Part shown: in pieces, positions 1-64,000 of the stretch
Layout of the letters: every line of letters begins with the position of its first letter
How positions within the stretch are numbered: the stretch's first letter is position 1
From: a bacterium BMS3Abin08
GTDB lineage: Bacteria > Nitrospirota > Thermodesulfovibrionia > Thermodesulfovibrionales > JdFR-85
NCBI GenBank assembly: GCA_002897935.1
Contig: BDTA01000015.1
Location: 17,735-81,734 of the forward strand
Length of the DNA stretch: 64,000 bases
Direction: 5' to 3'
The notes under the pieces: model-generated
The model's database searches: none
What the model was told of the DNA's origin: nothing
Seen by the model: only the letters and a program-made list of their open reading frames with translations
Program-made: the position numbers and the translations under genes

Positions 1-537
1 TATTGCATCAACCTGACAGCCAAGGGGCGCCTTTACACAGAGGGAACATCTCTTGCATTTTATATCGGTGAGTTCTATCTCCGCCCTTGCTATCACTCCG
101 ATATCGGATGTCTTTGAACGGACACAGGAGAAGCCGCACCCTGAAAGGGATATTGTTGTCTTGCCCGGCTGAACCGCTTCAGCAAAGAGGTTATTCAGCC
201 TCTTTGCAAGATCACTAACCGGTGTGACGTTATAGAGACACCATCTCGAGCAGGCAATCACGTTTCTCATGTATCTCCCCGAGGAGCCCGGGTAAAGAGA
301 ATATGAAGAGAGAAGCCTCAGGGCATCCTCCCGGTATGCGGTTTCCACATCGGGTATTTCAACACACTGCCGGGGTGTAACATGGACAATCCCCGCACCG
401 TACCGTTCAGCTACATCCGCTATTACGCCTATCTGTGCGGATGTGAGTTCCGGAGAGAAAGGCTCAAGTGACCTGAGCCGGAGGGTTATCCGCTCTTTCA
501 TCCTCGCCGGTACTATTCCATTTTCTTCCATGTTCAT
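1..537 (-). CDS. nitrite/sulfite reductase-like 4Fe-4S protein (COG2221/DsrA-like), 3' end runs off the window
   Basis: My own translation of the minus strand. It starts MNMEENGIVPARMKERITLRL and contains LTSAQIGVIADVAERYGAGIVHVTPRQCVEIP (NIR/SIR ferredoxin-like half-domain), GCGFSCVRSKTSDIGV (siroheme/4Fe-4S Cys motif) and a following CxxCxxC. The ORF is open to position 1. The start could be 537 or 531. Confidence 0.55.
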   Translation of the reverse strand, partial: MNMEENGIVPARMKERITLRLRSLEPFSPELTSAQIGVIADVAERYGAGIVHVTPRQCVEIPDVETAYREDALRLLSSYSLYPGSSGRYMRNVIACSRWCLYNVTPVSDLAKRLNNLFAEAVQPGKTTISLSGCGFSCVRSKTSDIGVIARAEIELTDIKCKRCSLCVKAPLGCQVDAI

Positions 538-1182
538 CTCCCCTGCCGGTTTTTCTCTGTACATCCACAAGATTATATCCTGAGCCCGGTGGCCTGTGAG
601 CCGATCCGTGTATTGCTGTCCCTGAAGGGAACCTCCCCGCTGCAGAGACCGGGAGGATTGTAACTCTGATAAATTCAGGATGACAACGACGCTATATATC
701 TGGTTATCCGGAAACGATTATATTCTATACATATACTCATGGAATAACTATGATTTAAATCATAGTTCAAAACGACTTCCGGGAGCGTTCCGGTCAAGCG
801 AGGTTAAGCATTGAACTTTAAAATTTGCTCACAAATTGTGTTATTATGACTCATGAGGCTGCTGCCCGAATCGAAAAATGACGCTTACCGTCATTCTGAA
901 CTTGGTTAAGAATCCAACGAGAGTTAGTATGGAAATGTCCTTTCGTCGTCATACCCCGAAAGCGTTCGGTGCATCAGGAAGGCATGGAAACCACTGGATT
1001 GCAGCTTAAAGACTGCCGGAATGACAATAAACAGGGTTCAGCGCCCGTCCTGGATTTATTTCAGTGATGACAACTCATGGTTTGGGCAAGAACACATCAT
1101 TAAACTGACAAGTTCCGACCTTTGGTCGGAGAGTTCGGCTTGACCCCCGGTTGGAAACAGAACCAAAACTCCCGGCTGGCAA

Positions 1183-3042
1183 ATGGCAAAAAGACTCTCA
1201 ATCTATATAGGGATACTGGGTACTATAATATTTATTATTACCACGAGTGTCTATTATTTCCAGACAAGAAGGGCTCTGCTTCAGGAGATGTACTCACAGG
1301 GGGGGTTGATAGTTGACGAGAACAAGAAATCAATTAATAACTTCCTCAACGGCTTAAGAAATATTACTTCAGCCATATACCAGGACGGGGACATAAAGGC
1401 GTTCCTTGAGGGTGATATCAAGAAACGGCATATTATCGAAGAACGATTTCTCGGTCTCCAGCAGTCTATTCCCCTTATCCAGGCAATCCGGGTGTTAAAC
1501 ACCGGGGGGGACATCCTTATCTTTGTGAGAGAGCTCAGCAACCTCAGTGGCGCAGATGAATACCGTCCAATCTGTCTGAAAGGAAAGAGCTTTTATAAAA
1601 AGGCATTCAAGCTCAAAAAGCCGGTTATGCTCTTTTCAAACTTTGAGCGGGGACAACTGCCTGATACCGAGAAGTTTTGCCCCGCGATGATAAGAACGAT
1701 CATCCCCTATTTTTCCGCCGGCAAAAAGATCGGCTTTCTGATTGTGAACTTCTGGGGCAGTGCTATAGATACAGCTATTACAAATATCATCGGCGACGAA
1801 AAGGCATACTCTTTTCTGGTGGAGCTCAATACTGTGGATAAGGAACGGGACGGCATATTTGTTTTCCATAAAAAAAAGACATATGAGTTTGCCAACCAGT
1901 ACGGTACCGACTACAGGTTCTCCACTATCTATGGTAAAAATACGGAAACCTACCTGCGCAACAGAGAGAGCGGCCTGTACAAGATAAAGGGCAAGAATGA
2001 TTTCCTGATATTTACTACCATATACCCCTACAACAACAAGGAACAGGTATGGAAGGTCTGTACGGTTGTAAGTGGTGACTATTTTTACCGTAACCTCTAT
2101 GCCCTCAAGAAGAACTTCCTGTTTATAATGTTCATTGCGATCGTGATGAGTATTATTACAGGCGTGGCATTTTCAAGGAGGTTTGTCAGACCTTTCAGGA
2201 CAATAAAGGATGCCCTCCAGAGGTATGGCAATGGCGACCTGGACTACAGGTTCAAGGTAAAGGGCGATTATGAGGTAAATGAGATAGCCGGGAATATACA
2301 GAAGATGGCCACCTCATTAAAGAATTATTTACAGGAGCTGACAATATCGAGAAAGAAACTCGATACCATGGACAGGCTATCTTCGTTGGCGATTATATCG
2401 GCCGGACTTTCACATGAACTCAACACACCCCTGAATTCCATAATACTGCTTTCGAGGATGCTTTACGAGGAGACGGATGAACATCTGAGGGAGGATATCT
2501 CCACAATCAGGGAACAGGCGCTGCGGTGTGTCAATATCCTGAATGACCTGAAAAGGATATCCCCTATCTGGAATCAGAACGGTAATGTTTCAGAGATAAA
2601 CCTCAAGGATGTGGTTCTCAAACTAAAACCCCTCTTTGAACTTTCAGACAAAGGAGTGAATATCTCGTATGACCTCCGGGATTGCCTCATTAAAGGAAAA
2701 GAGATACACTTTGAACAGGTGGTATTGAATCTTACGCTAAATGCGATGGATGCATGCAAGAGCGGTTGCAAGATCATCATCAGTGTATTTTCTGAGGGAA
2801 ACAGGGCAGTTCTAAGGGTATCAGACAATGGATCAGGGATTCCGGAGAAGGATATCCATAGGATATTTGACCCCTTTTATACCACCAAATCTCCAGACAG
2901 GGGAACCGGGCTCGGTCTTTCTATCGTAGAAAATATTGTTAAACGATATGGCGGTATTATAAAGGTCGACTCACCGGCTGAACGTGGTACAACAATCGAA
3001 ATAAGCTTTGAGGAGAACGGGGATGAGGGTCCTGCTTATTGA
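1183..3042 (+). CDS. membrane sensor histidine kinase (HAMP-HisKA-HATPase)
   Basis: N-terminal TM segment, then a second TM followed by a HAMP-like stretch. H-box SHELNTPLNSI, N-box NLTLNAMDA, G-boxes DNGSGIP and GTGLGLSIV. Confidence 0.85.
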   Translation: MAKRLSIYIGILGTIIFIITTSVYYFQTRRALLQEMYSQGGLIVDENKKSINNFLNGLRNITSAIYQDGDIKAFLEGDIKKRHIIEERFLGLQQSIPLIQAIRVLNTGGDILIFVRELSNLSGADEYRPICLKGKSFYKKAFKLKKPVMLFSNFERGQLPDTEKFCPAMIRTIIPYFSAGKKIGFLIVNFWGSAIDTAITNIIGDEKAYSFLVELNTVDKERDGIFVFHKKKTYEFANQYGTDYRFSTIYGKNTETYLRNRESGLYKIKGKNDFLIFTTIYPYNNKEQVWKVCTVVSGDYFYRNLYALKKNFLFIMFIAIVMSIITGVAFSRRFVRPFRTIKDALQRYGNGDLDYRFKVKGDYEVNEIAGNIQKMATSLKNYLQELTISRKKLDTMDRLSSLAIISAGLSHELNTPLNSIILLSRMLYEETDEHLREDISTIREQALRCVNILNDLKRISPIWNQNGNVSEINLKDVVLKLKPLFELSDKGVNISYDLRDCLIKGKEIHFEQVVLNLTLNAMDACKSGCKIIISVFSEGNRAVLRVSDNGSGIPEKDIHRIFDPFYTTKSPDRGTGLGLSIVENIVKRYGGIIKVDSPAERGTTIEISFEENGDEGPAY

Positions 3043-4318
3043 GGACGATGATACCCTGAACAGGGTACTTCTGAGGACTTTAAGAAAAGAATTTGCTGTT
3101 GACGGTTTTACCTCGCCGGTAAGGGCGCTTGAAGTGTTTGAAAAGGGCTTTTACGACGTGGTTGTCAGCGACATAAAGATGCCCGACATTGCCGGCCTTG
3201 CAGTACTTAAAAGGGTCAAGAACGTCTCACCTGATACCGAGGTGCTCCTCATAACCGGCTTTGGTACAGTCGAGGAAAGCGTAAGTGCAATCAAACAGGG
3301 GGCATATGACTATATACTGAAACCCGTAGATTCATACCTCCTGATATCAAAGCTCAAGAAAATTAAGGAATTGAAGACACTGAAACAGTATAAATCTATT
3401 GAGTTGGAGAACCTTACCATAATATGCGAAGACCCGGAGATGAGGAAGGTCCTCGACCTTGCAGAGAGGGTTGCCAAGACGGACACGACCGTACTGATAA
3501 CCGGTGAGACAGGGACCGGTAAGGAGGTGGTATCAAGATTCATTCACTCCTGTAGTGACAGGAAAGACAACCCCTTTATAAGTATAAACTGTTCGAACAT
3601 CCAGGAGAACCTGTTTGAGAGTGAGATATTCGGTTTCGAAAAGGGCTCCTTTACAGGGGCGGAAAGGAACCGGCGTGGATTTATAGAAATGTCATCGGGT
3701 GGAACATTCTTCCTCGATGAGATAACCGAGATGCCCTTGCAGGTTCAATCCAAGTTCCTCAGGTTTATGGAGGAGAAGGCCTATTACAGGATTGGAGGTG
3801 AGCGGAAGATAACGGTAGATGTTAGAATAATAGCTGCTACAAACAAGGACCCGGAAGAGGGGGTCAGAAGTGGCGCCTTCAGGGAAGACCTCTATTACAG
3901 ACTGAATGTTTTCGGGATACACATACCGCCCCTCCGAACCAGACCAGGGGATATCGAGGCGCTCGCACGCTGCTTTATAAGAAAATTCGGAAGGATTAAT
4001 CCCCGCATAAAGGATATAACCGGGGAAGCGCTTTTAAACCTCCAGAACTACTCCTTCCCTGGTAATGTAAGGGAACTTTCCAACCTGATTGAACGGGCGA
4101 TGATAATCGAGAAAGGAGACCGGATCACCCTTGAAAGCCTGAGTTATCTGCCCTTCAAAAATCCCGAAAGTCCATTGAGAAGCCTTGATGAGGTGATAAA
4201 AGACCATATACTGAGGGCGCTTGAAGCAAACAGCGGTGACAAATCCAGGGCGGCGGAGTTACTCGGTATCGACCGGTCCACCCTCTATAGAAAATTGAAG
4301 GAATATGGATTCATGTAA
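3023..4318 (+). CDS. sigma-54-dependent response regulator (NtrC family)
   Basis: Receiver domain (LLIEDDD, VVSDIKMP). AAA+ Walker A GETGTGKE. GAFTGA-type loop (GSFTGA). C-terminal Fis-type HTH. The ATG at 3023 is preferred over the TTG at 3008. Overlaps the kinase stop, so the two genes are probably translationally coupled. Confidence 0.9.
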   Translation: MRVLLIEDDDTLNRVLLRTLRKEFAVDGFTSPVRALEVFEKGFYDVVVSDIKMPDIAGLAVLKRVKNVSPDTEVLLITGFGTVEESVSAIKQGAYDYILKPVDSYLLISKLKKIKELKTLKQYKSIELENLTIICEDPEMRKVLDLAERVAKTDTTVLITGETGTGKEVVSRFIHSCSDRKDNPFISINCSNIQENLFESEIFGFEKGSFTGAERNRRGFIEMSSGGTFFLDEITEMPLQVQSKFLRFMEEKAYYRIGGERKITVDVRIIAATNKDPEEGVRSGAFREDLYYRLNVFGIHIPPLRTRPGDIEALARCFIRKFGRINPRIKDITGEALLNLQNYSFPGNVRELSNLIERAMIIEKGDRITLESLSYLPFKNPESPLRSLDEVIKDHILRALEANSGDKSRAAELLGIDRSTLYRKLKEYGFM

Positions 4319-4403
4319 GTTGCAAAATCCTACACGACTATCCCCTTCCGTTGTAAAATGCGAAATATTTTATCAGTAAACCCGCTGTACGCCCCATTTC
4401 ATC

Positions 4404-4419
4404 AGGCACGTCTTTTGCG
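4404..4419 (+). promoter_or_regulatory. sigma-54 (-24/-12) promoter candidate
   Basis: AGGCACGTCTTTTGCG has GG-N10-GC spacing and matches TGGCAC-N5-TTGC. It lies about 140 nt upstream of the DsrE-like gene and directly downstream of the NtrC-type regulator. Confidence 0.55.
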
Positions 4420-4560
4420 TCTCCATTAGGAGGATCTATTTAAAAAGACACAAAATCTCCGCCTGTTAAAAAGCTCAGCTGCTATTAAACATGTGCCGTG
4501 TATACGCGGATTGGATGAAGCACAAATCTCAAGAAACAAGAAAGCAAAGGAGGCGTAGTA

Positions 4561-4992
4561 ATGAAAAGAACGGTTTTATTTTTGTTCCCATTGATTGCCC
4601 TGTTGTTTATGTTGGGAGGCGCAGGGAGTGCACTGGCTGGAGGGCCAACCCATCATCTCATTATTCAGGTAAGCGATGACAATCCCAGGACAATGAAAAT
4701 CGCTCTGAACAATGCCATGAATGTCGTTAAAGCACTGGGCCAGGACAATGTAGAGGTTGAAATAGTCGCTTACGGACCCGGGCTCAAACTCCTTCTCAAC
4801 AAGAATAAGGCATTCAGGGACAGGGTGCAGAGCCTGCAGTTTTACGGGATCCGTTTTGTTGCCTGCAAGAACACCATGAATAAAATGAAGGTTACGAAAA
4901 AAGATCTTGTCAGTGGTGTAACCGTTGTCCAGGCAGGAGTGCTGGAGATTATGACCAAGGAGGAACAGGGCTGGTCATATGTAAGGCCGTAA
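4561..4992 (+). CDS. secreted DsrE-family (COG1416-like) protein
   Basis: Strong RBS AAAGGAGG. Signal peptide ending ALAGG. The HHLIIQVSDDNP, VEIVAYGPG and FVACKNTM pattern is typical of the DsrE/COG1416 fold. Confidence 0.6.
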   Translation: MKRTVLFLFPLIALLFMLGGAGSALAGGPTHHLIIQVSDDNPRTMKIALNNAMNVVKALGQDNVEVEIVAYGPGLKLLLNKNKAFRDRVQSLQFYGIRFVACKNTMNKMKVTKKDLVSGVTVVQAGVLEIMTKEEQGWSYVRP

Positions 4993-5101
4993 ACGGTCAC
5001 CGTGTATATTTGAGGAGGGTGTTTTATCAATGCACAGCAGCATAAATCCGGGCCGTACCCCTTTTGGGTAGCATTATATAAAAAAAATCAAGGAGGTATT
5101 A

Positions 5102-5596
5102 ATGAAGGCAGGAAGGTTATTCACAGGTATTGCATTGGTTTTGATCACTGTGGGTTTGCTGGTCAGCCCCCGTACGGGTAACGCAGCAGAAAAGATTCGG
5201 AAGGCGATGTATCACTGTGATTTCGGCAAAGCAAAGAGGGTCGATGCCATGCTCCGCAACATCTACAATCTCGTCAATTACTACACTATCAACAATATCC
5301 CTTATGATGTAAGGGTGGTTTCCAACTCAGCCTGTGTCCAGTTTATGGTAAAAGACCGGAAGGGAACAAAGTTTGCAAAAAAGAAGATTCCGGCAAAGGT
5401 GGCAAAGTCCATCGAGGAAAGAATGGCGAGTTTAGTTGATGGATACAATCTCAAGGTGGAGCAGTGCGCTATAACCCTTCAGAGAACAAATATAGCCAGG
5501 AGCAAATTGAAACCCTTTGTCAGTGTTATACCATCAGGACAGGTAAGGGTGGTTGAGCTGCATGATAAAGGGTTTGCCTATATAAAAGTCAAATAA
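5102..5596 (+). CDS. secreted hypothetical protein, distant DsrE/COG1416-like
   Basis: RBS AAGGAGG and a signal peptide (TGNAAE). Same architecture as the upstream gene (YHCDFG, VRVVSNSACVQF, VIPSGQVRVVEL). Confidence 0.4.
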   Translation: MKAGRLFTGIALVLITVGLLVSPRTGNAAEKIRKAMYHCDFGKAKRVDAMLRNIYNLVNYYTINNIPYDVRVVSNSACVQFMVKDRKGTKFAKKKIPAKVAKSIEERMASLVDGYNLKVEQCAITLQRTNIARSKLKPFVSVIPSGQVRVVELHDKGFAYIKVK

Positions 5597-5607
5597 CATC
5601 GTCAGAG

Positions 5608-5656
5608 TCGGGCTCTCCGACCAAAGGTCGGGGCTTTCGGCAAGGTGCATTGTAAA
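5608..5656. repeat. REP-like hairpin element (CCGACCAAAGGTCGG core plus GGCAAGGTGCATTGTAAA tail)
   Basis: The same unit recurs at about 1108-1150, 13176-13236, 21840-21880, 23868-23909, 27661-27720, 28025-28070, 29404-29440, 35608-35663, 35950-36013 and 39995-40050, in both orientations. Confidence 0.7.
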
Positions 5657-5945
5657 GTAGGGGTATTATCGGCCTCCGACAGTCATTGCTCCACGCACCC
5701 CCGGGTGCCCGCAATGACTGTCGGAAAAATACTTTCCGGACATTATAATCAATTCAGGCTCTCCTTATTTCGGTTCCCCTCAAAGCTGTCACCCCTAACC
5801 ATGTGCCCCGAAAACTTCCGGGGTATTGTTTCAGCTTCTCATGAGATGCTAAAACAGGTTTAGAAAGCATTGGAAACATGGATTCCGGCTTAAGGACTGC
5901 CGGAATGACAGATGGAAAAATTGAGTTTACACACAGATTCTAAAT

Positions 5946-6089
5946 AGAGTCTGTGTATAAATTGCCGTTTTTTATTTTTGTCATGTCCCGAAAGCGTTCG
6001 GGATAACCGGAACTTATTGAAAAGACTGGATTCCGGCCTAAGGACTGCCGGAATGACAGATAGAGAGACTGACTTTATACACAGACTCT
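5946..6089. repeat. MITE-like element with 16-bp terminal inverted repeats (AGAGTCTGTGTATAAA ... TTTATACACAGACTCT)
   Basis: 144 bp. Perfect TIRs. Two internal hairpin modules (TCCCGAAagcgTTCGGGA and ATTCCGGCctaaggactGCCGGAAT). A truncated copy abuts it at 5880-5943. Confidence 0.75.
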
Positions 6090-6459
6090 ATTTAACCCCC
6101 GATTAATTCTTTGACTGCGCAAGATAACTTAAAGCATAACTTTAGCATTATGTCTCTAACATCTTGTTATTATTAATAGTATTACGAGAGTCAATACAAC
6201 ATTAAGGTCTATCCCGGTATACAGGCACTATTGATGGCGATGCAGGGCGGATAAAGACGTGTCAGGAAGGCGGTAGCGTAGCGAGATCAGCAGATCCGGA
6301 AACTATTATGTGAACCTCCCCGCCGCAGAGACTGGGGGTATTGAAAACTGGATCATCTCCAAATTAGTCGATGAGTGGCCAAGGATTCAAGTGGATACAG
6401 GAGATATTGAAAGAATGTTGAAGGGATTTATTATCTGAATCTTTGCAAAACAAACCCGT

Positions 6460-6491
6460 GAACCCTCGAACCCTCGAATCCCTGAACCCTT
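6460..6491. repeat. tandem octamer GAACCCTC x4 (degenerate)
   Basis: GAACCCTC GAACCCTC GAATCCCT GAACCCTT, read directly from the sequence, immediately downstream of the mlaC stop. Confidence 0.6.
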
Positions 6492-6513
6492 TCTATCATC
6501 TCTTCCGGGTACT

Positions 6514-7188
6514 TCAATCCTTTTTTGCCACCTTTGCCTTCATGACTTTTACGAGATAGGCGTATGGTTTTGAATGCAGGATGCTGCTGAACTGCATTCT
6601 GTAATTATTCACAAGACTCACACCCTCAATCACGACATCATATACTTCCCACCTGCCCTCCTTGCTCAAAAGGCGATACTCAATCGGGATCTCCGTATTC
6701 ACTGCCGTAATGATCTTCGTCCTGACCGTTGCATATCCGTCGTCAATATTCTCGTCTGTATATACAATTTTTTCATCACTGTATGCCTCGATCTTCTTTA
6801 TATATGCCTTCTCGATAATTCTACTGAACAGCGCTGTAAACTCCTTTCTCTCATCAGGGGTTCTCTTCCTCCAGTAGAGACCAAGCGCCCTTCTGCCTAT
6901 TTCCTCAAAGTTGAATCTCGCCTCGATGGTCTCCCTCAGTTTCTTTCTCCGGAGTTCCTCCATTCCCGGTTTTTTAAATGACTTATCCCTAAGGATCTCC
7001 AGCACCTTGTCAACGGTACCCTTTATCTGCTCTAAAGGGGCACCGGCCTCTGCAGGTCCGGCACAGAGGATAAAAAGAATGCTTGCAAGAAGAAATATAT
7101 ATACTGCGGAGCCGAGGACCGGAATTCGGGTACCTGAACAATCCCTCTGATTCCTGCTACGCAGGGTCAGGACATTAAATTTCAACAT
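6514..7188 (-). CDS. mlaC: phospholipid-binding protein MlaC (Ttg2D/toluene-tolerance family)
   Basis: Signal/anchor segment, then the typical MlaC pattern (RRALGLYWR, FTALFSRIIEKAY, WEVYDVVIEGVSLVNNYR). Last gene of the mla cluster. Confidence 0.8.
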   Translation of the reverse strand: MLKFNVLTLRSRNQRDCSGTRIPVLGSAVYIFLLASILFILCAGPAEAGAPLEQIKGTVDKVLEILRDKSFKKPGMEELRRKKLRETIEARFNFEEIGRRALGLYWRKRTPDERKEFTALFSRIIEKAYIKKIEAYSDEKIVYTDENIDDGYATVRTKIITAVNTEIPIEYRLLSKEGRWEVYDVVIEGVSLVNNYRMQFSSILHSKPYAYLVKVMKAKVAKKD

Positions 7189-7222
7189 CAGATCTGCTTC
7201 CTCCTTTTGTTTTTGTTAAAGC

Positions 7223-7978
7223 TTATTTCCTTATCTGATCCCTTCTGTGCTGAATGTATGCATCCTGCACTGCAACATAGGGATCAATTGAGGACTCCTT
7301 TAGATCCTCATACTCACCGAGATGTAATGATACATCGTTTACAAGGACATAAGCCCTGATACTCGCTGTTGTTTCAATCTTAAATATGTAATCCAGTGGT
7401 TCAAGGAAGATATCCCCCACAAAACCAACGGTATCACGTAGAGAAGAGGGACCAAGAAACGGCCACACAACATAAAAGCCGTTATCCACCCCGTAATAAC
7501 CGAGCGTCTGTCCCAGATCCTCATTTGTACTCTCCAAGTGAAACTCCCTCCCGGCAACATCGTCAAGACCAAGAACACCCGCTGTTGTATTAATACCAAA
7601 CCTCGCAACCTCTGTGGCTGCTCCACTGAATTTTCCCTGCAGGAGTGCATTTACCATCCGTATAGGGGTGCTGAGATTTCTGAAAAAATTCCTGATTACG
7701 ACCCTTATGTCCTGGGGGAATATATATGAATACCCCTGGGCAACAGGCTTCAATATCCAGAAATAAAACCTGTCATTGAATTCAAAAGAAATCCTGTTGA
7801 AACCCTCAAAAGGGTCGGAAACACCCTCATATTCAGCGGTGGGTAGTGTTTCAGGCTGAACTTCAATGGGGGCGTCCCTATCATTATCATTCAAGGCGTA
7901 AACCCCCGGAGGACTAAATACAGGGGCAAGGAGAGGGAGTAATAAGACCGTCAAAAAAAAGCCTTTATTAATATACAT
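7223..7978 (-). CDS. mlaA: MlaA/VacJ family lipoprotein
   Basis: N-terminal signal. DPFEGFNR, GINTTAGVLGLDDVA and GPSSLRD motifs characteristic of VacJ. Confidence 0.85.
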   Translation of the reverse strand: MYINKGFFLTVLLLPLLAPVFSPPGVYALNDNDRDAPIEVQPETLPTAEYEGVSDPFEGFNRISFEFNDRFYFWILKPVAQGYSYIFPQDIRVVIRNFFRNLSTPIRMVNALLQGKFSGAATEVARFGINTTAGVLGLDDVAGREFHLESTNEDLGQTLGYYGVDNGFYVVWPFLGPSSLRDTVGFVGDIFLEPLDYIFKIETTASIRAYVLVNDVSLHLGEYEDLKESSIDPYVAVQDAYIQHRRDQIRK

Positions 7979-8147
7979 TACCTAACTAACCTCCGAATGG
8001 GTATATCTTAACATTAACACCTCGGGTTCTTCTCCTATTTACCTGCTGAAAAAGGGTCAAGGATTCAAGTGAACAATCTTTCCTCTCGAAGCCTTATGTT
8101 TTCAGCCGCTATTGTGGAATTGACCTCTTTGTAATAACAAAAAAGCC

Positions 8148-8597
8148 TTACTGCACCTTACCGAAGACATAGCTGGATATCAAGTCCTCAATATCAATAG
8201 CAGATTCCGTATCCCTTATTTTCCCCCCCTTGGCAATAAGTTTTTCAGACCCTCCAGGAGTAATCTGTATATACTTTTCTCCAATTAACCCCTTAGTTTT
8301 GATTGATGCAATGGCATCTTCCTGTATCTTCACATCTCTATGCAGTTGGATTCCTACCAGTGCCTGATAATCCTTGTCAAGGACCACGCTTTTTACCTTA
8401 CCAACCTCAACCCCGGCAATCTCCACCACAGAACCCGGTTTTATCCCACCCGCGCGGTCAAATGCAGCATAAACAACGTACCCCTTACTCCCTATAACCT
8501 CAAGCCTCCCAAGCCTGATAGACAGATATGCAAGCGATAAAATGCCGATGAGCACGAAAAAACCTACCATTACTTCAATATTAAACCTCTTCTTCAT
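8148..8597 (-). CDS. mlaD: MlaD (MCE-domain) protein
   Basis: N-terminal TM followed by an MCE domain (GIKPGSVVEIAGVEVGKV, GLIGEKYIQITPG). Confidence 0.85.
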   Translation of the reverse strand: MKKRFNIEVMVGFFVLIGILSLAYLSIRLGRLEVIGSKGYVVYAAFDRAGGIKPGSVVEIAGVEVGKVKSVVLDKDYQALVGIQLHRDVKIQEDAIASIKTKGLIGEKYIQITPGGSEKLIAKGGKIRDTESAIDIEDLISSYVFGKVQ

Positions 8598-8612
8598 GAC
8601 TCCTCCGTATTC

Positions 8613-9362
8613 CTACGTTAACACCTCGATTGGTCCTTCAAGACTCCCTGTAATGAACTGCCTTAGAACCGGATTAGTTGACCGCATAATCTCTTCAGGT
8701 GTCCCTGTCTCAACAATTATCCCATCATGCAGCATGGCAACCCTGTCGGCAACATCGAATATCTCGGGAATCTCATGACTTATTATAACACCCGTAAAGC
8801 CGTATTTTTGATGCGTCCTCTTGATAAGGTTATGAATGGAATGCAAAATAATAGGATCCAAACCCGTCGTTGGTTCGTCAAAGAGCACGATGGATGGTTC
8901 GCTAATCAATGCCCTTGCAAGGGCTACCCTTTTTTTCATACCTCCGCTCAATTCCGCCGGATATTTGTATCCAATATCCTTAAGCCCTACATCCTCCAGC
9001 GAGTGGATAACTCTCTTATGGATATCCTCTCTATTTAGCTTTGTCTTCTCCTGCAGGGGAAAGGCCACATTTTCATATACCGTGAGTGAATCAAAGAGGG
9101 CTCCACCCTGAAAGAGAACTCCAAACTTCTCCCTCAGCGTGCAGACATCGCCCTTGCAGGTTTTCGAAATATCCTCACCTTCAACCAGGATCCGGCCTTC
9201 ATCCAGGGGGTGAAGGCCGATGAGGAGCTTCAAAAGAACACTCTTTCCTACGCCGCTCCTTCCTATAATGGCAAGGAGTTCACCACTGTTGACCGTCAGT
9301 GTAACCCCTTTCAGGACTTCCTGACCGTTGAAGGACTTCTTGACATCAAATATCCTGATCAT
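8613..9362 (-). CDS. mlaF: ABC transporter ATP-binding protein MlaF
   Basis: Walker A GRSGVGKS, signature LSGGMKKR, Walker B VLFDEPT. Confidence 0.9.
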   Translation of the reverse strand: MIRIFDVKKSFNGQEVLKGVTLTVNSGELLAIIGRSGVGKSVLLKLLIGLHPLDEGRILVEGEDISKTCKGDVCTLREKFGVLFQGGALFDSLTVYENVAFPLQEKTKLNREDIHKRVIHSLEDVGLKDIGYKYPAELSGGMKKRVALARALISEPSIVLFDEPTTGLDPIILHSIHNLIKRTHQKYGFTGVIISHEIPEIFDVADRVAMLHDGIIVETGTPEEIMRSTNPVLRQFITGSLEGPIEVLT

Positions 9363-9365
9363 TTC

Positions 9366-10178
9366 CTAAAGCCACACTGAAGCAATAAAATAATCCCATA
9401 CAAGAACTATCACGGATGACAGGACCACTGCCTCTGTGGTTGACTTGCTTACGCCCTTTGCTCCGTATCCGGTGGTATACCCCTTGTAACAGCTAATCCA
9501 GGAGATAATAAGACCGAAGCTGAAGGATTTCACAAGCCCCATCCAGATGTCTTCCATATCGACGAAGTTCTCCATCTGTGAAAAATAGGTCCCGGAACCG
9601 AGCCCGAGCAGTTTTACAGCCACTACCCACCCACCATAAATACCGACAACATCAAAGATGGCTGTCAACAGGGGAACGGATATGATGGCCGCAACTATAT
9701 TGGGAACTACCAAATATCGCATAGGACTCAACGCCATGGATAAAAGTGCATCAATCTGTTCGGTTATTTTCATTATCCCGATCTCCGCTGTCAAGGCGGA
9801 GCCGGCACGGCCCGTTACCATAAGGGCTGTTAAAACAGGCCCCAGTTCCCTTATGAGACTTAACGCCACGGCAGGACCGAGGAGTGCATCGGAACCGAAC
9901 TTCCTCAGAGTATAAAACCCCTGGAGGGAAAGCACCATACCTGCAAACATGCCTGTTAACAACACAATCACCAGAGACTTGTTACCAAAGAACAGCATCT
10001 GTCTGATAAATATTCTGAACTTAAAAGGCGGAATAAATATGGAATACAAGGATTTTATAAGGAAGAGGAACATGTCTCCAAGTGTCCTGAGATTCCCGAG
10101 AGTCCATGCGCCAACGGCCTGGAGCAGGGACAGAAACCACTCTACTGTAAGGTTACTCATCATATTCCTTTCTGTCAT
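9366..10178 (-). CDS. mlaE: ABC transporter permease MlaE
   Basis: Multi-TM protein with the MlaE pattern (REL GPVLTALMVTGRAGSA, EIGIMKITEQIDAL). Confidence 0.9.
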   Translation of the reverse strand: MTERNMMSNLTVEWFLSLLQAVGAWTLGNLRTLGDMFLFLIKSLYSIFIPPFKFRIFIRQMLFFGNKSLVIVLLTGMFAGMVLSLQGFYTLRKFGSDALLGPAVALSLIRELGPVLTALMVTGRAGSALTAEIGIMKITEQIDALLSMALSPMRYLVVPNIVAAIISVPLLTAIFDVVGIYGGWVVAVKLLGLGSGTYFSQMENFVDMEDIWMGLVKSFSFGLIISWISCYKGYTTGYGAKGVSKSTTEAVVLSSVIVLVWDYFIASVWL

Positions 10179-10333
10179 TCAAAACACCTCTTCAGGGCTG
10201 TCGGAAGCCCGTTACAATCATCCTAAAGGGTGAAGACCCTATTCCGTTGTGCCTGACAGTCGTATAATCGCTCAAATCAGGCAATAAAAACGATGCATTA
10301 CGGGACCCTGAAATCGTGGGTCTTGAATTCATT

Positions 10334-10735
10334 TCAGGGGTGGTTTTCATGATTCAGGCAGCAGCCCCTTAATGTCTGGATATCTCTTGCCAGTTTTGCC
10401 ATCCTCCTTAGTTCCCTGGCGGAGTTGTCCTGAACCTCTTCAATAAGGGGTTCACAAAAAAACCAGGTACACCTGAAAGGTCTCTGCCACCTTGGGAGGA
10501 TACACCCGCCCTCAGACAAAAAAACACAACAGGCATCCATGTCGTGTGCTTCAATCTCCTCAATCTCAATACCGAATGATCGAAGAAATAACCTGTCACC
10601 GTCATCATACTTTAAATGCCGCTGCCGGCAACAGACATCGTTGCATTGAGGGCAGAGCCCGGATGTATAAACCTCAATAAGAGGACTAATCTCCTCGTAA
10701 AGCAGCTTTATCTCCCCTGCAACCCCGTGGGTCAT
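10334..10735 (-). CDS. YkgJ-family (UPF0153) cysteine-cluster protein
   Basis: CPQCNDVCCRQ matches the CxxCxxCC signature, and there are further Cys pairs. The start at 10735 gives an ATGA overlap with the upstream phosphatase stop. The track's start at 10771 would overlap that gene by 40 nt. Confidence 0.55.
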   Translation of the reverse strand: MTHGVAGEIKLLYEEISPLIEVYTSGLCPQCNDVCCRQRHLKYDDGDRLFLRSFGIEIEEIEAHDMDACCVFLSEGGCILPRWQRPFRCTWFFCEPLIEEVQDNSARELRRMAKLARDIQTLRGCCLNHENHP

Positions 10736-11544
10736 ATCCGCTCTATCAGGGTCAGGACGGCCCTGTTCCAACCCGCAGGGCCAACGCCTTCAGCACAAAT
10801 CAGGTTGTCTGCCACTATATTATCCTCATAACAACCATCCTGCTTCTGCACAAGCACCGGGTAATCCACTCCCTTCAACATAGGCAGATCGTTGAGACTG
10901 TCTCCAAGAGCAACTGTGACAACATCTCCAAACTCTCTTCGGTACAGTTTCACCAGAAATGAAACCGCCCTCCCCTTATCACTGTTCCCCATTATATGAA
11001 AATACCTCCCCTTTGTATACCGATACCCCTTTTCTTTTATCCTCTTAAATAATAAACTAATCTTCTCTGCTTTATCAGTACAGAGAAAGGGTTCATCAAA
11101 GTCCCGCATTTTTGACATTACGGCCTGCTCTTCAGGGAGCCCTGTCAACTCCATTATATCCTCCGGGGACATATCACCAAAACCCTGCAACTTATAACCC
11201 TCTTCACGTAGTTCCCCGACACACCTCCTCAGGTCTTCGTAACGAGCCCCGAGCCTCAATAAAATGTAACCGTCCGCTGTTTCGCCTTCTATACCATCCA
11301 TGGTTTCTCCGCTGAAGTATCCTTCAGGAATAAAAACCCCTCCTCCGTTTTCTGAGATAAAAGGATGATTGTTTTTAAGTTTCTCCCGGTAATATTCAAT
11401 CTCCCTCCTCGTTTTGCTGGAGCAGATGATTAAAGGAAGCCCTTTCCCCCGAAGTTTCTTCAGGGCCGGAAGCGCCTCCTCAAAAGAATAATCCGGGTAC
11501 CTCAGCAGTGTACCATCAAGATCTGTAAAGACTATTATCCTCAT
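10732..11544 (-). CDS. HAD-IIB phosphatase of the MpgP/YedP family (mannosyl- or glucosyl-3-phosphoglycerate phosphatase)
   Basis: MRIIVFTDLDGTLL (HAD motif I), ICSSKT (motif II), GDSLNDLPML (motif IV). Length and pattern match MpgP/YedP. Confidence 0.75.
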   Translation of the reverse strand: MRIIVFTDLDGTLLRYPDYSFEEALPALKKLRGKGLPLIICSSKTRREIEYYREKLKNNHPFISENGGGVFIPEGYFSGETMDGIEGETADGYILLRLGARYEDLRRCVGELREEGYKLQGFGDMSPEDIMELTGLPEEQAVMSKMRDFDEPFLCTDKAEKISLLFKRIKEKGYRYTKGRYFHIMGNSDKGRAVSFLVKLYRREFGDVVTVALGDSLNDLPMLKGVDYPVLVQKQDGCYEDNIVADNLICAEGVGPAGWNRAVLTLIERI

Positions 11545-11585
11545 ATAAGATATCAGAACTCATAAAAAAAGAGGTCAAATTATAT

Positions 11586-11729
11586 AGAGTCTGTGTATAA
11601 ACTGCGTTTTATATTTTTGTCATACCCGAAGTCTGTAGTCGGGTATCCAGAAGTTATTGAAAAGACTGGATTCCCGCCCAACTGACCGCGGGAATGACGG
11701 CTCTATTGTTGAGTTTATACACAGACACT
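11586..11729. repeat. MITE-like element (same family as 5946-6089)
   Basis: AGAGTCTGTGTATAAA ... TTTATACACAGACACT, 144 bp. Internal hairpins ATACCCGAagtctgtagTCGGGTAT and ATTCCCGCccaactgaccGCGGGAAT. Confidence 0.75.
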
Positions 11730-11765
11730 ATATAGACGCCTTCCTTTATAACACAAAAACTACAT

Positions 11766-13076
11766 TCATTCAACCACCATGATCTGAATATCCATCACAT
11801 TCGTACCCGTAGGCCCTGTTATAAAGATATCACCCGTTTTTTTAAAAAAAGTGTATGAATCATTGTTTTCAAGGTATTTCAGGGGATCAAGACCGGCAGA
11901 AAGTCCCCTTTTAAAAGAGTCGCCGTTTACCACGGCACCGGCTGCATCGGTTGGGCCGTCCGTGCCATCGGTTCCTGCCGAGAGCAAAATAATTCCTTCA
12001 ATCCCCTTTATCTGCAATGCAAATGCAAGCGCCAGTTCGGTATTTCTTCCTCCCTTGCCACGGCCCCTAACCGTTACAGTCGTCTCTCCACCGGAGATTA
12101 GACAGAGGGGCCGCCTGTTACCGGTACCCTTTACTTTTTTATCTATCGCCTCTCCGGCAAGGCGCGTTCCAACATCCCCGGCTTCACCATCGAGTTCACA
12201 GGATATGATTTGCGTCTCAAAACCGAAAGAATTCGCAGCCTTTACGGCTGCTTCCAAAGCCTTTTTATTGCTTCCTACTATAGTGTTGTGCACGTCCTTA
12301 AATATGGGGTTCCCGGCTTTGGGAGTTTCAGGATATGTTCCACTTCTCCCTTTCGTAAGCACCTCCATCACCCTTGAGGGAACCAGTTCAGCAATACCGT
12401 ATTTTTCAAGGACAGACACAGCCTCGCCAAACGTGGTAGGATCCGGAGCAGTCGGTCCCGATGCTATTACATCAAGCCTGTCACCAATGACATCTGAGAC
12501 AATAAGATTGATTATGCTTGAAGGATAAACCAACTCGGCAAACCTCCCTCCCTTAACACGAGAGATGTGCTTGCGTATGGTGTTCAGTTCATTTATATCA
12601 GCCCCCGCCTTCAGGAGCTGGGCGGTGACCCTGCATTTTTCATCTAATGTAATGCCGTCATAACAGGATACAAACAGAGAAGACCCGCCTCCCGATGTAA
12701 GACAAAGGGTAAGCGTCTCTTTGCCTGTTTTTTCAACATCCTTAATGATTTCTTCAGTTGCTGAAAAACCTCTCTGATCAGGAACGGGATGAGCTGCTTC
12801 ATAAAGCTTGATCTTTCTCAGGCCGTCCCCTTCCGGGGAATGGCCATATTTCGTAATAACCGTCCCCGAGGCGATCAGGTCCCCGAGTTCATCCTCTACG
12901 GCCTTTGCCATCCCGTAGGCAGCCTTGCCAAACCCGACAACATTTAATCTCACGTACTTGCCCTCTTGATAGATGGCCCGGATCTCTTTACTGTATTCTC
13001 TGACGAGTTGACCGGGATCAACAGCCTCAAGTGCACGGTAGAAAATTTGCTCGAGTATTTTTCGTTCTGTATTCAT
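11766..13076 (-). CDS. glycerate 2-kinase (DUF4147 + MOFRL; TtuD/GckA family)
   Basis: 436 aa. NVVGFGKAAYGMA near the N-terminus, and SGGETTV and SAGTDGTDGPTDAAGA in the MOFRL domain. Confidence 0.85.
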   Translation of the reverse strand: MNTERKILEQIFYRALEAVDPGQLVREYSKEIRAIYQEGKYVRLNVVGFGKAAYGMAKAVEDELGDLIASGTVITKYGHSPEGDGLRKIKLYEAAHPVPDQRGFSATEEIIKDVEKTGKETLTLCLTSGGGSSLFVSCYDGITLDEKCRVTAQLLKAGADINELNTIRKHISRVKGGRFAELVYPSSIINLIVSDVIGDRLDVIASGPTAPDPTTFGEAVSVLEKYGIAELVPSRVMEVLTKGRSGTYPETPKAGNPIFKDVHNTIVGSNKKALEAAVKAANSFGFETQIISCELDGEAGDVGTRLAGEAIDKKVKGTGNRRPLCLISGGETTVTVRGRGKGGRNTELALAFALQIKGIEGIILLSAGTDGTDGPTDAAGAVVNGDSFKRGLSAGLDPLKYLENNDSYTFFKKTGDIFITGPTGTNVMDIQIMVVE

Positions 13077-13083
13077 CTTAAAT

Positions 13084-13175
13084 CAGTGTCTGTTTATAAA
13101 ATCGTTTTTTTGTCATGGCTTAATCCCGAATCAGGTCCGGGATGACATTGCAGTTTTGTTTATAAACAGGTCCTG
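13084..13175. repeat. short MITE-like variant (TGTCTGTTTATAAA ... TTTATAAACAGGTCCT)
   Basis: About 90 bp, with related TIRs and a single GTCATGGC...GGGATGAC hairpin module. Confidence 0.55.
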
Positions 13176-13237
13176 TTTACAATGCACCTTGCCGAAGCCC
13201 CCGCCTTTGGTCGGGGATGAAGGCAAGGAATGCAATT

Positions 13238-13383
13238 AGAGTCTGTGTATAAAGTTGCGGTCTCTCAATCTGTCATTCCGGCAGTTCTTAAGCCGGAATC
13301 TATTCGTTTCAATAAGTTCCGGAGATCCCGAATGCTTTCGGGACATGACAAAAATAAAAAACGGCAATTTATACACAGACTAT
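13238..13383. repeat. MITE-like element (inverted orientation relative to 5946-6089)
   Basis: AGAGTCTGTGTATAAA ... TTTATACACAGACTAT. The interior is the reverse complement of the 5946 copy. Confidence 0.75.
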
Positions 13384-13724
13384 AAATAGATCTGTTTTTT
13401 CGTTTACAACTCAAGGACGCAAATACCGGATTTATATATTATTATACCAGAAACGGTTCACTTCTAATTCATATAAACAAGGGAATTCACTCATTGTCGT
13501 TCCGGTATTCGGACTGGTCTCCGGGAAGCAAATAAAATTGGTCGGGACTTCCTGCAAGATGCTTGTAATTCCCTGTCATTTCACTCGAAGCCCTGAATCA
13601 CCTAACTCCCGAATACTTCCGACTCTGCCATTTCTTTTCGAAATGCCCCGAATGAAGATCTTGCAGGGCTTAGAAAAAAAAGGGGACATTATTGTAAAAT
13701 ATAATTAAGAAACTCTTCGGGCAT

Positions 13725-14084
13725 ATGGTCATGACTTACATAAAGATCCTGAAATCAAAACTGCATATGGGCCGGGTAACAGAGGCAAACGTGGATTATG
13801 AAGGGAGTTGCACAATCGACGAGGAGCTTATGGAACTTGCAGATCTTGTACCTTTTGAATTAATACTAATAAGCAACTACAACAATGGCGAGAGGTTCGA
13901 GACCTACGTAATCCCGGGAGAAAGGGGCTCCGGGAAGATCTGCCTCAATGGTGCAGCAGCGCATAAAGGGTCAGAGGGTGACAGGGTATTCATATTTTCC
14001 TGGCGATATATCCCGGAAGGGGAGTCAGAGGGATACAAACCAAAAATAATCATGCTGTCCGAAGACAACAGACCCAAAAACTGA
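13725..14084 (+). CDS. panD: aspartate 1-decarboxylase proenzyme
   Basis: LKSKLHMGRVTEANVDYEGSCTID contains the conserved G-S self-cleavage site, followed by NGAAAH. The start may be the ATG at 13731. Confidence 0.9.
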   Translation: MVMTYIKILKSKLHMGRVTEANVDYEGSCTIDEELMELADLVPFELILISNYNNGERFETYVIPGERGSGKICLNGAAAHKGSEGDRVFIFSWRYIPEGESEGYKPKIIMLSEDNRPKN

Positions 14085-14128
14085 CAAGGAGGAACCGGAA
14101 TATTAATAAACAGTATAGATCATATACA

Positions 14129-15427
14129 TTGAAAAACTTTAAGGACATTCCGGATATAAGAAAACTCTCCGATGAGGAGCTGTCCGATATCGAGGTTGTG
14201 GCAAGGGTTTTTCCTTTTAAAACGAATAACTACGTTATTGAGAAACTCATCAACTGGGATAACATACCTTATGATCCCATGTTTATTCTGAATTTTCCCC
14301 AGAAAGGAATACTTTTAACAAACGACTATGATACGATGGCATTGGCTGTTCTTCAGAAGGATGAGCAAAGGATTACGGAGACTGCACGTAAGATTCAATA
14401 CTCTCTTAATCCCCACCCTGCGGGTCAGCTTGAATACAACACACCTACTTTTAACGGTAAAAAACTCAAGGGCATCCAGCATAAATACATGGAAACAGTC
14501 TTATTTATGGCTAAAAAGGGACAAACGTGTCATGCCTTCTGTACTTTCTGCTTTCGCTGGCCCCAGTTCATTGGTGACTGTAATCTCAGGATAGGCACAA
14601 ATGATATCAGAACCTTGATAGAGTACCTGAAGGAACATCCCGGGGTAACCGATCTGTTACTCACCGGCGGAGACCCGCTGGTTATGAAAACAGAGACCAT
14701 CGAGGGTTATATTCTGCCTTTGCTTAACGCCGATCTCCCCAATCTGAAAAACATAAGGATTGGGACAAAGGTGCTCTCATACTGGCCCTATCGTTTCCTG
14801 AACGATGAGGATTCACCGCAATTATTGAAATTATTCAAAAGAATTGTCGACTCCGGAAAACACCTTGCATTCATGGCGCACTTCAATCATCCACAGGAGT
14901 TAAGCACTGACGAGGTACAAGAGGCGATTGCAAGGATCAGGGATACGGGAGCCGAGATAAGGACACAGTCCCCCATCCTCCGTAATATCAATAACAACCC
15001 CAAGCTCTGGGCTGCCATGTGGAAAAAACAGGTCGAACTCGGCTGCATCCCCTACTATATGTTTGTCGTGCGGGACACAGGAGCCCAGCATTATTTTGGC
15101 CTGCCCCTGATTGAGGCATTTGATATATTCAGGAATGCATTCAATGGTGTTTCAGGTCTGGCCAGAACCGTACGCGGTCCCGTCATGTCCACAACTGCCG
15201 GCAAGATACAGATGACAGGGTTCTCAGAAGTTCTTGGACACCCGGTAATTACACTTGCCATGATTCAGGCAAGAAATCCCGATTGGGTCTTAAAGCCCTT
15301 CTATGCCAAATACGATGAAGATGCTTTCTGGATCGATGATCTGATGCCTGCATTTGGAGAGGACAATTTCTTTTTTGAACATCCTTACAATAGAATACAG
15401 TATCTGTCTGAAGAATATACCAATTAA
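14129..15427 (+). CDS. KamA-family radical SAM aminomutase-like protein
   Basis: CHAFCTFCFRW is the CxxxCxxC radical SAM cluster motif in a KamA-like context. 432 aa. Start uncertain: the track's TTG at 14129 lies 35 nt from the AAGGAGG at 14086-14092. Confidence 0.75.
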   Translation: MKNFKDIPDIRKLSDEELSDIEVVARVFPFKTNNYVIEKLINWDNIPYDPMFILNFPQKGILLTNDYDTMALAVLQKDEQRITETARKIQYSLNPHPAGQLEYNTPTFNGKKLKGIQHKYMETVLFMAKKGQTCHAFCTFCFRWPQFIGDCNLRIGTNDIRTLIEYLKEHPGVTDLLLTGGDPLVMKTETIEGYILPLLNADLPNLKNIRIGTKVLSYWPYRFLNDEDSPQLLKLFKRIVDSGKHLAFMAHFNHPQELSTDEVQEAIARIRDTGAEIRTQSPILRNINNNPKLWAAMWKKQVELGCIPYYMFVVRDTGAQHYFGLPLIEAFDIFRNAFNGVSGLARTVRGPVMSTTAGKIQMTGFSEVLGHPVITLAMIQARNPDWVLKPFYAKYDEDAFWIDDLMPAFGEDNFFFEHPYNRIQYLSEEYTN

Positions 15428-15566
15428 CGCATACACAAAGAAAACCTCAGGGTTTATGACTCAACCCTGACATACCTTGCTTGACTATAAACATATAAGC
15501 CTTTATACTGTAGATAAGCATGTCTTTCCTTTTTTCAGATCTTAAAATGATCACTGGAGGCAATAT

Positions 15567-16775
15567 ATGTCAGACTTTTTTCAGACCGGGATAGTAACTA
15601 CACTGCACAAGCTTGGAAAGGAAGACATAGAGAGAATAGAGGCTGAACTGACCTGGTATGCCCATGAAAGGCCGATTGCCCTTATCTTGCCATCCCTTTA
15701 CAGTGAACTTGAAGGAGATGCCCTGAAGGGTATTGTTAAGGGGCTGCAGGACGTAAACTACATAAAAGAAATAATAGTTACCCTTGGCCCGGCATCAGAA
15801 GAGGAATTCAAGTATGCAAAGGAATTCTTCTCTGTTCTGCCCCAGAAAACAAGAATTATCTGGAATACCGGGCCCAGAATGAGCGAAATATATAACCTCG
15901 TTAATTTGACGGAACTACCTATCGGTGAACATGGGAAGGGACGCTCTGCATGGATGGCCTATGGTTATGTGCTTTCCCGTCAGGAGTTTCATGCAATTGC
16001 ACTTCATGACTGTGACATCATGACTTACAACAGGGAGCTGCTTGCAAGGCTCTGTTACCCGGTCACCAACTCAAACCTTGATTACCACTTCTGTAAAGGT
16101 TACTACAGCAGGGTCACCGACAGGATGCATGGAAGGGTGACAAGATTACTCGTTACCCCACTGTTGAGGGCCTTACAGAAGATCATCGGCTATAATCAGC
16201 TTCTCGTCTTCTTTGACAGCTTCAGGTATCCTCTTGCCGGTGAATTTTCAATGATGACAGACCTTGCAAGGGTTATCAAGATCCCCGGGGATTGGGGGCT
16301 GGAGGTCGGTGTCCTTGCCGAGGTATACAGAAACACATCACTGCGCCGGGTCTGTCAGGTCGATATTTCTGAAAACTATGAACATAAGCACCAGGAACTC
16401 TCCCCCGAAGATGCCTCTAAGGGCCTTCACAAGATGTGTGTTGATATATGTAAATCACTTTTCAGAACCCTCGCATCCGAGGGTGTAGTCTTTTCAGAAG
16501 GGGCCTTTAAGACATTGATTGCCACTTACATGAGAACAGCCCAGGATATGCTTAAGAGATATGAGGATGATGCAGCCATTAACGGTCTGTACTTTGACAG
16601 GCACGAAGAGAGTCTCGCTGTGGAGACCTTTACCAAAGGAATCAAACAGGCCTCCGAGATAATAATGGCCGATCCTCTCGGTGTACCACTGATATCGAGT
16701 TGGGACAGGGTAAGTTCAGCAATCCCGGATATACTGAATAATATCAGGCAGGCCGTGAAAGAAGACAACCAGTAG
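15567..16775 (+). CDS. glucosyl-/mannosyl-3-phosphoglycerate synthase-like glycosyltransferase
   Basis: About 400 aa, GT-A type. GKGRSAWMAYGY and HDCDI (DxD-like) motifs as in GpgS-type enzymes. An MpgP-family phosphatase and a glycerate kinase are nearby. The exact sugar specificity cannot be read from the sequence. Confidence 0.6.
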   Translation: MSDFFQTGIVTTLHKLGKEDIERIEAELTWYAHERPIALILPSLYSELEGDALKGIVKGLQDVNYIKEIIVTLGPASEEEFKYAKEFFSVLPQKTRIIWNTGPRMSEIYNLVNLTELPIGEHGKGRSAWMAYGYVLSRQEFHAIALHDCDIMTYNRELLARLCYPVTNSNLDYHFCKGYYSRVTDRMHGRVTRLLVTPLLRALQKIIGYNQLLVFFDSFRYPLAGEFSMMTDLARVIKIPGDWGLEVGVLAEVYRNTSLRRVCQVDISENYEHKHQELSPEDASKGLHKMCVDICKSLFRTLASEGVVFSEGAFKTLIATYMRTAQDMLKRYEDDAAINGLYFDRHEESLAVETFTKGIKQASEIIMADPLGVPLISSWDRVSSAIPDILNNIRQAVKEDNQ

Positions 16776-16894
16776 CATTTCACATGCTGTAGTACCGCGT
16801 GCAATGAACAAGGAGGAGGCATGACCGGAATCGACTCTTTGAAGGTCTTACACCCCGCTATGACGGCCTTCCCGGTTGTCTCAAGGAGCGAGCA

Positions 16895-17560
16895 ATGGTA
16901 AGAATATCTGAGTCATTTGAGTTCTGGCAGAGTACTATAGTTCTGAAATCAACGGGGCTAAAGGCACACAATCTAAGGGAGATGAGGGAACTCATCTCCA
17001 CCGTCAGCGACAACTGTATTTACCACCACACCTTTCAGTATTTTATCAAGGGAAACATACTCGAATACACAAATGACTTCGCCCAGTGGGTCAGTGAGGC
17101 GCTGGGCGAACAGGAACTCTCAGAGCGTCTCTCAAATATTGATCCCTATACCTTCTCCGGTATATCTGAAATAAGGATGGCAATCATAGGGGTTATTGAC
17201 GATTTCCTCTCCGCATTCCCTACCCCGCGTGAGGCGATTACAGGTGAAGAACTATTTTTCAACGAGGCCGTTACCATAATATTCCCCTTAGGTATCCGTG
17301 CAAAAAACCTGGCAGAATTTCTGATCGCTGTAAAATATATCGATCCCGGCTCAATCTACTATCACTTTTATGAGGCAAGGAACAGGCTTGGAGGCATAGA
17401 CGACTTTTCCATGTGGTTCGAGTATGCACTACAGATGGATGGCCTTGCCAGGAGAATCAGAAACGTGGATCCCTTCATGCACGATATTGAAGATATCAGG
17501 AGACACGTCGCCAAAGAGGTTGAACTCACAGTAAAGGAAGAGATGGAGGTTGCCGGCTGA
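16895..17560 (+). CDS. conserved hypothetical protein (resembles DUF5752, commonly adjacent to trehalose synthases)
   Basis: RBS AAGGAG. Stop overlaps the next gene's start (TGATG). No catalytic motifs recognised. The family assignment is from memory only. Confidence 0.4.
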   Translation: MVRISESFEFWQSTIVLKSTGLKAHNLREMRELISTVSDNCIYHHTFQYFIKGNILEYTNDFAQWVSEALGEQELSERLSNIDPYTFSGISEIRMAIIGVIDDFLSAFPTPREAITGEELFFNEAVTIIFPLGIRAKNLAEFLIAVKYIDPGSIYYHFYEARNRLGGIDDFSMWFEYALQMDGLARRIRNVDPFMHDIEDIRRHVAKEVELTVKEEMEVAG

Positions 17561-18774
17561 TGCTCTCTGATTACTCCGGAATAGCCCCGAAGAGCGACCT
17601 CATCCTCATAAAAAGACTCTGTGAAAGGTTTCGTAACCGTCACTTTCTACATATCAATTCAACCCGTGCAGGTGGAGGTGTCGCCGAAATACTACAGAGG
17701 ATGGTTCCGATATTGAAGAACCTCGGGATCGACACAAGATGGGAAGTAATAAAAGGGGACAAGAGATTTTATGATATAACAAAAAGGATCCACAATGCCC
17801 TCCAGGGGAGTCCTGAAGCAATCAGTGAGGATATGTGGAAATACCACTACGAGGTTAACAGGACCAATGCCGAAAAGCTGAATCTCGATGCGGATGCGGT
17901 TTTAATTCATGATCCTCAACCCGCACCGCTTATTGAATTCCGTCATGATAGGGGACACTGGATCTGGAGATGCCACATAGATCTCTCAAGTCCCCGTGAA
18001 GATGTCTGTAACAGGCTGCAGGAGTATTGTAAAAAGTATACTGCATCTATATTCTCCGTAGCCCGTTTTACAAGGGCTTTTGGAAACCCGGAGTTTATCG
18101 TCCCCCCTTCTATAGATCCTATAAGCGAAAAAAACCGTGAACTTACTTCCCGGGAGATCGATGAAACGCTGGAAAAATACGGTATACCTTCCGACAGACC
18201 CATGATCCTTCAGGTTTCACGTTTTGACCGGTTCAAAGATCCGATAGGTGTAATCAAGGCATATCGTCTTGTAAAAAAGTACAACGACTGTATCCTTGTA
18301 CTTGCCGGAAGCCCGGCAACAGACGACCCGGAGGGAGAAAGCGTTCTGAACGAGGTCCGGGAATTTACCTGCAGCGATCCCGACATATTCCTCCTCCTCC
18401 TGCCCACATACAGTGACAAGGAGATTAACGCCCTCCAGAGAAGCGCCACCGTAGTGCTGCAGAAGTCGCTGAAGGAGGGTTTCGGACTCACCGTCTCTGA
18501 GGCGATGTGGAAGGGTAAGCCTGTGATTGGTGGCGCCGTCGGTGGTATACCGTTACAGATAGTTAACGGCGTTACAGGTTTTCTTGTCCATTCAATAGAG
18601 GGTACGGCCTTCAGGATCAGACAGTTTCTCAACAACACCGACATGATGGAAAGGATGGGCAAGTCGGGAAAAGAGCACGTAAGACAAAACTTCCTTATAA
18701 CACGCCAGATCAGGGACTACCTGCTTATATGGCTCTGCATGGAAAGCGGGAATTTAGATTTTATTGAGGTGTAA
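17560..18774 (+). CDS. treT: GT4 glycosyltransferase, TreT-like trehalose synthase
   Basis: N-terminal INSTRAGGGVAEIL and ITKRIHNALQG patterns, plus the C-terminal EGFGLTVSEAMWKGKPVIG GT-B motif. Confidence 0.65.
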   Translation: MLSDYSGIAPKSDLILIKRLCERFRNRHFLHINSTRAGGGVAEILQRMVPILKNLGIDTRWEVIKGDKRFYDITKRIHNALQGSPEAISEDMWKYHYEVNRTNAEKLNLDADAVLIHDPQPAPLIEFRHDRGHWIWRCHIDLSSPREDVCNRLQEYCKKYTASIFSVARFTRAFGNPEFIVPPSIDPISEKNRELTSREIDETLEKYGIPSDRPMILQVSRFDRFKDPIGVIKAYRLVKKYNDCILVLAGSPATDDPEGESVLNEVREFTCSDPDIFLLLLPTYSDKEINALQRSATVVLQKSLKEGFGLTVSEAMWKGKPVIGGAVGGIPLQIVNGVTGFLVHSIEGTAFRIRQFLNNTDMMERMGKSGKEHVRQNFLITRQIRDYLLIWLCMESGNLDFIEV

Positions 18775-21005
18775 TGCACTCAGAACTCAAAAACTTTATT
18801 GAAAAGGAATTTAATAAAAGGAAAAAGCTTATCCTGGTATCAAACAGAGAGCCTTACGTCCATAAATTAAAATCGGGCGGGATCGTTGTGGAACATTCAG
18901 CCGGGGGGGTTACTACCGCCCTTGACGATGTTCTCAGGTTTACAGGCGGGATCTGGACGGCCTGGGGCAGCGGAAGCGCTGACAGACTGGTCGTTGGAGA
19001 GGATGATATAATAGAGGTTCCCCCTGACGATCCTTCTTATACACTGAAGAGGGTCTGGTTTACAAAAAGGGTCCTGGAGAATTACTATCATGGATTTTCA
19101 AACCGTGTACTCTGGCCCCTCTGCCATATATCCCTGGACAGGGTTTACTATAGGAGGAAATACTGGGAAGACTATATAAAGGCTAACTTCATATTTTCAA
19201 ATGCGATAAGTCCGCTGGTCGATAATAACTCCATCCTGTGGGTTCATGATTACCACCTCTGTATGCTTCCACGCATAATGCGGGAACGGTTCCCGTCACT
19301 CACAATTGCCCATTTCTGGCACATCCCCTGGCCTGACTGGGATGTCTTCAGGGCATGTCCACAATCACAAAACATCCTCGAAGGACTCCTGGGTAATGAT
19401 ATTATAGGCTTCCAGCTCCCGCTTTTTGTAAAAAATTTCCTCGACTGTGTTAAAGAGACACTGGATGCCGAGGTTGATTATGAAAACGGCACAATCCTGT
19501 ACAGGGATCAACATACCTTTTTAAGGGCCTTCCCGATAAGCATAGACTACAGCAAGTTCAATTCCTTAAGTTCAACCCCGACACTGGAGAAAACTATTTC
19601 AAAGCTCAAAAAAAGACTGAAGCTTCCCGAGCTTACGGGCATTGGTGTCGACAGGCTCGAGTATACCAAGGGCCTGATCAAGAGGCTTCAGGCCCTCGAC
19701 CTCTTTTTTGAGAAACATGAGAAATACCGCAACAGATTCACTTTTATCCAGATAGCAGTCTCAACACGCATGCAGGAACCCTATTTAAGCTACAGGAAGG
19801 CAGTGGAGGCCCTTATTTTAAAAATCCAGAGACGGTATGCGACGGATACGTGGACACCTATAATTTATATCGATAAAAAGATCGAACAGAAAAACCTTGT
19901 AGCCTATTACAGAATGGCTGATATTGCCATAATCAGTTCTCTCTATGACGGCATGAATCTTGTCGCAAAGGAGTATGTTGCCTCACAGGTCGAACTCAGG
20001 GGTGTACTTCTCCTCAGTGGTCTTGCGGGAGCGGCTGAAGAACTTGAAGGCGCCATCCGGGTTAATCCCTACGACGTCGAAAACTTCGCAGACAGTATCA
20101 ATATCGCACTGAAGATGCCCAGGGAGGAGAGGGAAACGAGGATGAAAACCCTCAGAAGACACGTATCGGATAACGATATCTACAAGTGGATTCTCGAAAT
20201 CTTCCGGACCCTTATATCAACTTCTGAAATAAAGGAAAACGGACGTTGTAACCTCTTTGATAAAATTGATTCCATAGTGAATTACATAAAGAACACCGAT
20301 ATCTTCCTCTTTATAGATTACGACGGCACACTCACACCTATAGTGGATCTGCCTGAAAATGCCCACATCCCGGAAGAGACCCGTACCCTCCTCGTGAAAC
20401 TCCATAAATACATTCCGGTTACCATAATAACCGGAAGAACCCTTGAGGACATAAGAAAGCGTGTGGATATCGAGGATATCATATATGCAGGGAATCATGG
20501 TGCGGAGATCTGGGACGGCAAAAAAGTGGTTCATACACAGCGTTCAGATCATAATCTGAATCTTATCAGGGAGATTCTTGATAACCTGAAGAAGAATCTC
20601 TCAGATATCAAAGGTGTCATTGTGGAAGACAAGGGCATTACTGCAAGTATCCACTACAGGAATGTATGGGACAAACATATAGGAGAGCTTTTCAGGAGGT
20701 TCTGGTTATCGGTTAAAGGCTATGAAGACCGTATCAGGATAACATCCGGGAAGAAGGTCTTCGAGATCAGGCCGATTCACGCCTGGAACAAGGGAGATGC
20801 CGTAAAATGGATACTCTCTAAATATGGAAAGAACAGGACACCTCTGTATATCGGTGATGATGTAACCGACGAGGATGCCTATGATGCTATCAGGGGAAAG
20901 GGAATCTCAATAAACGTCGGCCTGAACTCCAGGGCCGATTATTATCTTGATGACCAGTATAAGGTAATGGAACTTCTGAACCAAATCCTTTCTTCAAGGA
21001 GGTAA
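18774..21005 (+). CDS. otsAB: bifunctional trehalose-6-phosphate synthase / phosphatase (OtsA-OtsB fusion)
   Basis: 743 aa. N-terminal GT20 (LVSNREP, GFSNRVLWPLCH, DGMNLVAKEY). C-terminal HAD (FIDYDGTLTPI, GDDVTDEDA). Confidence 0.9.
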   Translation: MHSELKNFIEKEFNKRKKLILVSNREPYVHKLKSGGIVVEHSAGGVTTALDDVLRFTGGIWTAWGSGSADRLVVGEDDIIEVPPDDPSYTLKRVWFTKRVLENYYHGFSNRVLWPLCHISLDRVYYRRKYWEDYIKANFIFSNAISPLVDNNSILWVHDYHLCMLPRIMRERFPSLTIAHFWHIPWPDWDVFRACPQSQNILEGLLGNDIIGFQLPLFVKNFLDCVKETLDAEVDYENGTILYRDQHTFLRAFPISIDYSKFNSLSSTPTLEKTISKLKKRLKLPELTGIGVDRLEYTKGLIKRLQALDLFFEKHEKYRNRFTFIQIAVSTRMQEPYLSYRKAVEALILKIQRRYATDTWTPIIYIDKKIEQKNLVAYYRMADIAIISSLYDGMNLVAKEYVASQVELRGVLLLSGLAGAAEELEGAIRVNPYDVENFADSINIALKMPREERETRMKTLRRHVSDNDIYKWILEIFRTLISTSEIKENGRCNLFDKIDSIVNYIKNTDIFLFIDYDGTLTPIVDLPENAHIPEETRTLLVKLHKYIPVTIITGRTLEDIRKRVDIEDIIYAGNHGAEIWDGKKVVHTQRSDHNLNLIREILDNLKKNLSDIKGVIVEDKGITASIHYRNVWDKHIGELFRRFWLSVKGYEDRIRITSGKKVFEIRPIHAWNKGDAVKWILSKYGKNRTPLYIGDDVTDEDAYDAIRGKGISINVGLNSRADYYLDDQYKVMELLNQILSSRR

Positions 21006-21006
21006 C

Positions 21007-21843
21007 ATGATCCGTTTTTTTGAGAATGATCCATACTCACCAATCCAGTATGTTTATGACGTGGACAAAATCCTCTATAAAGGCAGAAGTGAGTACCAGG
21101 AGATCATGGTGATCGAAAACTCTTACTTCGGAAGAATCCTTATACTGGACGGTGTCGTTCAGCTAACCGAGAAGGACGAGTTCTTCTACCACGAAATGCT
21201 CGTTCATGTTGCAATGCACTCCCATCCGGATCCGCGGAAGATTGCGGTCATCGGGGGTGGTGACGGGGGCGCCGTAAGGGAAATCGTAAAGCACGACACG
21301 GTCGAAAAGGTCTTTTTCGTCGAAATAGACCGTGAGGTTATCAATACGTCAAAGAAATACTTCCCCACCGTATCATCTGAAATCGACAACGCAAGGGTCG
21401 AGATTCATAACATGGACGGCGCCGAGTTTGTCAAAAACAGGAAAAATGAACTTGACCTCGTGATTGTGGATTCGACCGACATCATCGGTTTCGCAAAGAG
21501 CCTTTTTACAGTTGAGTTCTTCAGGTCCATCAGGGATTGTCTGACTGATCAGGGTATGTTTGTTACCCTTTCAGAATCCCTCCATTTCCATCGTGATATG
21601 GTGGTTGATGTGCAGGAAACAATGAGGCTTGTCTTCCCGGTTGTCGATCTGTACACAGCCCCGATTGCAACCTATGCCGGAAACTGGTGGACATTCTCTG
21701 CAGCATCCATGACCCTGCCCATCCGCGACAAAAGGAGGACAACCGTGGAGAACACACGTTTTTACAGTGAAGATCTTCACAGGCAGTCTTTCCTTCCCGA
21801 AGGACTGTATAAAAAACTGTTGCAAAAAGAACTGGACTGGTGA
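21007..21843 (+). CDS. speE: spermidine synthase (polyamine aminopropyltransferase)
   Basis: YQEIMVIEN, LDGVVQLTEKDEFFYHEML, IGGGDGGAVRE and DSTD motifs. Confidence 0.9.
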   Translation: MIRFFENDPYSPIQYVYDVDKILYKGRSEYQEIMVIENSYFGRILILDGVVQLTEKDEFFYHEMLVHVAMHSHPDPRKIAVIGGGDGGAVREIVKHDTVEKVFFVEIDREVINTSKKYFPTVSSEIDNARVEIHNMDGAEFVKNRKNELDLVIVDSTDIIGFAKSLFTVEFFRSIRDCLTDQGMFVTLSESLHFHRDMVVDVQETMRLVFPVVDLYTAPIATYAGNWWTFSAASMTLPIRDKRRTTVENTRFYSEDLHRQSFLPEGLYKKLLQKELDW

Positions 21844-21953
21844 AGCTCCCCGACCAAAGGTCGGGGCTTCCGAGTAAGGAATATTGATTTATTTATATAG
21901 CCAGCATTCATCCCCGATCAAAGATCGGGGCATTCAGCCGGCATCCTCGTAAA
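21840..21953. repeat. short (internally deleted) copy of the ~190-bp double-hairpin element
   Basis: GTGAAGCTCCCCGACCAAAGGTCGGGGCTTC ... GCCGGCATCCTCGTAAA. Shares both ends with 29404-29594 but lacks about 75 bp of the centre. It also supplies the speE stop codon. Confidence 0.7.
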
Positions 21954-22159
21954 GAGACCAAAAAGGTTCATACCCCGGTACTGTGAACTACCCCGCGGCA
22001 GAGACCGCAGGGCGTCTGAAAATTGTATCTTTATTTTCGGTGTCATTCCCGCTTGTCGGGAATCCTTCGACTTGTTAGGGACCACAACAAAAATTCCCCG
22101 AACGCTTTCGGGGAATGACAGAAATATGGAATTGCGGCAGAGACCGCAGGGTGTTATAT

Positions 22160-23698
22160 TTACAAAGAACCGGTTATCCTTATAAAGAAGGTATTGTTTG
22201 AATAATCAAATTCAGAAAAGTTGGAGTCTCTTCTCGAATAGAGATAGCCGAGGTCTGTCTTTAACCACTCCCTGAATTCATACTGGAGGGCAAGGGATGC
22301 AGAGTAGATGTCATCGTCCCTCTCCCTGGTCTCTCCTCCAAATGTCAACTCCCCGTGGTATTTATCATTATTGTATGAAAGTCCAATGGAACCGCTTATC
22401 TTTGCAGTAAACCTCTGCAGGTACCGGGCACGCAGCCCGTCCGAAAGAATATAATCCGCTGTTGAGATGTTGGTTTCGTTTGTCTTTCTCGTGGCAACAA
22501 GCTTAAGAGAGGTCTTCGGGGTGAACTTGTGATCAAGTTGAAGCTCGAAAAGGAACTCTCTGCCATCGTTCTCCCTGGTGAAATCCTTCATACCGTATCC
22601 GGCCTTGATCCTCCCCTTTGACTTGGCCGTAATGTCCCACTGGATGCCGGTAAAAAAGTGATCTTCCTTACTGTCGTCAATAACATTTTCATCATAATCA
22701 ATATCTACAAACTCATATTCAAGAAAGGCCGAAGTCTTCGGGAAAAACCTGTAAAAGAGATATACTGAAACCGCATTATCCGTTCTGTCCCTGAAGTTGT
22801 TCCTGGAATCAATGTAATTTACCATGTAATTCCTGTAATCCGTCCTGAGAATAAACCTGTCACTAATATCATAGGTCAGCATGATGCCCAGAAGATTTGT
22901 ATCAAATTTATCAGGTTCAAAGGATACACCCGTCCCCCGCATATCGTGGGATTTAATATACTGGTCAAACAGGTCCAGAGAGAGACCGCCCCTGAAATTA
23001 TACTGGAAGAGTCCGTCTATGCGGTGACTGACGGTATTTTGGGAAGAAAACCTCTTGAACTGCTCAATGTCGGCCCTGTAAAGAAGATATGTCTGGTATC
23101 TCCTGGAAAACCTCTCCTTGAATATACTCGTAGGGATACCACCGGGAGAGATACTCGTGGTGGCAATATCAAGAAGTTTCTGTTTGACCCTCGGCACTGA
23201 AATCCATATCCCGGGGGTTATAACGGCCAGGACATCGCTCTTTTTATTATCCTTTGTATTGAACACGTTATCAGTGTAATTTACAGACAGAGACAAAAAG
23301 GGATGAAAGTATCCCCCTTTTCTCCCGAAGATATCACCGGAAATCCCTTTATTGCCGATGGGAGGTTCTTCCTTATCTCCGTAATTACGAGCGGTTTCAG
23401 GCCCCTCACTCCCTGATGCTGTAAGAAAGGCATCCACATAACCCTCCCCTTCAAGCTTATCTCTGAGTTCCCTGGCCTCCCCGATATCCATTGAGGAGCC
23501 ACATACAACCCTGTAACGGCCTTCCTGTCCAATGGTGACACATTCTATGTCTTCGTCTGAAAGGCTGTTAATTACATCCCGGGCATTATGCTTTTGGAAG
23601 AAGTTGCCCACCTGCACGGCATAACCCTGGTCAGCCGCTGCATAATGATGACCCAATGCAATAAATAACAGACAAAATCCTGCAATAACAAACCTCAT
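22160..23698 (-). CDS. outer-membrane beta-barrel protein with N-terminal SPOR domain
   Basis: The start at MRFVIAGFCLLF (23698) gives a signal peptide. A SPOR-like segment (YAVQVGNFFQKHNARD...RYRVVCGS...EARELRDKL) follows. The long C-terminal region has alternating beta-strand pattern and ends in an aromatic-rich RITGSL. The track's longer start lies inside a repeat. Confidence 0.6.
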   Translation of the reverse strand: MRFVIAGFCLLFIALGHHYAAADQGYAVQVGNFFQKHNARDVINSLSDEDIECVTIGQEGRYRVVCGSSMDIGEARELRDKLEGEGYVDAFLTASGSEGPETARNYGDKEEPPIGNKGISGDIFGRKGGYFHPFLSLSVNYTDNVFNTKDNKKSDVLAVITPGIWISVPRVKQKLLDIATTSISPGGIPTSIFKERFSRRYQTYLLYRADIEQFKRFSSQNTVSHRIDGLFQYNFRGGLSLDLFDQYIKSHDMRGTGVSFEPDKFDTNLLGIMLTYDISDRFILRTDYRNYMVNYIDSRNNFRDRTDNAVSVYLFYRFFPKTSAFLEYEFVDIDYDENVIDDSKEDHFFTGIQWDITAKSKGRIKAGYGMKDFTRENDGREFLFELQLDHKFTPKTSLKLVATRKTNETNISTADYILSDGLRARYLQRFTAKISGSIGLSYNNDKYHGELTFGGETRERDDDIYSASLALQYEFREWLKTDLGYLYSRRDSNFSEFDYSNNTFFIRITGSL

Positions 23699-23716
23699 CT
23701 GGAGAATACCCCCTTT

Positions 23717-23909
23717 TTTACGAGGATGCCGGCTGAATGCCCAGATCTTTGATCGGGGATGAATGCCGGCTATCTGAATAAAATGCATAGCTCGCAGTTA
23801 GCGAGCGGATGTAAGTTGAATAGTTCATTATCCTTACATTTGCATGCTTGTATAAGCATGAAACATATTCCTTACCCGGAAGCCCCGGTCTTTGGTCGGG
23901 GAGCTTCAC
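23717..23909. repeat. ~190-bp double-hairpin element (reverse orientation)
   Basis: Its reverse complement aligns end to end with 29404-29594, differing by a handful of substitutions. Confidence 0.75.
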
Positions 23910-24350
23910 ATAGTTCATTTCAGGACAAAGAGATGCGGAAATTACAGTAAGCCTCTCTTTAGTATTTGTTGTATCGGCATCTCTGAGGTAGATACCCGAC
24001 AGGCCCGCCGGCAATAAACAAAAGCACCGGCTTTGTCATTCCGGGTCCTGTGCTGATTTCGTTTCAGCATTGTTCAGGCATCACATAGTTTTCAGTATAT
24101 TACATTCACCAAAGATACCGAAACAATATTCGAAAGCCTTCGGGGCATATGATTCAGAGCCTGTCGAATCTCGCAATCTGAAATATGAAGGGCTGTCAGT
24201 ATAACCGGGTATATAGCATTACAGTCATTCCGGACTTGGTTCAGGATCTGATAACACAAGGGGGCAAATACCCAAAGGCAAGTTCAGATCTGTTTTTGAA
24301 TTAACTTCAGGTGTGACATTTTGTAATTCGGGCAACAGGACCTTTTAAAG

Positions 24351-24827
24351 TCAGAAAGAGGAAGGGCTTAAAAAACCGCCACCGGTTTCCCCTCCTGGTA
24401 AACCAACAGAAATTGCTGCCGGCCCGGCGATTGGTGGTGGGGTATATCCTAATCCAGGAAGTGCTTCCCGTTTAAAAATACCTGCGAGCTTATCAGGACT
24501 GATGCCGGCATCTATAGCACAACGGGAGATCACTTCCGTAGTGGCTCCGGCATCGAGGGCGCCTTTAATAACCTGTTCGAGACTTCCACCCCCCTCTATT
24601 GCACATTTCACTACAAGACAAGCCGAATGGCCCATTGCTATAGCGGTCCTGGTCAATTCCTTTGTATTTGCACCGCTTTGCAAGGTATCTTTAACAGTAG
24701 TACAAATGTCCTTATTCTTTTTAAATTGAGCAGAAATCAGATCTTCCAACGAATCATCGGAATAGGCAAAAACAACGGGGAGAATTAGCGATATAATGCA
24801 TACCGATAATAAGATATTTCTTACCAT
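24351..24827 (-). CDS. secreted hypothetical protein with internal Ala/Gly-rich helical repeats
   Basis: Signal peptide. Repeated xCAI(E/D)(G/A)G units. Gly/Pro-rich tail ending SPSSF. No family recognised. Confidence 0.45.
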   Translation of the reverse strand: MVRNILLSVCIISLILPVVFAYSDDSLEDLISAQFKKNKDICTTVKDTLQSGANTKELTRTAIAMGHSACLVVKCAIEGGGSLEQVIKGALDAGATTEVISRCAIDAGISPDKLAGIFKREALPGLGYTPPPIAGPAAISVGLPGGETGGGFLSPSSF

Positions 24828-25113
24828 TGAGTTCCCTCCTTAAAGAGAAACTTATCATAAAATAGAAGCTTATCATAAAATCCGGGTTTTGTCAAGAATA
24901 AATTCGGAATAAATTCGGGTGTCCTTTATGAGGCAATAGGGAATTCATCCCCGGTGGTTCTTCAGACTTTTCTCAGCCTCAATGTCTGCTTTGTCGTGTA
25001 TTATTCTTCCACTGAACTTCCGGAAGAACAGTGATAAAAAGAGGAGAAATGTTAAAGTTTTCCTCAGACCGGACGATAAGTTATACATACAGTGGTTATC
25101 ATGAATATGCTTG

Positions 25114-26640
25114 ATGGTCGAGCATCGTTATATGGAAAATCTAAAAACTGAAGGGCTTAATCCAACGAGGCTACCCTCACCACCCGTCATTGCCGTCAGG
25201 GTCCTGGAGGCAGTGAAAAAGGACAGATCCTCCTTTGAAGAACTGTCGGAGATAATCGCATCCGATCCGGCCCTGACTGCCAAGATACTGAGTATCGTGA
25301 ACTCCTCGTTCTACGCCCTTACCTACAAGGTTGACAGCCTTGAGAAGGCCGTAAGTATACTCGGCGTGGACGCCCTGAAAAACATTGCACTCTCCTTCAT
25401 GATCGTTTCCCATATGATGAGCGATAACAACGAGTTGTTCGATTTTAACTTTTTCTGGAAGAGGTCCGTAACTGCAGCGGTTGCATCAGAGATTATCTCC
25501 AAACATATTGGAAAAAAAACCGATGACACATTTGTAACGGCCCTTCTTATGGATATCGGCATCATAGTGATGTTCCTGGTGGACCCCCTTAAATACCGGC
25601 AGGTTCTCGATAAAAAACGATTTACGGGCATGGATGTCGTTGGGGCCGAAAAGAAGGTGCTGGGTTGTGATCACCAGAAAATAGGATCCGAGGTGTTGGA
25701 AAAATGGGGCCTTCCCGAAAGTATATTCCTGCCGATTGCCTGTCACCACAACTCCGTGCCCTGTCCCGGGGAATTAAAGGATATTGTAAAAATACTCAGG
25801 ATCTCGGATATGGCCTCCTCCTTTTATCACTCCAACAAGGGTATTGAAAAACTGGATAAACTCCGTTCCTTTCTGAATGATGAATTCGGGCTCGAAGAAG
25901 GCTTTGCAAACTCGTATATAGACGCCGTAGCGGAAAAAACCGTTGAGATCCTCTCTTCCTACAACCTCGACCCGGGCAACTTCAAACCTTACTCTGAACT
26001 CCTGATGGAAGCCAATGAGGAACTCGGCAGGGTTAACCTCTCATACGAACAGCTTGTTATCAAGCTCAAGCAGGAAAAAAACAGGGCCGAAAAATTTGCA
26101 AGTGAACTCCAGACAGCAAACGAAAAACTGAGGGAACTGGCATTCAGGGACGGCCTGACCGGGCTCTATAACCACCGCTACTTCCAGGAACTCATGGAGC
26201 GGGAAATGGAAAGGGCAAGCCGGTACGGACACCCCCTGTCACTTATAATGATAGACATAGACCACTTCAAGAAGATCAATGATACATACGGACATCCACA
26301 GGGGGACATCGTCCTGAAAAAGATTGCAGCAGTAATATCATCGGCACTGCGTTCGTCGGATATAGCTGCAAGGTACGGCGGCGAGGAGTTTTCCATCGTA
26401 CTCCCGGAGACCGCACTTAAGGGGGCTGCGGTTTTAGCAGAAAGGATCAGGGTTGCTGTGGAAAAACTCAAAATCCCTCTCAACGGCAAACAGATAACCC
26501 AAACCGTCAGTCTCGGGGTAACCACCTATGACCCTGACAAAAAGAAAATCAAAAAGGGTATAATTATAGACGTAGTGGATAAGGCCCTGTACTTATCAAA
26601 GAAAAATGGAAGAAACAGGGTAAGCATCATTGTACTGTAA
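25114..26640 (+). CDS. HDOD domain-containing diguanylate cyclase
   Basis: N-terminal HDOD pattern (LPSPPVIAVRVLEA...DPALTAKILSIVNSSFY), a coiled coil, then a GGDEF domain with an intact GGEEF and an RSSD I-site 5 residues upstream. Confidence 0.85.
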   Translation: MVEHRYMENLKTEGLNPTRLPSPPVIAVRVLEAVKKDRSSFEELSEIIASDPALTAKILSIVNSSFYALTYKVDSLEKAVSILGVDALKNIALSFMIVSHMMSDNNELFDFNFFWKRSVTAAVASEIISKHIGKKTDDTFVTALLMDIGIIVMFLVDPLKYRQVLDKKRFTGMDVVGAEKKVLGCDHQKIGSEVLEKWGLPESIFLPIACHHNSVPCPGELKDIVKILRISDMASSFYHSNKGIEKLDKLRSFLNDEFGLEEGFANSYIDAVAEKTVEILSSYNLDPGNFKPYSELLMEANEELGRVNLSYEQLVIKLKQEKNRAEKFASELQTANEKLRELAFRDGLTGLYNHRYFQELMEREMERASRYGHPLSLIMIDIDHFKKINDTYGHPQGDIVLKKIAAVISSALRSSDIAARYGGEEFSIVLPETALKGAAVLAERIRVAVEKLKIPLNGKQITQTVSLGVTTYDPDKKKIKKGIIIDVVDKALYLSKKNGRNRVSIIVL

Positions 26641-26832
26641 CCCTGATATTTTCAGCATGTCAGGAAGGTCTCTTTTGCGGTCATTATGAGCGAAACCGGG
26701 CTCAAGAACCTCTATATTTTAAAGTCATCGGGTTACGAGTTTCTCTGTTGCCCCCTGCTCCCCGGAATGAGACATTCCGGCCGTTTTTGACGGCATCTCC
26801 GTACTAAAACGCAGACCCTTAGCAGGATTTAA

Positions 26833-27501
26833 GTGATACAAAGCAAGACCTTTGGAAGAAAATCAGGAAGAATGAGCGGATCTGAAAAGGAGATCCTCAG
26901 TAACGTCCTTCCTGCTGTCGCGATAAAAAGCGATACATTCTTTGACTTTCACGGAATATTCGGCAGAAGCGCACCCCTTTTCCTTGAAATAGGCTTTGGC
27001 AACGGAGAATTCCTCTATAACCTTGCCCTCCACAATCCGGAGGCTGACTTTGTCGGCATTGAGGTCTACATGTCAGGTGTGGCAAAGCTGCTCAGGAGAC
27101 TGACGGGTTATGAAAAATCCCACCCGCCTCACCCTCAATACATACGCTTAGTAAATGATGACGCAAATACCGTTCTAAAGAATAACTTCAGAGATGAATC
27201 CCTTGACGGTATTTACATTCTCTTTCCGGATCCATGGCCCAAAAAAAGACATCACAAGAGGAGACTTATAAGCAGTGAATCCGTAGGGGTCATGCACCGC
27301 TGTCTGAAAAAAAGGGGCTTCGTAGTTGTTGCAACTGATCACGATGACTATGCGGAGGTTATTAAAGAAACCTTCGCATCCGGAAGTTTCAGGCTCACTG
27401 ATACTGATCTACCGGAAGTCAGGAATACCAAATATGCCCAGAAGGCCCAACTTCAAGGGAAATCAATTCATATCTTCAGATTCGAGAAATCTCTTTCATA
27501 A
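26833..27501 (+). CDS. trmB: tRNA (guanine46-N7)-methyltransferase
   Basis: LEIGFGNGEF, GIEV and FPDPWPKKRHHKRR motifs. The start is either the GTG at 26833 or the ATG at 26872. Confidence 0.85.
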   Translation: MIQSKTFGRKSGRMSGSEKEILSNVLPAVAIKSDTFFDFHGIFGRSAPLFLEIGFGNGEFLYNLALHNPEADFVGIEVYMSGVAKLLRRLTGYEKSHPPHPQYIRLVNDDANTVLKNNFRDESLDGIYILFPDPWPKKRHHKRRLISSESVGVMHRCLKKRGFVVVATDHDDYAEVIKETFASGSFRLTDTDLPEVRNTKYAQKAQLQGKSIHIFRFEKSLS

Positions 27502-27722
27502 GGGTTCCCTTCAACAGCAGCCGTTTGCCCCAAACCCGCATAACTCCGCAAGGCATCTCCTTCCCCGATACTGTTAAATGGCATTAGCGCAGAGTGCAGA
27601 GCGTAGCGGGGGTGATTAAGATGTTGTATTCACCCCACTTCATTGAGCGACTTAAAACCTTTACAATGCACCTTGCCGAAAGCTCCAACCTTTGTTCGGG
27701 GATGAAGTCAAGGAATGTAATT

Positions 27723-27856
27723 AGTGTCTGTGTATAAACTGCAGTTATTTGTCATTCCCGCAAGCGAAGCGAGTCGGGAATCCTTCTTAAAGACAGATTC
27801 CGGACAAGCCGGAATGACAAAAAAACGACACCTGTTCGACTTTATACACGGACACT
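27723..27856. repeat. MITE-like element
   Basis: AGTGTCTGTGTATAAA ... TTTATACACGGACACT, with the ATTCCCG...CGGGAAT and ATTCCGGACAAGCCGGAAT hairpin modules. Confidence 0.75.
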
Positions 27857-27864
27857 AACCTTAA

Positions 27865-27998
27865 TTTTCTGTGTATAAACTGCCATTTTTTATTTTTGTC
27901 ATACCCGAAGTCTGTAGTCGGGTATCCGGAAGTTACTGAAAAGACTGGATTCCCGCCCAACAGACCACGGGAATGACGGCTCTATTGTTGACTTTATA
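27865..27998. repeat. MITE-like element (tandem to the previous one)
   Basis: TTTTCTGTGTATAAA ... TTTATACACAGGCTCT. The interior is near-identical to 11586-11729. Confidence 0.75.
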
Positions 27999-28065
27999 CA
28001 CAGGCTCTAATTAAACAAATTTTCCTTGCATTGGCAAGCCCCGACCTTTGGTAGGAGAGTTCTGC

Positions 28066-28108
28066 TTGACAATAATGATTCTAATCTTGTAAACTGTATT
28101 TAATTAGA
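28066..28108 (+). promoter_or_regulatory. sigma-70-type promoter with overlapping Fur/PerR-box-like inverted repeat
   Basis: TTGACA (28066-28071), 18 nt spacer, TAAACT (28090-28095). The spacer reads AATAATGATTCTAAT, which is Fur-box-like. TTCTAAT and ATTAGAA inverted arms flank the -10. Confidence 0.35.
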
Positions 28109-28122
28109 ACGCTTCTAAAGGA

Positions 28123-28548
28123 GTGTCTGTGGAGAGATACAGGGAAATAGGACTTAAACTCACACCGCAAAGGCTGGCCATCCTCAGGTTTCTGGACGGC
28201 AACAAGAGCCATCCCTCGGCTGAGGATATTTATAAAGAGGTTAGAAAGACCTTTCCCACAATGTCATTTGCAACGGTCTATAACACACTCGATGCGCTGA
28301 GGAAGCGGGGGGGGGTCCTTGAGCTGACCATCGACCCCGGGAGAAGAAGGTACGACCCCAATACCGAACATCACCATCATCTGATATGCCTAAGATGCAA
28401 GAGGATCGTGGATATCCACACAGATTACCATCTCGATGTCCCGGTTGAACAGAAAGGCTCATTCAGGGTGCTGAATAACCATATTGAGTTCTATGGACTC
28501 TGCGAAGAGTGTCAAAAAAAGGGAGGTGATATCGATGGCTGTTTTTAA
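28123..28548 (+). CDS. Fur-family transcriptional regulator, probable PerR
   Basis: LKLTPQRLAILRFL winged helix. HHHHLICLRCKRIVD plus CEEC structural Zn site. Heads a peroxide/oxygen-defence cluster. The GTG at 28129 is better spaced from the AAGGAG RBS than the track's start at 28123. Confidence 0.85.
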   Translation: MSVERYREIGLKLTPQRLAILRFLDGNKSHPSAEDIYKEVRKTFPTMSFATVYNTLDALRKRGGVLELTIDPGRRRYDPNTEHHHHLICLRCKRIVDIHTDYHLDVPVEQKGSFRVLNNHIEFYGLCEECQKKGGDIDGCF

Positions 28549-28642
28549 ATGCGACAAATGCGGAACCACAAAAGAGGGAAGGTGCAAACCAAGGAAGTGC
28601 CCGAACTGCGGTGAAGCCGGCACAATGCAGAAGCAGGGCTGA
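28535..28642 (+). CDS. 35-aa zinc-ribbon mini-protein (not in the ORF track)
   Basis: My translation: MAVFKCDKCGTTKEGRCKPRKCPNCGEAGTMQKQG. Two CxxC pairs. GGAGG lies 7 nt upstream. The start overlaps the Fur-family ORF end by 14 nt. Confidence 0.45.
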   Translation: MAVFKCDKCGTTKEGRCKPRKCPNCGEAGTMQKQG

Positions 28643-28742
28643 CATCAACATGCTGTTGAAAAAATCATAACCTGTGTGCTGTGTCATGCTGCAACAAGTT
28701 CGGAATAACGGTAAGGCCTTTTACTGTTAAGGCATCAGCCTG

Positions 28743-28771
28743 TTGACAAATAACACAAAATCTGAGAGAAT
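28743..28771 (+). promoter_or_regulatory. sigma-70-type promoter candidate
   Basis: TTGACA, 17 nt spacer, GAGAAT, followed by GGAGG and the ATG at 28789. Confidence 0.4.
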
Positions 28772-28788
28772 GTGTTGGAGGTGTTAAA

Positions 28789-29247
28789 ATGTGCATGGAA
28801 TTTTCAATGACCTGTAAGTGTGGAACAAAATCTGCAAGCTTCAACTTCAGGGATGAGATAATGCCACCGGATGTAATTATCTGTCTTTACTGTCCTGACT
28901 GTTCCCGTGATTTATCCTTTAATGCAGACTCCATGCTTGCCGATAACGGCTGGGTGATCGAGTTCGATATGGAGGTGGCCGGGTTTGCCGCCCTTAAGTC
29001 GCCCCACCTGCTGAGAGCGGAACTTACCCCCGGGTACCTCTTTGATGAGGGCTACGCAACGTGGAGGGGGGTATATCCCGGCGATCACATTGACAGTATG
29101 CGTGAACGGAAAGAGATTATCAGCTTATCAACCATTGATCCGAGGGGATATATCAAGAAGATCAAATCCTGGGGAATCAGGCGGATGGAACGTCTCAGAG
29201 ATGAAGGATGGAGGAAAGCCAATGAAGGAGAGAGAATCGAAGGATAA
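28789..29247 (+). CDS. hypothetical protein with N-terminal CxC/CxxC zinc-ribbon-like motif
   Basis: 152 aa with a good promoter and RBS. CKCG...CPDC near the N-terminus. No family recognised. Confidence 0.5.
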   Translation: MCMEFSMTCKCGTKSASFNFRDEIMPPDVIICLYCPDCSRDLSFNADSMLADNGWVIEFDMEVAGFAALKSPHLLRAELTPGYLFDEGYATWRGVYPGDHIDSMRERKEIISLSTIDPRGYIKKIKSWGIRRMERLRDEGWRKANEGERIEG

Positions 29248-29398
29248 ACCGGCATGTTCGATAAAGAGTGTACCCTTCCCCACAGAGGTAACATGCCCCC
29301 GGTGCAATGCGGAAATCGAGATCTGGAGCGACGAGGATGAGACATCATGCAGACTCTGTGGATATGTGCTGTACAGCCACGAAAAGTACACAAATTAG
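29222..29398 (+). CDS. 58-aa zinc-ribbon mini-protein
   Basis: MKERESKDKPACSIKSVPFPTEVTCPRCNAEIEIWSDEDETSCRLCGYVLYSHEKYTN, with two CxxC pairs. It overlaps the upstream ORF by 26 nt. The track shows it only as the tail of a longer out-of-context ORF (29042-29398). Confidence 0.45.
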   Translation: MKERESKDKPACSIKSVPFPTEVTCPRCNAEIEIWSDEDETSCRLCGYVLYSHEKYTN

Positions 29399-29403
29399 TA
29401 CCG

Positions 29404-29594
29404 GTGAAGCTCTCCGGCCAAAGGTCGGGGCTTCCGGGTAAGGAATATGTTACATGCTTGTAAAGCATGCAAATGTAAGGATAATGAACTATTCAACTTA
29501 CATCCGATCCTGACTGCGAACTGTGCATTTTGTTCAGATAGCCGGCTTTCATCCCCGATCAATGATCAGGGCATTCAGCCGGCATCCTCGTAAA
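29404..29594. repeat. ~190-bp double-hairpin element (forward orientation)
   Basis: Terminal hairpins (CTCCGGCCAAAGGTCGGGG and GCCGGC..TCCCCGATCAATGATCAGGG..GCCGGC) plus a central CATGCTTgtaaAGCATG hairpin. Paralogs lie at 23717-23909 and 21840-21953. Confidence 0.75.
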
Positions 29595-29664
29595 TACCCG
29601 AAGCCTTATCGAAGTTGCGGGGGAAGCTCAACCGGCAAACTAACTGAATATTGAGAGCATAATC

Positions 29665-29812
29665 AGAGTCTGTGCGTAAAGTCGAACAGTTATCGTTTTT
29701 CCGTCATTTCCCGAAAGCGTTCGGGGAATCGTTCTTTGAGAAGGATTCCCGACTCCTGAATGCATTCGGGATAACGGGAATGACAAGTGAATGTAATTTA
29801 CAAACAGACCCT
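29665..29812. repeat. MITE-like element (diverged TIRs)
   Basis: AGAGTCTGTGCGTAAA ... TTTACAAACAGACCCT, with the same internal hairpin modules. Confidence 0.65.
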
Positions 29813-29865
29813 AATTCAGGATAAGATGCATGAGTGGTACAAGATGATGTTTCAGGGGGTATGAA

Positions 29866-30360
29866 ATGGCACTTTCAAAGGCAGTTGAGATGGCAAGAAG
29901 GATGGAAACCGATGCAATTAGATTCTACAAAGGGGCATCACGGAAGACATCACACCCTTTTGGCAAGAAAATGTTTGAGGGTTTCACACGCGATGAGACA
30001 AGGCATCTGGGAATGCTCGACGATATTATCAAGGGCCTCGATATTGATCTGAATGTCGAGAGCACCGGAAATATCAGAACCGTATTTTCTGAACTGAGGG
30101 ATCAGATGATGCAGAGGATAGAGGCCACCACAGACGAGAAAGAGGCAATAAAGGTTGCCCTCGAGATGGAGAAAAAAGGTTACAACTATTATCTGAAGGC
30201 GGCAGATGAGGCTCCGGAAGGGCAAGAGAAAAGGCTCTTCGAAATCCTATCAGGAGAAGAAGAAATGCATTATCAATTACTCAGCAACACCTATGCCTTT
30301 CTTGAAGATACAGGTAACTGGTTCATGTGGAAGGAACTGAGTATCGTGGAAGGAGGATGA
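29866..30360 (+). CDS. rubrerythrin/erythrin-like diiron four-helix-bundle protein (no rubredoxin domain)
   Basis: Two E...ExxH pairs (ETDAIRFY/RDETRHL and EMEKKGYNYY/EEEMHYQLL). Confidence 0.75.
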   Translation: MALSKAVEMARRMETDAIRFYKGASRKTSHPFGKKMFEGFTRDETRHLGMLDDIIKGLDIDLNVESTGNIRTVFSELRDQMMQRIEATTDEKEAIKVALEMEKKGYNYYLKAADEAPEGQEKRLFEILSGEEEMHYQLLSNTYAFLEDTGNWFMWKELSIVEGG

Positions 30361-30433
30361 CGGTTAATCCTGGCGTAAGATTCAAAATTAGAGATTTGCA
30401 ATTCGACAATACACTGTACACTGTGGAGGTGAA

Positions 30434-31654
30434 ATGACAAAGGCAACAGAGATCAAGCCGGATATTTTCCGGGTCGGAGCGGTTGACTGGGCGGTTCGGG
30501 ACTTTCATGGATATGTAACTCCAAACGGAACCACCTACAACAACTATATCATCCTCGACGATGAGGTAACACTCCTGGACACCGTGAAATATGATTTCGC
30601 GGAAACAGGAATTGCCAACATCAAGAACCTCGTTGAGCCTAACAGGATCCGTCACATTGTTATCAACCATATAGAAAATGACCACATGAGTGCACTTGAC
30701 CGCTTGATGGAACTGGCTCCGGGGGCAAGGATATACATAACCGACAGGGGCAGGAAAGGCATGGAGAGGTTCTTTGACACATCCGGGTGGAATGTCAATG
30801 TTGTCAAGACCGGTGATGAGTTGAAGATCGGGAAATACACGCTTCAGTTTATTGAAACCCCCATGCTGCACTGGCCTGACTCCATGATGACCTATGTTAA
30901 GGAGGCAAAGCTCCTTGTCTCACAGGACGCCTTTGGTCAACACATGGCCTCTACCGCGAGGTTCGATGACGAATTTACCGCATGTGCCTCCCATGCAGAA
31001 CTTGAAGATGCCGTTGTTGACTACTACGCAAACATCCTGATGCCCTTTGGCAGACTCATCAAATCAAAGATAAAGCAGATTCAGGATCTTGGCCTGGAGA
31101 TCGACATGATCGCCCCTGATCACGGTGTTATATGGAGAAACGAGCCTGACAGGGTGATAGAGATGTACCTTAACATGGCAGAAGGAAGGACCAATCTCCG
31201 GGTGGCGGTCATATACGACACCATGTGGCACAGCACAGAGATAATGTCACAACCCATAGTGCAGGGAATTATGGCTGAAGGCGTTGACTGCAAGGTAATA
31301 AAACTGAGGGCAACACCCATGAGCGCCGCCATAAAGGAGTTCTGGAAGTCGAGGGGACTTATTGTGGGATCACCCACACTCAATAACGAGGTATTCCCTT
31401 CAGTGGCGGAATTTATAACTCACCTCAGGGGACTCAGGCCCTCGTACAGGATTGCGGGGGCATTCGGCAGTTACGGATGGGGTGGTGGTGCAGTGAAGTG
31501 GCTGTACCAGGAGTTTCAGAACATGAAACTTGAGGCGATCGAACCCGGAGTACAGGTCCAGTACAGGCCTTCACCGGAGGATAAAGATACTTGCTACAAC
31601 TTCGGCCGTGAATTTGCAAAACGGGTAAAAGCGTACCATGGAAAATTTCAATAG
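30434..31654 (+). CDS. fprA: flavodiiron protein (FprA / rubredoxin:oxygen oxidoreductase type)
   Basis: Metallo-beta-lactamase-like domain with [10 protein letters not shown] (HxExDH diiron ligands), plus a C-terminal flavodoxin domain ([11 protein letters not shown]). Confidence 0.9.
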
Positions 31655-31667
31655 AAGGAGGTTGGTA

Positions 31668-31799
31668 ATGCAGTACACATGTACAGTCTGCGGTTATGTC
31701 TACGACGAAGCAAAGGAGGGCACCCCGTTTGACCAGTTGCCTGATGACTGGGCCTGCCCGGTATGTAACGCACCAAAGGAGGCCTTTGAGCCGGAATAG
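31668..31799 (+). CDS. rubredoxin (43 aa, not in the ORF track)
   Basis: [43 protein letters not shown] has canonical CxxCG...CPxC rubredoxin motifs. RBS GGAGG. Confidence 0.9.
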
Positions 31800-31886
31800 G
31801 CAATGAAACAGTGGGGGCGGGACGGGTCTGTTACTCACTGCGTCCCCTGTGTCTCAGTGGTAAAAAATCAATCAAGGAGGCTGGAA

Positions 31887-32261
31887 ATGTCTGAAAAGAG
31901 TTTGTTTTGTGGTATTAACAAACCACTTGATCCATCGAACATGACGGAAACTGAAAAGAAGCATACACCCTTAATTGAATGTCCCGACACCGTGAAGTCA
32001 GGAGAACCCTTTCAGGTAAAGATCAGGATCGGGGAAATCCCTCATATGATGGAAGAAGGCCATCACATCCAGTGGATCGACATATACTCCGGGCAGAACT
32101 TCAACGAGAGAATCGAGTTCACACCGGTATTTACAAGGCCTGAAGTAACCGTAACACTCGTAAAAGGCGGAAAACACAGGACTTCAACTCTCCGTGTCAT
32201 GGAACGGTGTAACCTTCATGGTCAATGGGAGGCAACAAAGGAAATAACCGTTATTGAATAG
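31887..32261 (+). CDS. superoxide reductase (1Fe-SOR / neelaredoxin class)
   Basis: EKKHTPLI, HHIQWIDIY and CNLHGQW supply the SOR centre II ligands. The start at MSEKS follows AAGGAGG. Confidence 0.9.
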   Translation: MSEKSLFCGINKPLDPSNMTETEKKHTPLIECPDTVKSGEPFQVKIRIGEIPHMMEEGHHIQWIDIYSGQNFNERIEFTPVFTRPEVTVTLVKGGKHRTSTLRVMERCNLHGQWEATKEITVIE

Positions 32262-32286
32262 CCGGTCCTCATGGTACCGGTTAAAT

Positions 32287-32427
32287 AGTGTCTGTGTATA
32301 AAGTCGAACAATTGTCGTTTTTCCGTCATTCCGGCTTGTCCGGAATCGTTCTTTAAGAAGGATTCCCGTCCCGAATGCGTTCGGGATTGCGGGAATGACA
32401 AATAACCGTAGTTTATACACAGACTCT
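32287..32427. repeat. MITE-like element
   Basis: AGTGTCTGTGTATAAA ... TTTATACACAGACTCT. Its translation produces the spurious ORF at 32184-32420. Confidence 0.75.
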
Positions 32428-32488
32428 AAGTAATCAACAATACCGGAATCCTTGATTCCCTGATTTGATTTTTTCCAGGAGGTGTTTT

Positions 32489-33106
32489 ATGTTTAAAGAG
32501 GAAGTATGTTGCAGTTTAGGCGTTGGACAGCAGGTCCCGGATTTTGAGCTGGATACCTATGATCCAAGCAAGGGTAACTTTGGAAAGGTCTCTCTGAAAA
32601 AACTTAAAAAGGCCGGTAAATGGACGATCCTTTTCTTCTATCCGGCAGACTTCACCTTTGTGTGAGCTACGGAATTCGCTGCTCTGGCAGAGCAGTACAG
32701 CCGTTTCAAGAAAATGGGTGCCGAGGTTATTACGGTAAGCACTGACACACAGTTTGTCCATCTTGCATGGCATAGAGATGAAAAAATGCTTGAAAAAGTC
32801 AGATACCCCATGGGCGCTGACCCAACCGGTGACGTCTCGATGCTCTTCGGTGTATACGATGAAAACACTGGGCTTGACCTTAGAGGTACGTTTATTATCA
32901 ACCCGCAGGGCACCATTCTCAATTCAGAGGTTAACTTCTACAATATGGGCAGAAACATTGACGAGCTGATGAGAAAGTTCAAGGCAAACCTTCACCTCTC
33001 AAAACATGAAAACGAGGGCTGTCCTGCCAAATGGAAAGAAGAGGGGGATAAGACACTCAAGCCCTCGCCAGACCTTGTTGGCAGGGTCTATGAGGCATTG
33101 CAATGA
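32489..33106 (+). CDS. 2-Cys peroxiredoxin (AhpC/Prx1 type) with selenocysteine (TGA at 32663-32665) at the peroxidatic position
   Basis: Track ORFs 32465-32665 and 32714-33106 are in the same frame and separated only by a TGA. The junction reads FFYPADFTFV-TGA-ATEFAAL, where Prx has FYPxDFTFVCPTE. The resolving-Cys context EGCPAKW is retained. RBS GGAGG precedes the ATG at 32489. Confidence 0.8.
32678..32696 (+). promoter_or_regulatory. bacterial SECIS-like hairpin
   Basis: GCTGCTC-TGGCA-GAGCAGT gives a 7-bp stem (one G-U pair) and a 5-nt loop containing GG. The loop begins 22 nt after the U of the UGA. Confidence 0.55.
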
Positions 33107-33203
33107 TCTGAGCGGGCTTCGGGTTTCAGGCGGATATAGATCCCATATTAATAAAGACTTATATTTACGGCCGGACTCAGCGGTCTGTTCCACGGGCTTT
33201 ATT

Positions 33204-33953
33204 ATGAACGAAGAGATTGGAAAGAGATTTCAGCAGGAGACAAAGTACGACCCTGATGAACTAAAGGAGCGTTCTCTTAAGGGGCTCAGACAACCTGAAA
33301 GGGTCAGGGCATTTGAGGCCCCACTTGGCATCACTCAACTCCCTGACCCTGATATAGAGAAACTCAAAAAACCTCTCTGGGAACTCCTTTTAAAGAGGAG
33401 GTCAAGGAGGATTTTTAACGAAAACGAGCCATTATCCATTAACCTGCTCTCCGTTGTGTTATGGGCAACCCAGGGAATCACAGACCGGTACGGTGATACC
33501 TTTTTCAGAACAGCCCCCTCCGCAGGGGCACTTTTCCCTGTTGAGACGTACCTGATGATAAGAGAAGTGGATGGTATCGAACATGGGCTCTACCACTTCG
33601 ATGCAAGGGCCTTTCAACTTGAACTCTTAAGTAGAGGTGACTACTCAAAAGATCTGGCACTGGCAGCCCTGAGTCAGGCAATGGTAACCAAGGCCCAGGT
33701 TACATTTTTGTGGACAGCGGTAGTTGGACGCTCGAAATGGAAGTACCGTCAGAGGGCTTACAGATATATTTATCTGGAGGCCGGCCATATAGCCGAAAAT
33801 CTCTACCTTGCCTGTGAGGCTCTCGGGCTCGGCACCTGTGCGATAGGTGCTTTTTTCGATGACTGGGTAAACAGCATTATCGGTGTTGACGGGATTGAAG
33901 AGACGATAATTTATATGGCAACCGTGGGATCGCCAAAGAAAAAGCAGGATTAA
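33204..33953 (+). CDS. SagB/ThcOx-type nitroreductase-family dehydrogenase
   Basis: FQQETKY start motif, RRSRR, PSAGALFP, and the C-terminal YLEAGH...LGLGTCAIGAF pattern. The ATG at 33204 avoids overlap with the peroxiredoxin. Confidence 0.75.
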   Translation: MNEEIGKRFQQETKYDPDELKERSLKGLRQPERVRAFEAPLGITQLPDPDIEKLKKPLWELLLKRRSRRIFNENEPLSINLLSVVLWATQGITDRYGDTFFRTAPSAGALFPVETYLMIREVDGIEHGLYHFDARAFQLELLSRGDYSKDLALAALSQAMVTKAQVTFLWTAVVGRSKWKYRQRAYRYIYLEAGHIAENLYLACEALGLGTCAIGAFFDDWVNSIIGVDGIEETIIYMATVGSPKKKQD

Positions 33954-34039
33954 GATCCAGCGATAAGCAGCAGTGACTTAAGCAAACCTGTGTAGATATG
34001 GGTTGATAAATCTTGGATGTCTGAAAGGAGGTGAACTAA

Positions 34040-34171
34040 ATGTCGGTAAAAAAGGCCGGAGAGAAATACAAATGTAACGTCTGCGGTAATGAGGTGGTCG
34101 TGACCAAGGCGGGCGGTGGCCAGCTCGTATGCTGCGGTCAGCCAATGGAGTTGATCGGAGAGGATGAATAA
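34040..34171 (+). CDS. desulforedoxin-like protein (43 aa, not in the ORF track)
   Basis: [43 protein letters not shown] has the Dx signature CxxCGN...G.L.CCG..M. RBS AAAGGAGG. Confidence 0.75.
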
Positions 34172-34313
34172 TTGTTAATAACAGGCAGATGGGTGCGTGC
34201 TGCACGCGTAATTAAGTTGTGACGCCGTGCATAGTGCAGGTATAAGAACTAATGGTTTGGGCAACAGCCCGTCAACAGCTAAAATTAAACATTTAGGATA
34301 AGGAGATTCAACC

Positions 34314-34808
34314 ATGTCTAAGACGGAGAAAAACCTGCGGGATGCGTTCGCAGGTGAATCACAGGCAAACAGGAAGTATCTCGCCTTTGCAAAAAAGGCG
34401 GAGGAGGAAGGGTACGGTCAGGCAGCAAGACTTTTCCACGCCGCAGCTGAGGCTGAAACCGTCCATGCCCACAACCATCTGAGGGAACTCGGGGGCATCA
34501 AAACCACAAAGGAAAACCTCATGGAGGCCATCGGCGGAGAGTCCTACGAGTTTCAGAACATGTACCCGCAGATGATCGACGATGCAAAGACAGAGGGCAA
34601 TGATGGTGCCCTGAGGAGCTTTAATCTTGCCAACGAGGTCGAAAAGATTCATGCAGACCTTTACAAAAAGACCCTTGAAAATCTCGGTAACAACGCAGAG
34701 GTGGATTATTATGTCTGCCAGGTTTGCGGCAACACCGTCGAGGGTGCGGCTCCTGATACATGTCCGATCTGTGGGGCCAAAAAAGAGATGTTCAATAGAG
34801 TCGACTGA
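34314..34808 (+). CDS. rbr: rubrerythrin
   Basis: TEKNLRDAFAGESQANRKY and ETVHAHNH diiron motifs, plus a C-terminal rubredoxin-like CQVCG...CPICG. Confidence 0.95.
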   Translation: MSKTEKNLRDAFAGESQANRKYLAFAKKAEEEGYGQAARLFHAAAEAETVHAHNHLRELGGIKTTKENLMEAIGGESYEFQNMYPQMIDDAKTEGNDGALRSFNLANEVEKIHADLYKKTLENLGNNAEVDYYVCQVCGNTVEGAAPDTCPICGAKKEMFNRVD

Positions 34809-34817
34809 TCTGAAGAC

Positions 34818-34846
34818 GGGGGCAAGCCATAAATTGCCCCCTCTTT
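34818..34846 (+). terminator. intrinsic terminator candidate
   Basis: GGGGGCA-agccataaat-TGCCCCC followed by TCTTT, 10 nt after the rbr stop. Confidence 0.55.
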
Positions 34847-35046
34847 CAGATAATAATTTCGGCTCTTTCGTGTTTTAGTTGAAGAGGGGCTTAAAATTCA
34901 GCTTAACATTTACCACAATGCACAATGTCATTCCGCCTTCTCCGGAATGACGGAAAAAGGACAACAGCCCGACTTTTTACACAGACACTGTATAAGACCT
35001 ATGGTATTTAATTGCCTAACCAATAATAAGAAAAAAGGAGTAGTCG

Positions 35047-35658
35047 ATGAAGGTAGTTGCATTCCTTGGGAGTCCGAGGGTTGAAGGTAATACTGAATTG
35101 CTTCTGAATGAAGCCATCAGGGCGGTCGAGGAAGAAGGACATGATGTGACCCTCTTCATCCCCTCGCAGATGAATCTTTCACCCTGCATTAACTGCGGGG
35201 GCTGTGATGAAACAGGTGAATGTGTTCTTGAAGACGACATGAACGATGTCTATCAGGCAATTCGTGAAGGGGAGAGGTTTATACTCGCCTCACCCATATT
35301 CTTTTTTGGACTGTCAGCTCAGATAAAGGCATTGATCGATCGCTGCCAGGCATTCTGGTGCGAAAAATACCTCCTGAAAAAACCCGTACCTGAAGGACCC
35401 AACGATAGAAAAGGACTGCTTTTGATGGTCGGTGGAATGAAGAGAGAGGAGGGCTTCGAGTGTGGCAACGCCACTGCAACCGCCTTTTTCAGGTCGATAA
35501 ACGTTCAGGAACACGATAAACTCTACTATAAAGGAGTGGACGCAAAGGGCGCTGTCAAGAAACATCCAACGGCCCTGAAAGAGGCTTATGCCGCCGGCAA
35601 AGGGCTTGTCAAGCTCTCAGGCCAAAGGTCGAGGCTTGCCGATGTAAGGAAAACCTGA
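35047..35658 (+). CDS. iron-sulfur flavoprotein (Isf-like, NADPH-dependent FMN reductase fold)
   Basis: MKVVAFLGSPR..GNT flavodoxin-like start and the compact CINCGGCDETGEC cluster motif. The last ~17 codons and the stop lie inside a REP-like repeat (35608-35663). Confidence 0.8.
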   Translation: MKVVAFLGSPRVEGNTELLLNEAIRAVEEEGHDVTLFIPSQMNLSPCINCGGCDETGECVLEDDMNDVYQAIREGERFILASPIFFFGLSAQIKALIDRCQAFWCEKYLLKKPVPEGPNDRKGLLLMVGGMKREEGFECGNATATAFFRSINVQEHDKLYYKGVDAKGAVKKHPTALKEAYAAGKGLVKLSGQRSRLADVRKT

Positions 35659-35664
35659 TTAATT

Positions 35665-35802
35665 CGAGTCTGTGTATAAATGTCTTTTTGTCGTCATGCC
35701 CCGAAAGCGTTCAGGGCATCCGTAAAGCAGTGAAAAGACTGGATTCCGGCTTAAGGACTGCCGGAATGACAGATAGAAGAATTGACTTTATACACAGACA
35801 CT
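35665..35802. repeat. MITE-like element
   Basis: CGAGTCTGTGTATAAA ... TTTATACACAGACACT. Confidence 0.75.
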
Positions 35803-35806
35803 AATT

Positions 35807-35949
35807 ACATTCCGTGTATAAAGTCGAACAGTTGTCGTTTTTCCGTCATTCCGGCTTGTCCTGAATCGTTCTTTAAGAAGGATTCACGACTCCCGAATGC
35901 GTTCGGGATTGAGGGAATGACAAATAACCGTAATTTATACACGAACTCT
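35807..35949. repeat. MITE-like element (tandem)
   Basis: TCCGTGTATAAA ... TTTATACACGAACTCT. The interior is near-identical to 32287-32427. Confidence 0.7.
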
Positions 35950-36038
35950 AATTACATTTCTTGCCTTCATTCCCGCACAAAGGTCGGGGCCTTCGGCAAG
36001 GTGCATTGTAAATTCGATATTCTTTGGAGGGCCATAAA

Positions 36039-36305
36039 ATGTCTTCAGCTGGAAAGATTGTACTTTTTGCACTGAGCACCTGCCCTGCCTGCAGGAAAAC
36101 AAAGGAACTACTGAACAGATTCAATGTCGATTATATCCTCGTGGAACTCGATACGATTGAGACCTGCTCAAGGAATAAACTCCTTGAGCAGGTCAGAAAA
36201 TACAATCCCCATGAAACCTTCCCTACCCTGGTTGTTGACGGAGGAAAGAAGGTTATAGTGGGTTATGCAGAGGATGAAATAAAAGAGGCATTGGGACTCC
36301 TCTAA
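36039..36305 (+). CDS. glutaredoxin-like (thioredoxin-fold) protein
   Basis: IVLFALSTCPACRKTKELL has a CPxC active site in the beta-alpha-beta context, followed by TFPTLVVDG. The ATG at 36039 follows GGAGGG. Confidence 0.7.
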   Translation: MSSAGKIVLFALSTCPACRKTKELLNRFNVDYILVELDTIETCSRNKLLEQVRKYNPHETFPTLVVDGGKKVIVGYAEDEIKEALGLL

Positions 36306-36386
36306 AACCGCTCAGCTACAGAGACCGGGTTTTGCAAGGGTATCCCGATAAAAGTCTAAGGCAGGAATGATATGATATAATACACC

Positions 36387-37388
36387 ATGAAACAGATACT
36401 CCTTGCCCACGGTGGAGGCGGCGAAGAAACAAGGGAACTGATAGAGGGTATATTCAGAAGATATCTTTCCAATGCCTTCCTTGACAGGTTTGAAGACTCT
36501 GCTATCCTTGATATCCCCGATGGAGGTATTGCCTTTACCACCGACTCATTCACGGTATCACCCCTGTTTTTCAACGGCGGCAATATAGGCAAGCTCGCGG
36601 TTGCAGGAACCGTAAACGATCTCTCGGTAATGGGCGCACGCCCCCTGTTCCTCTCTGCAGGCTTCATTATCGAGGAGGGGTTTCTCATCGAAGACCTTGA
36701 AAGAATCCTTCAGGACATGCGTGAAGAAACTGAAAAAACAGGCGTTATGGTTGTCACGGGGGATACCAAAATCATGCCCCGCGGACAGCTCAACGGTGTG
36801 ATAATAAACACCTCCGGTATAGGGGAACTCCTGTACCGGGGACTTTCCGCATCCAATCTGAATATTGAAGACGGAATAATCGTTACAGGCACGGTGGGTG
36901 ATCATGGGGCGTGTATCCTTGCTGAACGTGAAGGGATGGGTTTTGAACTTGACATTTCAAGCGATTGTGCCTCTCTCTGGGAGATTTTAAAGGAGGTGCT
37001 TGATTCAGGTGCCGAAATACATGCGATGCGCGACCCCACCCGCGGAGGTCTTGCCGCGGTACTGAACGAATGGGCAACTGCATCAGGCACGGAGATCGAG
37101 ATCCTTGAGCATGAAATACCTGTAGAGGGTTCTGTCCGGGGCATATGCGAACTCCTCGGCATGGAGACAACACATCTCGCTTCCGAGGGACGCGCGGTCA
37201 TTGCAGTAAAAAATGGAGACGAAGGTACAGTCCTTGATTCACTCAGGAACCACCCCCTTGGAAAGGGAGCACGGCTGATCGGGTCCGTCACCGACAGGGG
37301 GAAAAAACGTGTAATACTCCGGAGCCCTTACAATACAAGACGGATAATGGAGCCCCCATCAGGGGAGCTTCTTCCAAGGATTTGCTGA
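36387..37388 (+). CDS. hypE: hydrogenase maturation protein HypE
   Basis: AIR-synthase-like fold motifs (DSFTVSPLFF, GTVNDLSVMGA, DPTRGGLA) and the C-terminal PRIC. Confidence 0.95.
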   Translation: MKQILLAHGGGGEETRELIEGIFRRYLSNAFLDRFEDSAILDIPDGGIAFTTDSFTVSPLFFNGGNIGKLAVAGTVNDLSVMGARPLFLSAGFIIEEGFLIEDLERILQDMREETEKTGVMVVTGDTKIMPRGQLNGVIINTSGIGELLYRGLSASNLNIEDGIIVTGTVGDHGACILAEREGMGFELDISSDCASLWEILKEVLDSGAEIHAMRDPTRGGLAAVLNEWATASGTEIEILEHEIPVEGSVRGICELLGMETTHLASEGRAVIAVKNGDEGTVLDSLRNHPLGKGARLIGSVTDRGKKRVILRSPYNTRRIMEPPSGELLPRIC

Positions 37389-37401
37389 GCCCGGAACCGT
37401 T

Positions 37402-37755
37402 ATGCATGAGTTCTCGGTAGTTCAAAGCCTCTTTGATACGATAGAAGCATATGCCTCTGATAATAATGCCGGAGAGGTCACTAAGGTCGTACTTAAGTAT
37501 GGTCTTATCTCGGGCATAGAGCCCTGCCTGTTGAAAACCGCTTTTGATACCTTCAAGGAAGGGACCATTGCAGAACGTGCTGAACTGCAACTCATCCCTG
37601 ATCCCTTAAGCCTGAAATGTAAAAGCTGCGATACCTGCTTTGAGGTTGACAGGATTGTATTTAAATGCACCAACTGCGGTTCCCTCAATGTGGAGGTCCG
37701 CAACGGCGGAGAATTGATCCTCGAAAGACTCGAGATGGAATGTCCTGATGACTAG
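37402..37755 (+). CDS. hypA: hydrogenase nickel insertion protein HypA
   Basis: MHEFSVVQSL N-terminus (MHE Ni site) and the CxxC...CxxC zinc site. Confidence 0.9.
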   Translation: MHEFSVVQSLFDTIEAYASDNNAGEVTKVVLKYGLISGIEPCLLKTAFDTFKEGTIAERAELQLIPDPLSLKCKSCDTCFEVDRIVFKCTNCGSLNVEVRNGGELILERLEMECPDD

Positions 37756-39976
37756 GCTTAGGATCCTTCTGAACGGTACTGTCCAGGGCGTCGGCTTCAG
37801 GCCCTTTGTATACAGGATTGCCCGGACATTGGGACTGAAAGGATACGTTACCAATGATACGGGCGGAGTTGTTATAGAGGTGGAGGGGGCAAAGGATAAA
37901 CTGGATGATTTTCTCCTTAAACTCCATACGGAGAAGCCGCTCCTTGCAAAGATCTACTACGAAGAGACCGCATATGTCGAACCAGCCGGCTATGATGACT
38001 TCAGGATTGAGGAAAGCATCAGCACGGGTCCGCCGCAGGCCCTTATCTTACCCGATATCTCAACATGCGGGGACTGTACGGGGGAACTTCTGGACCCTGA
38101 TGACAGGCGTTATCTCTATCCCTTCATTAACTGTACAAACTGCGGTCCCAGGTTCACAATCATCAAAGGCCTCCCCTATGACAGGCCGAATACCACCATG
38201 AAAGACTTTCACATGTGCCCGGCTTGTGAGAATGAATACAAAGACCCGAACAACAGGAGGTTCCATGCCCAGCCAAATGCCTGCCCTGAATGTGGCCCCA
38301 ATGTCCGGCTGGTCGGCAACGACGGCGCCCCCGTTACCGGTGAAATGGATGCAATAACTTCCCTCATGGAAAAGATCACCTCCGGAGCGATAGTTGCCGT
38401 AAAGGGCATTGGCGGGTTTCACCTTATATGTGATGCAACCAGCAATGAATCGGTCCGGCTGCTGAGGGAAAGAAAGAGGCGAACAGAAAAACCCTTTGCA
38501 GTCATGTTCCGGGATATGGAGCAGCTCAAGCGCTATGCCATGCCGGATGTCATGGAAGAGTCGTTACTGCTTTCCCCTGCAAGGCCGATCGTGATTGTAA
38601 GGAAAAAGCAAGGGACACTTCCGGAGGTCTCGCCCCGGCTTGAGAAAATCGGTGCCTTCCTGCCATACTCTCCACTGCATCTTATTATCCTGGCGGGACT
38701 TGAAAACCCGGTCGTTGCCACTTCCGGGAACATCTCGGATGAACCGATCGTCAGGGACAATGCCGAAGCACTGGACAGACTCTCACAACTTGCGGCCTTT
38801 ATCATGATCCATAACAGGCCCATCCACAGACGCTGCGATGATTCAGTTGTGAAGGTCGTAGGGGAGTTTCCCCAGGTCATCAGACGCTCAAGAGGGCATG
38901 TCCCCCTTCCGGTCGTCCTGCCCTTCAGGTTGGATAAAAAGGTACTCGCTGTAGGCGCCCACGAAAAAAACACGGTGGCAATCGGGTTTGACAACAGGAT
39001 AATCCTCAGTCAGCATATCGGTGATATGCAGACCCCGGAGAGCATCGAATACTTTGAAGAGGTAATCGACGGTCTCTCCTCAATATACGAATTCACCCCT
39101 GATGTAATTGTCCATGACCTGCATCCCCGTTACAGCACGACAAGGTGGGCAATACAGCAGGACAGAGCCGAAATCATCGGCGTCCAGCACCACTACGCCC
39201 ATATCCTCTCATGTATGGCTGAAAACGGTATCTATGATGAAGTCACGGGCATTTCCTGGGACGGAACCGGCTATGGAGAGGACGGCACCCTGTGGGGCGG
39301 GGAGTTTCTTGCATGTAACACGGGGGGCTTTCAGAGGAGATACCACTTCAGGCAGATCAGGCTTCTTGGAGGAGAAAAGGCCGTCAGGGAACCCCGGAGG
39401 ATTGCACTCTCCGTGCTTTTTGATATCTTCAATGAAGGGGCACTTGAAATGGACATCCCGACCTTGAGGGCTTTTGACAGGAAGGAACTCTCACTTCTGT
39501 GGCTTGCATACAACCGTAGTATAAACACACCTGTCTGCTCATCTGCCGGCAGGCTTTTTGATGCCCTCTCCTCCATTCTTGGAATACTACAGATATGCTC
39601 TTACGAGGCACAGGCTGCCATGTTGGTTGAAGACCTCTATGACCCGGCCGTCAGAGACAGCTACGGATATGAACTCAACAACGGGATCATCGACTGGGAG
39701 CCTCTCTTCAGGGACCTGCTTGAGGATAGTGAAACCAACAAGGCCCCTTCACGCTTTCTTAATACCCTCGCCCTGATAGCCCTAAATGTAGCCCTGTTAG
39801 AGGGGAGGGAAAAGGTCTGCCTTTCCGGAGGGGTGTTTCAGAACTCGCCACTGACTTCCTTGATATCCGGAAAACTCAGGGCAGAGGGCTTTAAGGTCTT
39901 TACCCATAAAAACATACCGGCCAACGACGGGGGGATCTCACTTGGACAGGCACTCTATGGTGGAATGAATCCCTGA
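37748..39976 (+). CDS. hypF: carbamoyltransferase HypF
   Basis: Acylphosphatase domain (GTVQGVGFRPFVYR), two CxxC-x18-CxxC zinc fingers, and YrdC and Kae1-like domains. 742 aa. Confidence 0.95.
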   Translation: MTRLRILLNGTVQGVGFRPFVYRIARTLGLKGYVTNDTGGVVIEVEGAKDKLDDFLLKLHTEKPLLAKIYYEETAYVEPAGYDDFRIEESISTGPPQALILPDISTCGDCTGELLDPDDRRYLYPFINCTNCGPRFTIIKGLPYDRPNTTMKDFHMCPACENEYKDPNNRRFHAQPNACPECGPNVRLVGNDGAPVTGEMDAITSLMEKITSGAIVAVKGIGGFHLICDATSNESVRLLRERKRRTEKPFAVMFRDMEQLKRYAMPDVMEESLLLSPARPIVIVRKKQGTLPEVSPRLEKIGAFLPYSPLHLIILAGLENPVVATSGNISDEPIVRDNAEALDRLSQLAAFIMIHNRPIHRRCDDSVVKVVGEFPQVIRRSRGHVPLPVVLPFRLDKKVLAVGAHEKNTVAIGFDNRIILSQHIGDMQTPESIEYFEEVIDGLSSIYEFTPDVIVHDLHPRYSTTRWAIQQDRAEIIGVQHHYAHILSCMAENGIYDEVTGISWDGTGYGEDGTLWGGEFLACNTGGFQRRYHFRQIRLLGGEKAVREPRRIALSVLFDIFNEGALEMDIPTLRAFDRKELSLLWLAYNRSINTPVCSSAGRLFDALSSILGILQICSYEAQAAMLVEDLYDPAVRDSYGYELNNGIIDWEPLFRDLLEDSETNKAPSRFLNTLALIALNVALLEGREKVCLSGGVFQNSPLTSLISGKLRAEGFKVFTHKNIPANDGGISLGQALYGGMNP

Positions 39977-39994
39977 ATCCGGATTATAATATCT

Positions 39995-40050
39995 GGCAAG
40001 CTCTCCGACCAAAGGCCGGAGCTTGCCAATGTAAGGAAAACTTGATTAAT
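39995..40050. repeat. REP-like long hairpin (GGCAAGCTCTCCGACCAAAGGCCGGAGCTTGCC + AATGTAAGGAAAACTTGATTAAT)
   Basis: Near-perfect palindrome directly after hypF. It is the same unit found at 35608-35663. Confidence 0.7.
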
Positions 40051-40083
40051 GCATTAAAACAGTCTTTAAAGGAGGTATAACTT

Positions 40084-40779
40084 ATGTGTCAGGACTGCGG
40101 CTGCTCGGCAAATACAAGCACAAAGGTTCTCGAGGTTCAGAAAAAGGTCCTCGAACGTAATGAAAAAGAAGCAGGGCATAACAGGGAGACGCTCAACAGA
40201 TACAAAATCCTCGGACTTAACCTGATGAGTTCGCCGGGATCGGGAAAGACCTCACTTCTTGAGAAGACGATTGAACTCCTAAATGGAAAACTCTCCATAG
40301 GCGTAATTGAAGGGGATCTCGAAACAGACAGGGATGCTGAAAGAATACGCAACAGGGGCATCCCGGTCCACCAGATAACCACCGGACAGACCTGCCACCT
40401 CGATGCAAAAATGATCCACAACGCAATGCACCACTTACCCCTCAAGGAAATAGATATGCTCTTCGTCGAAAATGTGGGTAACCTCGTCTGTCCTGCTGCG
40501 TATGAGATAGGAACACATACAAACGTTGTCCTCCTTTCGGTTAACGAGGGAGACGACAAGCCGGCAAAGTATCCCCTGGTCTTCAGGACTGCCGAACTGA
40601 TGGTCATTACAAAAACCGACCAGATGCCTTATACTGACTTTAATGTTCAAGGGGCCATAAATGATGCACGGAGGATCAATCCGGAGCTGAAGGTGCTGAT
40701 GCTGTCTGCAAAGACCGGGGAAGGGATGGGGGAGTGGATTGATTTTCTTAAGAAAAGATTGCAGGAGTGCCGTAGTTAA
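40084..40779 (+). CDS. hypB: hydrogenase nickel incorporation GTPase HypB
   Basis: MCQDCGC N-terminal metal site, GSPGSGKT P-loop, ENVGNLVCP. Confidence 0.95.
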   Translation: MCQDCGCSANTSTKVLEVQKKVLERNEKEAGHNRETLNRYKILGLNLMSSPGSGKTSLLEKTIELLNGKLSIGVIEGDLETDRDAERIRNRGIPVHQITTGQTCHLDAKMIHNAMHHLPLKEIDMLFVENVGNLVCPAAYEIGTHTNVVLLSVNEGDDKPAKYPLVFRTAELMVITKTDQMPYTDFNVQGAINDARRINPELKVLMLSAKTGEGMGEWIDFLKKRLQECRS

Positions 40780-42116
40780 ACCTGGATGTTATATTTCTTA
40801 ATCTTGAGATAGAGAGTCTTACGGTCGATCCCGAGTACCCTGCTCGCCTGGGTCTGGTTACCTCCTGCCTCCCTGAGCACCTTCAGAATATGTTCTTTTT
40901 CCATCTCCTGAAGTGACAGGCCGGCCTTTTCATCAACTGACCCATGCTGAACATCCGGGATCGAAATATCATCGGCTCCTATCCGTTCAGACTCACTCAG
41001 TATGACTGCACGTTCAATTATATTCTCAAGTTCCCTCACATTTCCGGGCCATTCATATTCAAGAAACTTCACGACGGCATTTTTGTCGAACCCCTTTACG
41101 GACTTCATAAACTTCCTGGTATATTTATTCAGAAAGTATTCGGAAAGGGGCACTATATCTTCCCTCCGTTCCCTGAGCGGGGGGATCTCGAGGTTTATAA
41201 CATTTAATCTGTAATAGAGGTCCTCCCTGAATTGATTTTTCTCAATCGCCTCCTGAAGGTTCTTGTTTGTGGCTGCAATCACTCTCACATCCGCATTCAT
41301 CATCTTGTTCCCGCCAACCCTCCTGAATTCTCCATCGTCCAGAAATCTAAGGAGTTTTGCCTGTAACCCGATGGGCATTTCACCTATCTCATCAAGAAAA
41401 AGAGTTCCTTCAGAGGCTGCTTCAACAAGACCGTGTTTAACCTTATAGGCGTTTGTAAAGGCACCTTTTTCATGCCCGAAAAGTTCACTTTCCATCAAAG
41501 TCTCAGAAAATGTAGAGCAGTTTAAGGCAATGAAGGGGTTCTTGTTCCTCTTACTCTTCTTCCATATGTGGTTGGCGACAAGTTCCTTGCCCGTTCCGCT
41601 TTCACCGAGTATCAGTACTGTCGAATCAGTAGGTGCAATCTTGTTAATCATCATCAACAACTGGCTGTAATGTTGACTCTTACCGATAAACTTGTCGGGC
41701 CTCTCCTTTCTGGAAAGTTCCTGCTGAAGAAGCGTATTCTCAATGCTCAGGCGCCTCTGCTCATAGGCCCTGTTTATAATTATAACCAGCTCTTCCAGTT
41801 TATACGGCTTGGTTAAATAATCGTAAGCCCCGTTCTTCATTGCCTCAACGGCAGTGTCCACCGTTGCCCTCCCGGTTAAGACAATTATTGCCGGTGAAGC
41901 CGGATCAGCCTTCACTTTTTTCATTAAAGCCAAGCCGTCCAGTCCCGGCATCACGATGTCCAGGAGTACTATGTCGTAATTGGTTTTTCTTATTTTGTGA
42001 AGGGCTGCACTGCCGTCTTCCGCAGTATCCGTTTCATACCCCTTCCTTTTTAATTCCTTGCTGAGGAGCCGCCTGACAGGTTCCTCATCATCTACTATCA
42101 ATACCCTTATCGCCAT
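40776..42116 (-). CDS. sigma-54-dependent response regulator (NtrC/AtoC family)
   Basis: Receiver domain (LIVDDEE, VLLDIVMPG), GESGTGKE, GAFTNA loop, C-terminal Fis HTH. Its stop overlaps the hypB stop (TTAA). Confidence 0.9.
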   Translation of the reverse strand: MAIRVLIVDDEEPVRRLLSKELKRKGYETDTAEDGSAALHKIRKTNYDIVLLDIVMPGLDGLALMKKVKADPASPAIIVLTGRATVDTAVEAMKNGAYDYLTKPYKLEELVIIINRAYEQRRLSIENTLLQQELSRKERPDKFIGKSQHYSQLLMMINKIAPTDSTVLILGESGTGKELVANHIWKKSKRNKNPFIALNCSTFSETLMESELFGHEKGAFTNAYKVKHGLVEAASEGTLFLDEIGEMPIGLQAKLLRFLDDGEFRRVGGNKMMNADVRVIAATNKNLQEAIEKNQFREDLYYRLNVINLEIPPLRERREDIVPLSEYFLNKYTRKFMKSVKGFDKNAVVKFLEYEWPGNVRELENIIERAVILSESERIGADDISIPDVQHGSVDEKAGLSLQEMEKEHILKVLREAGGNQTQASRVLGIDRKTLYLKIKKYNIQV

Positions 42117-44590
42117 TATTCGTCCTTCTTTGCTGGTAATCTTATATGAAATGTGGTGCCCTCCCCTTCCCTGCTCTCCACATCGATAGTCCCGTTATGT
42201 TCAGTCACAATACGGTGGCATATGGGGAGACCGAGACCGGTGCCTTCTCCGATCGGCTTGGTTGTAAAAAAGGGATCAAAGACCCTGCCGATAAACTCAC
42301 GCCCTATTCCACGCCCGTTGTCGGTGATTTTAATATGGACCTCTCTACCGTCGCTGCCGGTTCTGTTGGAACCTGTCTCAATCATGATGCTTCCGTTCCT
42401 GTCCATAAAATAGAATGAGTTCATGATAATATTCATAAACAACTGTCTTAACGCCCCCGGATCCGCATAGACTTTTGGTATGTCCCTGAGGAGATTCAGC
42501 TCTATTATGTAATTCGATCTCTTGGCCTTGTAATTGACGAGAAGGATTACCTCTTTTATGAGTTCATTGATGTCTATCTCCCTGAAAGTACCCGTTGAAG
42601 ACCGTGCAAAGTCAAGAAGGCTTTTCAATATATCCTTACACCTGAATATCTCCTTGTTTATCGTTTCAAGATACTCGGGAAAATCCTCAAAATGGCTGTT
42701 CAGTAATAGCTCCGTACTCCTTGCCCTGTCCAGAAGGGCCTCGGAATATCCTGCTATTATGCCGAGGGGATTATTTATCTCATGGGCAATTCCTGCAACG
42801 AGCGTTCCAAGTGAAGCAAGCTTGTCTGCCCGTACTAACTGATGCTCAAGTCTCTTCTGTTCAGTAACATCCCTCAGATAATTTACAACGCCGTATATCT
42901 TCCCTTCACTGTCAACCAATGGATAGGTCCAGAAGTGATATGTTGAACCATCGAGCCTGGTGAGTTCATGATATAACTTCACTTTACCCTTAAGCAAATC
43001 ATACGAGGGATAGGCAGGGGTCCTGATCTGCAACAGCTTCATTACTTCTCCGGAACTCCTGTTGATAAGTGCAAGCTCGGGCCTGCCGGACCTCTCGATA
43101 ACCGTCTTATTCACCCTGAGCACTTTTCCTTTCTTATCCTCAATCCAGACCATATCCGTTATTGCATCAAAGGTCTTCTCCCATTGACGCTTCTCTCTTG
43201 ATACCTCTTCAAAGAGCATCGCGTTCTCTATGGCTATTGACAGATGCTTTGCAATCGGGAGGAGGATTTCAAGATCCTGTTCTGAATATTTCCCGGGTAA
43301 TGTGCTATCGAAGTTCAGAGTCCCGAGAGGCCTGTCCTTGTACAGTGGTATGCTCACAGTGGATCTTATCCCTTCCTTCTGCAAAATGCTGTCGTACCTG
43401 AAGTGGATTTCCTCTTTGAGATCCCTGTTAATCCAGGGTTTCTGGTTTATTGCAACCCACCCTGAGCTTGTTCCATAAACCGGTGCAACCCTCCCCTTCA
43501 CAAGCTCTGTCGGAAGCTTGGTATCGACGGCAAAGATCCTCAGGAAATTTCTGTTTTCATCGAGTATATTGATGCTCGCCCTGTCAAAATCCACCATCTT
43601 CTTAATTTCCGAAGCAACAATCCTGAATATATGACCAATTGTTAGGCTGGAATTAACGATACTGATTATCTCGTTAATCAGGCCAATCTGTTTCATCTTT
43701 GCCGTAAGGTCTTCTATCAGTCTTGCGTTTTCGACGGCAACACCCAAATGATTACCGATTGTGCTTAAAAACTGTATATCAAGGGATGTAAACCTGTCCT
43801 CATCCTTGCTTGCAACTCCAAGCACGCCTACGGGCTTTCTATCATCACCCTTAATGGATCTGACCATCAGCGGTATACCCACAATACTCTGCAACCCCAT
43901 ATCTGTGAGATTGAGGTGGGGAATCCTGGGGTCCTCTGAGACATTCCTGACAAGTAATGACCTGCCGGAGGACAAGACCCTGCCGACAAAATACTCATAT
44001 GCCTTTAATGCCTTCGCATCACTGAAGGAATCCTCTCCGACTCCCCTGAAACAGCACAAACTCAGACTTTCAGCGTCTTCGTCGACAAAATAGATCCAGG
44101 CGGCATCGATATTGAGGATATCAACAATAATATCGACAATACCACCTGCCATTTCATGCATATCATCCGTCTTGCTGAGTATCTCCGAAAGAGCATTATA
44201 TGTGTTTATCTCCCTCCTTCTCAATGTAGCCCGCTTGGCAATCTTGACAATATTCTCGATATCTTCGACTACCACCACGTATCCCCCCACCTGTCTGATA
44301 ACCGTTATCTTGGCAGGCGCGGTTTTTCCGTCCTTTTTTGTATAAGTTCCCTCCAGTACCGTTACAGTGCCCGAAAGGATCGTCGGCTTAAAGGCAGGGG
44401 TGGTGGTTATAATATCAGAGACGGACATCCCGAGGACATCTTTCCTGCTGTACAGAAGACGTTTGTTAACGGCTGAGTTAAAATCAACAACTCTCAGATC
44501 CTCATTAACTGCAAAGGAGGGCAGATGGAGGGCATCAAGAATAGACCACAGCAGTGTGAGGCTGTCCCTTAATTCAGCATATCTCAGCAT
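42116..44590 (-). CDS. multi-domain sensor histidine kinase (PAS-GAF-GAF-PAS-HisKA-HATPase)
   Basis: 824 aa. H-box AGIAHEINNPL. DNGRGI and GTGLGLPICH G-boxes. GAF-like and PAS-like segments upstream. Confidence 0.85.
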   Translation of the reverse strand: MLRYAELRDSLTLLWSILDALHLPSFAVNEDLRVVDFNSAVNKRLLYSRKDVLGMSVSDIITTTPAFKPTILSGTVTVLEGTYTKKDGKTAPAKITVIRQVGGYVVVVEDIENIVKIAKRATLRRREINTYNALSEILSKTDDMHEMAGGIVDIIVDILNIDAAWIYFVDEDAESLSLCCFRGVGEDSFSDAKALKAYEYFVGRVLSSGRSLLVRNVSEDPRIPHLNLTDMGLQSIVGIPLMVRSIKGDDRKPVGVLGVASKDEDRFTSLDIQFLSTIGNHLGVAVENARLIEDLTAKMKQIGLINEIISIVNSSLTIGHIFRIVASEIKKMVDFDRASINILDENRNFLRIFAVDTKLPTELVKGRVAPVYGTSSGWVAINQKPWINRDLKEEIHFRYDSILQKEGIRSTVSIPLYKDRPLGTLNFDSTLPGKYSEQDLEILLPIAKHLSIAIENAMLFEEVSREKRQWEKTFDAITDMVWIEDKKGKVLRVNKTVIERSGRPELALINRSSGEVMKLLQIRTPAYPSYDLLKGKVKLYHELTRLDGSTYHFWTYPLVDSEGKIYGVVNYLRDVTEQKRLEHQLVRADKLASLGTLVAGIAHEINNPLGIIAGYSEALLDRARSTELLLNSHFEDFPEYLETINKEIFRCKDILKSLLDFARSSTGTFREIDINELIKEVILLVNYKAKRSNYIIELNLLRDIPKVYADPGALRQLFMNIIMNSFYFMDRNGSIMIETGSNRTGSDGREVHIKITDNGRGIGREFIGRVFDPFFTTKPIGEGTGLGLPICHRIVTEHNGTIDVESREGEGTTFHIRLPAKKDE

Positions 44591-44770
44591 ATTTTATTTT
44601 ATCATAAATAGCGGAGTCGGGAATCAACCTCCCCGCCCCGATATTTCGGGACTGGGTATCTTAAAGTCACCCCTCTCTTGACGGGAGGGACCTGTCCCGG
44701 ACTTGATACGGGATTAAGGGGAGGGTGATAACAGCATCTTAACCACCCCATCTGTCTTTTGTCTCATACG

Positions 44771-44896
44771 CTACTGTCGTGTCAACCCTGTAATGCCGGT
44801 GTGCTTGAATTGTCATTCCCGCTACGTCGGGAATCATACTCCTCTCTTAGATTCCGGACAAGCCGGAATGACTATTGAGCGTTGACGCGACACTAC
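44771..44896. repeat. palindromic element carrying a 78-bp hairpin-module insert
   Basis: CTACTGTCGTGTCAACCCTGTAATG, then the insert (GTCATTCCCGctacgtCGGGAATC ... ATTCCGGACAAGCCGGAATGAC), then ATTGAGCGTTGACGCGACACTAC. Confidence 0.7.
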
Positions 44897-45025
44897 ATAA
44901 GGCTTTGTTTAGACAGGATGTACAGGATGTTTCTAAAATCATTACAAGATTCTAATGCCTTTATCCTGTTAATCCTGTCTAAGAACTTCCTTTTTCAGTC
45001 AGGATGTTAACAAAGCTGTAAGATA

Positions 45026-45073
45026 CTACTGTCGTGTCAACCCTGTAATGATTGAGCGTTGATGCGACACTAT
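45026..45073. repeat. 'empty' copy of the same palindromic element
   Basis: CTACTGTCGTGTCAACCCTGTAATG is directly joined to ATTGAGCGTTGATGCGACACTAT, with no insert. Confidence 0.7.
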
Positions 45074-45086
45074 ACCCTTAAGGGCA

Positions 45087-45100
45087 GGAAGTTCTTTTGC
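45087..45100 (+). promoter_or_regulatory. weak sigma-54 promoter candidate
   Basis: GGAAGTTCTTTTGC has the invariant GG-N10-GC, but the -24 element is poor (AGGAAG against TGGCAC). It lies 30 nt upstream of the ATG at 45131. Confidence 0.3.
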
Positions 45101-45130
45101 TTAAATCCTGCTTCAATGTTAAAATATCGC

Positions 45131-46036
45131 ATGCAATTGAGAATAGGTCATCTCTCCACACTCTATCACACATCAATCGTCATGATGGCACACAGGGAGA
45201 TTCTCTCAGGTTTTCCTGCCCGGATCAAATGGAGCCTGTTCGGAACCGGACCTGCAATAGTGAACGCCTTCAGGGAAAATGAAATCGATCTTGCCTATAT
45301 AGGACTTCCTCCTGCCGTTATCGGTATTCTAAGCGGTGTAAGGATCAGATGTATTGCCGGGGGCCATATAGAGGGCACAGTGATCGCCTCACACAAAGAC
45401 AGCTATCATGACACGGACAACCTCGGCACGATACTCTCCGGGTTTTCCTCCATCGGCGTTCCCGGCAAAGGCTCAATCCACGATCTTATCCTTATGGACA
45501 TCCGCGATAGATATAACCCGTCACTTACGGTTATGAATTTCAGGTGGGCGGACGAAGTCCTTGAGGCATTCGTAAAAAACAAGGTCGATGCTGTCATTGG
45601 AACCCCCGCCCTTGCACAGGCCGTTGTAGAGTACGGAGACGGCAAAATCATCTACCCCTCCTCCAGGCTCTGGCCCTGTAATCCAAGCTACGGCATCCTC
45701 GTAAGGGAAGAACTGATGGAAGGAGATGGGAAAGAGATCCTCAGGGAATTTCTCTTACGTCATGAGGGGGCAACACTTCTCCTCAGGGAAGACAGGGAGG
45801 CCCTGTCCGTAGAGATAGCATCCTTCATGGGGGTTGTTGACAGAGACTTTGTACTTAACACCCTGAATATATCACCGCGCTACTGTGCAGCTTTGAGTGA
45901 TGGTTTTATCAGATGCACGATGGACCTTGCCGCAAGACAGAAGGACCTCGGGTACATAGACAGGGAGGTCTCCAAAGAAGAGGTCTTTGATCTCTCACTG
46001 ATAAATGAAATACACCCTGAACCGCCACATTATTAA
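45131..46036 (+). CDS. NMT1/THI5-like (NitT/TauT-type) substrate-binding-fold protein, no signal peptide
   Basis: LRIGHLSTLYHT and IDLAYIGLPPAVIG are a type-2 periplasmic-binding-fold pattern. The start at 45131 is chosen because the track's longer start lies inside a repeat. Confidence 0.5.
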   Translation: MQLRIGHLSTLYHTSIVMMAHREILSGFPARIKWSLFGTGPAIVNAFRENEIDLAYIGLPPAVIGILSGVRIRCIAGGHIEGTVIASHKDSYHDTDNLGTILSGFSSIGVPGKGSIHDLILMDIRDRYNPSLTVMNFRWADEVLEAFVKNKVDAVIGTPALAQAVVEYGDGKIIYPSSRLWPCNPSYGILVREELMEGDGKEILREFLLRHEGATLLLREDREALSVEIASFMGVVDRDFVLNTLNISPRYCAALSDGFIRCTMDLAARQKDLGYIDREVSKEEVFDLSLINEIHPEPPHY

Positions 46037-46044
46037 TACATGAA

Positions 46045-47154
46045 ATGCAGCTTGTTATAGTAAAGAGAAACAGGGGATACAACAAGGCCCTTAAATCAGC
46101 AATCCATGAGATAACCGATACACTGTTCAGCGGCAGGATAAAGAGAGGGGATTATGTAGTAGTCAAACCGAATTTTCTGTCACCCGCTCCCCCTTCAAAG
46201 GCTATCCTGACGCACCCCCTGGTCCTGAGGGCCGTCTGTGAATACCTGCTGGAGAGCGGTGCAAGGGTGCAGGTATCTGACAGCCCCGCAATAGGCTCTT
46301 TCGGAAAGATGCTTAAAGAGGGAGGATTTTCGGAATCCCTTTCCGGCTTGGATGTTTTATTCAAGGAGTTTAAAGAGTCCTGCCCGGTTGATGTTGGGAC
46401 ACCTTTTGGTAAGATTGAAGTAGCAAGGGACGTTATCGAGGCCGACCATGTGGTTAACCTGCCCAAGCTCAAGACCCATTCACAGATGCTTCTGACCCTC
46501 GGGGTAAAAAACCTCTTTGGATGTATTGTCGGTATGAGAAAGCCGGAATGGCATCTTCGCACCGGTATAGACCGCTACCGTTTTGCAGAACTCCTGATAT
46601 TACTCGCAAAGAAGATAAACCCCGCTGTTACCATCATTGACGGCATTCTTGCAATGGAGGGGGAAGGCCCGGGAAAGCGGGGCAGACCGAGGAGCCTGGA
46701 TGTTATCATGGGAAGCAGTGATCCCGTCTCACTGGATATTGCCGTATGCAGAATGATAGGACTTGACCCGTTGAGTCTCTTAACAAACAAGGTGGCCGTT
46801 GATCGTGGATTGCCTATAAACGATCCCCCCGTTGACGGCAAGATTCCAGAAGTAAAAAACTTCGAACTTCCCACGGTGGGACCCGTTATCTTCGGACCCA
46901 GGATGCTCCATGGTTTTATGAGACGACACCTCATAGAGAAACCCGCACTAAAGGGAAATACGTGCCGCCTTTGTGGTGAATGCCGGGAATACTGCCCGGC
47001 GGGTGCGATTGGTCTTAATGAACGGACCCTGCACTTTGACTATGCTCGATGTATCAGGTGTTACTGCTGTGTAGAGGTATGTCCCCACGGGGCCCTTGGT
47101 GTAGCGGAACCCCTTGTCGGGAGAATCGCGAGGAAAATCCTAAAAAAGAAATAG
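46045..47154 (+). CDS. DUF362 domain protein with C-terminal 2x[4Fe-4S] ferredoxin domain
   Basis: VVVKPNF and LKTHSQM DUF362 patterns, plus CRLCGECREYCP and CIRCYCCVEVCP. Confidence 0.75.
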   Translation: MQLVIVKRNRGYNKALKSAIHEITDTLFSGRIKRGDYVVVKPNFLSPAPPSKAILTHPLVLRAVCEYLLESGARVQVSDSPAIGSFGKMLKEGGFSESLSGLDVLFKEFKESCPVDVGTPFGKIEVARDVIEADHVVNLPKLKTHSQMLLTLGVKNLFGCIVGMRKPEWHLRTGIDRYRFAELLILLAKKINPAVTIIDGILAMEGEGPGKRGRPRSLDVIMGSSDPVSLDIAVCRMIGLDPLSLLTNKVAVDRGLPINDPPVDGKIPEVKNFELPTVGPVIFGPRMLHGFMRRHLIEKPALKGNTCRLCGECREYCPAGAIGLNERTLHFDYARCIRCYCCVEVCPHGALGVAEPLVGRIARKILKKK

Positions 47155-47155
47155 A

Positions 47156-47181
47156 GCCGGACGCCGGCTAAGACGTCCGGC
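47156..47181. terminator. hairpin between convergent genes (possible bidirectional terminator)
   Basis: GCCGGACG-ccggctaaga-CGTCCGGC. There is no clear U-tract. Confidence 0.35.
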
Positions 47182-47197
47182 CCTCAGGAAAGACGTG

Positions 47198-47608
47198 TCA
47201 GAAACAGAGAACCCCTTTTGCTCTTGTGGTCAGATCTACAAGAGTCATGGCACCTGCTGCTTTAACACCTTCCAACAGGTCATCTTCATCAAGGTTTTTG
47301 TTGGCAAGAGTCTGTGAACAACAGAGTATCTCAATGCCTTCCTCTACAGCCTCGCTCAACCGCTGTTTCAGCGTTGGAACACCAGGCTTCGGCACTTCGT
47401 TACCTTCGGTTGCATCACTGACCATAATATCAACCCCGTTCTGAATACAGTAAAGTACCGTCCGGTAGTCGGCTGTTGCAGCCAGTGTGGCAAACATCAG
47501 GGCAGATCTCGACCTTGGAATATTGTCAAAACCCGATACGAGTAGCACAACGAAAATTTCATCGTCGCCCTGAGCCTTTTCTAAAGAGATCCCTTCGGCA
47601 GCGAGCAT
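47198..47608 (-). CDS. DsrE/DsrF/DsrH-like family protein
   Basis: IFVVLLVSGFDN, a TVLYCIQNGV-type pattern and a C-terminal CCSQT. Its start overlaps the OsmC stop. Confidence 0.6.
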   Translation of the reverse strand: MLAAEGISLEKAQGDDEIFVVLLVSGFDNIPRSRSALMFATLAATADYRTVLYCIQNGVDIMVSDATEGNEVPKPGVPTLKQRLSEAVEEGIEILCCSQTLANKNLDEDDLLEGVKAAGAMTLVDLTTRAKGVLCF

Positions 47609-48138
47609 CAGACAACCTCTAATGACGTGTTGATCGGTACAGGCCGTGCCAAAGTCGTCCCCACAGGCGAGGTCTTTACGACATGCTCATGCAGCTCCTT
47701 CAGGGCTTCCGGAGTTGCGTCACTCTTGAGCTTTACACGGGCCGTAACCGACTTATAACCGGGAAGTTTGTCCATGTTGAGATCCTCGGGGGCTTCTAAA
47801 CCGAGAAACCCTGGAAGGTCGATATCGCCTTCAAGTTCAATATGTATCCCGTCAAGCTTTATACCCCTTACCGCGGCGTTCATGGCATAGCCGATGGCAA
47901 GACAGGCTCCATAGGCCTGAAGTACAACCTCCACAGGATTGGCAGCGGTGTCCGTGCCGCACAGCATTTCCGGCTCGTCAAACTGATAAGTAAAGTCCCT
48001 TGAAGACGTCTCTACCTTGAAGCCGCCCTTCCATTCTGCACTTGCCTTCCAGAGGGTCCTTCCCTCTTCCCAGTTACCTTTTACATGCTCAACAACCTGC
48101 ATCAGTTTCTCTGTCTCCAACCCGTTGATTACCGGCAT
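47608..48138 (-). CDS. OsmC-family protein
   Basis: About 176 aa. PVEVVLQAYGACLAIGY and LHEHVVKTSPV patterns of the OsmC/Ohr fold. RBS AAGGAGG. Confidence 0.75.
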   Translation of the reverse strand: MPVINGLETEKLMQVVEHVKGNWEEGRTLWKASAEWKGGFKVETSSRDFTYQFDEPEMLCGTDTAANPVEVVLQAYGACLAIGYAMNAAVRGIKLDGIHIELEGDIDLPGFLGLEAPEDLNMDKLPGYKSVTARVKLKSDATPEALKELHEHVVKTSPVGTTLARPVPINTSLEVV

Positions 48139-48178
48139 TGCCTCTTACCTCCTTTTATTTTTATTCAATTACTATCAA

Positions 48179-48193
48179 GCAATTTATGTACCA
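48179..48193 (-). promoter_or_regulatory. sigma-54 promoter candidate
   Basis: The minus strand reads TGGTACATAAATTGC (GG-N10-GC). It lies about 40 nt upstream of the ATG at 48138, with AAGGAGG in between. Confidence 0.5.
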
Positions 48194-48360
48194 TAAGCAT
48201 AAAACTATGTTTAGTTACATATGCCGGTTTGCCGTCGGAATGCGGCGAGAATATCGAAAGTCCCTCTATCCGGCACTGCTTATCGCCGGATTTGGGTTTT
48301 TAAAATGATTGGCCTTACTATGGTTAATCCTTTGCAGCAATTAAATTGAACAGCGGTTAC

Positions 48361-48405
48361 ATTGCAATATGCAGTCATGGCAGGGGGTAAATTGCATATT
48401 GCAAT
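48361..48405. promoter_or_regulatory. perfect 13-bp inverted repeat (ATTGCAATATGCA-N19-TGCATATTGCAAT), candidate enhancer/operator
   Basis: Read directly from the sequence. It overlaps the stop codon of the GAF-type sigma-54 activator and lies about 170-225 bp upstream of the 48179-48193 promoter. Confidence 0.35.
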
Positions 48406-49904
48406 TATGTTTCAGGAGCGAGGTTATACTTCTTCAGCTTCCTCCACAGTGTTGTCGGGTTAATTTCCAGGATACCGGCGGCCCTCTTTCTCTCTCCCTT
48501 TGTCAGGCTTAACACCTTCAATATGTGTTCCCGTTCCATGCCCTCGAGTGACCAGTCTATAACCACCTCCCCCTTTGAAATTATACCCGATGGTAAATCC
48601 TCTACCCCGATATAGCTGCTCTCGGATACAATAATTGCCCTCTCGATGGTATTCTCAAGCTCCCTTATATTACCGGGCCAGGTATGTTTCAAAAGTACTT
48701 CAAGGGCATCATCGGAAACTCCCCTGATTTTTTTATTCAGCTTTTTGTTGTACTTATGTATAAAGTATCTGCTCAGCAGGGGCACATCCTCCCTTCTCTC
48801 CCTGAGGGGTGGCAGAACGATATTGATAACGTTCAGCCTGTAAAAGAGGTCTTCACGGAATGTGCCCTTCTTGATGGTCTCGTGTAAGTCCCTATTGGTT
48901 GCAGCGACAATCCTGACATCGATGGTGGTCGGAGTAGTGGAGCCCAGCTTAAAAAAAGTCCTCTCCTGAAGAAACCTCAACAACTTTAGTTGCAGGTTGA
49001 TACTCATTGAATTGACCTCATCGAGAAACACCGTCCCTCCCTCGGAAACTTCAAGCAACCCCTTCTTGTCACAATCCGCACCGGTAAAGGCGCCTTTAAG
49101 ATACCCAAACAGTTCTGACTCAAGCAGGGACTCAGGCAATGCCGCACAGTTTATGGGTATAAACGGCTTATCGGCCCTTATGCTATTGAAGTGTATCGCC
49201 CTGGCAATCAACTCCTTTCCCGTCCCGCTCTCCCCATATATGAGTATGCCGGATGGAACATTAAGGACCTTTCTGACAAACCTCAATACCTCATTCATCT
49301 TTTCACTGTTTGTTATAATCCCCTCAAAGTTATGATATTTCCGCCTGCTGTCCATCTCTTTCTTTACATCTTCATGTATGCGTGCATTCTCAATTGAAAG
49401 TCCTATGGGAACTGCGGCGGCGCGGAGAATATCCAGAATCTCCTGGTCACATCTGTACGGTGTATGAGTTATGGCGCAAAGGACACCCACTACCTTGCCC
49501 TGTGCAGAGAGGGGAATTCCTGCATAAAACTCCATCCCCTCTCTCTTAAGAGATATCCTTGTAAAACGTTCATCCTCTGAAGCCCTCTCCTGAATAATAA
49601 CCTCACAGTTGTACTGGGCAATATTTCCACACATACACTCTCCCACCCTCACCTTCTCCTCGGTAAGATCTTTTATAACCTCGTTGGAGAGGTTCCAGTA
49701 GGTCACGGGTATCATCTCCAGCGTATCATCGTCTATAACATAAATCACCCCTGCATCAACACCCATAAACTCGATAACCTTCTGAAGGACATCATCAAGA
49801 ATCCCCTTGAGATTAAGGGACTTGCTGACTGTCAGGGCGATCTCGTAGAGGATGGACAGTTTTTTGTTCTGTTTTTCGTAGAGGTTGAGGATATCATCGG
49901 GCAT
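48405..49904 (-). CDS. sigma-54-dependent transcriptional activator with N-terminal GAF domain
   Basis: GAF-like N-terminal domain, GESGTGKE, intact GAFTGA, C-terminal Fis-type HTH. No receiver domain. Confidence 0.9.
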   Translation of the reverse strand: MPDDILNLYEKQNKKLSILYEIALTVSKSLNLKGILDDVLQKVIEFMGVDAGVIYVIDDDTLEMIPVTYWNLSNEVIKDLTEEKVRVGECMCGNIAQYNCEVIIQERASEDERFTRISLKREGMEFYAGIPLSAQGKVVGVLCAITHTPYRCDQEILDILRAAAVPIGLSIENARIHEDVKKEMDSRRKYHNFEGIITNSEKMNEVLRFVRKVLNVPSGILIYGESGTGKELIARAIHFNSIRADKPFIPINCAALPESLLESELFGYLKGAFTGADCDKKGLLEVSEGGTVFLDEVNSMSINLQLKLLRFLQERTFFKLGSTTPTTIDVRIVAATNRDLHETIKKGTFREDLFYRLNVINIVLPPLRERREDVPLLSRYFIHKYNKKLNKKIRGVSDDALEVLLKHTWPGNIRELENTIERAIIVSESSYIGVEDLPSGIISKGEVVIDWSLEGMEREHILKVLSLTKGERKRAAGILEINPTTLWRKLKKYNLAPET

Positions 49905-49946
49905 TGTCTATTATTTTTCTAATCAGTCGATAATGTCAAATCTAAC

Positions 49947-49961
49947 TGGCAGCATTCTTGC
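49947..49961 (+). promoter_or_regulatory. sigma-54 promoter candidate
   Basis: TGGCAGCATTCTTGC fits TGGCAC-N5-TTGC. It lies about 120 nt upstream of the ATG at 50081. Confidence 0.55.
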
Positions 49962-50080
49962 TTTTTATAATTTTAAATAATTTTTTGTTATTTCCAAATC
50001 CAGCGACAGGGTAAAAATTCCCGGACTTTAACTAAAATACTTAAAGAGGAAAATTATTTTTCGAGGAGGTTTATCAGGCA

Positions 50081-50605
50081 ATGAAGATTTACGACGACTC
50101 AAAACTGAAAGAGGTAGTCTCCAGGAGAATGGCATTTTTTAAGCGGAAACCCGAAGCCGCCGTTTATAAGCCAAGGGTCTCCTCACGTCATGTCTACGGA
50201 CTCTATACGGAAACAGATGTCCGTAAACATACGGTTAAATCAGACTATGCAGAGGCTGCAGGAGGTACGGATGAGGCCCCGAACCCCATAGAACTCCTTC
50301 TGGCCGCCCTGGCTTCCTGTATTGAAGCCGCCTTTTATGAATTCGCCCTTCATGAGGGAATAACCGTTAATTCCCTCTCTGTCGAGGTCGAGGGAAGACT
50401 GGACCTGAGAGGCCTCTTCATGGTTGATGACTCGGTTCCGGCCGGATTCAGTGACATAAGCTATTCTCTCAATATCAACTCCCCCGATGAGGAGGAAAAG
50501 GTTAAGGCCCTTGCTGAAAAGGTGGTTGCCCACTGTCCGGTAGTGGACAGCCTTAAAAGACCGCTTTCTTTAACCGGTAACATAAACATAACCAGGGAGG
50601 AATGA
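50081..50605 (+). CDS. OsmC-family protein
   Basis: PNPIELLLAALASCI and VVAHCPVVDSL are the two conserved-Cys contexts of OsmC/Ohr. Its stop overlaps the metF start. Confidence 0.75.
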   Translation: MKIYDDSKLKEVVSRRMAFFKRKPEAAVYKPRVSSRHVYGLYTETDVRKHTVKSDYAEAAGGTDEAPNPIELLLAALASCIEAAFYEFALHEGITVNSLSVEVEGRLDLRGLFMVDDSVPAGFSDISYSLNINSPDEEEKVKALAEKVVAHCPVVDSLKRPLSLTGNINITREE

Positions 50606-51468
50606 TGCAGATATCCGAGATACTCAACACAAGGGACAGGGGAATTTCCTTTGAGTTTTTCCCGCCTAAGACCGGCGAAGGAATGTCGGCGTTAATGAAG
50701 GTTGCAGTTGAACTGGCTGAATACGACCCGCTGTATGTATCCGTAACATACGGGGCTGGAGGCAGCACCCAGGACAGAACGCGCAAGCTGCTCATCAAGC
50801 TGAAAGAGGAGACGGACCTTACGGTGATGTCCCACCTCACATGTATCGGGGCTACGGGGGAGATGATGGATTCCCTTCTCAGGGACTACAGGGACAACGG
50901 CATCGACAATATCCTTGCACTCAGAGGAGACCCGCCTCAGGATGCGGAGGACTATGATCCCGCAACAGGCGAATTCAGATACGCAAAGGACCTTGTTGAA
51001 TTTGTCGGAAAGTACAATTATTTTTCTATCGGTGTGGCTGTTTATCCCGAGGGTCACCAGGAAGCCCCCTCGCTTGAGGCAGACATAGAGTACACGAAGA
51101 TGAAGGTTGATGCCGGAGCCGATTTTGCAATTACACAGATGTTCTTTGACAACAGATACTTCTTCGACTTCCTTGAAAGGGCACGGAAGAAGGGTATCAA
51201 TATCCCCATCCTTCCGGGTATCATGCCGATAACCGACCTTGTTAGGATAAAGAAGTTTTCCTCCTTCTGCAGGACTACGATTCCTTCCCGGATCGAGGAG
51301 ATGATGTCGGGCGTCCTTGACAAGCCTGAAGAGATGAGGAAGATAGGGACCGAACTTGCGATCAGGCAATGCAAAGAACTGCTCGACAGCGGGGTCAAAT
51401 ATCTCCATTTCTATACCATGAACAAGTCGGAGGTTGTTAGTGAGATTATCAGGGCATTAAGGGTCTAA
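50602..51468 (+). CDS. metF: methylenetetrahydrofolate reductase
   Basis: ISFEFFPPKT, VTYGAGGST, LRGDPP and QMFFD motifs. Confidence 0.9.
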   Translation: MMQISEILNTRDRGISFEFFPPKTGEGMSALMKVAVELAEYDPLYVSVTYGAGGSTQDRTRKLLIKLKEETDLTVMSHLTCIGATGEMMDSLLRDYRDNGIDNILALRGDPPQDAEDYDPATGEFRYAKDLVEFVGKYNYFSIGVAVYPEGHQEAPSLEADIEYTKMKVDAGADFAITQMFFDNRYFFDFLERARKKGINIPILPGIMPITDLVRIKKFSSFCRTTIPSRIEEMMSGVLDKPEEMRKIGTELAIRQCKELLDSGVKYLHFYTMNKSEVVSEIIRALRV

Positions 51469-52407
51469 AGGACCGGCCGGGGCAGCTACCGCTTTGCCGA
51501 TAGAGGGGGCTTTCAATGATTCCCCTATAACGACAAGGCGGCTGTCTGTGACGGGTTTGCCGAAAGGCTCTGTTTCAACCCGGCCGGAAGACAGGTCAAA
51601 CCGGAAAGGGCCTTTGTCGGTCTGTACCAGGGCCTTTGCCCTGAATACCTTCCCGAATGAACCCGTTTGCATGTTCCTGAATAATTCCCTGACCGTATTA
51701 AAGGAAACATTATCCTTGAGTTTCAGGGAGACCGTTTCACAATGGATGACATGTCCGGTGTGGCTGCTGATTATCCTGTTGTCCCTTGCAACTTCGGGAA
51801 GCGGCTCGCTCAATGCCGCCCTGACGGTGGGAATGATGATAGCCCGCTCATTCATTCCCTCGACCAACTCTATTGTATCCAACACTTTTTCCTCTTCAAC
51901 GGTGTCGGTCTTGTTTATGAGGATTATATCGGAATTAATGATCTGGTCTTCAAAGAACTTACCGTACATCCCGGATTCATAGAGTTCAACGAATTCGCTC
52001 GAGTCCACTATTCCGACGACGGTTACAGGATTTACCTTTAACGAACCAAGTGCCTCAAGCACTCCCGAGGGCGATGCAACTCCGCTCGGTTCTATATAGA
52101 GGTGGTCCGGACGGAACTCCTCCGTTACCTCCCCGATTGTTCTGATGAGGTCGAACTTCAATGTACAGCAGACACACCCACTTGGAAGTTCAACCGCCTC
52201 GACACCGCCAACCGAGAGAACTTCTCCATCAATCCCTGTTTTGCCGAAGTCGTTAACAAGGACAACCACCTTTTCCTGTGAATCCTTCAATACGTTCTGG
52301 ATAAAGGTTGTCTTCCCGGAGCCGAGCATACCGCATACAATGGTTGTTTTCACCTCATATTCCTTTCCCCGTATTTCCAGCATGTTGCATTTTATACAGG
52401 TCCTCAA
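51457..52407 (-). CDS. CobW/G3E-family GTPase metallochaperone
   Basis: GMLGSGKTTF P-loop, the GCVCCT metal motif, and a C-terminal CobW_C-like domain. Converges on metF with a 12-nt overlap. Confidence 0.8.
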   Translation of the reverse strand: MRTCIKCNMLEIRGKEYEVKTTIVCGMLGSGKTTFIQNVLKDSQEKVVVLVNDFGKTGIDGEVLSVGGVEAVELPSGCVCCTLKFDLIRTIGEVTEEFRPDHLYIEPSGVASPSGVLEALGSLKVNPVTVVGIVDSSEFVELYESGMYGKFFEDQIINSDIILINKTDTVEEEKVLDTIELVEGMNERAIIIPTVRAALSEPLPEVARDNRIISSHTGHVIHCETVSLKLKDNVSFNTVRELFRNMQTGSFGKVFRAKALVQTDKGPFRFDLSSGRVETEPFGKPVTDSRLVVIGESLKAPSIGKAVAAPAGPLDP

Positions 52408-52604
52408 TCTTAAGCAATTTTCATTCCTTTAACCTGATAATCCCCTAAGGTCCCGCCACAGGATTCTCACCCCGGTTGCCCTATATTGTATGGGTGAAGG
52501 GGTGAGGAAAAATTCCCCAACGGTTGCGGTATATTTTCCCGGTCCCTGCTAAAAAAATCCGCCCCCTGTAGGAATCTTGGCGGATTCCCGTGCTTTTTTT
52601 ATCC

Positions 52605-52619
52605 TGGCATCATAGTTGC
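52605..52619 (+). promoter_or_regulatory. sigma-54 promoter candidate
   Basis: TGGCATCATAGTTGC fits TGGCAC-N5-TTGC. It ends only 12 nt before the ATG at 52632. Confidence 0.55.
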
Positions 52620-52631
52620 TTACCTAATAAC

Positions 52632-53027
52632 ATGTCGCATTTACTTATCAGTTCCCATAACCCCTTGCTGATCAAATCAATCTATGGGATGCTGAGGGAT
52701 ATCGGCTATTCCATCGACATCACAGATCATCCGGCAGATGCGGTAAGGCAGGTTTTCAATAATAAGTACGACGCCGTGATACTCGATTCACGGGACGTTG
52801 GCCTTACAGCTTCGGATGCATCGGAAATTATCGGTAGTATCTCCCCCGATACCAGGGTGGTTATTTTAGGTGAAGCGCAGGACAAGACCACTGCAACTAC
52901 ATTCCCGAATTCAGATCAGCTCGATGATCTGAAGACGTATCTGTCCGAGGTATTTGATCATAACAACCGTAATCATAATAAAGGAGGACTATATGACACC
53001 AAAAGAGACTATTCTAAAAGCCTTTGA
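52632..53027 (+). CDS. possible degenerate receiver-like protein (uncertain ORF)
   Basis: MSHLLISSHNP...YDAVILDSRD...VVILGE resembles a CheY-like fold in which the acidic pair is replaced by SH. There is no RBS. The start coincides with the predicted sigma-54 transcription start. Overlaps the next gene by 35 nt. Confidence 0.3.
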   Translation: MSHLLISSHNPLLIKSIYGMLRDIGYSIDITDHPADAVRQVFNNKYDAVILDSRDVGLTASDASEIIGSISPDTRVVILGEAQDKTTATTFPNSDQLDDLKTYLSEVFDHNNRNHNKGGLYDTKRDYSKSL

Positions 53028-54021
53028 GGGAGGTAAACCGGAAAGGGTGCCGGTGACCCTGTTCGGCGGAGGTATGTGGAGCATCAATAGCTGGGGTACC
53101 ACCTTTGAGGAACTCTCAAAGGACCCTGACAGGATGACGCAGATGTTGGTTGATATGAGTGAAAAACTCCAGTGTGATATCGTTTATGCGGGATCGGGGT
53201 ACAACAACTTCCATGCCTCGGCACTCGGGGGGGAGATCAAGTTCCGTGAAGTCGGCGCACCAGACCTTGTAGCCCCTCTTGTAAGTTCGGAGGAGGACCT
53301 CGCAGGACTGAAGATAGAAGATATTGAGAAAGATGAAACGATAAACGTGGTTTATGAGGCGACCAGGAAAACAAAGAAACAGATCGGGGATAAATATGTG
53401 GTAACCATGACCGCATGGGGGCCCTTTACCCTTGCTGCACGGTTCGTAGGCGAAGAGGATATGATGAAGGCTACCTTCAAGAAACCGGCTCTTGTGGAAA
53501 AGGTCACTGAATTTGCTACGGATCTGCTTATTCACCTGTTTGAACCGCTTGTTGACGATGGCACTATCGATGTGATAAGTCTCGCGGACCCGACTGCATC
53601 CGGCGACCTGATCTCCAAAAAGCAGTTCGATAGATTTGTGGTTCCCGCCCTTAAAAGATTTACCGACTGGGCAAAGGCAAAAAAAGCCCATACTCTCCTC
53701 CATATCTGTGGTAATACGAGCGACCGCCTCGAACTCTTCCCTGAAACCGGTGCAAGCTGTATCAGCCTTGATCACAAGACGGACATAGCAAAGGCAAAGG
53801 AAGCACTTTACGGGAAGATGTGTTTTGCCGGAAATGTTGATCCCGTTGCCGTCATGCTCCGGGGCAGTGTCGGGGATATTGAATCCACCTGTAAAGATAT
53901 CATAGGAAGGGCCGGCACGGACGGTGCCTTTGTATTAATGCCGGGTTGTGATATTCCACCAAATGTTCCCTATGAGAATATTCAACAGTTTGTAAATATT
54001 GCACGGCAGTGGAGACTTTAG
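52993..54021 (+). CDS. UroD-family methyltransferase (MtaA/MtbA/CmuA-like, corrinoid-dependent)
   Basis: RBS AAAGGAGG. 342 aa. ERVPV near the N-terminus, a HICGNT-type Zn-ligand region and MPGCDIPP near the C-terminus, as in methylcobamide:thiol methyltransferases. Confidence 0.8.
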   Translation: MTPKETILKAFEGGKPERVPVTLFGGGMWSINSWGTTFEELSKDPDRMTQMLVDMSEKLQCDIVYAGSGYNNFHASALGGEIKFREVGAPDLVAPLVSSEEDLAGLKIEDIEKDETINVVYEATRKTKKQIGDKYVVTMTAWGPFTLAARFVGEEDMMKATFKKPALVEKVTEFATDLLIHLFEPLVDDGTIDVISLADPTASGDLISKKQFDRFVVPALKRFTDWAKAKKAHTLLHICGNTSDRLELFPETGASCISLDHKTDIAKAKEALYGKMCFAGNVDPVAVMLRGSVGDIESTCKDIIGRAGTDGAFVLMPGCDIPPNVPYENIQQFVNIARQWRL

Positions 54022-54233
54022 CTGAAAGGTGACAGGCCGCAGACAATAGCCGGCAGGCTGTGCAGACCGTCCGTTGACCATCTACACCCTGTCACCCACA
54101 ATAAAAGCATGGGAGGTGATAAGTGCAAAAGCTGGTTGCAATCCCAAACCGGGGAGGTTAAGTTATGGGAATTTTAGACGGGTTTAAACGATTTCTGGCC
54201 ATAGGGTCAGAGAACACTCAAAAGGAGGAAAGC

Positions 54234-54680
54234 ATGTCGGAAGAAAAAAAAATGACTCCTGAAGAAGCAAATGAGTACATGAACGAGAAGATGCTTTTTA
54301 CACCGAGGATGTTTAAGGTCATCAATCAGTTGAACCCTGAAGGAGGAAAGACATTTGCAGATTTCTACAATTCCTTCTGGAAGGACGGGGCTCTCTCAAG
54401 GAAGGTAAAGGAACTGATCTTCATGGCGGGTGGCGTTGCCTATATGTCACCACGTTGTATCATTCATGTCTATCCGGCGGTAAAGGCCGGTGCAACCGTA
54501 GAGGAGGTCTTTGAGGCAGCATCGATAGGATGTCTTCTCGCAGGCTTTGTTCCAAACGGACCGGGCATACCCTATGCCTTTGAATATGCAGTAAAATGTG
54601 TCGATCTTGCCCAGAAGATAGAGAAGGGTGAGGATTGGGAGTACCTGCCGGAGCCGAAATTCGATCACGGGGTATTTTAA
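54234..54680 (+). CDS. carboxymuconolactone decarboxylase/AhpD-like family protein
   Basis: ALSRKVKELIFMAGGVAYMSPRCIIH matches the CMD-domain helix pattern with a Cys/His pair. RBS AAGGAGG precedes the ATG at 54234. Confidence 0.65.
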   Translation: MSEEKKMTPEEANEYMNEKMLFTPRMFKVINQLNPEGGKTFADFYNSFWKDGALSRKVKELIFMAGGVAYMSPRCIIHVYPAVKAGATVEEVFEAASIGCLLAGFVPNGPGIPYAFEYAVKCVDLAQKIEKGEDWEYLPEPKFDHGVF

Positions 54681-54928
54681 CAGTCTTTGAACTGAGGTCA
54701 ATTAATGATACTTATACCTGTTCTGAATACATAGATTAAAAATCACGTGCACTTGACTGGGAGTATCGGGGTATCTCGCGGGCCGTGTATCTCCGTCATA
54801 TTCTCCGGTACTCCTCGTTTTTTGCCGGTGGAAGATTTCAATTAAACAGGTAATGCAATGGCTCAAGAAAATATCATCTTAAGCAAGTCAATACAATTAA
54901 ATACGGTCAATCCCGAAAGGAGCAGTTG

Positions 54929-55897
54929 ATGTTCAGATTAGAAACCAAACAGAGGGTATTCGATTTCAACGGAATCAGTATAGGGGGACAAGTCGGCGAA
55001 AACCCTCCCCTTCTGATTGCTTCAATGTTTCACAACAAGGACAGGATACTTCAAGACAGGAAGTCAGCAAAGTTCAACCGTGAGAGGGCCGTGGAGCTGA
55101 TCCGTAAACAGGAAGAACTAAGCAAATCTACAGGAATCCCGGCAATGGTTGCAATGGTCGCGAACACACCTGAGGAGGCTCAGGCTTACATAGACTTCTA
55201 CCTGGAAACTACGGATATGCCCTTTGGTATCGATATGTGGGTGGCTGAGAAGAGAGCAAAGGCAACAGAGTATGTCGCTAAACTCGGGGTCCAGGATAAA
55301 TTCCTTTACAACAGCATAACCCCTTGGGACAAGGACATCAAGGGCCAGGTCGGGAGGCTGAGGGATCTCGGGATAAGGCATGTTGTTGTTCAGGCCTTTG
55401 ATGATCAGGATCAGACGCCGGCGGGACGGCTCAAGTCTCTTGAGGCAATCCTGGCCCAGGGGGCGGATGCCTTTGACACTATCATCGTTGATACCTCCGT
55501 AATGAACCTGCCCTCCACGTCCTTCTCAATTCTGGCAAACAGGTTGATTAAGGAAAAGCTTGGACTGCCCTGTGGAGGAGCCTATTCCAACGGCACACAT
55601 ATGTGGAAGGAATCAAAAGAGATGTGGGGGCTCGATGGCTTCAAGGCAATGGATGCCGTTGCCCAGGGGATGTCTACCGCTATATGGAGTGACTTCAATT
55701 TCTACGGACCTATTGTCACTGCACAGAGGATCTTTCCTGCCGTAGCAACCGCTCATATACTGATGTCCACATTCATGTACGACGAAACAGGGAAAATTCC
55801 GGATAACGACAATCTCCCCATCAGAAAATTCTTTCCCGATTTTATCGTCAAACTCCTCGAAGGAGGGGCAAGGAAAAAAGGAACGTCCAAAAAATAA
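54929..55897 (+). CDS. MtrH-like (pterin-binding) methyltransferase
   Basis: FDFNGISIGGQVGENPPLLIASMFH is an N-terminus typical of the tetrahydromethanopterin S-methyltransferase subunit H family. About 322 aa. Confidence 0.8.
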   Translation: MFRLETKQRVFDFNGISIGGQVGENPPLLIASMFHNKDRILQDRKSAKFNRERAVELIRKQEELSKSTGIPAMVAMVANTPEEAQAYIDFYLETTDMPFGIDMWVAEKRAKATEYVAKLGVQDKFLYNSITPWDKDIKGQVGRLRDLGIRHVVVQAFDDQDQTPAGRLKSLEAILAQGADAFDTIIVDTSVMNLPSTSFSILANRLIKEKLGLPCGGAYSNGTHMWKESKEMWGLDGFKAMDAVAQGMSTAIWSDFNFYGPIVTAQRIFPAVATAHILMSTFMYDETGKIPDNDNLPIRKFFPDFIVKLLEGGARKKGTSKK

Positions 55898-55933
55898 ATC
55901 CAAATATAAAACAATCTGAAAGGAGAACAGCAA

Positions 55934-56968
55934 ATGGCAGTCACAACAATGAATTCCAGGGAACGGATCCTTAAACTCTTCAATGGTGAGAAGGTTGACA
56001 GGGTCCCTTGCTTCAGCGGTATGGGAAATGTAACCGCTGAGGGGCTGAAAACCCTCGGGTACAACTTCGCCGCCTCCCACCTTGACGCCAAGATGATGGC
56101 TGAGGCGGCTGCAACCACCTACAAGCTCTACGGGTTCGAATGTGGTGTTGTACCTTTTGATCTCTGTATCGAAGCCGAGGCCCTTGGGTGTGAGATAAAT
56201 GTATATGCACATTCCGAGGACATACTCTACCCTACAATAAAGGAAAAGGTAATCCATAACGAAGAGGAGATGGAGATCACTATTCCCCCCGACCTCGTCA
56301 CACGCGGAAGGGTTCCCCTGATGAAGGAGACCATCAAATTACTGAAAAACGAGATCGGCAATGACGTGCCTGTCGGCAGCTACGTGCTCGGGCCATTCAC
56401 CCTTGCAGGACAGATCATGGAACTCAACGACCTGCTAAAACTCTCCTTCAAGAAACCCGACAAGGTCGGAAAACTGCTCGATGTCCTGGCCGATGCCATT
56501 GTCCTTATTGCAAAGGAATTCGAAAGTGCCGGGAGTGATTATGTTACGGTGAGGGAGATGGGGGCAACGTCCGATGTGTTAAGCCCCCGGGGGTTCAAGA
56601 ACCTCATCCTTCCCTATCTCAAAAAGATCTTCTCTGAAGTTAAAGGCAATACGGTCCTTCACATCTGCGGGAAGACAAACGACATCGTACCTTTCATGGT
56701 TGAATCCGGTGCAAAGGCAATCAGTGTGGACCAGAAAAACGACCTTGTGGAAACCCGCAAAAAAATCGGGAGCAACGCACTCGTATTCGGCAATTACGAC
56801 CCTTACAATGTCCTTGTAACCGGAGATGAGGAGATTATCCGGACGACAATGAGAAAATGTATAGACGATGGCGCCAGTGCTGTCTGGCCGGGCTGTGATA
56901 TATGGCCGACGGTTCCACCGGAAAACATGAAAATAATGATGGACGAAATAATCAATTACGGAGGTTAA
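55934..56968 (+). CDS. UroD-family methyltransferase (second MtaA/CmuA-like paralog)
   Basis: MNSRERILKLFNGEKVDRVPCF, HICGKT and WPGCDIWP. A paralog of 52993-54021. Confidence 0.8.
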   Translation: MAVTTMNSRERILKLFNGEKVDRVPCFSGMGNVTAEGLKTLGYNFAASHLDAKMMAEAAATTYKLYGFECGVVPFDLCIEAEALGCEINVYAHSEDILYPTIKEKVIHNEEEMEITIPPDLVTRGRVPLMKETIKLLKNEIGNDVPVGSYVLGPFTLAGQIMELNDLLKLSFKKPDKVGKLLDVLADAIVLIAKEFESAGSDYVTVREMGATSDVLSPRGFKNLILPYLKKIFSEVKGNTVLHICGKTNDIVPFMVESGAKAISVDQKNDLVETRKKIGSNALVFGNYDPYNVLVTGDEEIIRTTMRKCIDDGASAVWPGCDIWPTVPPENMKIMMDEIINYGG

Positions 56969-56971
56969 GCC

Positions 56972-57667
56972 ATGGTATCAGAAGAAAAAAAACAGGAACT
57001 ACTCGAAAAACTCAAAAACGGAGTTGTCCAGTACGATGAGGACGGCGTCAAGGAGGCTGCACAGGAGGTGCTCGATGTCGGGATGGATGTAAATGAGGCC
57101 ATCTTTGACGGTCTCGTCTCCGGAATGGAAGAGGTTGGCAGGCTCTTTGAGGCACAGGAATATTTTGTCCCCGAGCTGCTGATGTGCGCCGATGCACTTT
57201 ACGCCGGACTTGATATTCTCAAACCACACGTTGGGAAGATGGATCTCGGAATGAAGGGATCGGTTGTAATAGGGACGGTCGAGGGTGATGTCCACGATAT
57301 CGGGAAAAACATCGTTAAGATGATGTTTGACGTTGCAGGTTTTGAGGTTTATGACCTGGGCAGGGACGTCCCTCTCGATAAGTTTGTAGAGGAACAGTTA
57401 AAGACGGATTCCGATCTCGTGTGTCTCTCGGCCATGATGACCACTACCATGGTCGGCATGCAGAAGATAATCGACACCCTGAGAGAGAAGAACCCCAATG
57501 TAAAAATCATGATTGGTGGAGCCCCTGTTTCCAGGGAAATTGCCGACAAGTGGGGGGCTGACGGGTATGCAGCTGATGCAAGCAATGCCCTCCAGGAAGC
57601 CATCAGCATGGTCGCATCTCTGAAGAAAATGAGGATAGAGGCAGAGGCAAACAAAGTTGAATCCTGA
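56972..57667 (+). CDS. corrinoid (cobalamin-binding) protein, MtaC/MtbC-like
   Basis: B12-binding-2 helical cap, then GTVEGDVHDIGKNIV (DxHxxG) and SAMMTTT...GGAP Rossmann motifs. Confidence 0.9.
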   Translation: MVSEEKKQELLEKLKNGVVQYDEDGVKEAAQEVLDVGMDVNEAIFDGLVSGMEEVGRLFEAQEYFVPELLMCADALYAGLDILKPHVGKMDLGMKGSVVIGTVEGDVHDIGKNIVKMMFDVAGFEVYDLGRDVPLDKFVEEQLKTDSDLVCLSAMMTTTMVGMQKIIDTLREKNPNVKIMIGGAPVSREIADKWGADGYAADASNALQEAISMVASLKKMRIEAEANKVES

Positions 57668-58340
57668 TTCATTAAAGGACCTGCTGTTGAGTTCCGGCGC
57701 CACCCTGACGGGTATAGGTGACGTGACCGAGGCCCTTTCCGGCGATATCCGGCACCTCACGAGAGGCATTGCGATAGCGGTCAGAAAGGACCTGAATCGG
57801 GACACCGTGGAGTTTCTACTCGGCCTCCAGGGATTAATTGAAGCCTGGTTGAGGAAGAGGAACTACAGGTTTCTTTCCATTCCGCCCGACTCCGACAGGA
57901 GAAATGGAAAGTTTATCTCAAGGTTATATGAGTTTTTCAGTCATAAGACAGCCGCTACATGTGCCGGTCTTGGATGGATCGGGAAAAACGGGCTGATAAT
58001 CAACAGCAGGTACGGACCGAAGCTCTCCTGGGCCACGGTGCTTACAGACACACCATTTATGACCGACAGGCCGATTACAAGGTCTCTCTGCGGCAATTGC
58101 AACCTCTGTGTCAGACACTGTCCTTCCAGTGCCCTGACCGGTACTTCATGGTCGATCGGGGAGCCCTTTAGTGAGATTGTTATTTACAGCAGGTGCAGTT
58201 CCCTGAAGAAAAAACGGACGGTCTTTAATAACAAGCCGAACTGTGGACTCTGTATTAACATATGTCCTTACGCAAGAAAGGTTTACAAGAACAACAAAAG
58301 GGAAAGAATATACCTGAAGGAATCACGATCCTGTCAGTAA
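57657..58340 (+). CDS. QueG/reductive-dehalogenase-superfamily-like 2x[4Fe-4S] protein (short form)
   Basis: SHKTAATCAGLGWIGKNGLIINSRYGPKLSWATVLTD resembles the QueG/RdhA core. CGNCNLCVRHCP and CGLCINICPY cluster motifs. TTG start overlapping the corrinoid protein stop. Confidence 0.55.
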   Translation: MNPDSLKDLLLSSGATLTGIGDVTEALSGDIRHLTRGIAIAVRKDLNRDTVEFLLGLQGLIEAWLRKRNYRFLSIPPDSDRRNGKFISRLYEFFSHKTAATCAGLGWIGKNGLIINSRYGPKLSWATVLTDTPFMTDRPITRSLCGNCNLCVRHCPSSALTGTSWSIGEPFSEIVIYSRCSSLKKKRTVFNNKPNCGLCINICPYARKVYKNNKRERIYLKESRSCQ

Positions 58341-58350
58341 AGAAATTGAT

Positions 58351-58424
58351 CTTGTTCATGGCGCATGCCGTGAACAAAGGGTCCCAGGCCACCCCTCCGC
58401 CCCCTCCATAAAGGCCTGGGACCC
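58351..58424 (+). other. two consecutive strong hairpins in the intergenic spacer
   Basis: CTTGTTCA-tggcgcatgccg-TGAACAAG, then GGGTCCCAGGCC-N22-GGCCTGGGACCC. No U-tract follows. Confidence 0.5.
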
Positions 58425-58454
58425 ACCCTAAACTCTTAAAAAAGGAGGTTTTTA

Positions 58455-60428
58455 ATGAATAAATTCAAAGTGATCTTTCAGCCCTCGGGCAGAAGAGGCG
58501 AGATTGAAGAAGGCAAGACCCTTCTTGAAGCAGCACAGGCCCTCGGGGTTGATATCGAGGCTGTCTGCGGTGCAAAAAAGATCTGTGGTAAGTGCAAGGT
58601 CAGGATAGAAGACGGGTACTTTGAAAAGGACAACATCGATTCGAGCATGGACCATCTCTCTCCCTTTACGGACGATGAGAGTGAACATCTGAAACCCGAG
58701 GACGGCACGGGGATGAGGCTTGCATGTGCTGCTGAAATTCATGGTGATGTAAAGGTATTCGTTCCGGAGCGGTCAAGGGCCGGGAAACAGATTGTAAGAA
58801 AGGCTGCCAAGGAACTCATTATTAAACTCGACCCCGCAGTGAAGAAATACAATGTCAATCTGCCTGCCCCGCAACTGCATGATATGACTGAAGGCGACAT
58901 GGAGAGGGTACTGAAGTTCATGAAAGATGAATATGGACTCCCAGGTCTCGTTTTTGACTATGAGCCGCTTAAAAACCTCCAGGACACCTTAAGGAAAGGT
59001 GAATGGAAGTCAACTGTTACCGTCTGGATGGACAAAGAGATCATCAAGATTGAACCCGGTTTTGTCGAGCCCTCCTATGGTCTTGCCGTAGATGTCGGAA
59101 CAACGACCGTGGTCGGATATCTCTGCGACCTGAACACGGGGAGGGTTGTAAGTACGGAATCCATGATGAACCCACAGGTCCCGTACGGTGAGGACGTCAT
59201 GTCAAGAATAACCTATGCTATGACAAACCCGGATGGCCTCGAAAAGATGCAGAATGCAATAATTGAAGGACTGAATGAGATAATAGACCGTACATCCTCA
59301 GATCTCAGGACGAACGGTAAAAACGGAGGCAATGTAATAGTTGACCTGACCATCGTCTTCAATACCGCTATGCATCACATCTTCCTCGGGTTCAACCCGG
59401 TATACATAGGCCGGTCACCCTTTATACCTGCTGTACAGCGTTCGCTTAATATAAAGGCCCGTGACCTCGGGCTCAGGATCAACCCCGCTTCCTACGTACA
59501 TGTCCTTCCTATAGAGGCAGGTTTTGTCGGGGCTGATAATGTGGGAGTCCTTATTGCCGAAGAACCCTACAATCAGGATGAAACGGTTCTTATAATCGAT
59601 ATCGGGACCAACGGCGAGCTTCTGCTCGGGAATCGAGAGAGGGTCTGCTCCACATCCTGTGCTACGGGACCGGCCTTTGAGGGTGCCCAGATAAAGTTCG
59701 GTATGCGTGCCGCACCCGGCGCTATCGAGAAGATAAAGATCGATCCTGAAACAAAGGAATGTTTATACAAGGTGATCGGCAAGGCCGACTGGCATACCCA
59801 GCTTCAGGAAGTGAACGCCAAGGGGATATGTGGATCCGGCATAATCGATGCGGTCGCCGAGATGTTCAAGGCCGGCATTATTGATAAATCGGGAAGATTC
59901 AACATTGACCTCGATACCATCAGGGTCAGACTCGGGTCGGACGGCAAACCTGAGTATGTCCTTGCCTGGGCCGAAGAGACATCCATCGGAAGCGATATCA
60001 CCATCACACAGGCAGACGTGAGGGCGCTTCAGCTTGCAAAGGGAGCCCTCTATGCAGGAGTAAAGCTTATGATGCAGAAAATGGGAATCAAGAGGCTTGA
60101 CAGGGTTATCCTTGCCGGTGCCTTTGGAAGTTTCATAGACAAGGAATCAGCCCTTGCCATCGGGATGTTCCCCGACTGTGATGCAGAGAAGGTCTATGCC
60201 GTGGGTAACGCTGCCGGAGACGGTGCAAGGATGGCGCTCCTCAACAGGGACAAACGCATTGAAGCGGACGAGAGGGCAAGATGGGTGGAATTTGTTGAGA
60301 TTGCGGTAGAACCCGCCTTTGAAAAGGAGTTCATGATGGCCATGCATTTCCCTCATATGAAGGACAAGTTTCCCAACCTCAAGACACTACTTGAGAAGAA
60401 GAATCTCCCGGTAACCATAAAGGGATGA
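58455..60428 (+). CDS. ATP-dependent reductive activase of corrinoid proteins (RACo/RamA-like; 2Fe-2S ferredoxin + ASKHA/DUF4445)
   Basis: N-terminal plant-type ferredoxin (CGAKKICGKCKV...LACA), then an ASKHA ATPase (LAVDVGTTTV, IDIGTNGE, GICGSGIID). Confidence 0.85.
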   Translation: MNKFKVIFQPSGRRGEIEEGKTLLEAAQALGVDIEAVCGAKKICGKCKVRIEDGYFEKDNIDSSMDHLSPFTDDESEHLKPEDGTGMRLACAAEIHGDVKVFVPERSRAGKQIVRKAAKELIIKLDPAVKKYNVNLPAPQLHDMTEGDMERVLKFMKDEYGLPGLVFDYEPLKNLQDTLRKGEWKSTVTVWMDKEIIKIEPGFVEPSYGLAVDVGTTTVVGYLCDLNTGRVVSTESMMNPQVPYGEDVMSRITYAMTNPDGLEKMQNAIIEGLNEIIDRTSSDLRTNGKNGGNVIVDLTIVFNTAMHHIFLGFNPVYIGRSPFIPAVQRSLNIKARDLGLRINPASYVHVLPIEAGFVGADNVGVLIAEEPYNQDETVLIIDIGTNGELLLGNRERVCSTSCATGPAFEGAQIKFGMRAAPGAIEKIKIDPETKECLYKVIGKADWHTQLQEVNAKGICGSGIIDAVAEMFKAGIIDKSGRFNIDLDTIRVRLGSDGKPEYVLAWAEETSIGSDITITQADVRALQLAKGALYAGVKLMMQKMGIKRLDRVILAGAFGSFIDKESALAIGMFPDCDAEKVYAVGNAAGDGARMALLNRDKRIEADERARWVEFVEIAVEPAFEKEFMMAMHFPHMKDKFPNLKTLLEKKNLPVTIKG

Positions 60429-60517
60429 GGAAGGGTGTCGGGTTGAGGTTTGTATAAACACGGACGATCAGGGCAGCCGTATAAAAACCGCTTACCTGAT
60501 TCATGAATGGATAAAGG

Positions 60518-60835
60518 ATGACAAAGGCAAATATTAATCCCGGCATATGCGGTCTTAAAACCAGCGTGGAGATTGAAAAAAAAGAGGGCAAGAGATATGC
60601 CCTCTCTGTCAAGTCCGATTGCGAGATGGTGGAAAAACTCGCAAAGGAGATAGGTGAACTCGACTTCACGGATGCCTTTAAGCGCATAACCGAAAATCCG
60701 GTTTACCGGAAAGGCTCAACATGTCTCAAACATGTCTCCTGTCCCGTGCCCTGTGCAATACTGAAGGCATTCGAGGTTGAGGCGGAGCTTGCACTCCCCA
60801 GGAACGTAACGATAGAACTCATAAGGCAGGAATAG
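60518..60835 (+). CDS. small cysteine-containing hypothetical protein
   Basis: 105 aa. Cys at PGICG, SDCEM, STCLKHVSCPVPC. No family recognised. Confidence 0.45.
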   Translation: MTKANINPGICGLKTSVEIEKKEGKRYALSVKSDCEMVEKLAKEIGELDFTDAFKRITENPVYRKGSTCLKHVSCPVPCAILKAFEVEAELALPRNVTIELIRQE

Positions 60836-60845
60836 ACCGTTAATT

Positions 60846-61100
60846 AGAGTCTGTGTATAAATTACGGTTGTTAGTCATTCCCGCAATCCCGAATGCATTC
60901 GGGAGTCGGGAATCCTTTTTAAAGAACGATTCCGGACAAGCCGGAATGACAGAAAAACGACATCTACATGTATTTGTCATTCCCGCAAGTGAAGCGCGTC
61001 GGGAATCCAGTCTTTTCAATAAGTTCTGGATACCCGACTACAGACTTCGGGCATGACAAAAATAAAAAACGATAACTGTTCGACTTTATACACGGACTCT
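60846..61100. repeat. composite MITE-like element (two fused units)
   Basis: AGAGTCTGTGTATAAA ... TTTATACACGGACTCT, 255 bp, enclosing four hairpin modules. It generates the spurious ORFs 60853-61056 and 60964-61155. Confidence 0.75.
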
Positions 61101-61116
61101 GATTATGGATTAGCCG

Positions 61117-61132
61117 TTTCATCATGATGAAA
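61117..61132. promoter_or_regulatory. perfect 16-bp palindrome TTTCATCATGATGAAA, operator candidate
   Basis: Read directly from the sequence, about 50 nt upstream of the cytochrome b-like gene. Confidence 0.35.
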
Positions 61133-61183
61133 CAGGCCTGAAAAAAAAGAGGCACCTATAAGAGACATATAAAAGGTATGTAA

Positions 61184-61873
61184 ATGGGTATAATCCTTTC
61201 TTTCATTACATACGTACTCGTTATAATTGCATGCCTTAAGGGCATTTCCAACATCATGATTCTCTGTGGCAGACGTGATCTGAAAAATGATCTTTCTATT
61301 ACAAAAAAAAAGCTTACCGGCGGAGTCTTCCTGCAGGGTTTATTCGACATTCTATTCATGGGCAGGCTCTTCCGTGTAAACAAGTTGCTATGGATAGGGG
61401 AATGGACGTTTCATGTATCATTCATACTCACTTTAACCGGCCATCTAAGATACATACTCTATCCCGTACCTAAGTGGGCTGTTGTTATGAACTGCATTGG
61501 GAAATATGCGGGTATTCTACTCCCCCTGTCCCTGTTGTTCGTCCTGTTTGTACGGTTGTCGCTTTCTGAAAGAAGCGACTATGTATCGCCGAGAAATTTC
61601 TTTCTCATCCTGCTTATACTCATCCTGGGCACAACGGGTGTAATCATGAGATTCTTTATAAGACCCGACATAGTCGGCATCAAGAACTATATTATGGATT
61701 TATTAACATTCAATCCGGGGGACCTGCCTTCAGGGTCTCTTTTTGTGATTCACTACAGCCTCTTTCTGGTGTTGCTCCTTTATCTCCCGACGCATATACT
61801 GACCGCACCCTTCATTATTTTTGAGTCAAGGAAGCGGACATCAACAACGAAAATTATTGAATATGATGAATAG
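61184..61873 (+). CDS. NarI/DsrM/HdrE-like dihaem cytochrome b membrane subunit
   Basis: Five predicted TM helices with His pairs in the positions expected for NarI-type haem ligands (FHVSF..GHLRY and VIHYSL..PTHIL). Confidence 0.7.
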   Translation: MGIILSFITYVLVIIACLKGISNIMILCGRRDLKNDLSITKKKLTGGVFLQGLFDILFMGRLFRVNKLLWIGEWTFHVSFILTLTGHLRYILYPVPKWAVVMNCIGKYAGILLPLSLLFVLFVRLSLSERSDYVSPRNFFLILLILILGTTGVIMRFFIRPDIVGIKNYIMDLLTFNPGDLPSGSLFVIHYSLFLVLLLYLPTHILTAPFIIFESRKRTSTTKIIEYDE

Positions 61874-63065
61874 GAAACCATTTACAGAATCACTTTCAGG
61901 CAAACAGCTTTTCGAGGTGAAGGCTTGTACCGAGTGCAGGGAATGCCTTGCTTACTGCCCTGTGCAGGAAGTCACTAACAACCCTGCCATTTCCCCGCCG
62001 GAGAAGCTCCGCATCTTCAAGAAACTTATTGATGAAACAGAGGGGCTGAAATCCAGGTTCTTCGGCAGAAAAGACATAGACCGAAAGGTCCTTGAAGGCC
62101 TCACAAGGGCGGTTTTTGAATGTACGACATGCGGTGTCTGCGGCGAGGTCTGTCCCGTCGGGATAAACACCCAGAGGTTATGGCCGATACTCAGGAAGGA
62201 GATGGTCAAACATGGTACAGGTCCTATCGGGCAGCAAGCCGAAATTCCCGGTGCAATCATGAATACCGGCAACCCTTACAACAAGCCGCGGGAGGAAAGA
62301 TACTCACCGTGGTTGCCGGATAGTATCGAGATAGTCGAGAATGCTGAAATAGCATATTACGCCGGCTGCACAGGCGCCTACCAGGCCCGGCCGATGGTGA
62401 AAGGCGACGTGCTGGTTCTGGATGCCGTCGGCACGCCCTTCACAATGCTTGATGCCGAAGAAGAGGTCTGTTGCGGTTTTCCTCTGTTTATAACGGGACA
62501 GCATGAACAACTTGAATCACTCGTAAAAAGGCTTATTCCTGCTTATAAAAAAAAGGGTGTTAAAACCCTCATCTGCTCATGCCCATGCTGTGTAAACATG
62601 ATGGCCCGGGAATGGCCGTCATATTACGGCGATACCCTCCCCTTCAGAATAACCCATATCACCCAGTATGTCTCCCACGCCCTTAGGGAGGGGACCCTTA
62701 AGATAAAAAGAGCGCTGAATGAGAGGTTAATCTATCATGACCCCTGCTACTTAAGCAGGGGTGTAGGGGTGATTGAAGAACCAAGGGAGGTCTTGAGGCA
62801 TATACCGGGCGTGGAGCTTCTTGAGTTTGACCACAACAGGCGTCTCTCCCGGTGTTGCGGTGCAGGTGGTGCCGCAAAAAACATCTTTCACGAAAACGCT
62901 GTGGCCATAGCACGTCTAAGCATTGATGAGGCGGTCGAAAAGGGAGCGGATAAACTGGTGCTCGGTTGCCCCGCCTGTTACGAGAAGGTAAATGAGGCAA
63001 TGCAGGACCATGTAAGAAAGGTTCAGATCGTGGATATTATGGAACTGCTTTCAACGGTGATTTAA
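61863..63065 (+). CDS. HdrD/DsrK-like iron-sulfur protein (2x[4Fe-4S] + two CCG domains)
   Basis: CTECRECLAYCP and CTTCGVCGEVCP. CCG motifs EVCCGFP...CPCC and SRCCGAGG...GCPAC. The start overlaps the upstream stop. Confidence 0.85.
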   Translation: MMNRKPFTESLSGKQLFEVKACTECRECLAYCPVQEVTNNPAISPPEKLRIFKKLIDETEGLKSRFFGRKDIDRKVLEGLTRAVFECTTCGVCGEVCPVGINTQRLWPILRKEMVKHGTGPIGQQAEIPGAIMNTGNPYNKPREERYSPWLPDSIEIVENAEIAYYAGCTGAYQARPMVKGDVLVLDAVGTPFTMLDAEEEVCCGFPLFITGQHEQLESLVKRLIPAYKKKGVKTLICSCPCCVNMMAREWPSYYGDTLPFRITHITQYVSHALREGTLKIKRALNERLIYHDPCYLSRGVGVIEEPREVLRHIPGVELLEFDHNRRLSRCCGAGGAAKNIFHENAVAIARLSIDEAVEKGADKLVLGCPACYEKVNEAMQDHVRKVQIVDIMELLSTVI

Positions 63066-63081
63066 TAGAGCTGGAGGATAT

Positions 63082-64000
63082 ATGAGCCATTTCAGGATAA
63101 GATGCCGGAACTGTGGAAAGGTACTTGTCGATACATACTGTGCCTTCTGTGAACACTGCAAGGGCGCACTTCTCATAACGGAATACCTTGACAGGGAGTT
63201 CAGGGTGTCGGACAGGGGAGGTATCTGGAAATATAACTGGCTTCCTATACATGAAGCCGGTTTCCCCCAGCCGGCCCCGGTCGTATACAGGTCTGACCGC
63301 CTTGCCGAATTCCTCGGCCTTGACGGTCTTTATGTCGCCTTTAACGGCTACTGGCCTGAACGCGGGGCAGACATCCAGACTTGCACCTTCAAGGAATTTG
63401 AGGCTGCTGTTGTATTACAGAATGCCCGTGAAAATGACGTAAAGGGCCTTGTTGTAGCTTCTGCGGGTAATACTGCGCGTGCCTTTGCCCATCTGTCATC
63501 AGTCTCCGATTTTCCTGTAATCATAGTCGTTCCCCGGATGTGTCTTCTTGAAATGTGGTATCTCGTGGAGACTGTAATGGTACCCACGGTTGCCGTAAGC
63601 GACGGTGACTATTCGGACTCGATCGACGTTGCCAGAAAGATAGCAACCACTATGGGCATGCCCTTTGAGGGAGGGGTAAAGAATATTGCCAAGAGGGACG
63701 GCCTCGGCATAGTCCTGATGGAGGCCGTTAACAGGATAGGGAGGCTGCCCGAGCACTATTTTCAGGCGATAGGCAGTGGTACAGGGGCCATAGGGGTCTG
63801 GGAAATGTCTGAGAGGTTCCTGATGGACGGAAGGTTCGGCTCAAGACAGCCTGTGCTGCACCTCGCACAGAACCTCCCCTTTGCGCCGATGGTAAAGGCA
63901 TGGGAGAGAGAGAGCCGAAGCCTTTTTACGGAAGACCTCAACCCGGACCTGATAGTGGAAATAACAACGCGTGTGCTGTCTAACCGGTACCCCGCATATT
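63082..64000 (+). CDS. threonine-synthase-fold PLP enzyme, cysteate-synthase-like; 3' end runs off the window
   Basis: My own translation, open for 306 codons, with RBS GGAGG. N-terminal Zn-ribbon CRNCG...CAFCEHC. FNGYWPERGADIQTCTFKEFEA has the Lys in an FKE context rather than the SFKDRG of ThrC. ASAGNTARAFA. The family assignment (TIGR03844-like) is from memory and needs an HMM check. Confidence 0.55.
   Translation, partial: MSHFRIRCRNCGKVLVDTYCAFCEHCKGALLITEYLDREFRVSDRGGIWKYNWLPIHEAGFPQPAPVVYRSDRLAEFLGLDGLYVAFNGYWPERGADIQTCTFKEFEAAVVLQNARENDVKGLVVASAGNTARAFAHLSSVSDFPVIIVVPRMCLLEMWYLVETVMVPTVAVSDGDYSDSIDVARKIATTMGMPFEGGVKNIAKRDGLGIVLMEAVNRIGRLPEHYFQAIGSGTGAIGVWEMSERFLMDGRFGSRQPVLHLAQNLPFAPMVKAWERESRSLFTEDLNPDLIVEITTRVLSNRYPAY

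Follow-up and report, generated by a model that had tools for sequence, protein, structure and literature searches.

The peroxiredoxin locus considered here lies within a 64,000-nucleotide stretch of contig BDTA01000015.1 from the bacterium BMS3Abin08 (hereafter, the window) and carries an in-frame TGA at its peroxidatic position, which raises the question of whether this codon ends a broken gene or is translated. Our analysis indicates that the locus is very probably a functional selenoprotein gene, predicted from its sequence to encode a typical 2-Cys peroxiredoxin (Prx) with selenocysteine (Sec) as the peroxidatic residue. The elements of the gene are the following:

32477-32482, forward strand: Shine-Dalgarno sequence AGGAGG, read from the sequence, 6 nt upstream of the ATG at 32489
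32489-33106, forward strand: Sec-Prx gene, a complete 205-codon AhpC/Prx1-type 2-Cys peroxiredoxin with its own TGA stop at 33104-33106
32663-32665, forward strand: in-frame UGA, codon 59, at the peroxidatic position (TGA in 66/80 and TGY in 14/80 of the closest metagenomic relatives)
32678-32696, forward strand: predicted SECIS core hairpin GCUGCUC-UGGCA-GAGCAGU, with the stem at 32678-32684/32690-32696 and the loop UGGCA at 32685-32689
33020-33022, forward strand: TGT codon of the resolving Cys (Cys178, within EGCPAKW), which in Salmonella AhpC has its counterpart in the Cys of GEVCPAKW

An earlier, sequence-only reading of this DNA had described two ORFs, at 32465-32665 and 32714-33106, parted by a single TGA. 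Re-reading of the sequence confirmed that they share a frame and that the TGA at 32663-32665 is the sole stop between them. Independent gene calls back the start at ATG 32489, as they yield a 58-residue product from the same ATG. Read through, the junction is FFYPADFTFV-U-ATEFAAL, with U as codon 59, and we regard the structure of the gene and the position of the UGA as established.

With Cys standing in for U, the protein matches the Pfam AhpC-TSA family (PF00578) over residues 12-143, scoring 130 bits where the cutoff is 26 (6e-38). Among solved structures, Salmonella AhpC chains score best, with 1yf1_A at the top (6e-48), and codon 59 aligns onto the C of FFYPADFTFVCPTE in Salmonella AhpC. 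This agrees, as do the TGY codons of 14 of the 80 closest relatives, with the initial proposal that the stop stands where the peroxidatic Cys would be. The motif FTFVCATE is present in 116 of the 130 database homologues and places a Cys at the window UGA position, so that U is indeed aligned to the peroxidatic Cys of Cys-containing orthologues. The catalytic set is complete (Pro52, Thr56, Sec59, Arg132 and Cys178), and the resolving-Cys context EGCPAKW had rightly been called intact; under a strict pattern, the xxCPAKW context was found in 55 of the 130 clade homologues. The protein has the attributes of a typical 2-Cys Prx, namely a PxxxTxxC-type peroxidatic site, a conserved Arg and a resolving Cys near the C-terminus, and the 1-cysPrx_C C-terminal domain is borderline in it (20.7 versus 21.1).

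Ahead of the Prx core, the window gene encodes a pair of cysteines, Cys7-Cys8 (32507-32512; E-[IV]-C-C-[GS]-L). The pair recurs in the closest database homologues (P0001-P0012), the window gene being the one Sec form inspected for it, and more distant members of the clade, L078 and L127 among them, lack it.

The two ORFs could also be taken at face value, as a truly split gene in which a 58-residue peptide and a 130-residue protein are separately initiated, the latter at the in-frame ATG at 32714. This ATG, however, is preceded by no Shine-Dalgarno sequence and its Met is unconserved, relatives having ATC, TTG, CTT or GCG instead. Moreover, the 48 nt that separate the ORFs are conserved as coding sequence, and neither half would contain a complete thioredoxin fold or the full active site. 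We consider two independent products extremely unlikely.

Gene callers treat the locus in different ways. The sequence-only reading had anticipated that they would split the gene, and the ENA and Logan gene calls do so, giving products of 58 and 130 residues, the shorter of which is present in NCBI nr. The expectation does not extend to assembly GCA_011041165.1, which lists one 205-residue product over the TGA (L003, 9409-10026) and whose annotation appears to treat Sec-Prx as a read-through product. The TGA itself is identical across 13 contigs from about ten sequencing runs and several studies (ERZ1742235-8, ERZ909564-6, SRR7787887, SRR7787010, ERR14856886 and GCA_011041165.1), which establishes its reproducibility and contradicts a misread TGC or TGT. 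A sequencing or assembly error has on its side only the prior that single-base errors happen; against it stand the same base in independently assembled contigs and the presence of TGA in 66 diverged relatives. We hold such an error to be vanishingly improbable.

Elsewhere in the window TGA behaves as an ordinary stop. It terminates 18 of the 52 confident genes, the Sec-Prx gene included, so TGA has not been reassigned genome-wide and the recoding is local. A scan of all in-frame TGAs in the window that are flanked by long open frames returned only the Prx site as credible. In 5 of the 130 database homologues the active site reads FTFVWATE. For one of these, P0010 (identical to L237 186-803), the 'W' corresponds to a TGA followed by the same hairpin, and it is a Sec codon mistranslated by a caller using a code in which TGA specifies Trp.

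We then consider how far the interrupted gene is conserved. A genome scan with the pattern DFTFV-TGA-xTE, using one genome per species, found at least 120 genome loci in many phyla, and in nearly all of the loci listed a Prx frame stays open over about 140-155 codons past the TGA. Among the matches listed, the window clade is represented by 10 loci that are 66-76% identical to the window protein and carry a hairpin almost letter-identical to that of the window; they are labelled Nitrospirota, Thermodesulfovibrionia, Planctomycetota, Rokubacteria, Acidobacteriota/Terriglobia and Krumholzibacteria. The locus L124, labelled Desulfovibrio and 52% identical, has GCUGAUU-UGGCA-AAUCAGC, with two compensatory pair changes. 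In a metagenome comparison of the 80 closest loci, which are 68-99% identical to the window protein, the peroxidatic codon is TGA in 66 and TGC or TGT in 14, and 64 of the 66 TGA relatives hold 146-159 open codons downstream of the TGA.

These data bear on the possibility that a Cys codon (TGY) mutated to TGA in a gene that is now decaying. The 58- and 130-residue calls of Prodigal-type programs fit such a pseudogene, as do a few degraded relatives: L149 meets a TAG 9 codons past the TGA, and the frame is shortened in L188 and in L083. These three may be decaying copies or, in long-read assemblies, sequencing errors. Against decay, TGA is the majority state of the clade, with the frame still open in nearly every case, and the sequence after the stop is under purifying selection. 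Relative to the window gene, post-TGA dN/dS values are 0.003/0.084 for L131, 0.006/0.164 for L132 and 0.091/2.16 for L133, and the median over comparisons with an estimable dS is 0.049; the ratio is about 0.04-0.05. The half of the gene after the TGA is also better conserved than the part before it. These two observations are incompatible with a pseudogene, and purifying selection past the TGA is established. A further argument against decay is that conservation of a hairpin at synonymous sites occurs only alongside TGA (see below). The gene is therefore very unlikely to be a pseudogene, and the downstream decay that would have marked one, as the sequence-only reading had noted, is absent from nearly all of its TGA-bearing relatives.

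The hairpin is where it had been placed at the outset, a 7-bp stem-loop at 32678-32696. It begins 15 nt after the U of the UGA, which leaves a 12-nt spacer, and an eighth pair, U32685-A32689, is possible and would leave a GGC triloop. Folding that starts at the UGA puts the hairpin at the core of the minimum free energy (MFE) structure (-17.4 kcal/mol, z = -1.98). Extending the folded segment upstream changes the fold, so that the hairpin is no longer the MFE structure, and the z-score (-0.68) is then not significant. The single-sequence fold is thus only suggestive, and the case for the hairpin comes from comparative data.

Third-position entropy was compared between two sets of distinct sequences from one clade, 69 Sec forms and 13 Cys forms, both encoding A-A-L-A-E-Q, with the following results:

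Sec forms, hairpin third positions +18, +21, +24, +27, +30 and +33: 0.38, 0, 0, 0.26, 0 and 0 bits
Cys forms, hairpin third positions +18, +21, +24, +27, +30 and +33: 1.74, 1.95, 1.31, 1.92, 0.78 and 1.15 bits
Sec and Cys forms, flanking third positions +6, +9, +12, +15, +36, +39 and +42: 0.9-1.9 bits

Across 36 distinct Sec-form sequences, 97.6% of the cells of the 7-bp stem are paired; shifting the 3' partner by 1-3 columns as a control lowers this to 20-58%, and none of 500 shuffles matched the observed pairing and covariation values. Compensatory changes occur at three stem pairs (U-A to C-G, C-G to A-U and C-G to U-A), with variants that include GCCGCUC...GAGCGG and GCUGAUU...AAUCAGC. One of the changes alters the protein (CAG to CGG, Gln to Arg) yet preserves the pair. 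Over the 25-nt segment, the MFE averages -11.75 kcal/mol for Sec forms and -4.98 kcal/mol for Cys forms. The hairpin is under selection at the RNA level, and this selection, which is established by the comparison, is restricted to UGA-bearing genes.

An extended SECIS was considered and rejected: predicted lower stems in relatives are mostly unpaired or fixed by coding and show no covariation, which leaves the upper hairpin alone supported. Rfam, which has no usable bacterial SECIS model, returned nothing at gathering thresholds over the whole window; over 32640-32740, where there was likewise no bacterial SECIS model to score, it gave chance-level matches alone (E = 2-6). Two Cys forms with TGC, L164 and L167, have kept the hairpin almost whole (GCTGCTCTGGCAGAGCGG) and appear to have reverted from Sec only recently.

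Taken with the conservation data, the anatomy of the gene suggests how the UGA would be recoded. A ribosome at UGA59 would meet the hairpin 12 nt downstream as a bacterial SECIS, which would recruit SelB-GTP-Sec-tRNA(Sec), and Sec would be inserted in place of termination. After Sec59, translation would run for 146 more codons to the true stop. By analogy with the family, Sec59 in a PxxxTxxU pocket with Arg132 would attack peroxide and form a selenenic acid, which Cys178 of the partner subunit would resolve into a selenenylsulfide; the enzyme would probably be recycled by a reductant of the thioredoxin or glutaredoxin type. The dependence on SelB, the incorporation of selenium and the reductant are inferred.

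The Sec machinery was sought around the gene. No selA, selB, selD or tRNA-Sec gene was found in the window or its reachable flanks (roughly 85 kb in all); this includes a contig walk of about 8 kb upstream and about 6 kb downstream of the window, which brought up no sel genes. The window is without any tRNA gene, its other genes have no link to selenium, and an Aragorn search for tRNA-Sec over 214 loci (about 1.34 Mb) found none. The query for SelD was the SelD adjoining the Cys-form relative L194, and approximate E. coli SelD and SelB sequences served as probes. SelD is common in Nitrospirota/Thermodesulfovibrionales, the lineages that hold the nearest homologues.

Three SelD candidates were set aside. 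The AIRS-fold gene at 36387-37388 of the window is HypE instead (434 bits versus 34 bits for SelD), and P0221 and P0136 are both from other samples than the source organism. In two unrelated genomes, a gene of the Sec machinery adjoins a peroxiredoxin gene: SelD lies directly beside a Cys-form Prx in L194 (3-914), and SelB directly follows a PrxU-type Sec-Prx in L014 (598-2547), a Burkholderiales MAG.

The absence of Sec machinery from roughly 85 kb around the gene would fit a read-through of the UGA that uses no selenium and places Trp or Cys at position 59. This could proceed by near-cognate tRNA(Trp) or tRNA(Cys), or by a Sec pathway inserting Cys, with the hairpin acting as a read-through stimulator only. 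Some pipelines do report W at this position (the FTFVWATE homologues, of which the one checked is a TGA), but those calls reflect a wrong genetic code, TGA being a normal stop in the window. Trp at the peroxidatic site would abolish catalysis, yet the gene is strongly constrained; the position of the hairpin and its G-containing apical loop fit the geometry of a SelB-type SECIS, for which E. coli fdhF serves as reference; and the frequency of SelD in the Nitrospirota lineages of the nearest homologues also speaks against this route. We judge selenium-free read-through to be improbable and favour Sec at position 59.

The proposal that Sec-containing peroxiredoxins form a known class is borne out by the literature, in which Prx is an established TxxU selenoprotein family (PMC1794560, PMC1088965, PMC13188914). 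Knowledge of Sec-peroxiredoxins goes back to PrxU from Eubacterium acidaminophilum (Sohling 2001, cited through PMC13188914), and in 2006 Prx was tabulated with 12 members and five Cys-to-Sec events (PMC1794560). The class has been known for more than 20 years and is abundant in bacteria, and the window gene adds another member to it. It has in common with this family the AhpC/TSA fold, Sec at the peroxidatic position of PxxxTxxU and a SECIS located within the ORF just past the UGA. Cys homologues of the family are widespread, its members are mostly from anaerobes and Sec and Cys interconvert frequently, as in the window clade. There is no difference in kind; the window gene has an uncultured lineage as its source, and its subclade is not singled out in the Kryukov/Zhang/Gladyshev surveys (PMC1794560, PMC1088965, PMC13188914).

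PrxU itself shares with the window gene a UGA at the same codon of DFTFV-U-xTE and a hairpin that starts at about nt +16 and overlaps the xAAV/LAx codons. The window protein, however, scores 196 bits against the cutoff of 270 for the PrxU equivalog model (NF040737 peroxi_PrxU), with clade relatives at 168-188 and the PrxU-type controls L119, L041, L090 and L021 at 381-397. Most PrxU-type proteins are only 40-47% identical to it, and three of the four scanned have no resolving Cys (E[VA]TPSGW), whereas the window clade retains EGCPAKW. The SECIS elements of the PrxU group are short, with a GGUC/AGUU-type loop and a variable, covarying stem (GCAGC...GCUGC, UCGGC...GCCGA, UCUGC...GCAGA), in contrast to the nearly invariant GCUGCUC-UGGCA-GAGCAG of the window clade. 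On these sequence comparisons, the window gene is no orthologue of PrxU and falls in a separate 2-Cys clade with a SECIS of another type.

AhpC (1yf1, 1yep, 4ma9) and the window protein share the contexts of the active site and of the resolving Cys as well as the C-terminal region. They differ in that the window protein has Sec for Cys and an N-terminal extension with the Cys-Cys pair, and it reaches 209.7 bits against a cutoff of 272 for the AhpC equivalog (TIGR03137), so that it belongs to neither the PrxU nor the AhpC equivalog. AhpC is usually partnered with AhpF, and no AhpF-like gene was found in the Sec-Prx neighbourhood.

The SECIS of E. coli fdhF consists minimally of an upper stem-loop about 11 nt past the UGA, with a G-containing apical loop that is bound by SelB. 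The hairpin of the window gene is likewise within the ORF, with a 12-nt spacer, a short stem, a small loop and Gs at about +24/+25 from the U. It differs from the fdhF element in that no bulged U is evident and the loop reads UGGCA, or GGC if taken as a triloop, where fdhF has GGUC.

A rough neighbour-joining tree with parsimony counts at least 12 Sec/Cys changes. The Sec forms are scattered over this tree and share the hairpin, which suggests a single origin of Sec with repeated Sec-to-Cys reversions, or a horizontal spread of Sec. We regard it as evenly balanced whether the clade constitutes a distinct Sec-Prx subfamily outside the curated models, in which a Sec majority and one SECIS over several phyla reflect a single origin or horizontal spread followed by reversions to Cys. 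If this is true, the Sec-to-Cys direction in the window clade runs counter to the Cys-to-Sec events listed for this family in 2006 (PMC1794560), and protein databases show chiefly the Cys minority because callers split Sec forms or translate TGA as Trp. What is mildly new, and modestly so, is a clade distinct from PrxU that keeps the resolving Cys, is mostly Sec and carries a near-invariant SECIS over several phyla.

The Sec-Prx gene lies in a compact oxygen and peroxide defence island at about 28.1-36.3 kb, of a kind typical for strict anaerobes, which is followed by hypE-hypA-hypF-hypB. For HypF, the closest homologues that carry a taxon name are no more than 56-61% identical and come from both Aquificota and Nitrospirota. 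At the head of the island stands the following gene:

28123-28548, forward strand: PerR-like Fur-family regulator (NCBIfam PerR, 4e-40, under the curated cutoff)

The order thereafter is rubrerythrin, flavodiiron protein, rubredoxin, neelaredoxin and Prx, and then a SagB-type nitroreductase, desulforedoxin, a rubrerythrin, FMN reductase and glutaredoxin. PerR-like regulation of the island may be inferred. The glutaredoxin-like gene, at about 36.0-36.3 kb, is 3 kb downstream of Sec-Prx. The longest ORF of the SagB-type nitroreductase (33006-33953) overlaps the 3' end of Sec-Prx by 100 nt; most callers begin it at ATG 33204 (249 aa), which we judge to be the more plausible start.

An intergenic element that resembles a MITE or REP, is about 140-155 nt long and has the terminal inverted repeats TAATTAGTGTCTGTGTATAAA...TTTATACACAGACACTAATTA recurs in the window in at least nine copies, all between genes, and one copy is directly upstream of the Sec-Prx gene. 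The core of the repeat has 18 matches against 0.03 expected. The copies are as follows:

5947-6088: MITE- or REP-like copy
11587-11728: MITE- or REP-like copy
13239-13382: MITE- or REP-like copy
27724-27855: MITE- or REP-like copy
27865-28007: MITE- or REP-like copy
32288-32426: MITE- or REP-like copy
35666-35801: MITE- or REP-like copy
35802-35954: MITE- or REP-like copy
60847-61099: MITE- or REP-like copy

Farther along, a corrinoid methyltransferase cluster and the genes after it lie at 52.9-60.4 kb and just past the 3' end of the window (L232). The cluster comprises two URO-D/MtaA-like genes, MtrH, a B12-binding protein, a ferredoxin and a RACo reductive activator; after these come a CCG/Fe-S protein, a PALP enzyme, a TPP enzyme and TauE. 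Together, these genes suggest methyl-group and organosulfonate metabolism.

The window gene leaves general knowledge of selenoproteins unchanged. For annotation, it should be described as one gene, not as two fragments or a pseudogene, with U as residue 59, and the same applies to dozens of relatives: Sec forms make up four out of five of the 80 closest loci, and the databases hold them as 58- and 130-residue pieces or with a false Trp. A single clade in which Sec and Cys genes can be paired, and in which the hairpin is either present or decayed, offers a clean natural experiment for studying SECIS constraint and the exchange between Sec and Cys. As for the organism, an uncultured anaerobe whose oxygen-defence island holds a predicted selenium-dependent peroxidase would be expected to need selenium and to possess Sec machinery.

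Follow-up and report, generated by a model that had tools for sequence, protein, structure and literature searches.

The soluble coenzyme M (CoM) methyltransferase systems of methylotrophic methanogens (MtaA, MtbA or MtsA together with RamA) comprise an MtaA-type zinc enzyme with a His-Cys-Cys site, a DxHxxG corrinoid protein and an ATP-dependent activase, with a COG0523 gene as neighbour; they are accompanied by CoM synthesis via cysteate synthase and ComDE and by a membrane cytochrome b paired with an HdrD-like protein. Methanosarcina acetivorans has further CoM methyltransferase systems of this kind, the cytoplasmic CmtA and MtsD/F/H. The Mto methoxydotrophy system (MtoB1/B2-MtoC-MtoA-MtoD) and bacterial O-demethylases combine, in one operon, two paralogous MT I proteins of the UroD superfamily, an MtrH-like MT II acting on H4MPT or H4F, a corrinoid protein and an activase; published work emphasises that subgroup III MtrH-like proteins occur where CoM is neither synthesised nor used by the organism. 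UroD-family methyltransferases, a pterin methyltransferase, a corrinoid protein and an activase are also found, with a small DUF protein and a two-component regulator, in the mec cassette (anaerobic dichloromethane) and in the Cmu and Cdm (chloromethane) systems. Among bacteria, the alkene oxidiser Xanthobacter produces CoM for one dedicated pathway (XcbA-E; PMC9457059). The closest published kind of cluster to the locus described here is type 1 mlp, which occurs in non-methanogenic anaerobes, mostly Firmicutes, and contains several MtaA-like His-Cys-Cys UroD proteins, a corrinoid protein and a RACE/RACo activase, sometimes with COG0523 nearby; a role in methyl-sulfur or methyl-selenium metabolism has been proposed for these clusters (Kountz and Balskus, bioRxiv 2023, PMC10418091).

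We analysed a window of 64,000 nucleotides from an uncultured anaerobic Nitrospirota bacterium of the class Thermodesulfovibrionia (Table 1). Its methyltransferase operon resembles the methanogen systems in each of the respects listed above, but the host is bacterial, with no methyl-CoM reductase in view, and the operon has a soluble MtrH-like pterin enzyme, presumably acting on tetrahydrofolate, a bacterial RACo-type activase, additional core proteins (CMD, QueG-like Fe-S protein, DUF6951 and receiver-like protein) and sigma-54-controlled expression. The type 1 mlp clusters are set apart by description, as they have no tetrahydrofolate methyltransferase, CoM synthesis, sulfonate import or HdrD-like genes. 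The Xcb enzymes are wholly different (a phosphoenolpyruvate route via XcbB-E) and belong to aerobic hosts, in which CoM serves epoxide carboxylation rather than methyl transfer. A literature search did not find a paper on this gene cluster. We give an even chance to the operon being a corrinoid methyl-transfer system that works with thiols and has its own CoM supply; on the sequences, the best reading would be methyl transfer among tetrahydrofolate, CoM and a second thiol.

Table 1. Features of the methyltransferase operon and its surroundings (positions in the window; bit scores are given against model cut-offs)
Feature	Position	Strand	Evidence or remark
NtrC-type response regulator	40776..42116	-	Pfam: receiver, sigma-54 AAA+, HTH_8
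PAS/GAF sensor histidine kinase	42116..44590	-	Pfam GAF_2, HisKA, HATPase_c, PAS
SsuA-like periplasmic binding protein (NMT1_2)	45059..46036	+	PF13379 8e-08; TIGR01728 SsuA_fam 69 bits < 163.5 cut-off
DUF362 protein, two [4Fe-4S] motifs	46045..47154	+	PF04015 4.8e-50
DsrE-like protein	47198..47608	-	PF02635 1.4e-14
OsmC-like protein	47608..48138	-	PF02566 2.1e-18
Sigma-54 -24/-12-like site, OsmC/DsrE unit	48179..48193	-	TGGTACATAAATTGC, 1 mismatch
GAF-domain sigma-54 enhancer-binding protein	48405..49904	-	PF00158 1.5e-68, GAF, HTH_8
Sigma-54 -24/-12-like site, OsmC-MetF	49947..49961	+	TGGCAGCATTCTTGC, 1 mismatch
OsmC-like protein (OsmC2)	50081..50605	+	PF02566 9.5e-23; NF041052 83 bits vs 95
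Methylenetetrahydrofolate reductase MetF	50602..51468	+	TIGR00676 344.6 bits vs 293.7
COG0523/CobW-type GTPase	51457..52383/52407	-	PF02492 1.7e-38
Direct repeats x2, 48 bp apart	52473..52535	+	CGGTTGCNNTATATT; candidate activator-binding sites
Sigma-54 -24/-12 promoter, methyltransferase operon	52605..52619	+	TGGCATCATAGTTGC
Receiver-like small protein, 131 aa, first gene of operon	52632..53027	+	PF00072 weak, 1.3e-4
UroD1, divergent MtaA/UroD-family zinc methyltransferase	52993..54021	+	PF01208 1e-64; TIGR01463 193 bits < 235.4
CMD/AhpD-like protein	54165..54680	+	PF02627 6.3e-07; PDB AhpD 5dik 4.4e-08
MtrH-like methylcorrinoid:tetrahydrofolate methyltransferase	54929..55897	+	NF002142 348 bits vs 287
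UroD2, MtaA-type methylcorrinoid:thiol methyltransferase	55934..56968	+	NF004889 278 bits vs 244; TIGR01463 244.7 vs 235.4
Corrinoid protein, DxHxxG	56972..57667	+	PF02310, PF02607; TIGR02370 216.5 bits vs 215.3
Short QueG/RdhA-like Fe-S protein	57657..58340	+	PF13484; TIGR02486, TIGR00276 partial matches
RACo-type ATP-dependent reductive activase	58455..60428	+	PF14574 4.9e-98, PF17651, PF17650, Fer2
DUF6951 small Cys3-His protein, 105 aa	60518..60835	+	PF22263 4e-32
MITE-like insertion, 21-nt terminal inverted repeats	60841..61105	.	Spacer before NarI-like gene
NarI/DsrM-like membrane b-type cytochrome (HdrE-like partner)	61184..61873	+	PF02665 0.0021; NF038037 DsrM 69 bits, below cut-off
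HdrD-like Fe-S protein, two CCG domains	61863..63065	+	PF02754 4.6e-25
Cysteate synthase, N-terminal 306 aa, cut by window end	63082..64000	+	TIGR03844 361.9 bits vs 324.9

All genes listed in a preliminary description of this DNA could be confirmed, displaced by a few bases at most from the positions given there, and have strong profile matches. It had closed the unit at 60835, however, which is too narrow, as the NarI/DsrM-like, HdrD-like and cysteate synthase genes continue on the same strand to the end of the window, and it had overlooked the conserved receiver-like gene at the start. Across 80 related loci, which with few exceptions stem from MAGs of Thermodesulfovibrionia, we observed a core of nine genes encoding, in order, the receiver-like protein, UroD1, CMD, the MtrH-like protein, UroD2, the corrinoid protein, the Fe-S protein, RACo and DUF6951. 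Order and strand are kept in all loci long enough to judge (53/53 for the upstream genes, 51/51 for the downstream genes). Orthologs of the receiver-like gene were detected by tblastn in 45 of 53 loci, and the CMD/AhpD-like gene, whose product has an invariant C98-x-x-H101 and C145, is present in 53/53. The QueG/RdhA-like gene is found in 51/51 loci and its product contains eight invariant Cys residues, enough for two [4Fe-4S] clusters. The DUF6951 protein has conserved C11, C35, H72 and C75; its structure model (pLDDT 73) gives Foldseek matches to IscU/SufE (probability up to 0.96, E ~0.08), and its fold is possibly IscU/SufE-like.

Sigma-54 control had been proposed from the sequence and is supported by a motif scan of the window, which gave -24/-12 matches in all three expected intergenic positions. 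The methyltransferase operon starts with the promoter at 52605; such an element recurs approximately 390-400 bp upstream of UroD1 in 54/55 related loci, where the background rate would be 0.048 per 800 bp. Orthologs of the NtrC-type regulator (57-70% identity) adjoin the cluster in 18/41 loci and the histidine kinase is a neighbour in 16/41; the SsuA-like binding protein, encoded near the kinase in about 10 loci, is possibly a sensor partner.

UroD2, the MtrH-like protein and the corrinoid protein pass curated cut-offs, as do MetF and cysteate synthase. UroD2 matches the structure of MtaA (PDB 4ay7, 1.1e-51), and its H243, C245 and C321, invariant in 80 orthologs, align with the zinc ligands of Methanosarcina mazei MtaA, as do H237, C239 and C319 of UroD1, which are invariant in 61 orthologs. 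Zinc sites of the His-Cys-Cys type are found in S/Se-methyltransferases, in contrast to O-demethylases (PMC10418091), and the presence of the His-x-Cys…Cys site in every UroD1 and UroD2 ortholog thus argues against O-demethylases. The MtrH-like protein matches PDB entries 8z9u_B and 6sj8, the latter being the D. hafniense methylcorrinoid:THF methyltransferase, and is present in 52/53 loci. The DxHxxG motif of the corrinoid protein, which had been noted previously, reads D-V-H-D-I-G. On CoM-methyltransferase models UroD2 scores 278/248 bits, similar to the MtaA-like protein of a methyl-reducing methanogen (267/260). Since UroD2 shares no more than 31% identity with MtaA of M. mazei and lies below the MtaA equivalog cut-off (248 versus 400), it is the gene neighbourhood that points to CoM as its proposed thiol; UroD1 is proposed to be a second thiol-type methyltransferase.

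The same overall composition of UroD-family MT I, pterin MT II, corrinoid protein and activase is found in O-demethylases for methoxylated aromatics (Mto/Odm/Vdm/Mtv-like) and in halomethane systems (mec, cmu, cdm-like), and an MtrH-like MT II is the type utilised by MtoA and MtgA. We nevertheless consider either identity highly improbable for the operon. Both UroD proteins have His-Cys-Cys sites, which point to sulfur and not oxygen, and the carboxylate-substituted or metal-free sites reported for O-demethylases and CdmB, which has no zinc, are not seen; UroD2 falls within the MtaA/CmuA family by curated cut-offs. The PocR-type kinase and cation transporter of the mec cassette are absent and the host belongs to another phylum, features that set these systems apart by description. 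The sulfonate/CoM genes, which distinguish the locus from Mto and the O-demethylases, would be left unexplained; sulfonate and HdrD-like genes are likewise lacking in mec, Cmu and Cdm.

Thiol or methyl-sulfur chemistry, as opposed to methoxy-aromatics or quaternary amines, had been suggested earlier from an enrichment of OsmC and DsrE proteins. That interpretation is partly supported: the chemistry itself, possibly with a thiol cofactor, has support, mostly from other evidence, namely the zinc sites of both UroD proteins and the CoM genes or sulfonate importer described below. The original basis is weak because OsmC and DsrE are not conserved parts of the cluster: OsmC2 is present in 17/41 loci, the second OsmC in 6/41 and DsrE in 4/41. 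CMD, the Fe-S protein and DUF6951 belong to the core. DUF362 is similarly variable, with a single related locus possessing one. The divergent orientation of the CobW-type GTPase was described correctly; it occurs in 25/41 loci and is probably a metal (zinc) chaperone for the methyltransferases, a COG0523 subfamily being known next to corrinoid methyltransferase (MtaA/MtaB) genes (PMC2770081).

OsmC, CobW and CMD also match, below threshold, NCBIfam models whose names refer to (seleno)protein families, and the organism decodes selenocysteine: in a peroxiredoxin gene, an in-frame TGA occupies the position of the peroxidatic Cys. These observations count in favour of a methyl-selenide/methyl-sulfide salvage system related to the type 1 mlp clusters, in which a corrinoid protein and activase likewise accompany several MtaA-like enzymes of the His-Cys-Cys type and for which a link to selenium use is known; here the UroD proteins would recover Se or S by demethylation of methylselenol, dimethylselenide or small methyl-sulfur metabolites. 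Such a role appears quite unlikely, however, given that type 1 clusters are devoid of the tetrahydrofolate methyltransferase that is almost universal here, that the selenium-family matches all fall below cut-off, and that the sulfonate genes and HdrD-like pair would remain unaccounted for.

In near-identical contigs from the same organism, cysteate synthase is followed by a fused ComDE (sulfopyruvate decarboxylase), TauE and an Ssu-like sulfonate-type ABC transporter. At locus L011 the full-length cysteate synthase scores 482.6 bits, and the fused ComDE scores 183 (cut-off 147.95) for the alpha and 219.5 (221.5) for the beta domain; the beta domain of the window organism is thus 2 bits below cut-off. 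Cysteate synthase and/or ComDE are encoded in 41 of the 51 loci with sufficient downstream sequence (at least 9.5 kb). Six of the other 10 have an orthologous SsuABC importer directly after DUF6951 (SsuA: TIGR01728 193 bits against 163.5). Cysteate synthase/ComDE, the SsuABC sulfonate importer or both are found in 48/51, and only 3/51 have neither. In a more distant lineage (L097), which encodes a natural MtrH::UroD2 fusion protein with NarI/HdrD downstream, the SsuABC genes sit inside the methyltransferase operon. In a related locus from Desulfotomaculum (L094), the methyltransferase genes occur together with DUF6951, and the part seen contains no sulfonate genes.

Cysteate synthase and ComDE yield sulfoacetaldehyde, which can also lead to other sulfonates. 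It is conceivable, if distinctly improbable, that the cysteate synthase/ComDE/HdrD-like module makes isethionate, taurine or sulfoacetate, or handles sulfite, that its association with the methyltransferase operon has some other cause, and that the thiol of UroD2 is not CoM. These two enzymes account for sulfoacetaldehyde only, and none of the loci showed a nearby COG1900/MMP16 (ComF) gene, which would complete CoM synthesis. In the window organism the module adjoins genes for TauE-family exporters, and ComDE reaches 219 bits with the phosphonopyruvate decarboxylase model as well. Yet the replacement of the module by an aliphatic-sulfonate importer in other lineages, and the embedding of this importer in the operon of L097, indicate that the methyltransferases seem to need the sulfonate itself. 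Zinc-thiolate methyltransferases require a thiol, and CoM is to our knowledge the only C2 sulfonate thiol. In the absence of ComF, sulfide can turn sulfoacetaldehyde into CoM, and L-ASST can take the place of ComF (PMC12068725).

In the CoM-dependent reading that we prefer, the RACo activase would keep the corrinoid protein as Co(I), probably aided by the two-cluster Fe-S protein. The MtrH-like enzyme would exchange methyl groups between methyl-tetrahydrofolate and the corrinoid protein, and UroD2, as an MtaA-type zinc enzyme, between the corrinoid protein and the thiol of CoM. UroD1, a zinc-thiolate enzyme always accompanied by the CMD/AhpD-like protein, may give this corrinoid protein access to a further thiol or thioether, for which sulfide, methanethiol/DMS or another thiol are candidates. 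CoM would be made locally by cysteate synthase and sulfopyruvate decarboxylase, the class II route of methanogens, or imported by the SsuABC-type transporter in lineages without the synthesis genes. No methyl-CoM-consuming enzyme is encoded near the operon, and we know of no role for methyl-CoM without methyl-CoM reductase.

We consider the direction from methyl-tetrahydrofolate to the thiol more likely, as this is exergonic: moving a methyl group off a thioether onto tetrahydrofolate is steeply uphill, and methionine synthase and the Mtr reaction run the opposite way (~-30 kJ/mol). This bears on catabolic demethylation of methylated sulfur compounds, in which both UroD proteins, as substrate-specific methyltransferases, would demethylate DMS, methanethiol, methylmercaptopropionate or DMSP, the methyl groups would pass via the MtrH-like enzyme to tetrahydrofolate for oxidation by MetF/FolD, and CoM would not be the acceptor. 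Catabolic operons are typically inducible through sigma-54 and two-component systems, the gene complement parallels MtoB1/B2-C-A-D, the His-Cys-Cys sites would suit such substrates, and MetF, in some loci FolD, is adjacent. We regard it as unlikely, as it runs uphill and leaves C2-sulfonate synthesis or import beside the operon unexplained, and MetF adjoins the cluster in just 10/41 loci. For the same two main reasons, of the alternatives offered in the preliminary description, a thiol cofactor fits better than a methylated sulfur compound. The continuation of the operon into methanogen-type CoM-synthesis genes suggests a methyl-sulfur metabolism in bacteria of which we found no published description.

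The membrane HdrD/NarI-like pair may link the quinone pool to a CoM disulfide or to the final reduction in CoM synthesis. The best NCBIfam match of the HdrD-like protein, whose start at 61863 was confirmed by an exact-product look-up, is TfrB, a subunit of the CoM/CoB thiol:fumarate reductase (190 bits, below cut-off). Its role is ambiguous, since the gene tracks cysteate synthase/ComDE in Nitrospirota (both in 40, one only in 1+1, neither in 9) yet stands without them in L097. The MITE-like insertion separates the NarI-like gene from DUF6951 in the window; at locus L005 these two genes are about 20 bp apart.

We read the locus with moderate confidence as a bacterial corrinoid thiol methyltransferase system coupled to a supply of coenzyme M (CoM) and to an HdrDE-like module. 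Specialists would not expect such a gene set, an MtaA-type system linked with an HdrD-like enzyme and with either methanogen-type CoM genes or a sulfonate importer, outside the methane-metabolising archaea. An ORF listing and profile searches of the window recovered every gene named in the preliminary description, together with a conserved gene for a receiver-like protein that had been overlooked. The operon had been thought to end at 60835; its listed genes stand but this end does not, as three further genes follow on the same strand. The parts of a three-component system, namely a DxHxxG corrinoid protein, an ATP-dependent reductive activase and a pterin methyltransferase, share one operon. 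Upstream of the operon are genes for a DsrE-like protein, another OsmC and a sigma-54 activator with a GAF domain.

Genes of the methyltransferase locus and its downstream extension, with coordinates in the window
Feature	Position	Strand	Evidence
OsmC	50081-50605	+	profile search
MetF	50602-51468	+	TIGR00676, 344.6 bits (cut-off 293.7)
CobW/COG0523 GTPase	51457-52383	- (divergent)	profile search
Receiver-like protein, 131 aa	52632-53027	+	conserved; precedes UroD1
UroD1 (UroD/MtaA-like)	52993-54021	+	profile search
CMD/AhpD-like protein	54165-54680	+	profile search
MtrH-like protein	54929-55897	+	NF002142, 348 bits (287)
UroD2 (UroD/MtaA-like)	55934-56968	+	PF01208, 4.3e-74; NF004889, 278 (244); TIGR01463, 244.7 (235.4)
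DxHxxG corrinoid protein	56972-57667	+	TIGR02370, 216.5 bits (215.3)
Short QueG/RdhA-like protein, two [4Fe-4S] clusters	57657-58340	+	profile search
RACo	58455-60428	+	RACo domains, 4.9e-98
DUF6951, 105-aa Cys protein	60518-60835	+	Pfam
NarI/DsrM-like membrane protein	61184-61873	+	weak NarI/DsrM match
HdrD-like protein, two CCG domains	61863-63065	+	CCG, 4.6e-25, 2 stretches; called start ATG at 61863
Cysteate synthase	63082-window end	+	TIGR03844, 361.9 bits (324.9), 306-aa fragment

The two UroD/MtaA-like methyltransferases were classed by pairwise scores, by their zinc ligands and by the curated cut-offs of HMMs. The sole non-UroD structure in the PDB matched by either protein is the methylcobalamin:CoM methyltransferase MtaA of M. 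mazei (4ay7; 1.1e-51 for UroD2 and 1.7e-27 for UroD1). Its zinc ligands, His-x-Cys plus a distal Cys, align with H243, C245 and C321 of UroD2 and with H237, C239 and C319 of UroD1; none of these residues varies among 80 UroD2 and 61 UroD1 orthologs. A His-Cys-Cys site is the mark of S- and Se-methyltransferases within the UroD superfamily, in which O-demethylases replace one or both cysteines (Kountz and Balskus, PMC10418091); CdmB, which acts on chloromethane, lacks a metal. Both proteins have thiol-type zinc sites, which speak against their assignment to the MT I O-demethylases (OdmB, VdmB, MtvB and MtoB), with a carboxylate in place of Cys or a metal-free site. That the operon encodes an O-demethylase or halomethane system is very unlikely: the general layout is alike, but the type of zinc site and the accessory genes differ.

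UroD2 exceeds the curated cut-offs of the MtaA/CmuA family and falls under those of the methanogen equivalogs (248 bits vs 400 for MtaA_Meth and 186.5 vs 600 for MtbA). Its identity to M. mazei MtaA (31%) is in the range of MtaA, MtbA and MtsA among themselves, and its scores against CoM-methyltransferase models resemble those of an MtaA-like protein from Methanonatronarchaeum. The nearest clusters outside its own clade (~55% identity) are bacterial, from Desulfotomaculum, Anaerolineae, Desulfobacterales and Dehalococcoidales. UroD1 represents a separate, divergent lineage, which is 28% identical to UroD2, has a best outside match of 36%, scores 193 bits with TIGR01463 (under the cut-off of 235.4) and is invariably accompanied by the CMD protein. 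The genomic context of its nearest non-orthologous relative is archaeal and was uninformative.

The MtrH-like protein finds its best structural match in 8z9u_B and also matches the methylcorrinoid:tetrahydrofolate methyltransferase of D. hafniense (6sj8); in the Mto system the MT II role falls to members of this family. In a tblastn survey of related loci its gene was present in 52/53, in contrast to type 1 mlp clusters, from which a tetrahydrofolate methyltransferase is absent. Salvage of methyl selenides or methyl sulfides in the manner of these clusters would employ the same type of enzyme, in a host that probably uses selenocysteine, as judged from a peroxiredoxin gene with TGA at the catalytic Cys position. 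Nevertheless, type 1 mlp clusters possess neither a pterin methyltransferase nor sulfonate genes, and we consider salvage quite unlikely here. The locus also differs from the mec cassette, which encodes the PocR-domain kinase MecA and the cation transporter MecJ, in having a PAS/GAF kinase and no cation transporter.

UroD2 has 2906 relatives at E < 1e-10, the best 120 of which are 74-100% identical to it and, where organisms are named, derive mostly from Nitrospirae/Thermodesulfovibrionales. Scanning one genome per GTDB species gave 184 loci with a UroD2 relative, and the best 80 were surveyed. All of these are from uncultured MAGs, with a label of Nitrospirota or Thermodesulfovibrionia (Ca. 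Sulfobium among them) in nearly every case; one is labelled Rokubacteria and another Betaproteobacteria. Dozens of uncultured Nitrospirota species share the arrangement; they come from groundwater, peat, sediments and sulfide deposits of hydrothermal origin. Within a conserved block the genes follow the order receiver-like protein, UroD1, CMD, MtrH-like protein, UroD2, corrinoid protein, Fe-S protein, RACo and DUF6951, and among loci long enough to judge by tblastn both order and strand are kept for the upstream genes in 53/53 and for the downstream genes in 51/51. OsmC, DsrE, MetF, FolD and CobW are variable neighbours of this block. A Desulfotomaculum MAG (L094) carries genes for UroD, the corrinoid protein, RACo, an MtrH-like protein, a UroD2-like protein and DUF6951, with no sulfonate genes in the visible part of its contig.

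Sequence beyond the window end was read from the near-identical contigs L011-L013. The full-length cysteate synthase on L011 scores 482.6 bits with TIGR03844 (cut-off 324.9) and is accompanied by a fused sulfopyruvate decarboxylase, ComDE, whose alpha part exceeds its cut-off (183 bits vs 147.95) and whose beta part is borderline (219.5 vs 221.5); in the related locus L007 both parts are over cut-off (beta 230 and alpha 166 bits). In NCBI, a protein identical to this ComDE is attributed to a Nitrospirae MAG. Past ComDE on L011-L013, the opposite strand encodes an Ssu-like ABC transporter and an exporter of the TauE family.

Downstream gene content was counted in the 51 loci with at least 9.5 kb of downstream sequence. 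The HdrD-like gene occurs together with cysteate synthase and/or ComDE in 40 of these; each occurs without the other in a single locus (1/51 in either case), and nine have neither. Six of these nine carry an orthologous SsuABC importer for aliphatic sulfonates directly 3' of DUF6951, with SsuA scoring 193 bits against TIGR01728 (cut-off 163.5), and unrelated genes, without sulfonate genes, come next in the other 3/51. Altogether, synthesis or uptake of a C2 or aliphatic sulfonate is encoded beside the methyltransferase genes in 48/51 loci. A chimeric assembly with archaeal DNA was rejected, since the same-strand arrangement recurs in ~40 independent MAGs.

The thiol cofactor envisaged in the preliminary description thus gains support, on grounds other than those first put forward, from the thiol-type zinc sites and from the sulfonate genes in 48/51 loci. 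We give CoM about an even chance of being the thiol of UroD2. It is regarded as belonging to archaea that metabolise methane or alkanes, with a few aerobic alkene oxidisers that use an unrelated route as the sole bacterial exception (PMC9457059, PMC12068725), and organisms with subgroup III MtrH-like proteins are said in published work neither to make nor to use it. No description of the cluster, or of methanogen-type CoM genes in Nitrospirota, was found in the literature searched. The CoM would be obtained through cysteate synthase, a housekeeping aminotransferase, ComDE and a final thiolation, or by SsuABC import. ComF/MMP16 (COG1900, PF01837) was absent from the annotated neighbourhoods of the loci. 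Sulfide turns sulfoacetaldehyde into CoM non-enzymatically and L-ASST can replace ComF (PMC12068725); in sulfidic habitats either is plausible. The chance that the product is instead another sulfonate derived from sulfoacetaldehyde appears slim.

The best model for the HdrD-like protein is TfrB, although at 190 bits it remains below the cut-off of 385, and its membrane partner, a b-type cytochrome, matches NarI/DsrM weakly. This pair could carry out a quinol-driven reduction of CoM disulfide or the last reductive step of CoM synthesis. The latter is favoured by its co-occurrence with cysteate synthase/ComDE in Nitrospirota, and the former by L097, a locus from a more distant lineage (58% GC), in which the pair is found with an importer and a Rieske/cytochrome b module; a role in CoM synthesis only is weakened by the presence of pair and importer together. 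L097 retains CMD, UroD1, DUF6951, RACo, the corrinoid protein and HdrD/NarI, its SsuABC genes are placed inside the methyltransferase operon, and its MtrH-like protein and UroD2 are fused to form a single polypeptide of 662 aa. At 12622-19394 of L097 the methyltransferase genes are followed by those for a Rieske protein, cytochrome b and c-type cytochromes and then by NarI/HdrD, so that the HdrD-like enzyme is embedded in a respiratory-chain module.

The analysis shows what the genes are, that their linkage is conserved, that the zinc sites are of the thiol type and that a sigma-54 promoter is present. In the mechanism that we infer from these genes, RACo would keep the corrinoid protein active, the MtrH-like enzyme would connect it with methyl-tetrahydrofolate and UroD2 with the CoM thiol, and UroD1 with CMD would connect it with another thiol or a thioether. 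About 30 kJ/mol is released when a thiol takes the methyl group of a methyl-pterin, and methanogens must spend energy on the reverse reaction; for a soluble system, the direction from methyl-tetrahydrofolate to thiols is therefore the more likely one. Demethylation of methylated sulfur compounds for catabolism, with tetrahydrofolate as the acceptor, would fit the architecture, but it sits poorly with the sulfonate supply and with these energetics, and we regard it as unlikely. It is possible, if doubtful, that anaerobic Nitrospirota of the Thermodesulfovibrionia use CoM made by the methanogen route as a methyl carrier in a metabolism without methyl-CoM reductase. An example would be an energy-linked route from the C1 pool to methylated thiols, in which a quinone-linked HdrDE-like enzyme cycles a CoM disulfide. 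Confirmation of CoM would imply new methyl-sulfur chemistry in widespread anaerobes and a possible ComF-independent end to CoM synthesis, and would single out genes that may, with the help of a corrinoid, methylate or demethylate thiols in anoxic habitats. If the proposal is true, CoM, MtaA, MtrH-like and HdrD-like functions make up a bacterial module, and metagenomic hits to mtaA, mtrH, comDE and hdrD are unreliable markers of methanogens.

DUF6951 has conserved ligand-type residues (C11, C35, H72 and C75), and a homolog search returned only 6 proteins; no mention of the family was found in the literature searched. Its predicted structure, of modest confidence (pLDDT 73), shows a Foldseek likeness to IscU, SufE and SufU (probability up to 0.96, E ~0.08), a hint that it may act in sulfur transfer or cluster carrying, which we treat as a lead and not a result. 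The only archaeal homolog found, from Ca. Methanofastidiosa (46% identity; L095/L096, 6973-10321), divergently adjoins genes for GlcD-like and CCG-domain proteins and HdrABC/MvhD-like genes. In the window, the 349-bp spacer between the DUF6951 and NarI-like genes contains a MITE-like element (60841-61105) with 21-nt terminal inverted repeats, 90% complementary, and internal repeats GTCATTCCCGCAA…GTCGGGAATCC; the two genes are ~20 bp apart in L005, from another lineage.

Sigma-54 control, as first proposed, is supported. Matches to the -24/-12 element occur in all three expected intergenic positions, the whole window containing 8 against 2.9 expected, and that of the methyltransferase operon (52605-52619) has a counterpart ~390-400 bp 5' of UroD1 in 54/55 loci, over a background of 0.048 per 800 bp. 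Two enhancer-binding proteins are encoded in the window. Two direct repeats of CGGTTGCNNTATATT, 48 bp apart (52473-52535), are located 70-130 bp upstream of the sigma-54 promoter, and a perfect 12-nt inverted repeat, TTGCAATATGCA/TGCATATTGCAA (48362-48404), lies between the OsmC and activator genes; both are candidate activator-binding sites. A search of 44-64 kb of the window with Rfam detected neither riboswitches nor RNAs of other families, and scans for sigma-70 promoters and terminators gave matches at chance level.

OsmC, CobW and CMD show sub-threshold matches to the (seleno)protein-family NCBIfam models NF041052, NF041053 and NF041047, the closeness of these numbers hinting that the trio is a recurrent selenoprotein neighbourhood elsewhere. 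The peroxiredoxin (AhpC/TSA) gene at 32489-33106 (+) has an in-frame TGA (32663-32665) at the peroxidatic Cys position (FTFV-TGA-ATEF), with a hairpin-forming stretch (GCTGCTCTGGCAGAGCAGT) 3' of it, and probably encodes a peroxiredoxin with selenocysteine, which gene callers have cut into pieces of 58 and 130 aa. It belongs to an oxidative-stress island (~28000-36400) that also encodes a Fur-family regulator, two rubrerythrins, a flavodiiron (ROO-type) protein, rubredoxin, desulfoferrodoxin, nitroreductase, FMN reductase and glutaredoxin. Hydrogenase maturation genes (hypE, hypA, hypF and hypB-like; 36387-40779) adjoin the regulator genes of the cluster, and in other lineages it is flanked by hyp genes or by the gene for a [NiFe] hydrogenase small subunit (L005, 1-2147; L007, 20538-21035), neighbours that may indicate a link to H2 metabolism. 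A trehalose block (14129-21843) comprises genes for a TreT-like glycosyltransferase and a fused OtsA/OtsB (18774-21005), followed by spermidine synthase.

Follow-up and report, generated by a model that had tools for sequence, protein, structure and literature searches.

Archaea of the 'type 2' route to coenzyme M (CoM) carry a cysteate synthase (CS) gene and a fused comDE gene together with MMP16, as in MA3297-MA3299 of M. acetivorans. Other systems pair a membrane cytochrome b with an HdrD-like iron-sulfur subunit (HdrDE, and DsrMK of sulfate reducers) or move methyl groups between corrinoid proteins and thiols (the soluble CoM methyltransferases MtaA, MtbA and MtsA). A preliminary description had placed three such 'methanogen-like' modules side by side in a 64,000-nucleotide stretch of bacterial DNA (the window; coordinates below are window positions on the + strand unless stated otherwise). 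All of its features were found at their coordinates, the host is a Thermodesulfovibrionia-type member of the Nitrospirota, its bacterial nature borne out by sigma-54 activators and an Mla system, and synteny across about 35 species-level genomes shows that the linkage is conserved across Nitrospirota and is not accidental. We favour, tentatively, a scheme in which sulfoacetaldehyde would feed a CoM-type thiol for zinc methyltransferases with a His-Cys-Cys site, the NarI/HdrD-like pair acting as a quinol-linked S-S reductase.

The frame starting at 63082 (63082-64000, the first 306 of 419 codons) holds the motifs FNGYWPERG and TCTFKEFEA and had been read as a CS rather than a threonine synthase (ThrC). 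Its product exceeds the curated TIGR03844 cut-off of 324.9 bits both within the window (361.9 bits) and at full length (482.6 bits), the best ThrC model reaching 81.9 bits; among solved structures it matches 9k3c, 'Cysteate synthase', best (308.7 bits), and ThrC structures score at most 61 bits. The proposed look past position 64,000 for comDE was rewarded in sister contigs, where a fused sulfopyruvate decarboxylase gene directly follows CS and overlaps it by 28 nt; the protein scores 183 bits against TIGR03845 (cut-off 148) and 219.5 bits against TIGR03846 (cut-off 221.5). The locus thus resembles the type 2 cluster in having fused ComDE directly after CS, an order also found in Methanoperedens, Methanocella, Methanomicrobiales and others, in proteins that reach or touch curated equivalog scores, and in nearby sulfonate ABC transporter genes. 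It differs in its bacterial host, in the lack of MMP16 nearby, in the fusion of the cluster to a methyltransferase operon and in having NarI/HdrD where Methanomicrobiales have MMP16. The Nitrospirota CS proteins form a separate clade with 43-48% identity to archaeal CS. Together, these assignments show a predicted route to sulfoacetaldehyde: CS would make cysteate from O-phosphoserine and sulfite, a housekeeping enzyme would transaminate it, and fused ComDE would decarboxylate the resulting sulfopyruvate.

Upstream of CS by 16 nt lies the expected pair of NarI-type and HdrD-type genes, which overlap by 11 nt. The first (61184-61873, 229 aa) encodes, by profile matches and conservation, a NarI/DsrM/HdrE-type membrane cytochrome-b-like subunit with about five hydrophobic helices. 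It matches Pfam Nitrate_red_gam weakly (18.2 bits, cut-off 22.9), its sole NCBIfam match is DsrM (69.3 bits, E 3e-19, cut-off 300), and His77, His87, His190 and His204 do not vary across 28-29 orthologues. The second (61863-63065, 400 aa) encodes an HdrD-type iron-sulfur subunit with two CxxCxxCxxxC and two complete CCG motifs; Pfam detects two CCG domains (88 bits) and a 4Fe-4S dicluster domain, all 20 of its 20 Cys, including both complete CCG motifs, are invariant in the orthologue alignment, and JGI names the orthologues 'heterodisulfide reductase subunit D'. It reached no cut-off among the NCBIfam equivalog models (DsrK, 90.5 bits versus 400), and its best NCBIfam match is TfrB, the HdrD-like half of thiol:fumarate reductase, an enzyme that uses CoM and CoB. 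In architecture the pair is like HdrDE, with a dihaem-type cytochrome b bearing four His, a soluble subunit with two [4Fe-4S] and two CCG motifs, and overlapping genes with the b-subunit before the D-subunit. Unlike HdrDE, it belongs to a bacterium that is not expected to have CoB, MCR or methanophenazine, and its nearest relatives outside the clade (at most 43% identity) are HdrD/NarI pairs of non-methanogens (an aerobe and marine archaea), found without CS.

The same architecture, a membrane quinol-oxidising cytochrome b with an HdrD-like catalytic subunit, is found in DsrMK, and the present host comes from a sulfur-metabolising class. The pair could then be a DsrMK paralogue that reduces a DsrC-type protein trisulfide, a reading to which the sole NCBIfam match of the membrane subunit lends some weight, as does a small gene directly 5' of the pair in most loci, whose product would be the protein substrate. 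That product (60518-60835) had been offered as a possible DsrC-like protein, which does not hold; it is a DUF6951 protein (PF22263, 111 bits) with a probable metal site, since its invariant C11, C35, H72 and C75 form a typical C/C/H/C pattern, and its C-terminus is not conserved and has no Cys pair. It also stays with the methyltransferases in two loci in which NarI/HdrD is missing (L039 and L041). Moreover, the pair scores far under the DsrM and DsrK cut-offs, has no dsr genes in its neighbourhood and is linked to CS-ComDE, and we regard a DsrMK paralogue as highly improbable.

The 5' half of the block begins with a small pseudo-receiver (CheY-like) ORF (52668-53027, start from the public gene call in sister contig L004), which had no match in a Pfam search and has orthologues, compared by eye, in L095-L097. 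It is followed by a URO-D/MtaA-CmuA-family methyltransferase, 'a' (52993-54021; TIGR01463 193.8 bits, under cut-off; PDB 4ay7 MtaA 99.9 bits), whose zinc site is formed by the invariant H237, C239 and C319, and by an AhpD/CMD-family protein (54165-54680; Pfam CMD 29.7 bits) with an invariant Cys98-x-x-His101. The two neighbours described earlier as MtrH-like and MtaA-like are indeed both above curated subfamily cut-offs. The first is an MtrH-family methyl-corrinoid:pterin methyltransferase (54926-55897; NF002142 348 bits, cut-off 287; Pfam MtrH 183.7 bits). The second is an MtaA-like methylcobamide:thiol methyltransferase (55934-56968; NF004889 278 bits, cut-off 244; TIGR01463 244.7 bits, cut-off 235.4) with an invariant H243, C245, C321 zinc site; its top-scoring solved structure is PDB 4ay7 (179 bits), the methylcobalamin:CoM methyltransferase of M. 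mazei. The His-Cys-Cys pattern is typical of S/Se-methyltransferases, not of O-demethylases (PMC10418091). Next come a corrinoid protein with B12-binding_2 and B12-binding domains (56972-57667; TIGR02370 216.5 bits, cut-off 215.3), a 2x[4Fe-4S] protein similar to the iron-sulfur portion of QueG and of reductive dehalogenases (57657-58340; Pfam Fer4_16; RDH 58.7 and QueG 54.6 bits, each under cut-off; eight invariant Cys) and a RACo-type ATP-dependent reductive activator of corrinoid proteins (58455-60428; Pfam RACo_C_ter 327.8, Raco_middle 178.6 and Fer2 37.8 bits).

Bacterial type 1 mlp clusters (Kountz and Balskus, PMC10418091) likewise combine several MtaA-like URO-D proteins bearing His-Cys-Cys with one corrinoid protein and a RACo/RACE activator. 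They lack the MtrH-family pterin methyltransferase of the present block, and no genes have been reported in them for a candidate thiol co-substrate, which this block carries. The mec cassette of anaerobic dichloromethane catabolism and CmuAB of chloromethane metabolism are alike by gene content (bacterial MtaA/CmuA-family and MtrH-family proteins, a corrinoid protein, RACo and a protein of unknown function), and a PocR-domain sensor lies near the cluster in one relative (L095). The mec cassette has no sulfonate or Hdr genes. That bacterial MtaA/CmuA, MtrH, corrinoid and RACo modules function without CoM, as in the mec cassette, is a point against a CoM-type thiol here.

The co-oriented block recurs in about 35 species genomes in the order pseudo-receiver, URO-D methyltransferase, AhpD-like, MtrH, MtaA-like, corrinoid protein, ferredoxin, RACo, DUF6951, NarI-like, HdrD-like, CS and ComDE, and numerous separate assemblies repeat this order; one of them is the 2.29-Mb record CP070669.1, where 12 of 12 junctions are shorter than 100 nt. 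ComDE directly follows CS in 32 of 33 loci, the HdrD-like gene is directly 5' of CS in 28 of 34, and the NarI-like gene and the methyltransferase module are found in 26 of 32 and 16 of 19 loci, respectively. The flanks past ComDE vary between loci, and the block is therefore the conserved unit; the 12-gene order is retained among species at 54-73% CS identity. Partial versions also occur: NarI-HdrD-CS-ComDE without the methyltransferase module (L016), methyltransferases and CS-ComDE without NarI/HdrD (L039 and L041), and CS-ComDE by itself (L034 and L036). The loci lacking NarI/HdrD, like the failure of the HdrD-like protein to reach an equivalog cut-off and the absence of CS with its nearest relatives outside the clade, are further points against the scheme that we favour.

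Between the DUF6951 and NarI-like genes of the window lies a MITE/REP-like element (60841-61105, no strand assigned) with 21-nt inverted repeats at both ends, whose core 13-mer has 17 copies in the window against 1.7 expected. The preliminary description took it as proof of two separate transcripts, which the comparison does not support. The element is a lineage-specific insertion: the same spacer in relatives measures 24-100 nt or has a folD-like gene in the place of the MITE. The sole conserved sigma-54 promoter sits 5' of the first block gene, where a -24/-12 element, TGGCATCATAGTTGCT (52605-52620), has one mismatch to consensus and is matched in the corresponding place in L004, L013, L041, L095, L096 and L097 (7 of 7 loci, counting the window); no such element was found 5' of the NarI-like gene in the seven loci examined. 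Judged from gene order and promoter sequence, the NarI-like, HdrD-like and CS genes, with comDE past the window end, form the 3' half of a conserved operon of 12-13 genes, which is predicted to be sigma-54-controlled and is found in Thermodesulfovibrionia-type Nitrospirota. The likely regulator of the cluster is a sigma-54 two-component system (40776-44590, - strand; Pfam), comprising a PAS-GAF-GAF histidine kinase (42116-44590) and a sigma-54-activating response regulator (40776-42116), a pair also present 5' of the cluster in L095, L096 and L097. Beside the kinase, in a position kept in L095-L097, an orphan SsuA-family substrate-binding protein (45059-46036; Pfam NMT1_2; NCBIfam SsuA_fam 69 bits, under cut-off) is a candidate sulfonate sensor. 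A CobW-like GTPase metallochaperone (51457-52407, - strand; NCBIfam CobW 100.8 bits) is kept 5' in L004, L095 and L096.

Methylene-tetrahydrofolate reductase (MetF; 50602-51468; TIGR00676 344.6 bits, cut-off 293.7) also adjoins the cluster in the window. With MtrH connecting the module to tetrahydrofolate and a folD-like gene directly 5' of narI in L011, L017, L042 and L045, NarI/HdrD might join methyl-tetrahydrofolate oxidation to the menaquinone pool without reducing any S-S bond; Hdr-like proteins attached to MetF in acetogens offer a precedent. We consider this very unlikely. MetF adjoins the cluster only in the window's lineage and is absent 5' of it in L095-L097, a flavoprotein partner is lacking, and NarI-HdrD accompanies CS-ComDE without methyltransferases in L016 but is missing from L039 and L041, which have the methyltransferase module.

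Sulfoacetaldehyde could instead serve taurine, isethionate or sulfoacetate as a solute or building block, the methyltransferase module separately passing methyl groups from methyl-sulfur, methyl-selenium or halomethane compounds to tetrahydrofolate and being a neighbour only through shared regulation or inheritance. A deep-subsurface study proposed CS for anaerobic taurine synthesis (PMC12019592), bacterial MtaA-like clusters have been tied to methyl-sulfide and methyl-selenide metabolism without CoM (PMC10418091), CS-ComDE is solitary in L034 and L036, and TauE and sulfonate ABC transporters lie close to the cluster. However, the conserved block has no aminotransferase, reductase or dehydrogenase for sulfoacetaldehyde, its 12-gene order persists despite varying outer flanks, and it has one conserved promoter only; a non-thiol product is in our view unlikely. 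In favour of the CoM-type scheme, genes for SsuA-family binding proteins, TauE and an ABC transporter are repeatedly found near the cluster, and in M. acetivorans an Ssu-type CoM transporter is induced along with cs and comDE upon CoM starvation (PMC11844431).

NarI/HdrD might also serve CS itself, by supplying its co-substrate sulfite or electrons for making it. The pair could reductively split a sulfane-sulfonate S-S bond, as in thiosulfate or an S-sulfonate, or it could use menaquinol to re-reduce the dithiol of a sulfite-forming reductase; the branch need not end in a thiol. It is a strong rival because an Hdr-like complex precedes CS in Bacteroidales too: in Bacteroidales-type contigs, an HdrC-, HdrB- and HdrA-like set with a membrane-fused two-CCG protein lies directly 5' of CS in 41 of 60 loci, often with a SulP sulfate permease next after CS and with neither ComDE nor methyltransferases. 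In addition, a PAPS reductase gene overlaps the start of CS-ComDE in Promethearchaeota, and the NarI-HdrD-CS-ComDE order, seen without the methyltransferase module in L016, can be read as a linear pathway. The Bacteroidota enzyme, which acts in sulfonolipid (capnine/sulfobacin) synthesis, is of the same family (43-46% identity to Nitrospirota CS), and since Bacteroidota lack ComDE, cysteate itself would be the building block. Their Hdr-like proteins, found in one Bacteroidales clade, are nevertheless of another type (HdrCBA-like with a fused membrane protein); the Bacteroidales and Nitrospirota HdrD-like proteins share only about 27% identity, and the analogy is one of context, not orthology. 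Dissimilatory sulfur reduction or disproportionation is described for many Thermodesulfovibrionia members, and such cells would already form their own sulfite. Among characterised NarI/HdrD-type pairs, none is known to use thiosulfate or S-sulfonates, and menaquinol-driven thiosulfate reduction is strongly uphill. We rate sulfite supply as rather unlikely. The independent linkage in Bacteroidales of an Hdr-like complex to CS without ComDE or any thiol product is also a point against a CoM-type thiol.

The step from sulfoacetaldehyde to CoM raises a further alternative. Archaea show a tight co-occurrence of MMP16 and sulfoacetaldehyde synthesis, and the MMP16 gene often lies directly 5' of CS, as in Methanomicrobiales and Methanomassiliicoccales (TIGR03287, 487-499 bits). 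As an archaeal precedent for the scheme that we favour, locus L062 has an HdrB-like gene (368 bits, cut-off 450) two genes 3' of CS-ComDE, with an MMP16-like stretch beyond it. Neither the window nor about 0.78 Mb of Nitrospirota DNA surrounding the clusters yielded a CoM synthase (MMP16/COG1900), which counts against a CoM-type thiol. NarI-HdrD stands where Methanomicrobiales and Methanomassiliicoccales have MMP16, and the pair, possibly with the block's conserved Fe-S and Cys proteins, might be a non-orthologous substitute: it would provide the two electrons with which sulfoacetaldehyde is reductively thiolated, or it would release the thiol from a persulfide or mixed-disulfide intermediate. 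This is quite improbable: CCG proteins have no known precedent for acting on C=S or in aldehyde thiolation, L039 and L041 lack the pair, and the step could be performed by a COG1900 homocysteine-type enzyme encoded elsewhere in the genome. Nor is the absence of MMP16 fatal to a CoM-type thiol, since an M. acetivorans MMP16 deletion mutant grew without added CoM at sulfide concentrations of at least 0.4 mM. The sequence covered has no gene for MCR, for CoB synthesis or for another enzyme that would consume methyl-CoM, which leaves the purpose of a methylated thiol unexplained.

In the scheme that we favour, sulfoacetaldehyde would be converted in sulfide-rich cells to 2-mercaptoethanesulfonate or a close analogue, and this thiol would be the substrate of both His-Cys-Cys zinc methyltransferases, MtaA-like and URO-D 'a', which would swap methyl groups with the single corrinoid protein. 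RACo would keep the corrinoid protein active and MtrH would connect it to tetrahydrofolate. For the sulfonate branch, the pair of NarI-like cytochrome b and two-CCG HdrD-like protein would use menaquinol to reduce an S-S bond in the cytoplasm; that this bond is the oxidised, disulfide form of the thiol, which the pair would recycle, is possible though doubtful. In the literature searched, we found no bacterial description of archaeal-type early CoM-synthesis genes, a membrane Hdr-like pair and corrinoid methyltransferases in one operon. The steps predicted for CS and ComDE are those of the archaeal 'type 2' entry to coenzyme M synthesis.

Every gene from about 52.6 kb to the end of the window lies on the plus strand. 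The run opens with a small receiver-like ORF recognized by comparison of orthologues (52668-53027) and a URO-D/MtaA-CmuA-family methyltransferase, here called URO-D 'a' (52993-54021; profile and PDB matches). It continues with an AhpD/CMD-like protein (54165-54680; Pfam), an MtrH-family methyltransferase (54926-55897; NF002142, 348 bits, cut-off 287), an MtaA-like methyltransferase (55934-56968; NF004889, 278 bits, cut-off 244; TIGR01463, 244.7 bits, cut-off 235.4), a corrinoid protein (56972-57667) and a two-cluster ferredoxin like the Fe-S part of QueG and reductive dehalogenases (57657-58340), both assigned with Pfam and NCBIfam, and then a RACo activator (58455-60428) and a DUF6951 protein (60518-60835), both assigned with Pfam. 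An inverted-repeat scan placed a 265-bp MITE/REP-like element at 60841-61105. Beyond it lie a NarI-like membrane protein (61184-61873) and an HdrD-like protein (61863-63065), both identified with Pfam and NCBIfam, and a PLP enzyme, identified by its motifs and NCBIfam, that starts at 63082 and runs to the end of the window. When ORFs and motifs were re-derived, the coordinates, motifs and overlaps of the preliminary description all proved correct.

The window also encodes sigma-54 activators, the Mla lipid transport system and an outer-membrane porin. These features, together with orthologues named as Nitrospirota, ruled out an archaeal origin of the window; the names attached to orthologues of the PLP enzyme, the HdrD-like protein and URO-D 'a' are Nitrospirota, Nitrospiraceae, Thermodesulfovibrionales, Dissulfurispiraceae and Candidatus Sulfobium. 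An Rfam scan of the window at gathering cut-offs returned no RNA gene. Elsewhere in the window, two adjoining ORFs of 432 and 402 aa (14129-15427 and 15567-16775) had no Pfam match and precede a gene group that comprises DUF5752, TreT and OtsAB (trehalose).

The PLP enzyme had been read from its motifs as a cysteate synthase (CS) rather than ThrC, and profile scores bear this out: on TIGR03844 (cut-off 324.9) the partial product in the window scored 361.9 bits and the full-length sister-contig protein 482.6 bits, against 81.9 bits for the best ThrC model. The best solved structure was 9k3c_A, 'Cysteate synthase' (308.7 bits over residues 4-396), with threonine synthases at 61 bits or less; these HMM and PDB scores rule out an ordinary threonine synthase. 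The PLP-lysine K104, within TCTFKEFEA, is invariant in 14 CS orthologues. Ten contigs from the same or sister populations, retrieved by exact-protein look-up of the HdrD-like protein, extend past the end of the window. A comDE gene, anticipated beyond position 64000, is found there directly after CS: the 419-aa CS overlaps by 28 nt a 390-aa TPP enzyme (BMS3Bbin06_00814 on L001, one such contig) whose N-terminal half exceeds the cut-off of the sulfopyruvate decarboxylase alpha model (183 against 147.95 bits) and whose C-terminal half is borderline on the beta model (219.5 against 221.5 bits). The phosphonopyruvate decarboxylase model gave 219.4 bits, below its cut-off of 312.5. At the sequence level, then, the locus encodes predicted enzymes for the conversion of phosphoserine and sulfite to cysteate and, subsequently, of sulfopyruvate to sulfoacetaldehyde. 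Within the conserved block we found neither an aminotransferase linking the cysteate and sulfopyruvate steps nor an enzyme acting on sulfoacetaldehyde. In a neighbour-joining tree, Nitrospirota CS forms its own clade, apart from archaeal and Bacteroidota clades. Downstream of ComDE on L001, the opposite strand (12117-19550) carries a TauE-family exporter, an SsuA-type ABC transporter, a four-subunit succinate dehydrogenase/fumarate reductase, whose flavoprotein has TfrA as its best model (604 bits, below cut-off), and fumarase; the TauE-ABC set recurs in the related locus L032.

To assess conservation, we mapped the window proteins onto 80 CS loci from a scan of one genome per species, and counted neighbours in Nitrospirota loci with enough flanking sequence. 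ComDE directly follows CS in 32 of 33 loci, the HdrD-like gene is directly upstream of CS in 28 of 34, the NarI-like gene is present in 26 of 32, and the whole methyltransferase module lies upstream in 16 of 19. CS identity across these species is 54-73%. Beyond ComDE the sequence is not conserved, save for a recurrent opposite-strand SsuA-family binding protein, and the conserved unit is therefore the block itself. No conserved aminotransferase or CoM synthase gene follows ComDE; the only recurrent features, in about 10 loci, are the SsuA-family protein and a 199-aa ORF that lacks annotation. Some loci depart from this arrangement: in L039 and L041 NarI/HdrD is missing beside intact methyltransferase and CS-ComDE genes, L016 has NarI-HdrD-CS-ComDE without methyltransferases, L034 and L036 have CS-ComDE alone, and in L032 an ABC transporter separates HdrD from CS. 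Public metagenomes contain the cluster in abundance, and it also occurs in the 2.29-Mb genome record CP070669.1 (locus L095). MetF was ruled out as a member of the block, being absent in the related loci L095-L097. A PocR-PAS sensor protein adjoins the cluster in CP070669.1 (L095:6020-8443) and is reminiscent of MecA, the kinase with a PocR domain in the dichloromethane mec cassette.

The preliminary description had taken the MITE as proof that the two halves are separate transcripts. The element has 21-nt terminal inverted repeats and belongs to a family of dispersed, intergenic MITE/REP-like repeats, whose 13-mer core GTCATTCCCGCAA has 17 sites in the window against 1.7 expected, among them 27751, 32387, 44812, 60874 and 60976. 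In relatives, the spacer between the DUF6951 and NarI-like genes is 24-100 nt (24 nt in CP070669.1). A folD-like gene (335 bits on a FolD model, with an internal insertion) fills it in four loci (L011:3708-4649, L017:5998-6948, L042:7089-8021 and L045:7098-8039); L031 has it in degenerate form, and in the window the gene is missing and the MITE occupies its place. In CP070669.1 every junction from the receiver-like ORF to ComDE is below 100 nt or overlapping. Immediately before the first gene, the window and six related loci (L004, L013, L041, L095, L096 and L097) each have a sigma-54 -24/-12 element, TGGCAY-N5-TTGCW, that retains its GG and GC cores; no such element precedes the NarI-like gene in these sequences. 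Sigma-70, terminator and sigma-54 scans at the MITE gave nothing above background. With short or folD-filled spacers in relatives and the sole sigma-54 element at the first gene, the MITE is therefore an insertion specific to this lineage and no general evidence for two separate units; the genes may be transcribed together. Conserved upstream of the block are a PAS-GAF histidine kinase, a sigma-54 response regulator and an orphan SsuA-family binding protein. In the window, the last is directly followed by a gene for a DUF362 and ferredoxin protein (46045-47154; Npun_F2552 family, 187 bits, below cut-off), not at that position in L095-L097, and genes for HypE-like, HypF and HypB/CobW-like hydrogenase maturation proteins (36387-40779) lie upstream of the regulatory genes.

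Both URO-D-family proteins keep His-Cys-Cys zinc ligands in all orthologues (H243, C245 and C321 in the MtaA-like protein). This triad marks S- and Se-methyltransferases, and O-demethylases replace the Cys ligands (Kountz and Balskus, PMC10418091). The MtaA-like protein exceeded its family cut-offs and fell short of the MtaA_Meth equivalog (248 against 400 bits), and among solved structures its closest relative, at 179 bits, is the methylcobalamin:CoM methyltransferase of M. mazei. Bacterial modules of MtaA/CmuA, MtrH, corrinoid protein and RACo are known to work without CoM, as in the dichloromethane mec cassette, so the family name alone proves nothing. The module is linked to tetrahydrofolate by MtrH, by a lineage-specific MetF in the window (344.6 bits, cut-off 293.7) and by the inserted folD-like genes. 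That the NarI/HdrD pair serves methyl-tetrahydrofolate oxidation is a less likely reading, weakened because MetF is not conserved; moreover, the pair goes with CS, not with the methyltransferases.

The membrane pair has HdrDE-type architecture, with two [4Fe-4S] and two CCG motifs in one subunit and two His pairs in the membrane subunit. The NarI-like protein matched Pfam weakly (18 bits) and gave a significant but sub-threshold score on the DsrM model (69.3 bits, cut-off 300); a PDB search returned no match. It has about five hydrophobic helices, and His 77, 87, 190 and 204 are invariant in 28-29 orthologues. H77/H87 and H190/H204 follow the NarI/HdrE/DsrM ligand pattern, from which we infer haem binding. 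The HdrD-like protein carries two CxxCxxCxxxC motifs (Pfam Fer4_8) and two complete CCG motifs (Pfam CCG x2), and all 20 of its Cys are invariant among 29 orthologues. It reached no NCBIfam equivalog cut-off: no HdrD model matched, and the best match was TfrB, the HdrD-like half of CoM/CoB thiol:fumarate reductase (190 bits, cut-off 385), followed by DsrK (90.5 bits, cut-off 400), TmcB (74 bits, cut-off 735) and HmcF (58 bits, cut-off 750). The closest solved structure is a 1042-aa 'iron-sulfur-binding reductase' (9ojn, 101 bits), with HdrB at about 26 bits. Its relatives were placed by curated HMM scores and by a representative search with context look-ups. In an all-against-library search the Nitrospirota proteins form their own 50% cluster, with the next relatives at 43% identity or less, and the nearest outside clusters come from non-methanogens. 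Outside relatives include an HdrD/membrane pair whose host has cytochrome oxidase genes, an HdrD-NarI pair that marine archaea encode amid ribosomal and replication genes, and proteins from Desulfobaccales and Asgard archaea; the two contexts looked up (P0242, P0393) had no CS nearby. HdrDE-like pairs are thus common outside methanogens, and by these comparisons the Nitrospirota pair is a distinct subfamily. No MCR or CoB genes were found within the 64-kb window. Some relatives carry an extra fused membrane and HdrD-like protein of 679 aa with a QmoC-like N-terminus (L022:6044-8083), others a different 264-aa membrane protein replacing the NarI-like subunit (L042:8018-8812), and at L047:8704-9908, in another MAG, the HdrD-like gene is broken up over three frames, reflecting either a pseudogene or long-read frameshift errors.

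The 105-aa Cys protein encoded upstream of the MITE had been suggested to be a DsrC-like substrate of this pair. It is DUF6951, with invariant C11, C35, H72 and C75 and a variable C-terminus that lacks Cys; its single-sequence structure model was unusable (pLDDT 47). It is therefore unlikely that the pair is a DsrMK paralogue acting on DUF6951, since the protein has no C-terminal Cys and both subunits differ from DsrMK in scoring below the DsrM and DsrK cut-offs. Neither dsrAB, dsrC nor dsrJOP was found in the window or in about 45 related loci.

By family logic, the NarI/HdrD pair would reduce a cytoplasmic S-S bond with quinol, an activity that fits three roles. One candidate substrate, possible yet doubtful in our judgement, is the disulfide of the thiol that the locus may make, which the pair would recycle. 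Support comes from the archaeal locus L062, in which an HdrB-like gene (368 bits, cut-off 450) lies two genes downstream of CS-ComDE. In this uncultured archaeon, CS, ComDE, a 211-aa ORF, the HdrB-like gene, a large ORF and an MMP16-like gene form one run (L062:231-7877), which places predicted heterodisulfide reductase genes next to predicted CoM biosynthesis genes.

A slightly less probable role is to supply sulfite, or electrons for sulfite, to CS. It is favoured by a Bacteroidales genome with a membrane-fused two-CCG protein directly upstream of CS. A metagenome scan with this protein yielded 80 Bacteroidales-type contigs (L098-L177) that conserve a set of MarR, HdrC-like, HdrB-like, HdrA-like and membrane HdrD-like genes. 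Of the 60 contigs that extend far enough downstream, 41 have CS directly after the set, and a SulP sulfate permease often comes next; ComDE is missing from these loci, as is a thiol product. They are a second, independent linkage of Hdr-like genes and CS. Bacteroidales Hdr-like loci without CS yielded no conserved partner. The unit is also found at L082:3543-10886, and its membrane protein is about 600 aa with 2x[4Fe-4S] and 2xCCG. Also in favour of sulfite supply, a PAPS reductase gene overlaps CS-ComDE in Promethearchaeota (Asgard). The overlapping trio is found in MAGs at L072:9297-12380 and L076:486-3561; glycosyltransferase and ATP-grasp genes are nearby, and MMP16 was not found in those loci.

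Using tblastn with two queries for MMP16, the archaeal CoM synthase (COG1900 plus ferredoxin), we found no match in 0.78 Mb of Nitrospirota loci. The same search matched nine archaeal loci, in four of which MMP16 is directly upstream of CS-ComDE (two confirmed by TIGR03287, 487 and 499 bits) and in five within a few kb. That NarI/HdrD itself replaces MMP16, as its position might suggest, seems to us quite improbable. The missing MMP16 is not fatal to a CoM reading because M. acetivorans with its MMP16 gene deleted can still grow without CoM provided that sulfide is at least 0.4 mM, a COG1900 homocysteine enzyme being the likely backup (PMC11844431). When the same organism is starved of CoM, an Ssu-type CoM transporter is induced together with cs-comDE and hdrABC (PMC11844431). 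The reading we prefer, and hold tentatively at somewhat less than even confidence, is that a CoM-type thiol is produced for the adjacent zinc methyltransferases; it would account for the conserved three-module fusion, the thiol-type zinc sites and the sulfonate transporter and sensor genes. The fuller proposal is more doubtful: Thermodesulfovibrionia-type Nitrospirota would make CoM or a close C2 sulfonate thiol via the archaeal cysteate route, use it to carry or accept methyl groups in a C1 pathway of the corrinoid/tetrahydrofolate type, and keep it reduced with an HdrDE-like menaquinol:disulfide reductase.

As currently understood, CoM is a cofactor in archaea that metabolise methane or alkanes and in a few aerobic bacteria that oxidise alkenes; those bacteria make it via an unrelated pathway. 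All parts of the locus belong to known families, and the novelty lies in their combination: an archaeal-type CS-ComDE within a bacterial phylum, its joining to an HdrDE-like pair and an MtaA/MtrH corrinoid system, and putative control by one sigma-54 promoter, with conservation across dozens of species. Full-text literature searches found no description of this Nitrospirota cluster; the closest published statement is from a deep-subsurface study that noted cysteate synthase in one bacterial MAG and suggested taurine synthesis (PMC12019592). That the cluster encodes a truly new bacterial CoM-dependent C1/thiol cycle is conceivable, with the balance of probability against it. If true, a methyl-transfer and thiol/disulfide cycle that depends on CoM would be seen in anaerobic bacteria for the first time, and a CoM synthase unrelated to MMP16 would be implied. 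If the Hdr-like module feeds sulfite to CS, it would answer where anaerobes get sulfite for CoM and sulfonolipid synthesis. A CoM-type thiol in these bacteria would mean that CoM chemistry is more widely distributed and has more roles than now known. It would also alter the interpretation of 'methanogen marker' genes (mtaA, hdrD, comDE) in sediment, aquifer and vent metagenomes, suggest a new last step of biosynthesis, and offer a candidate substrate for a widespread class of orphan HdrDE-like complexes.
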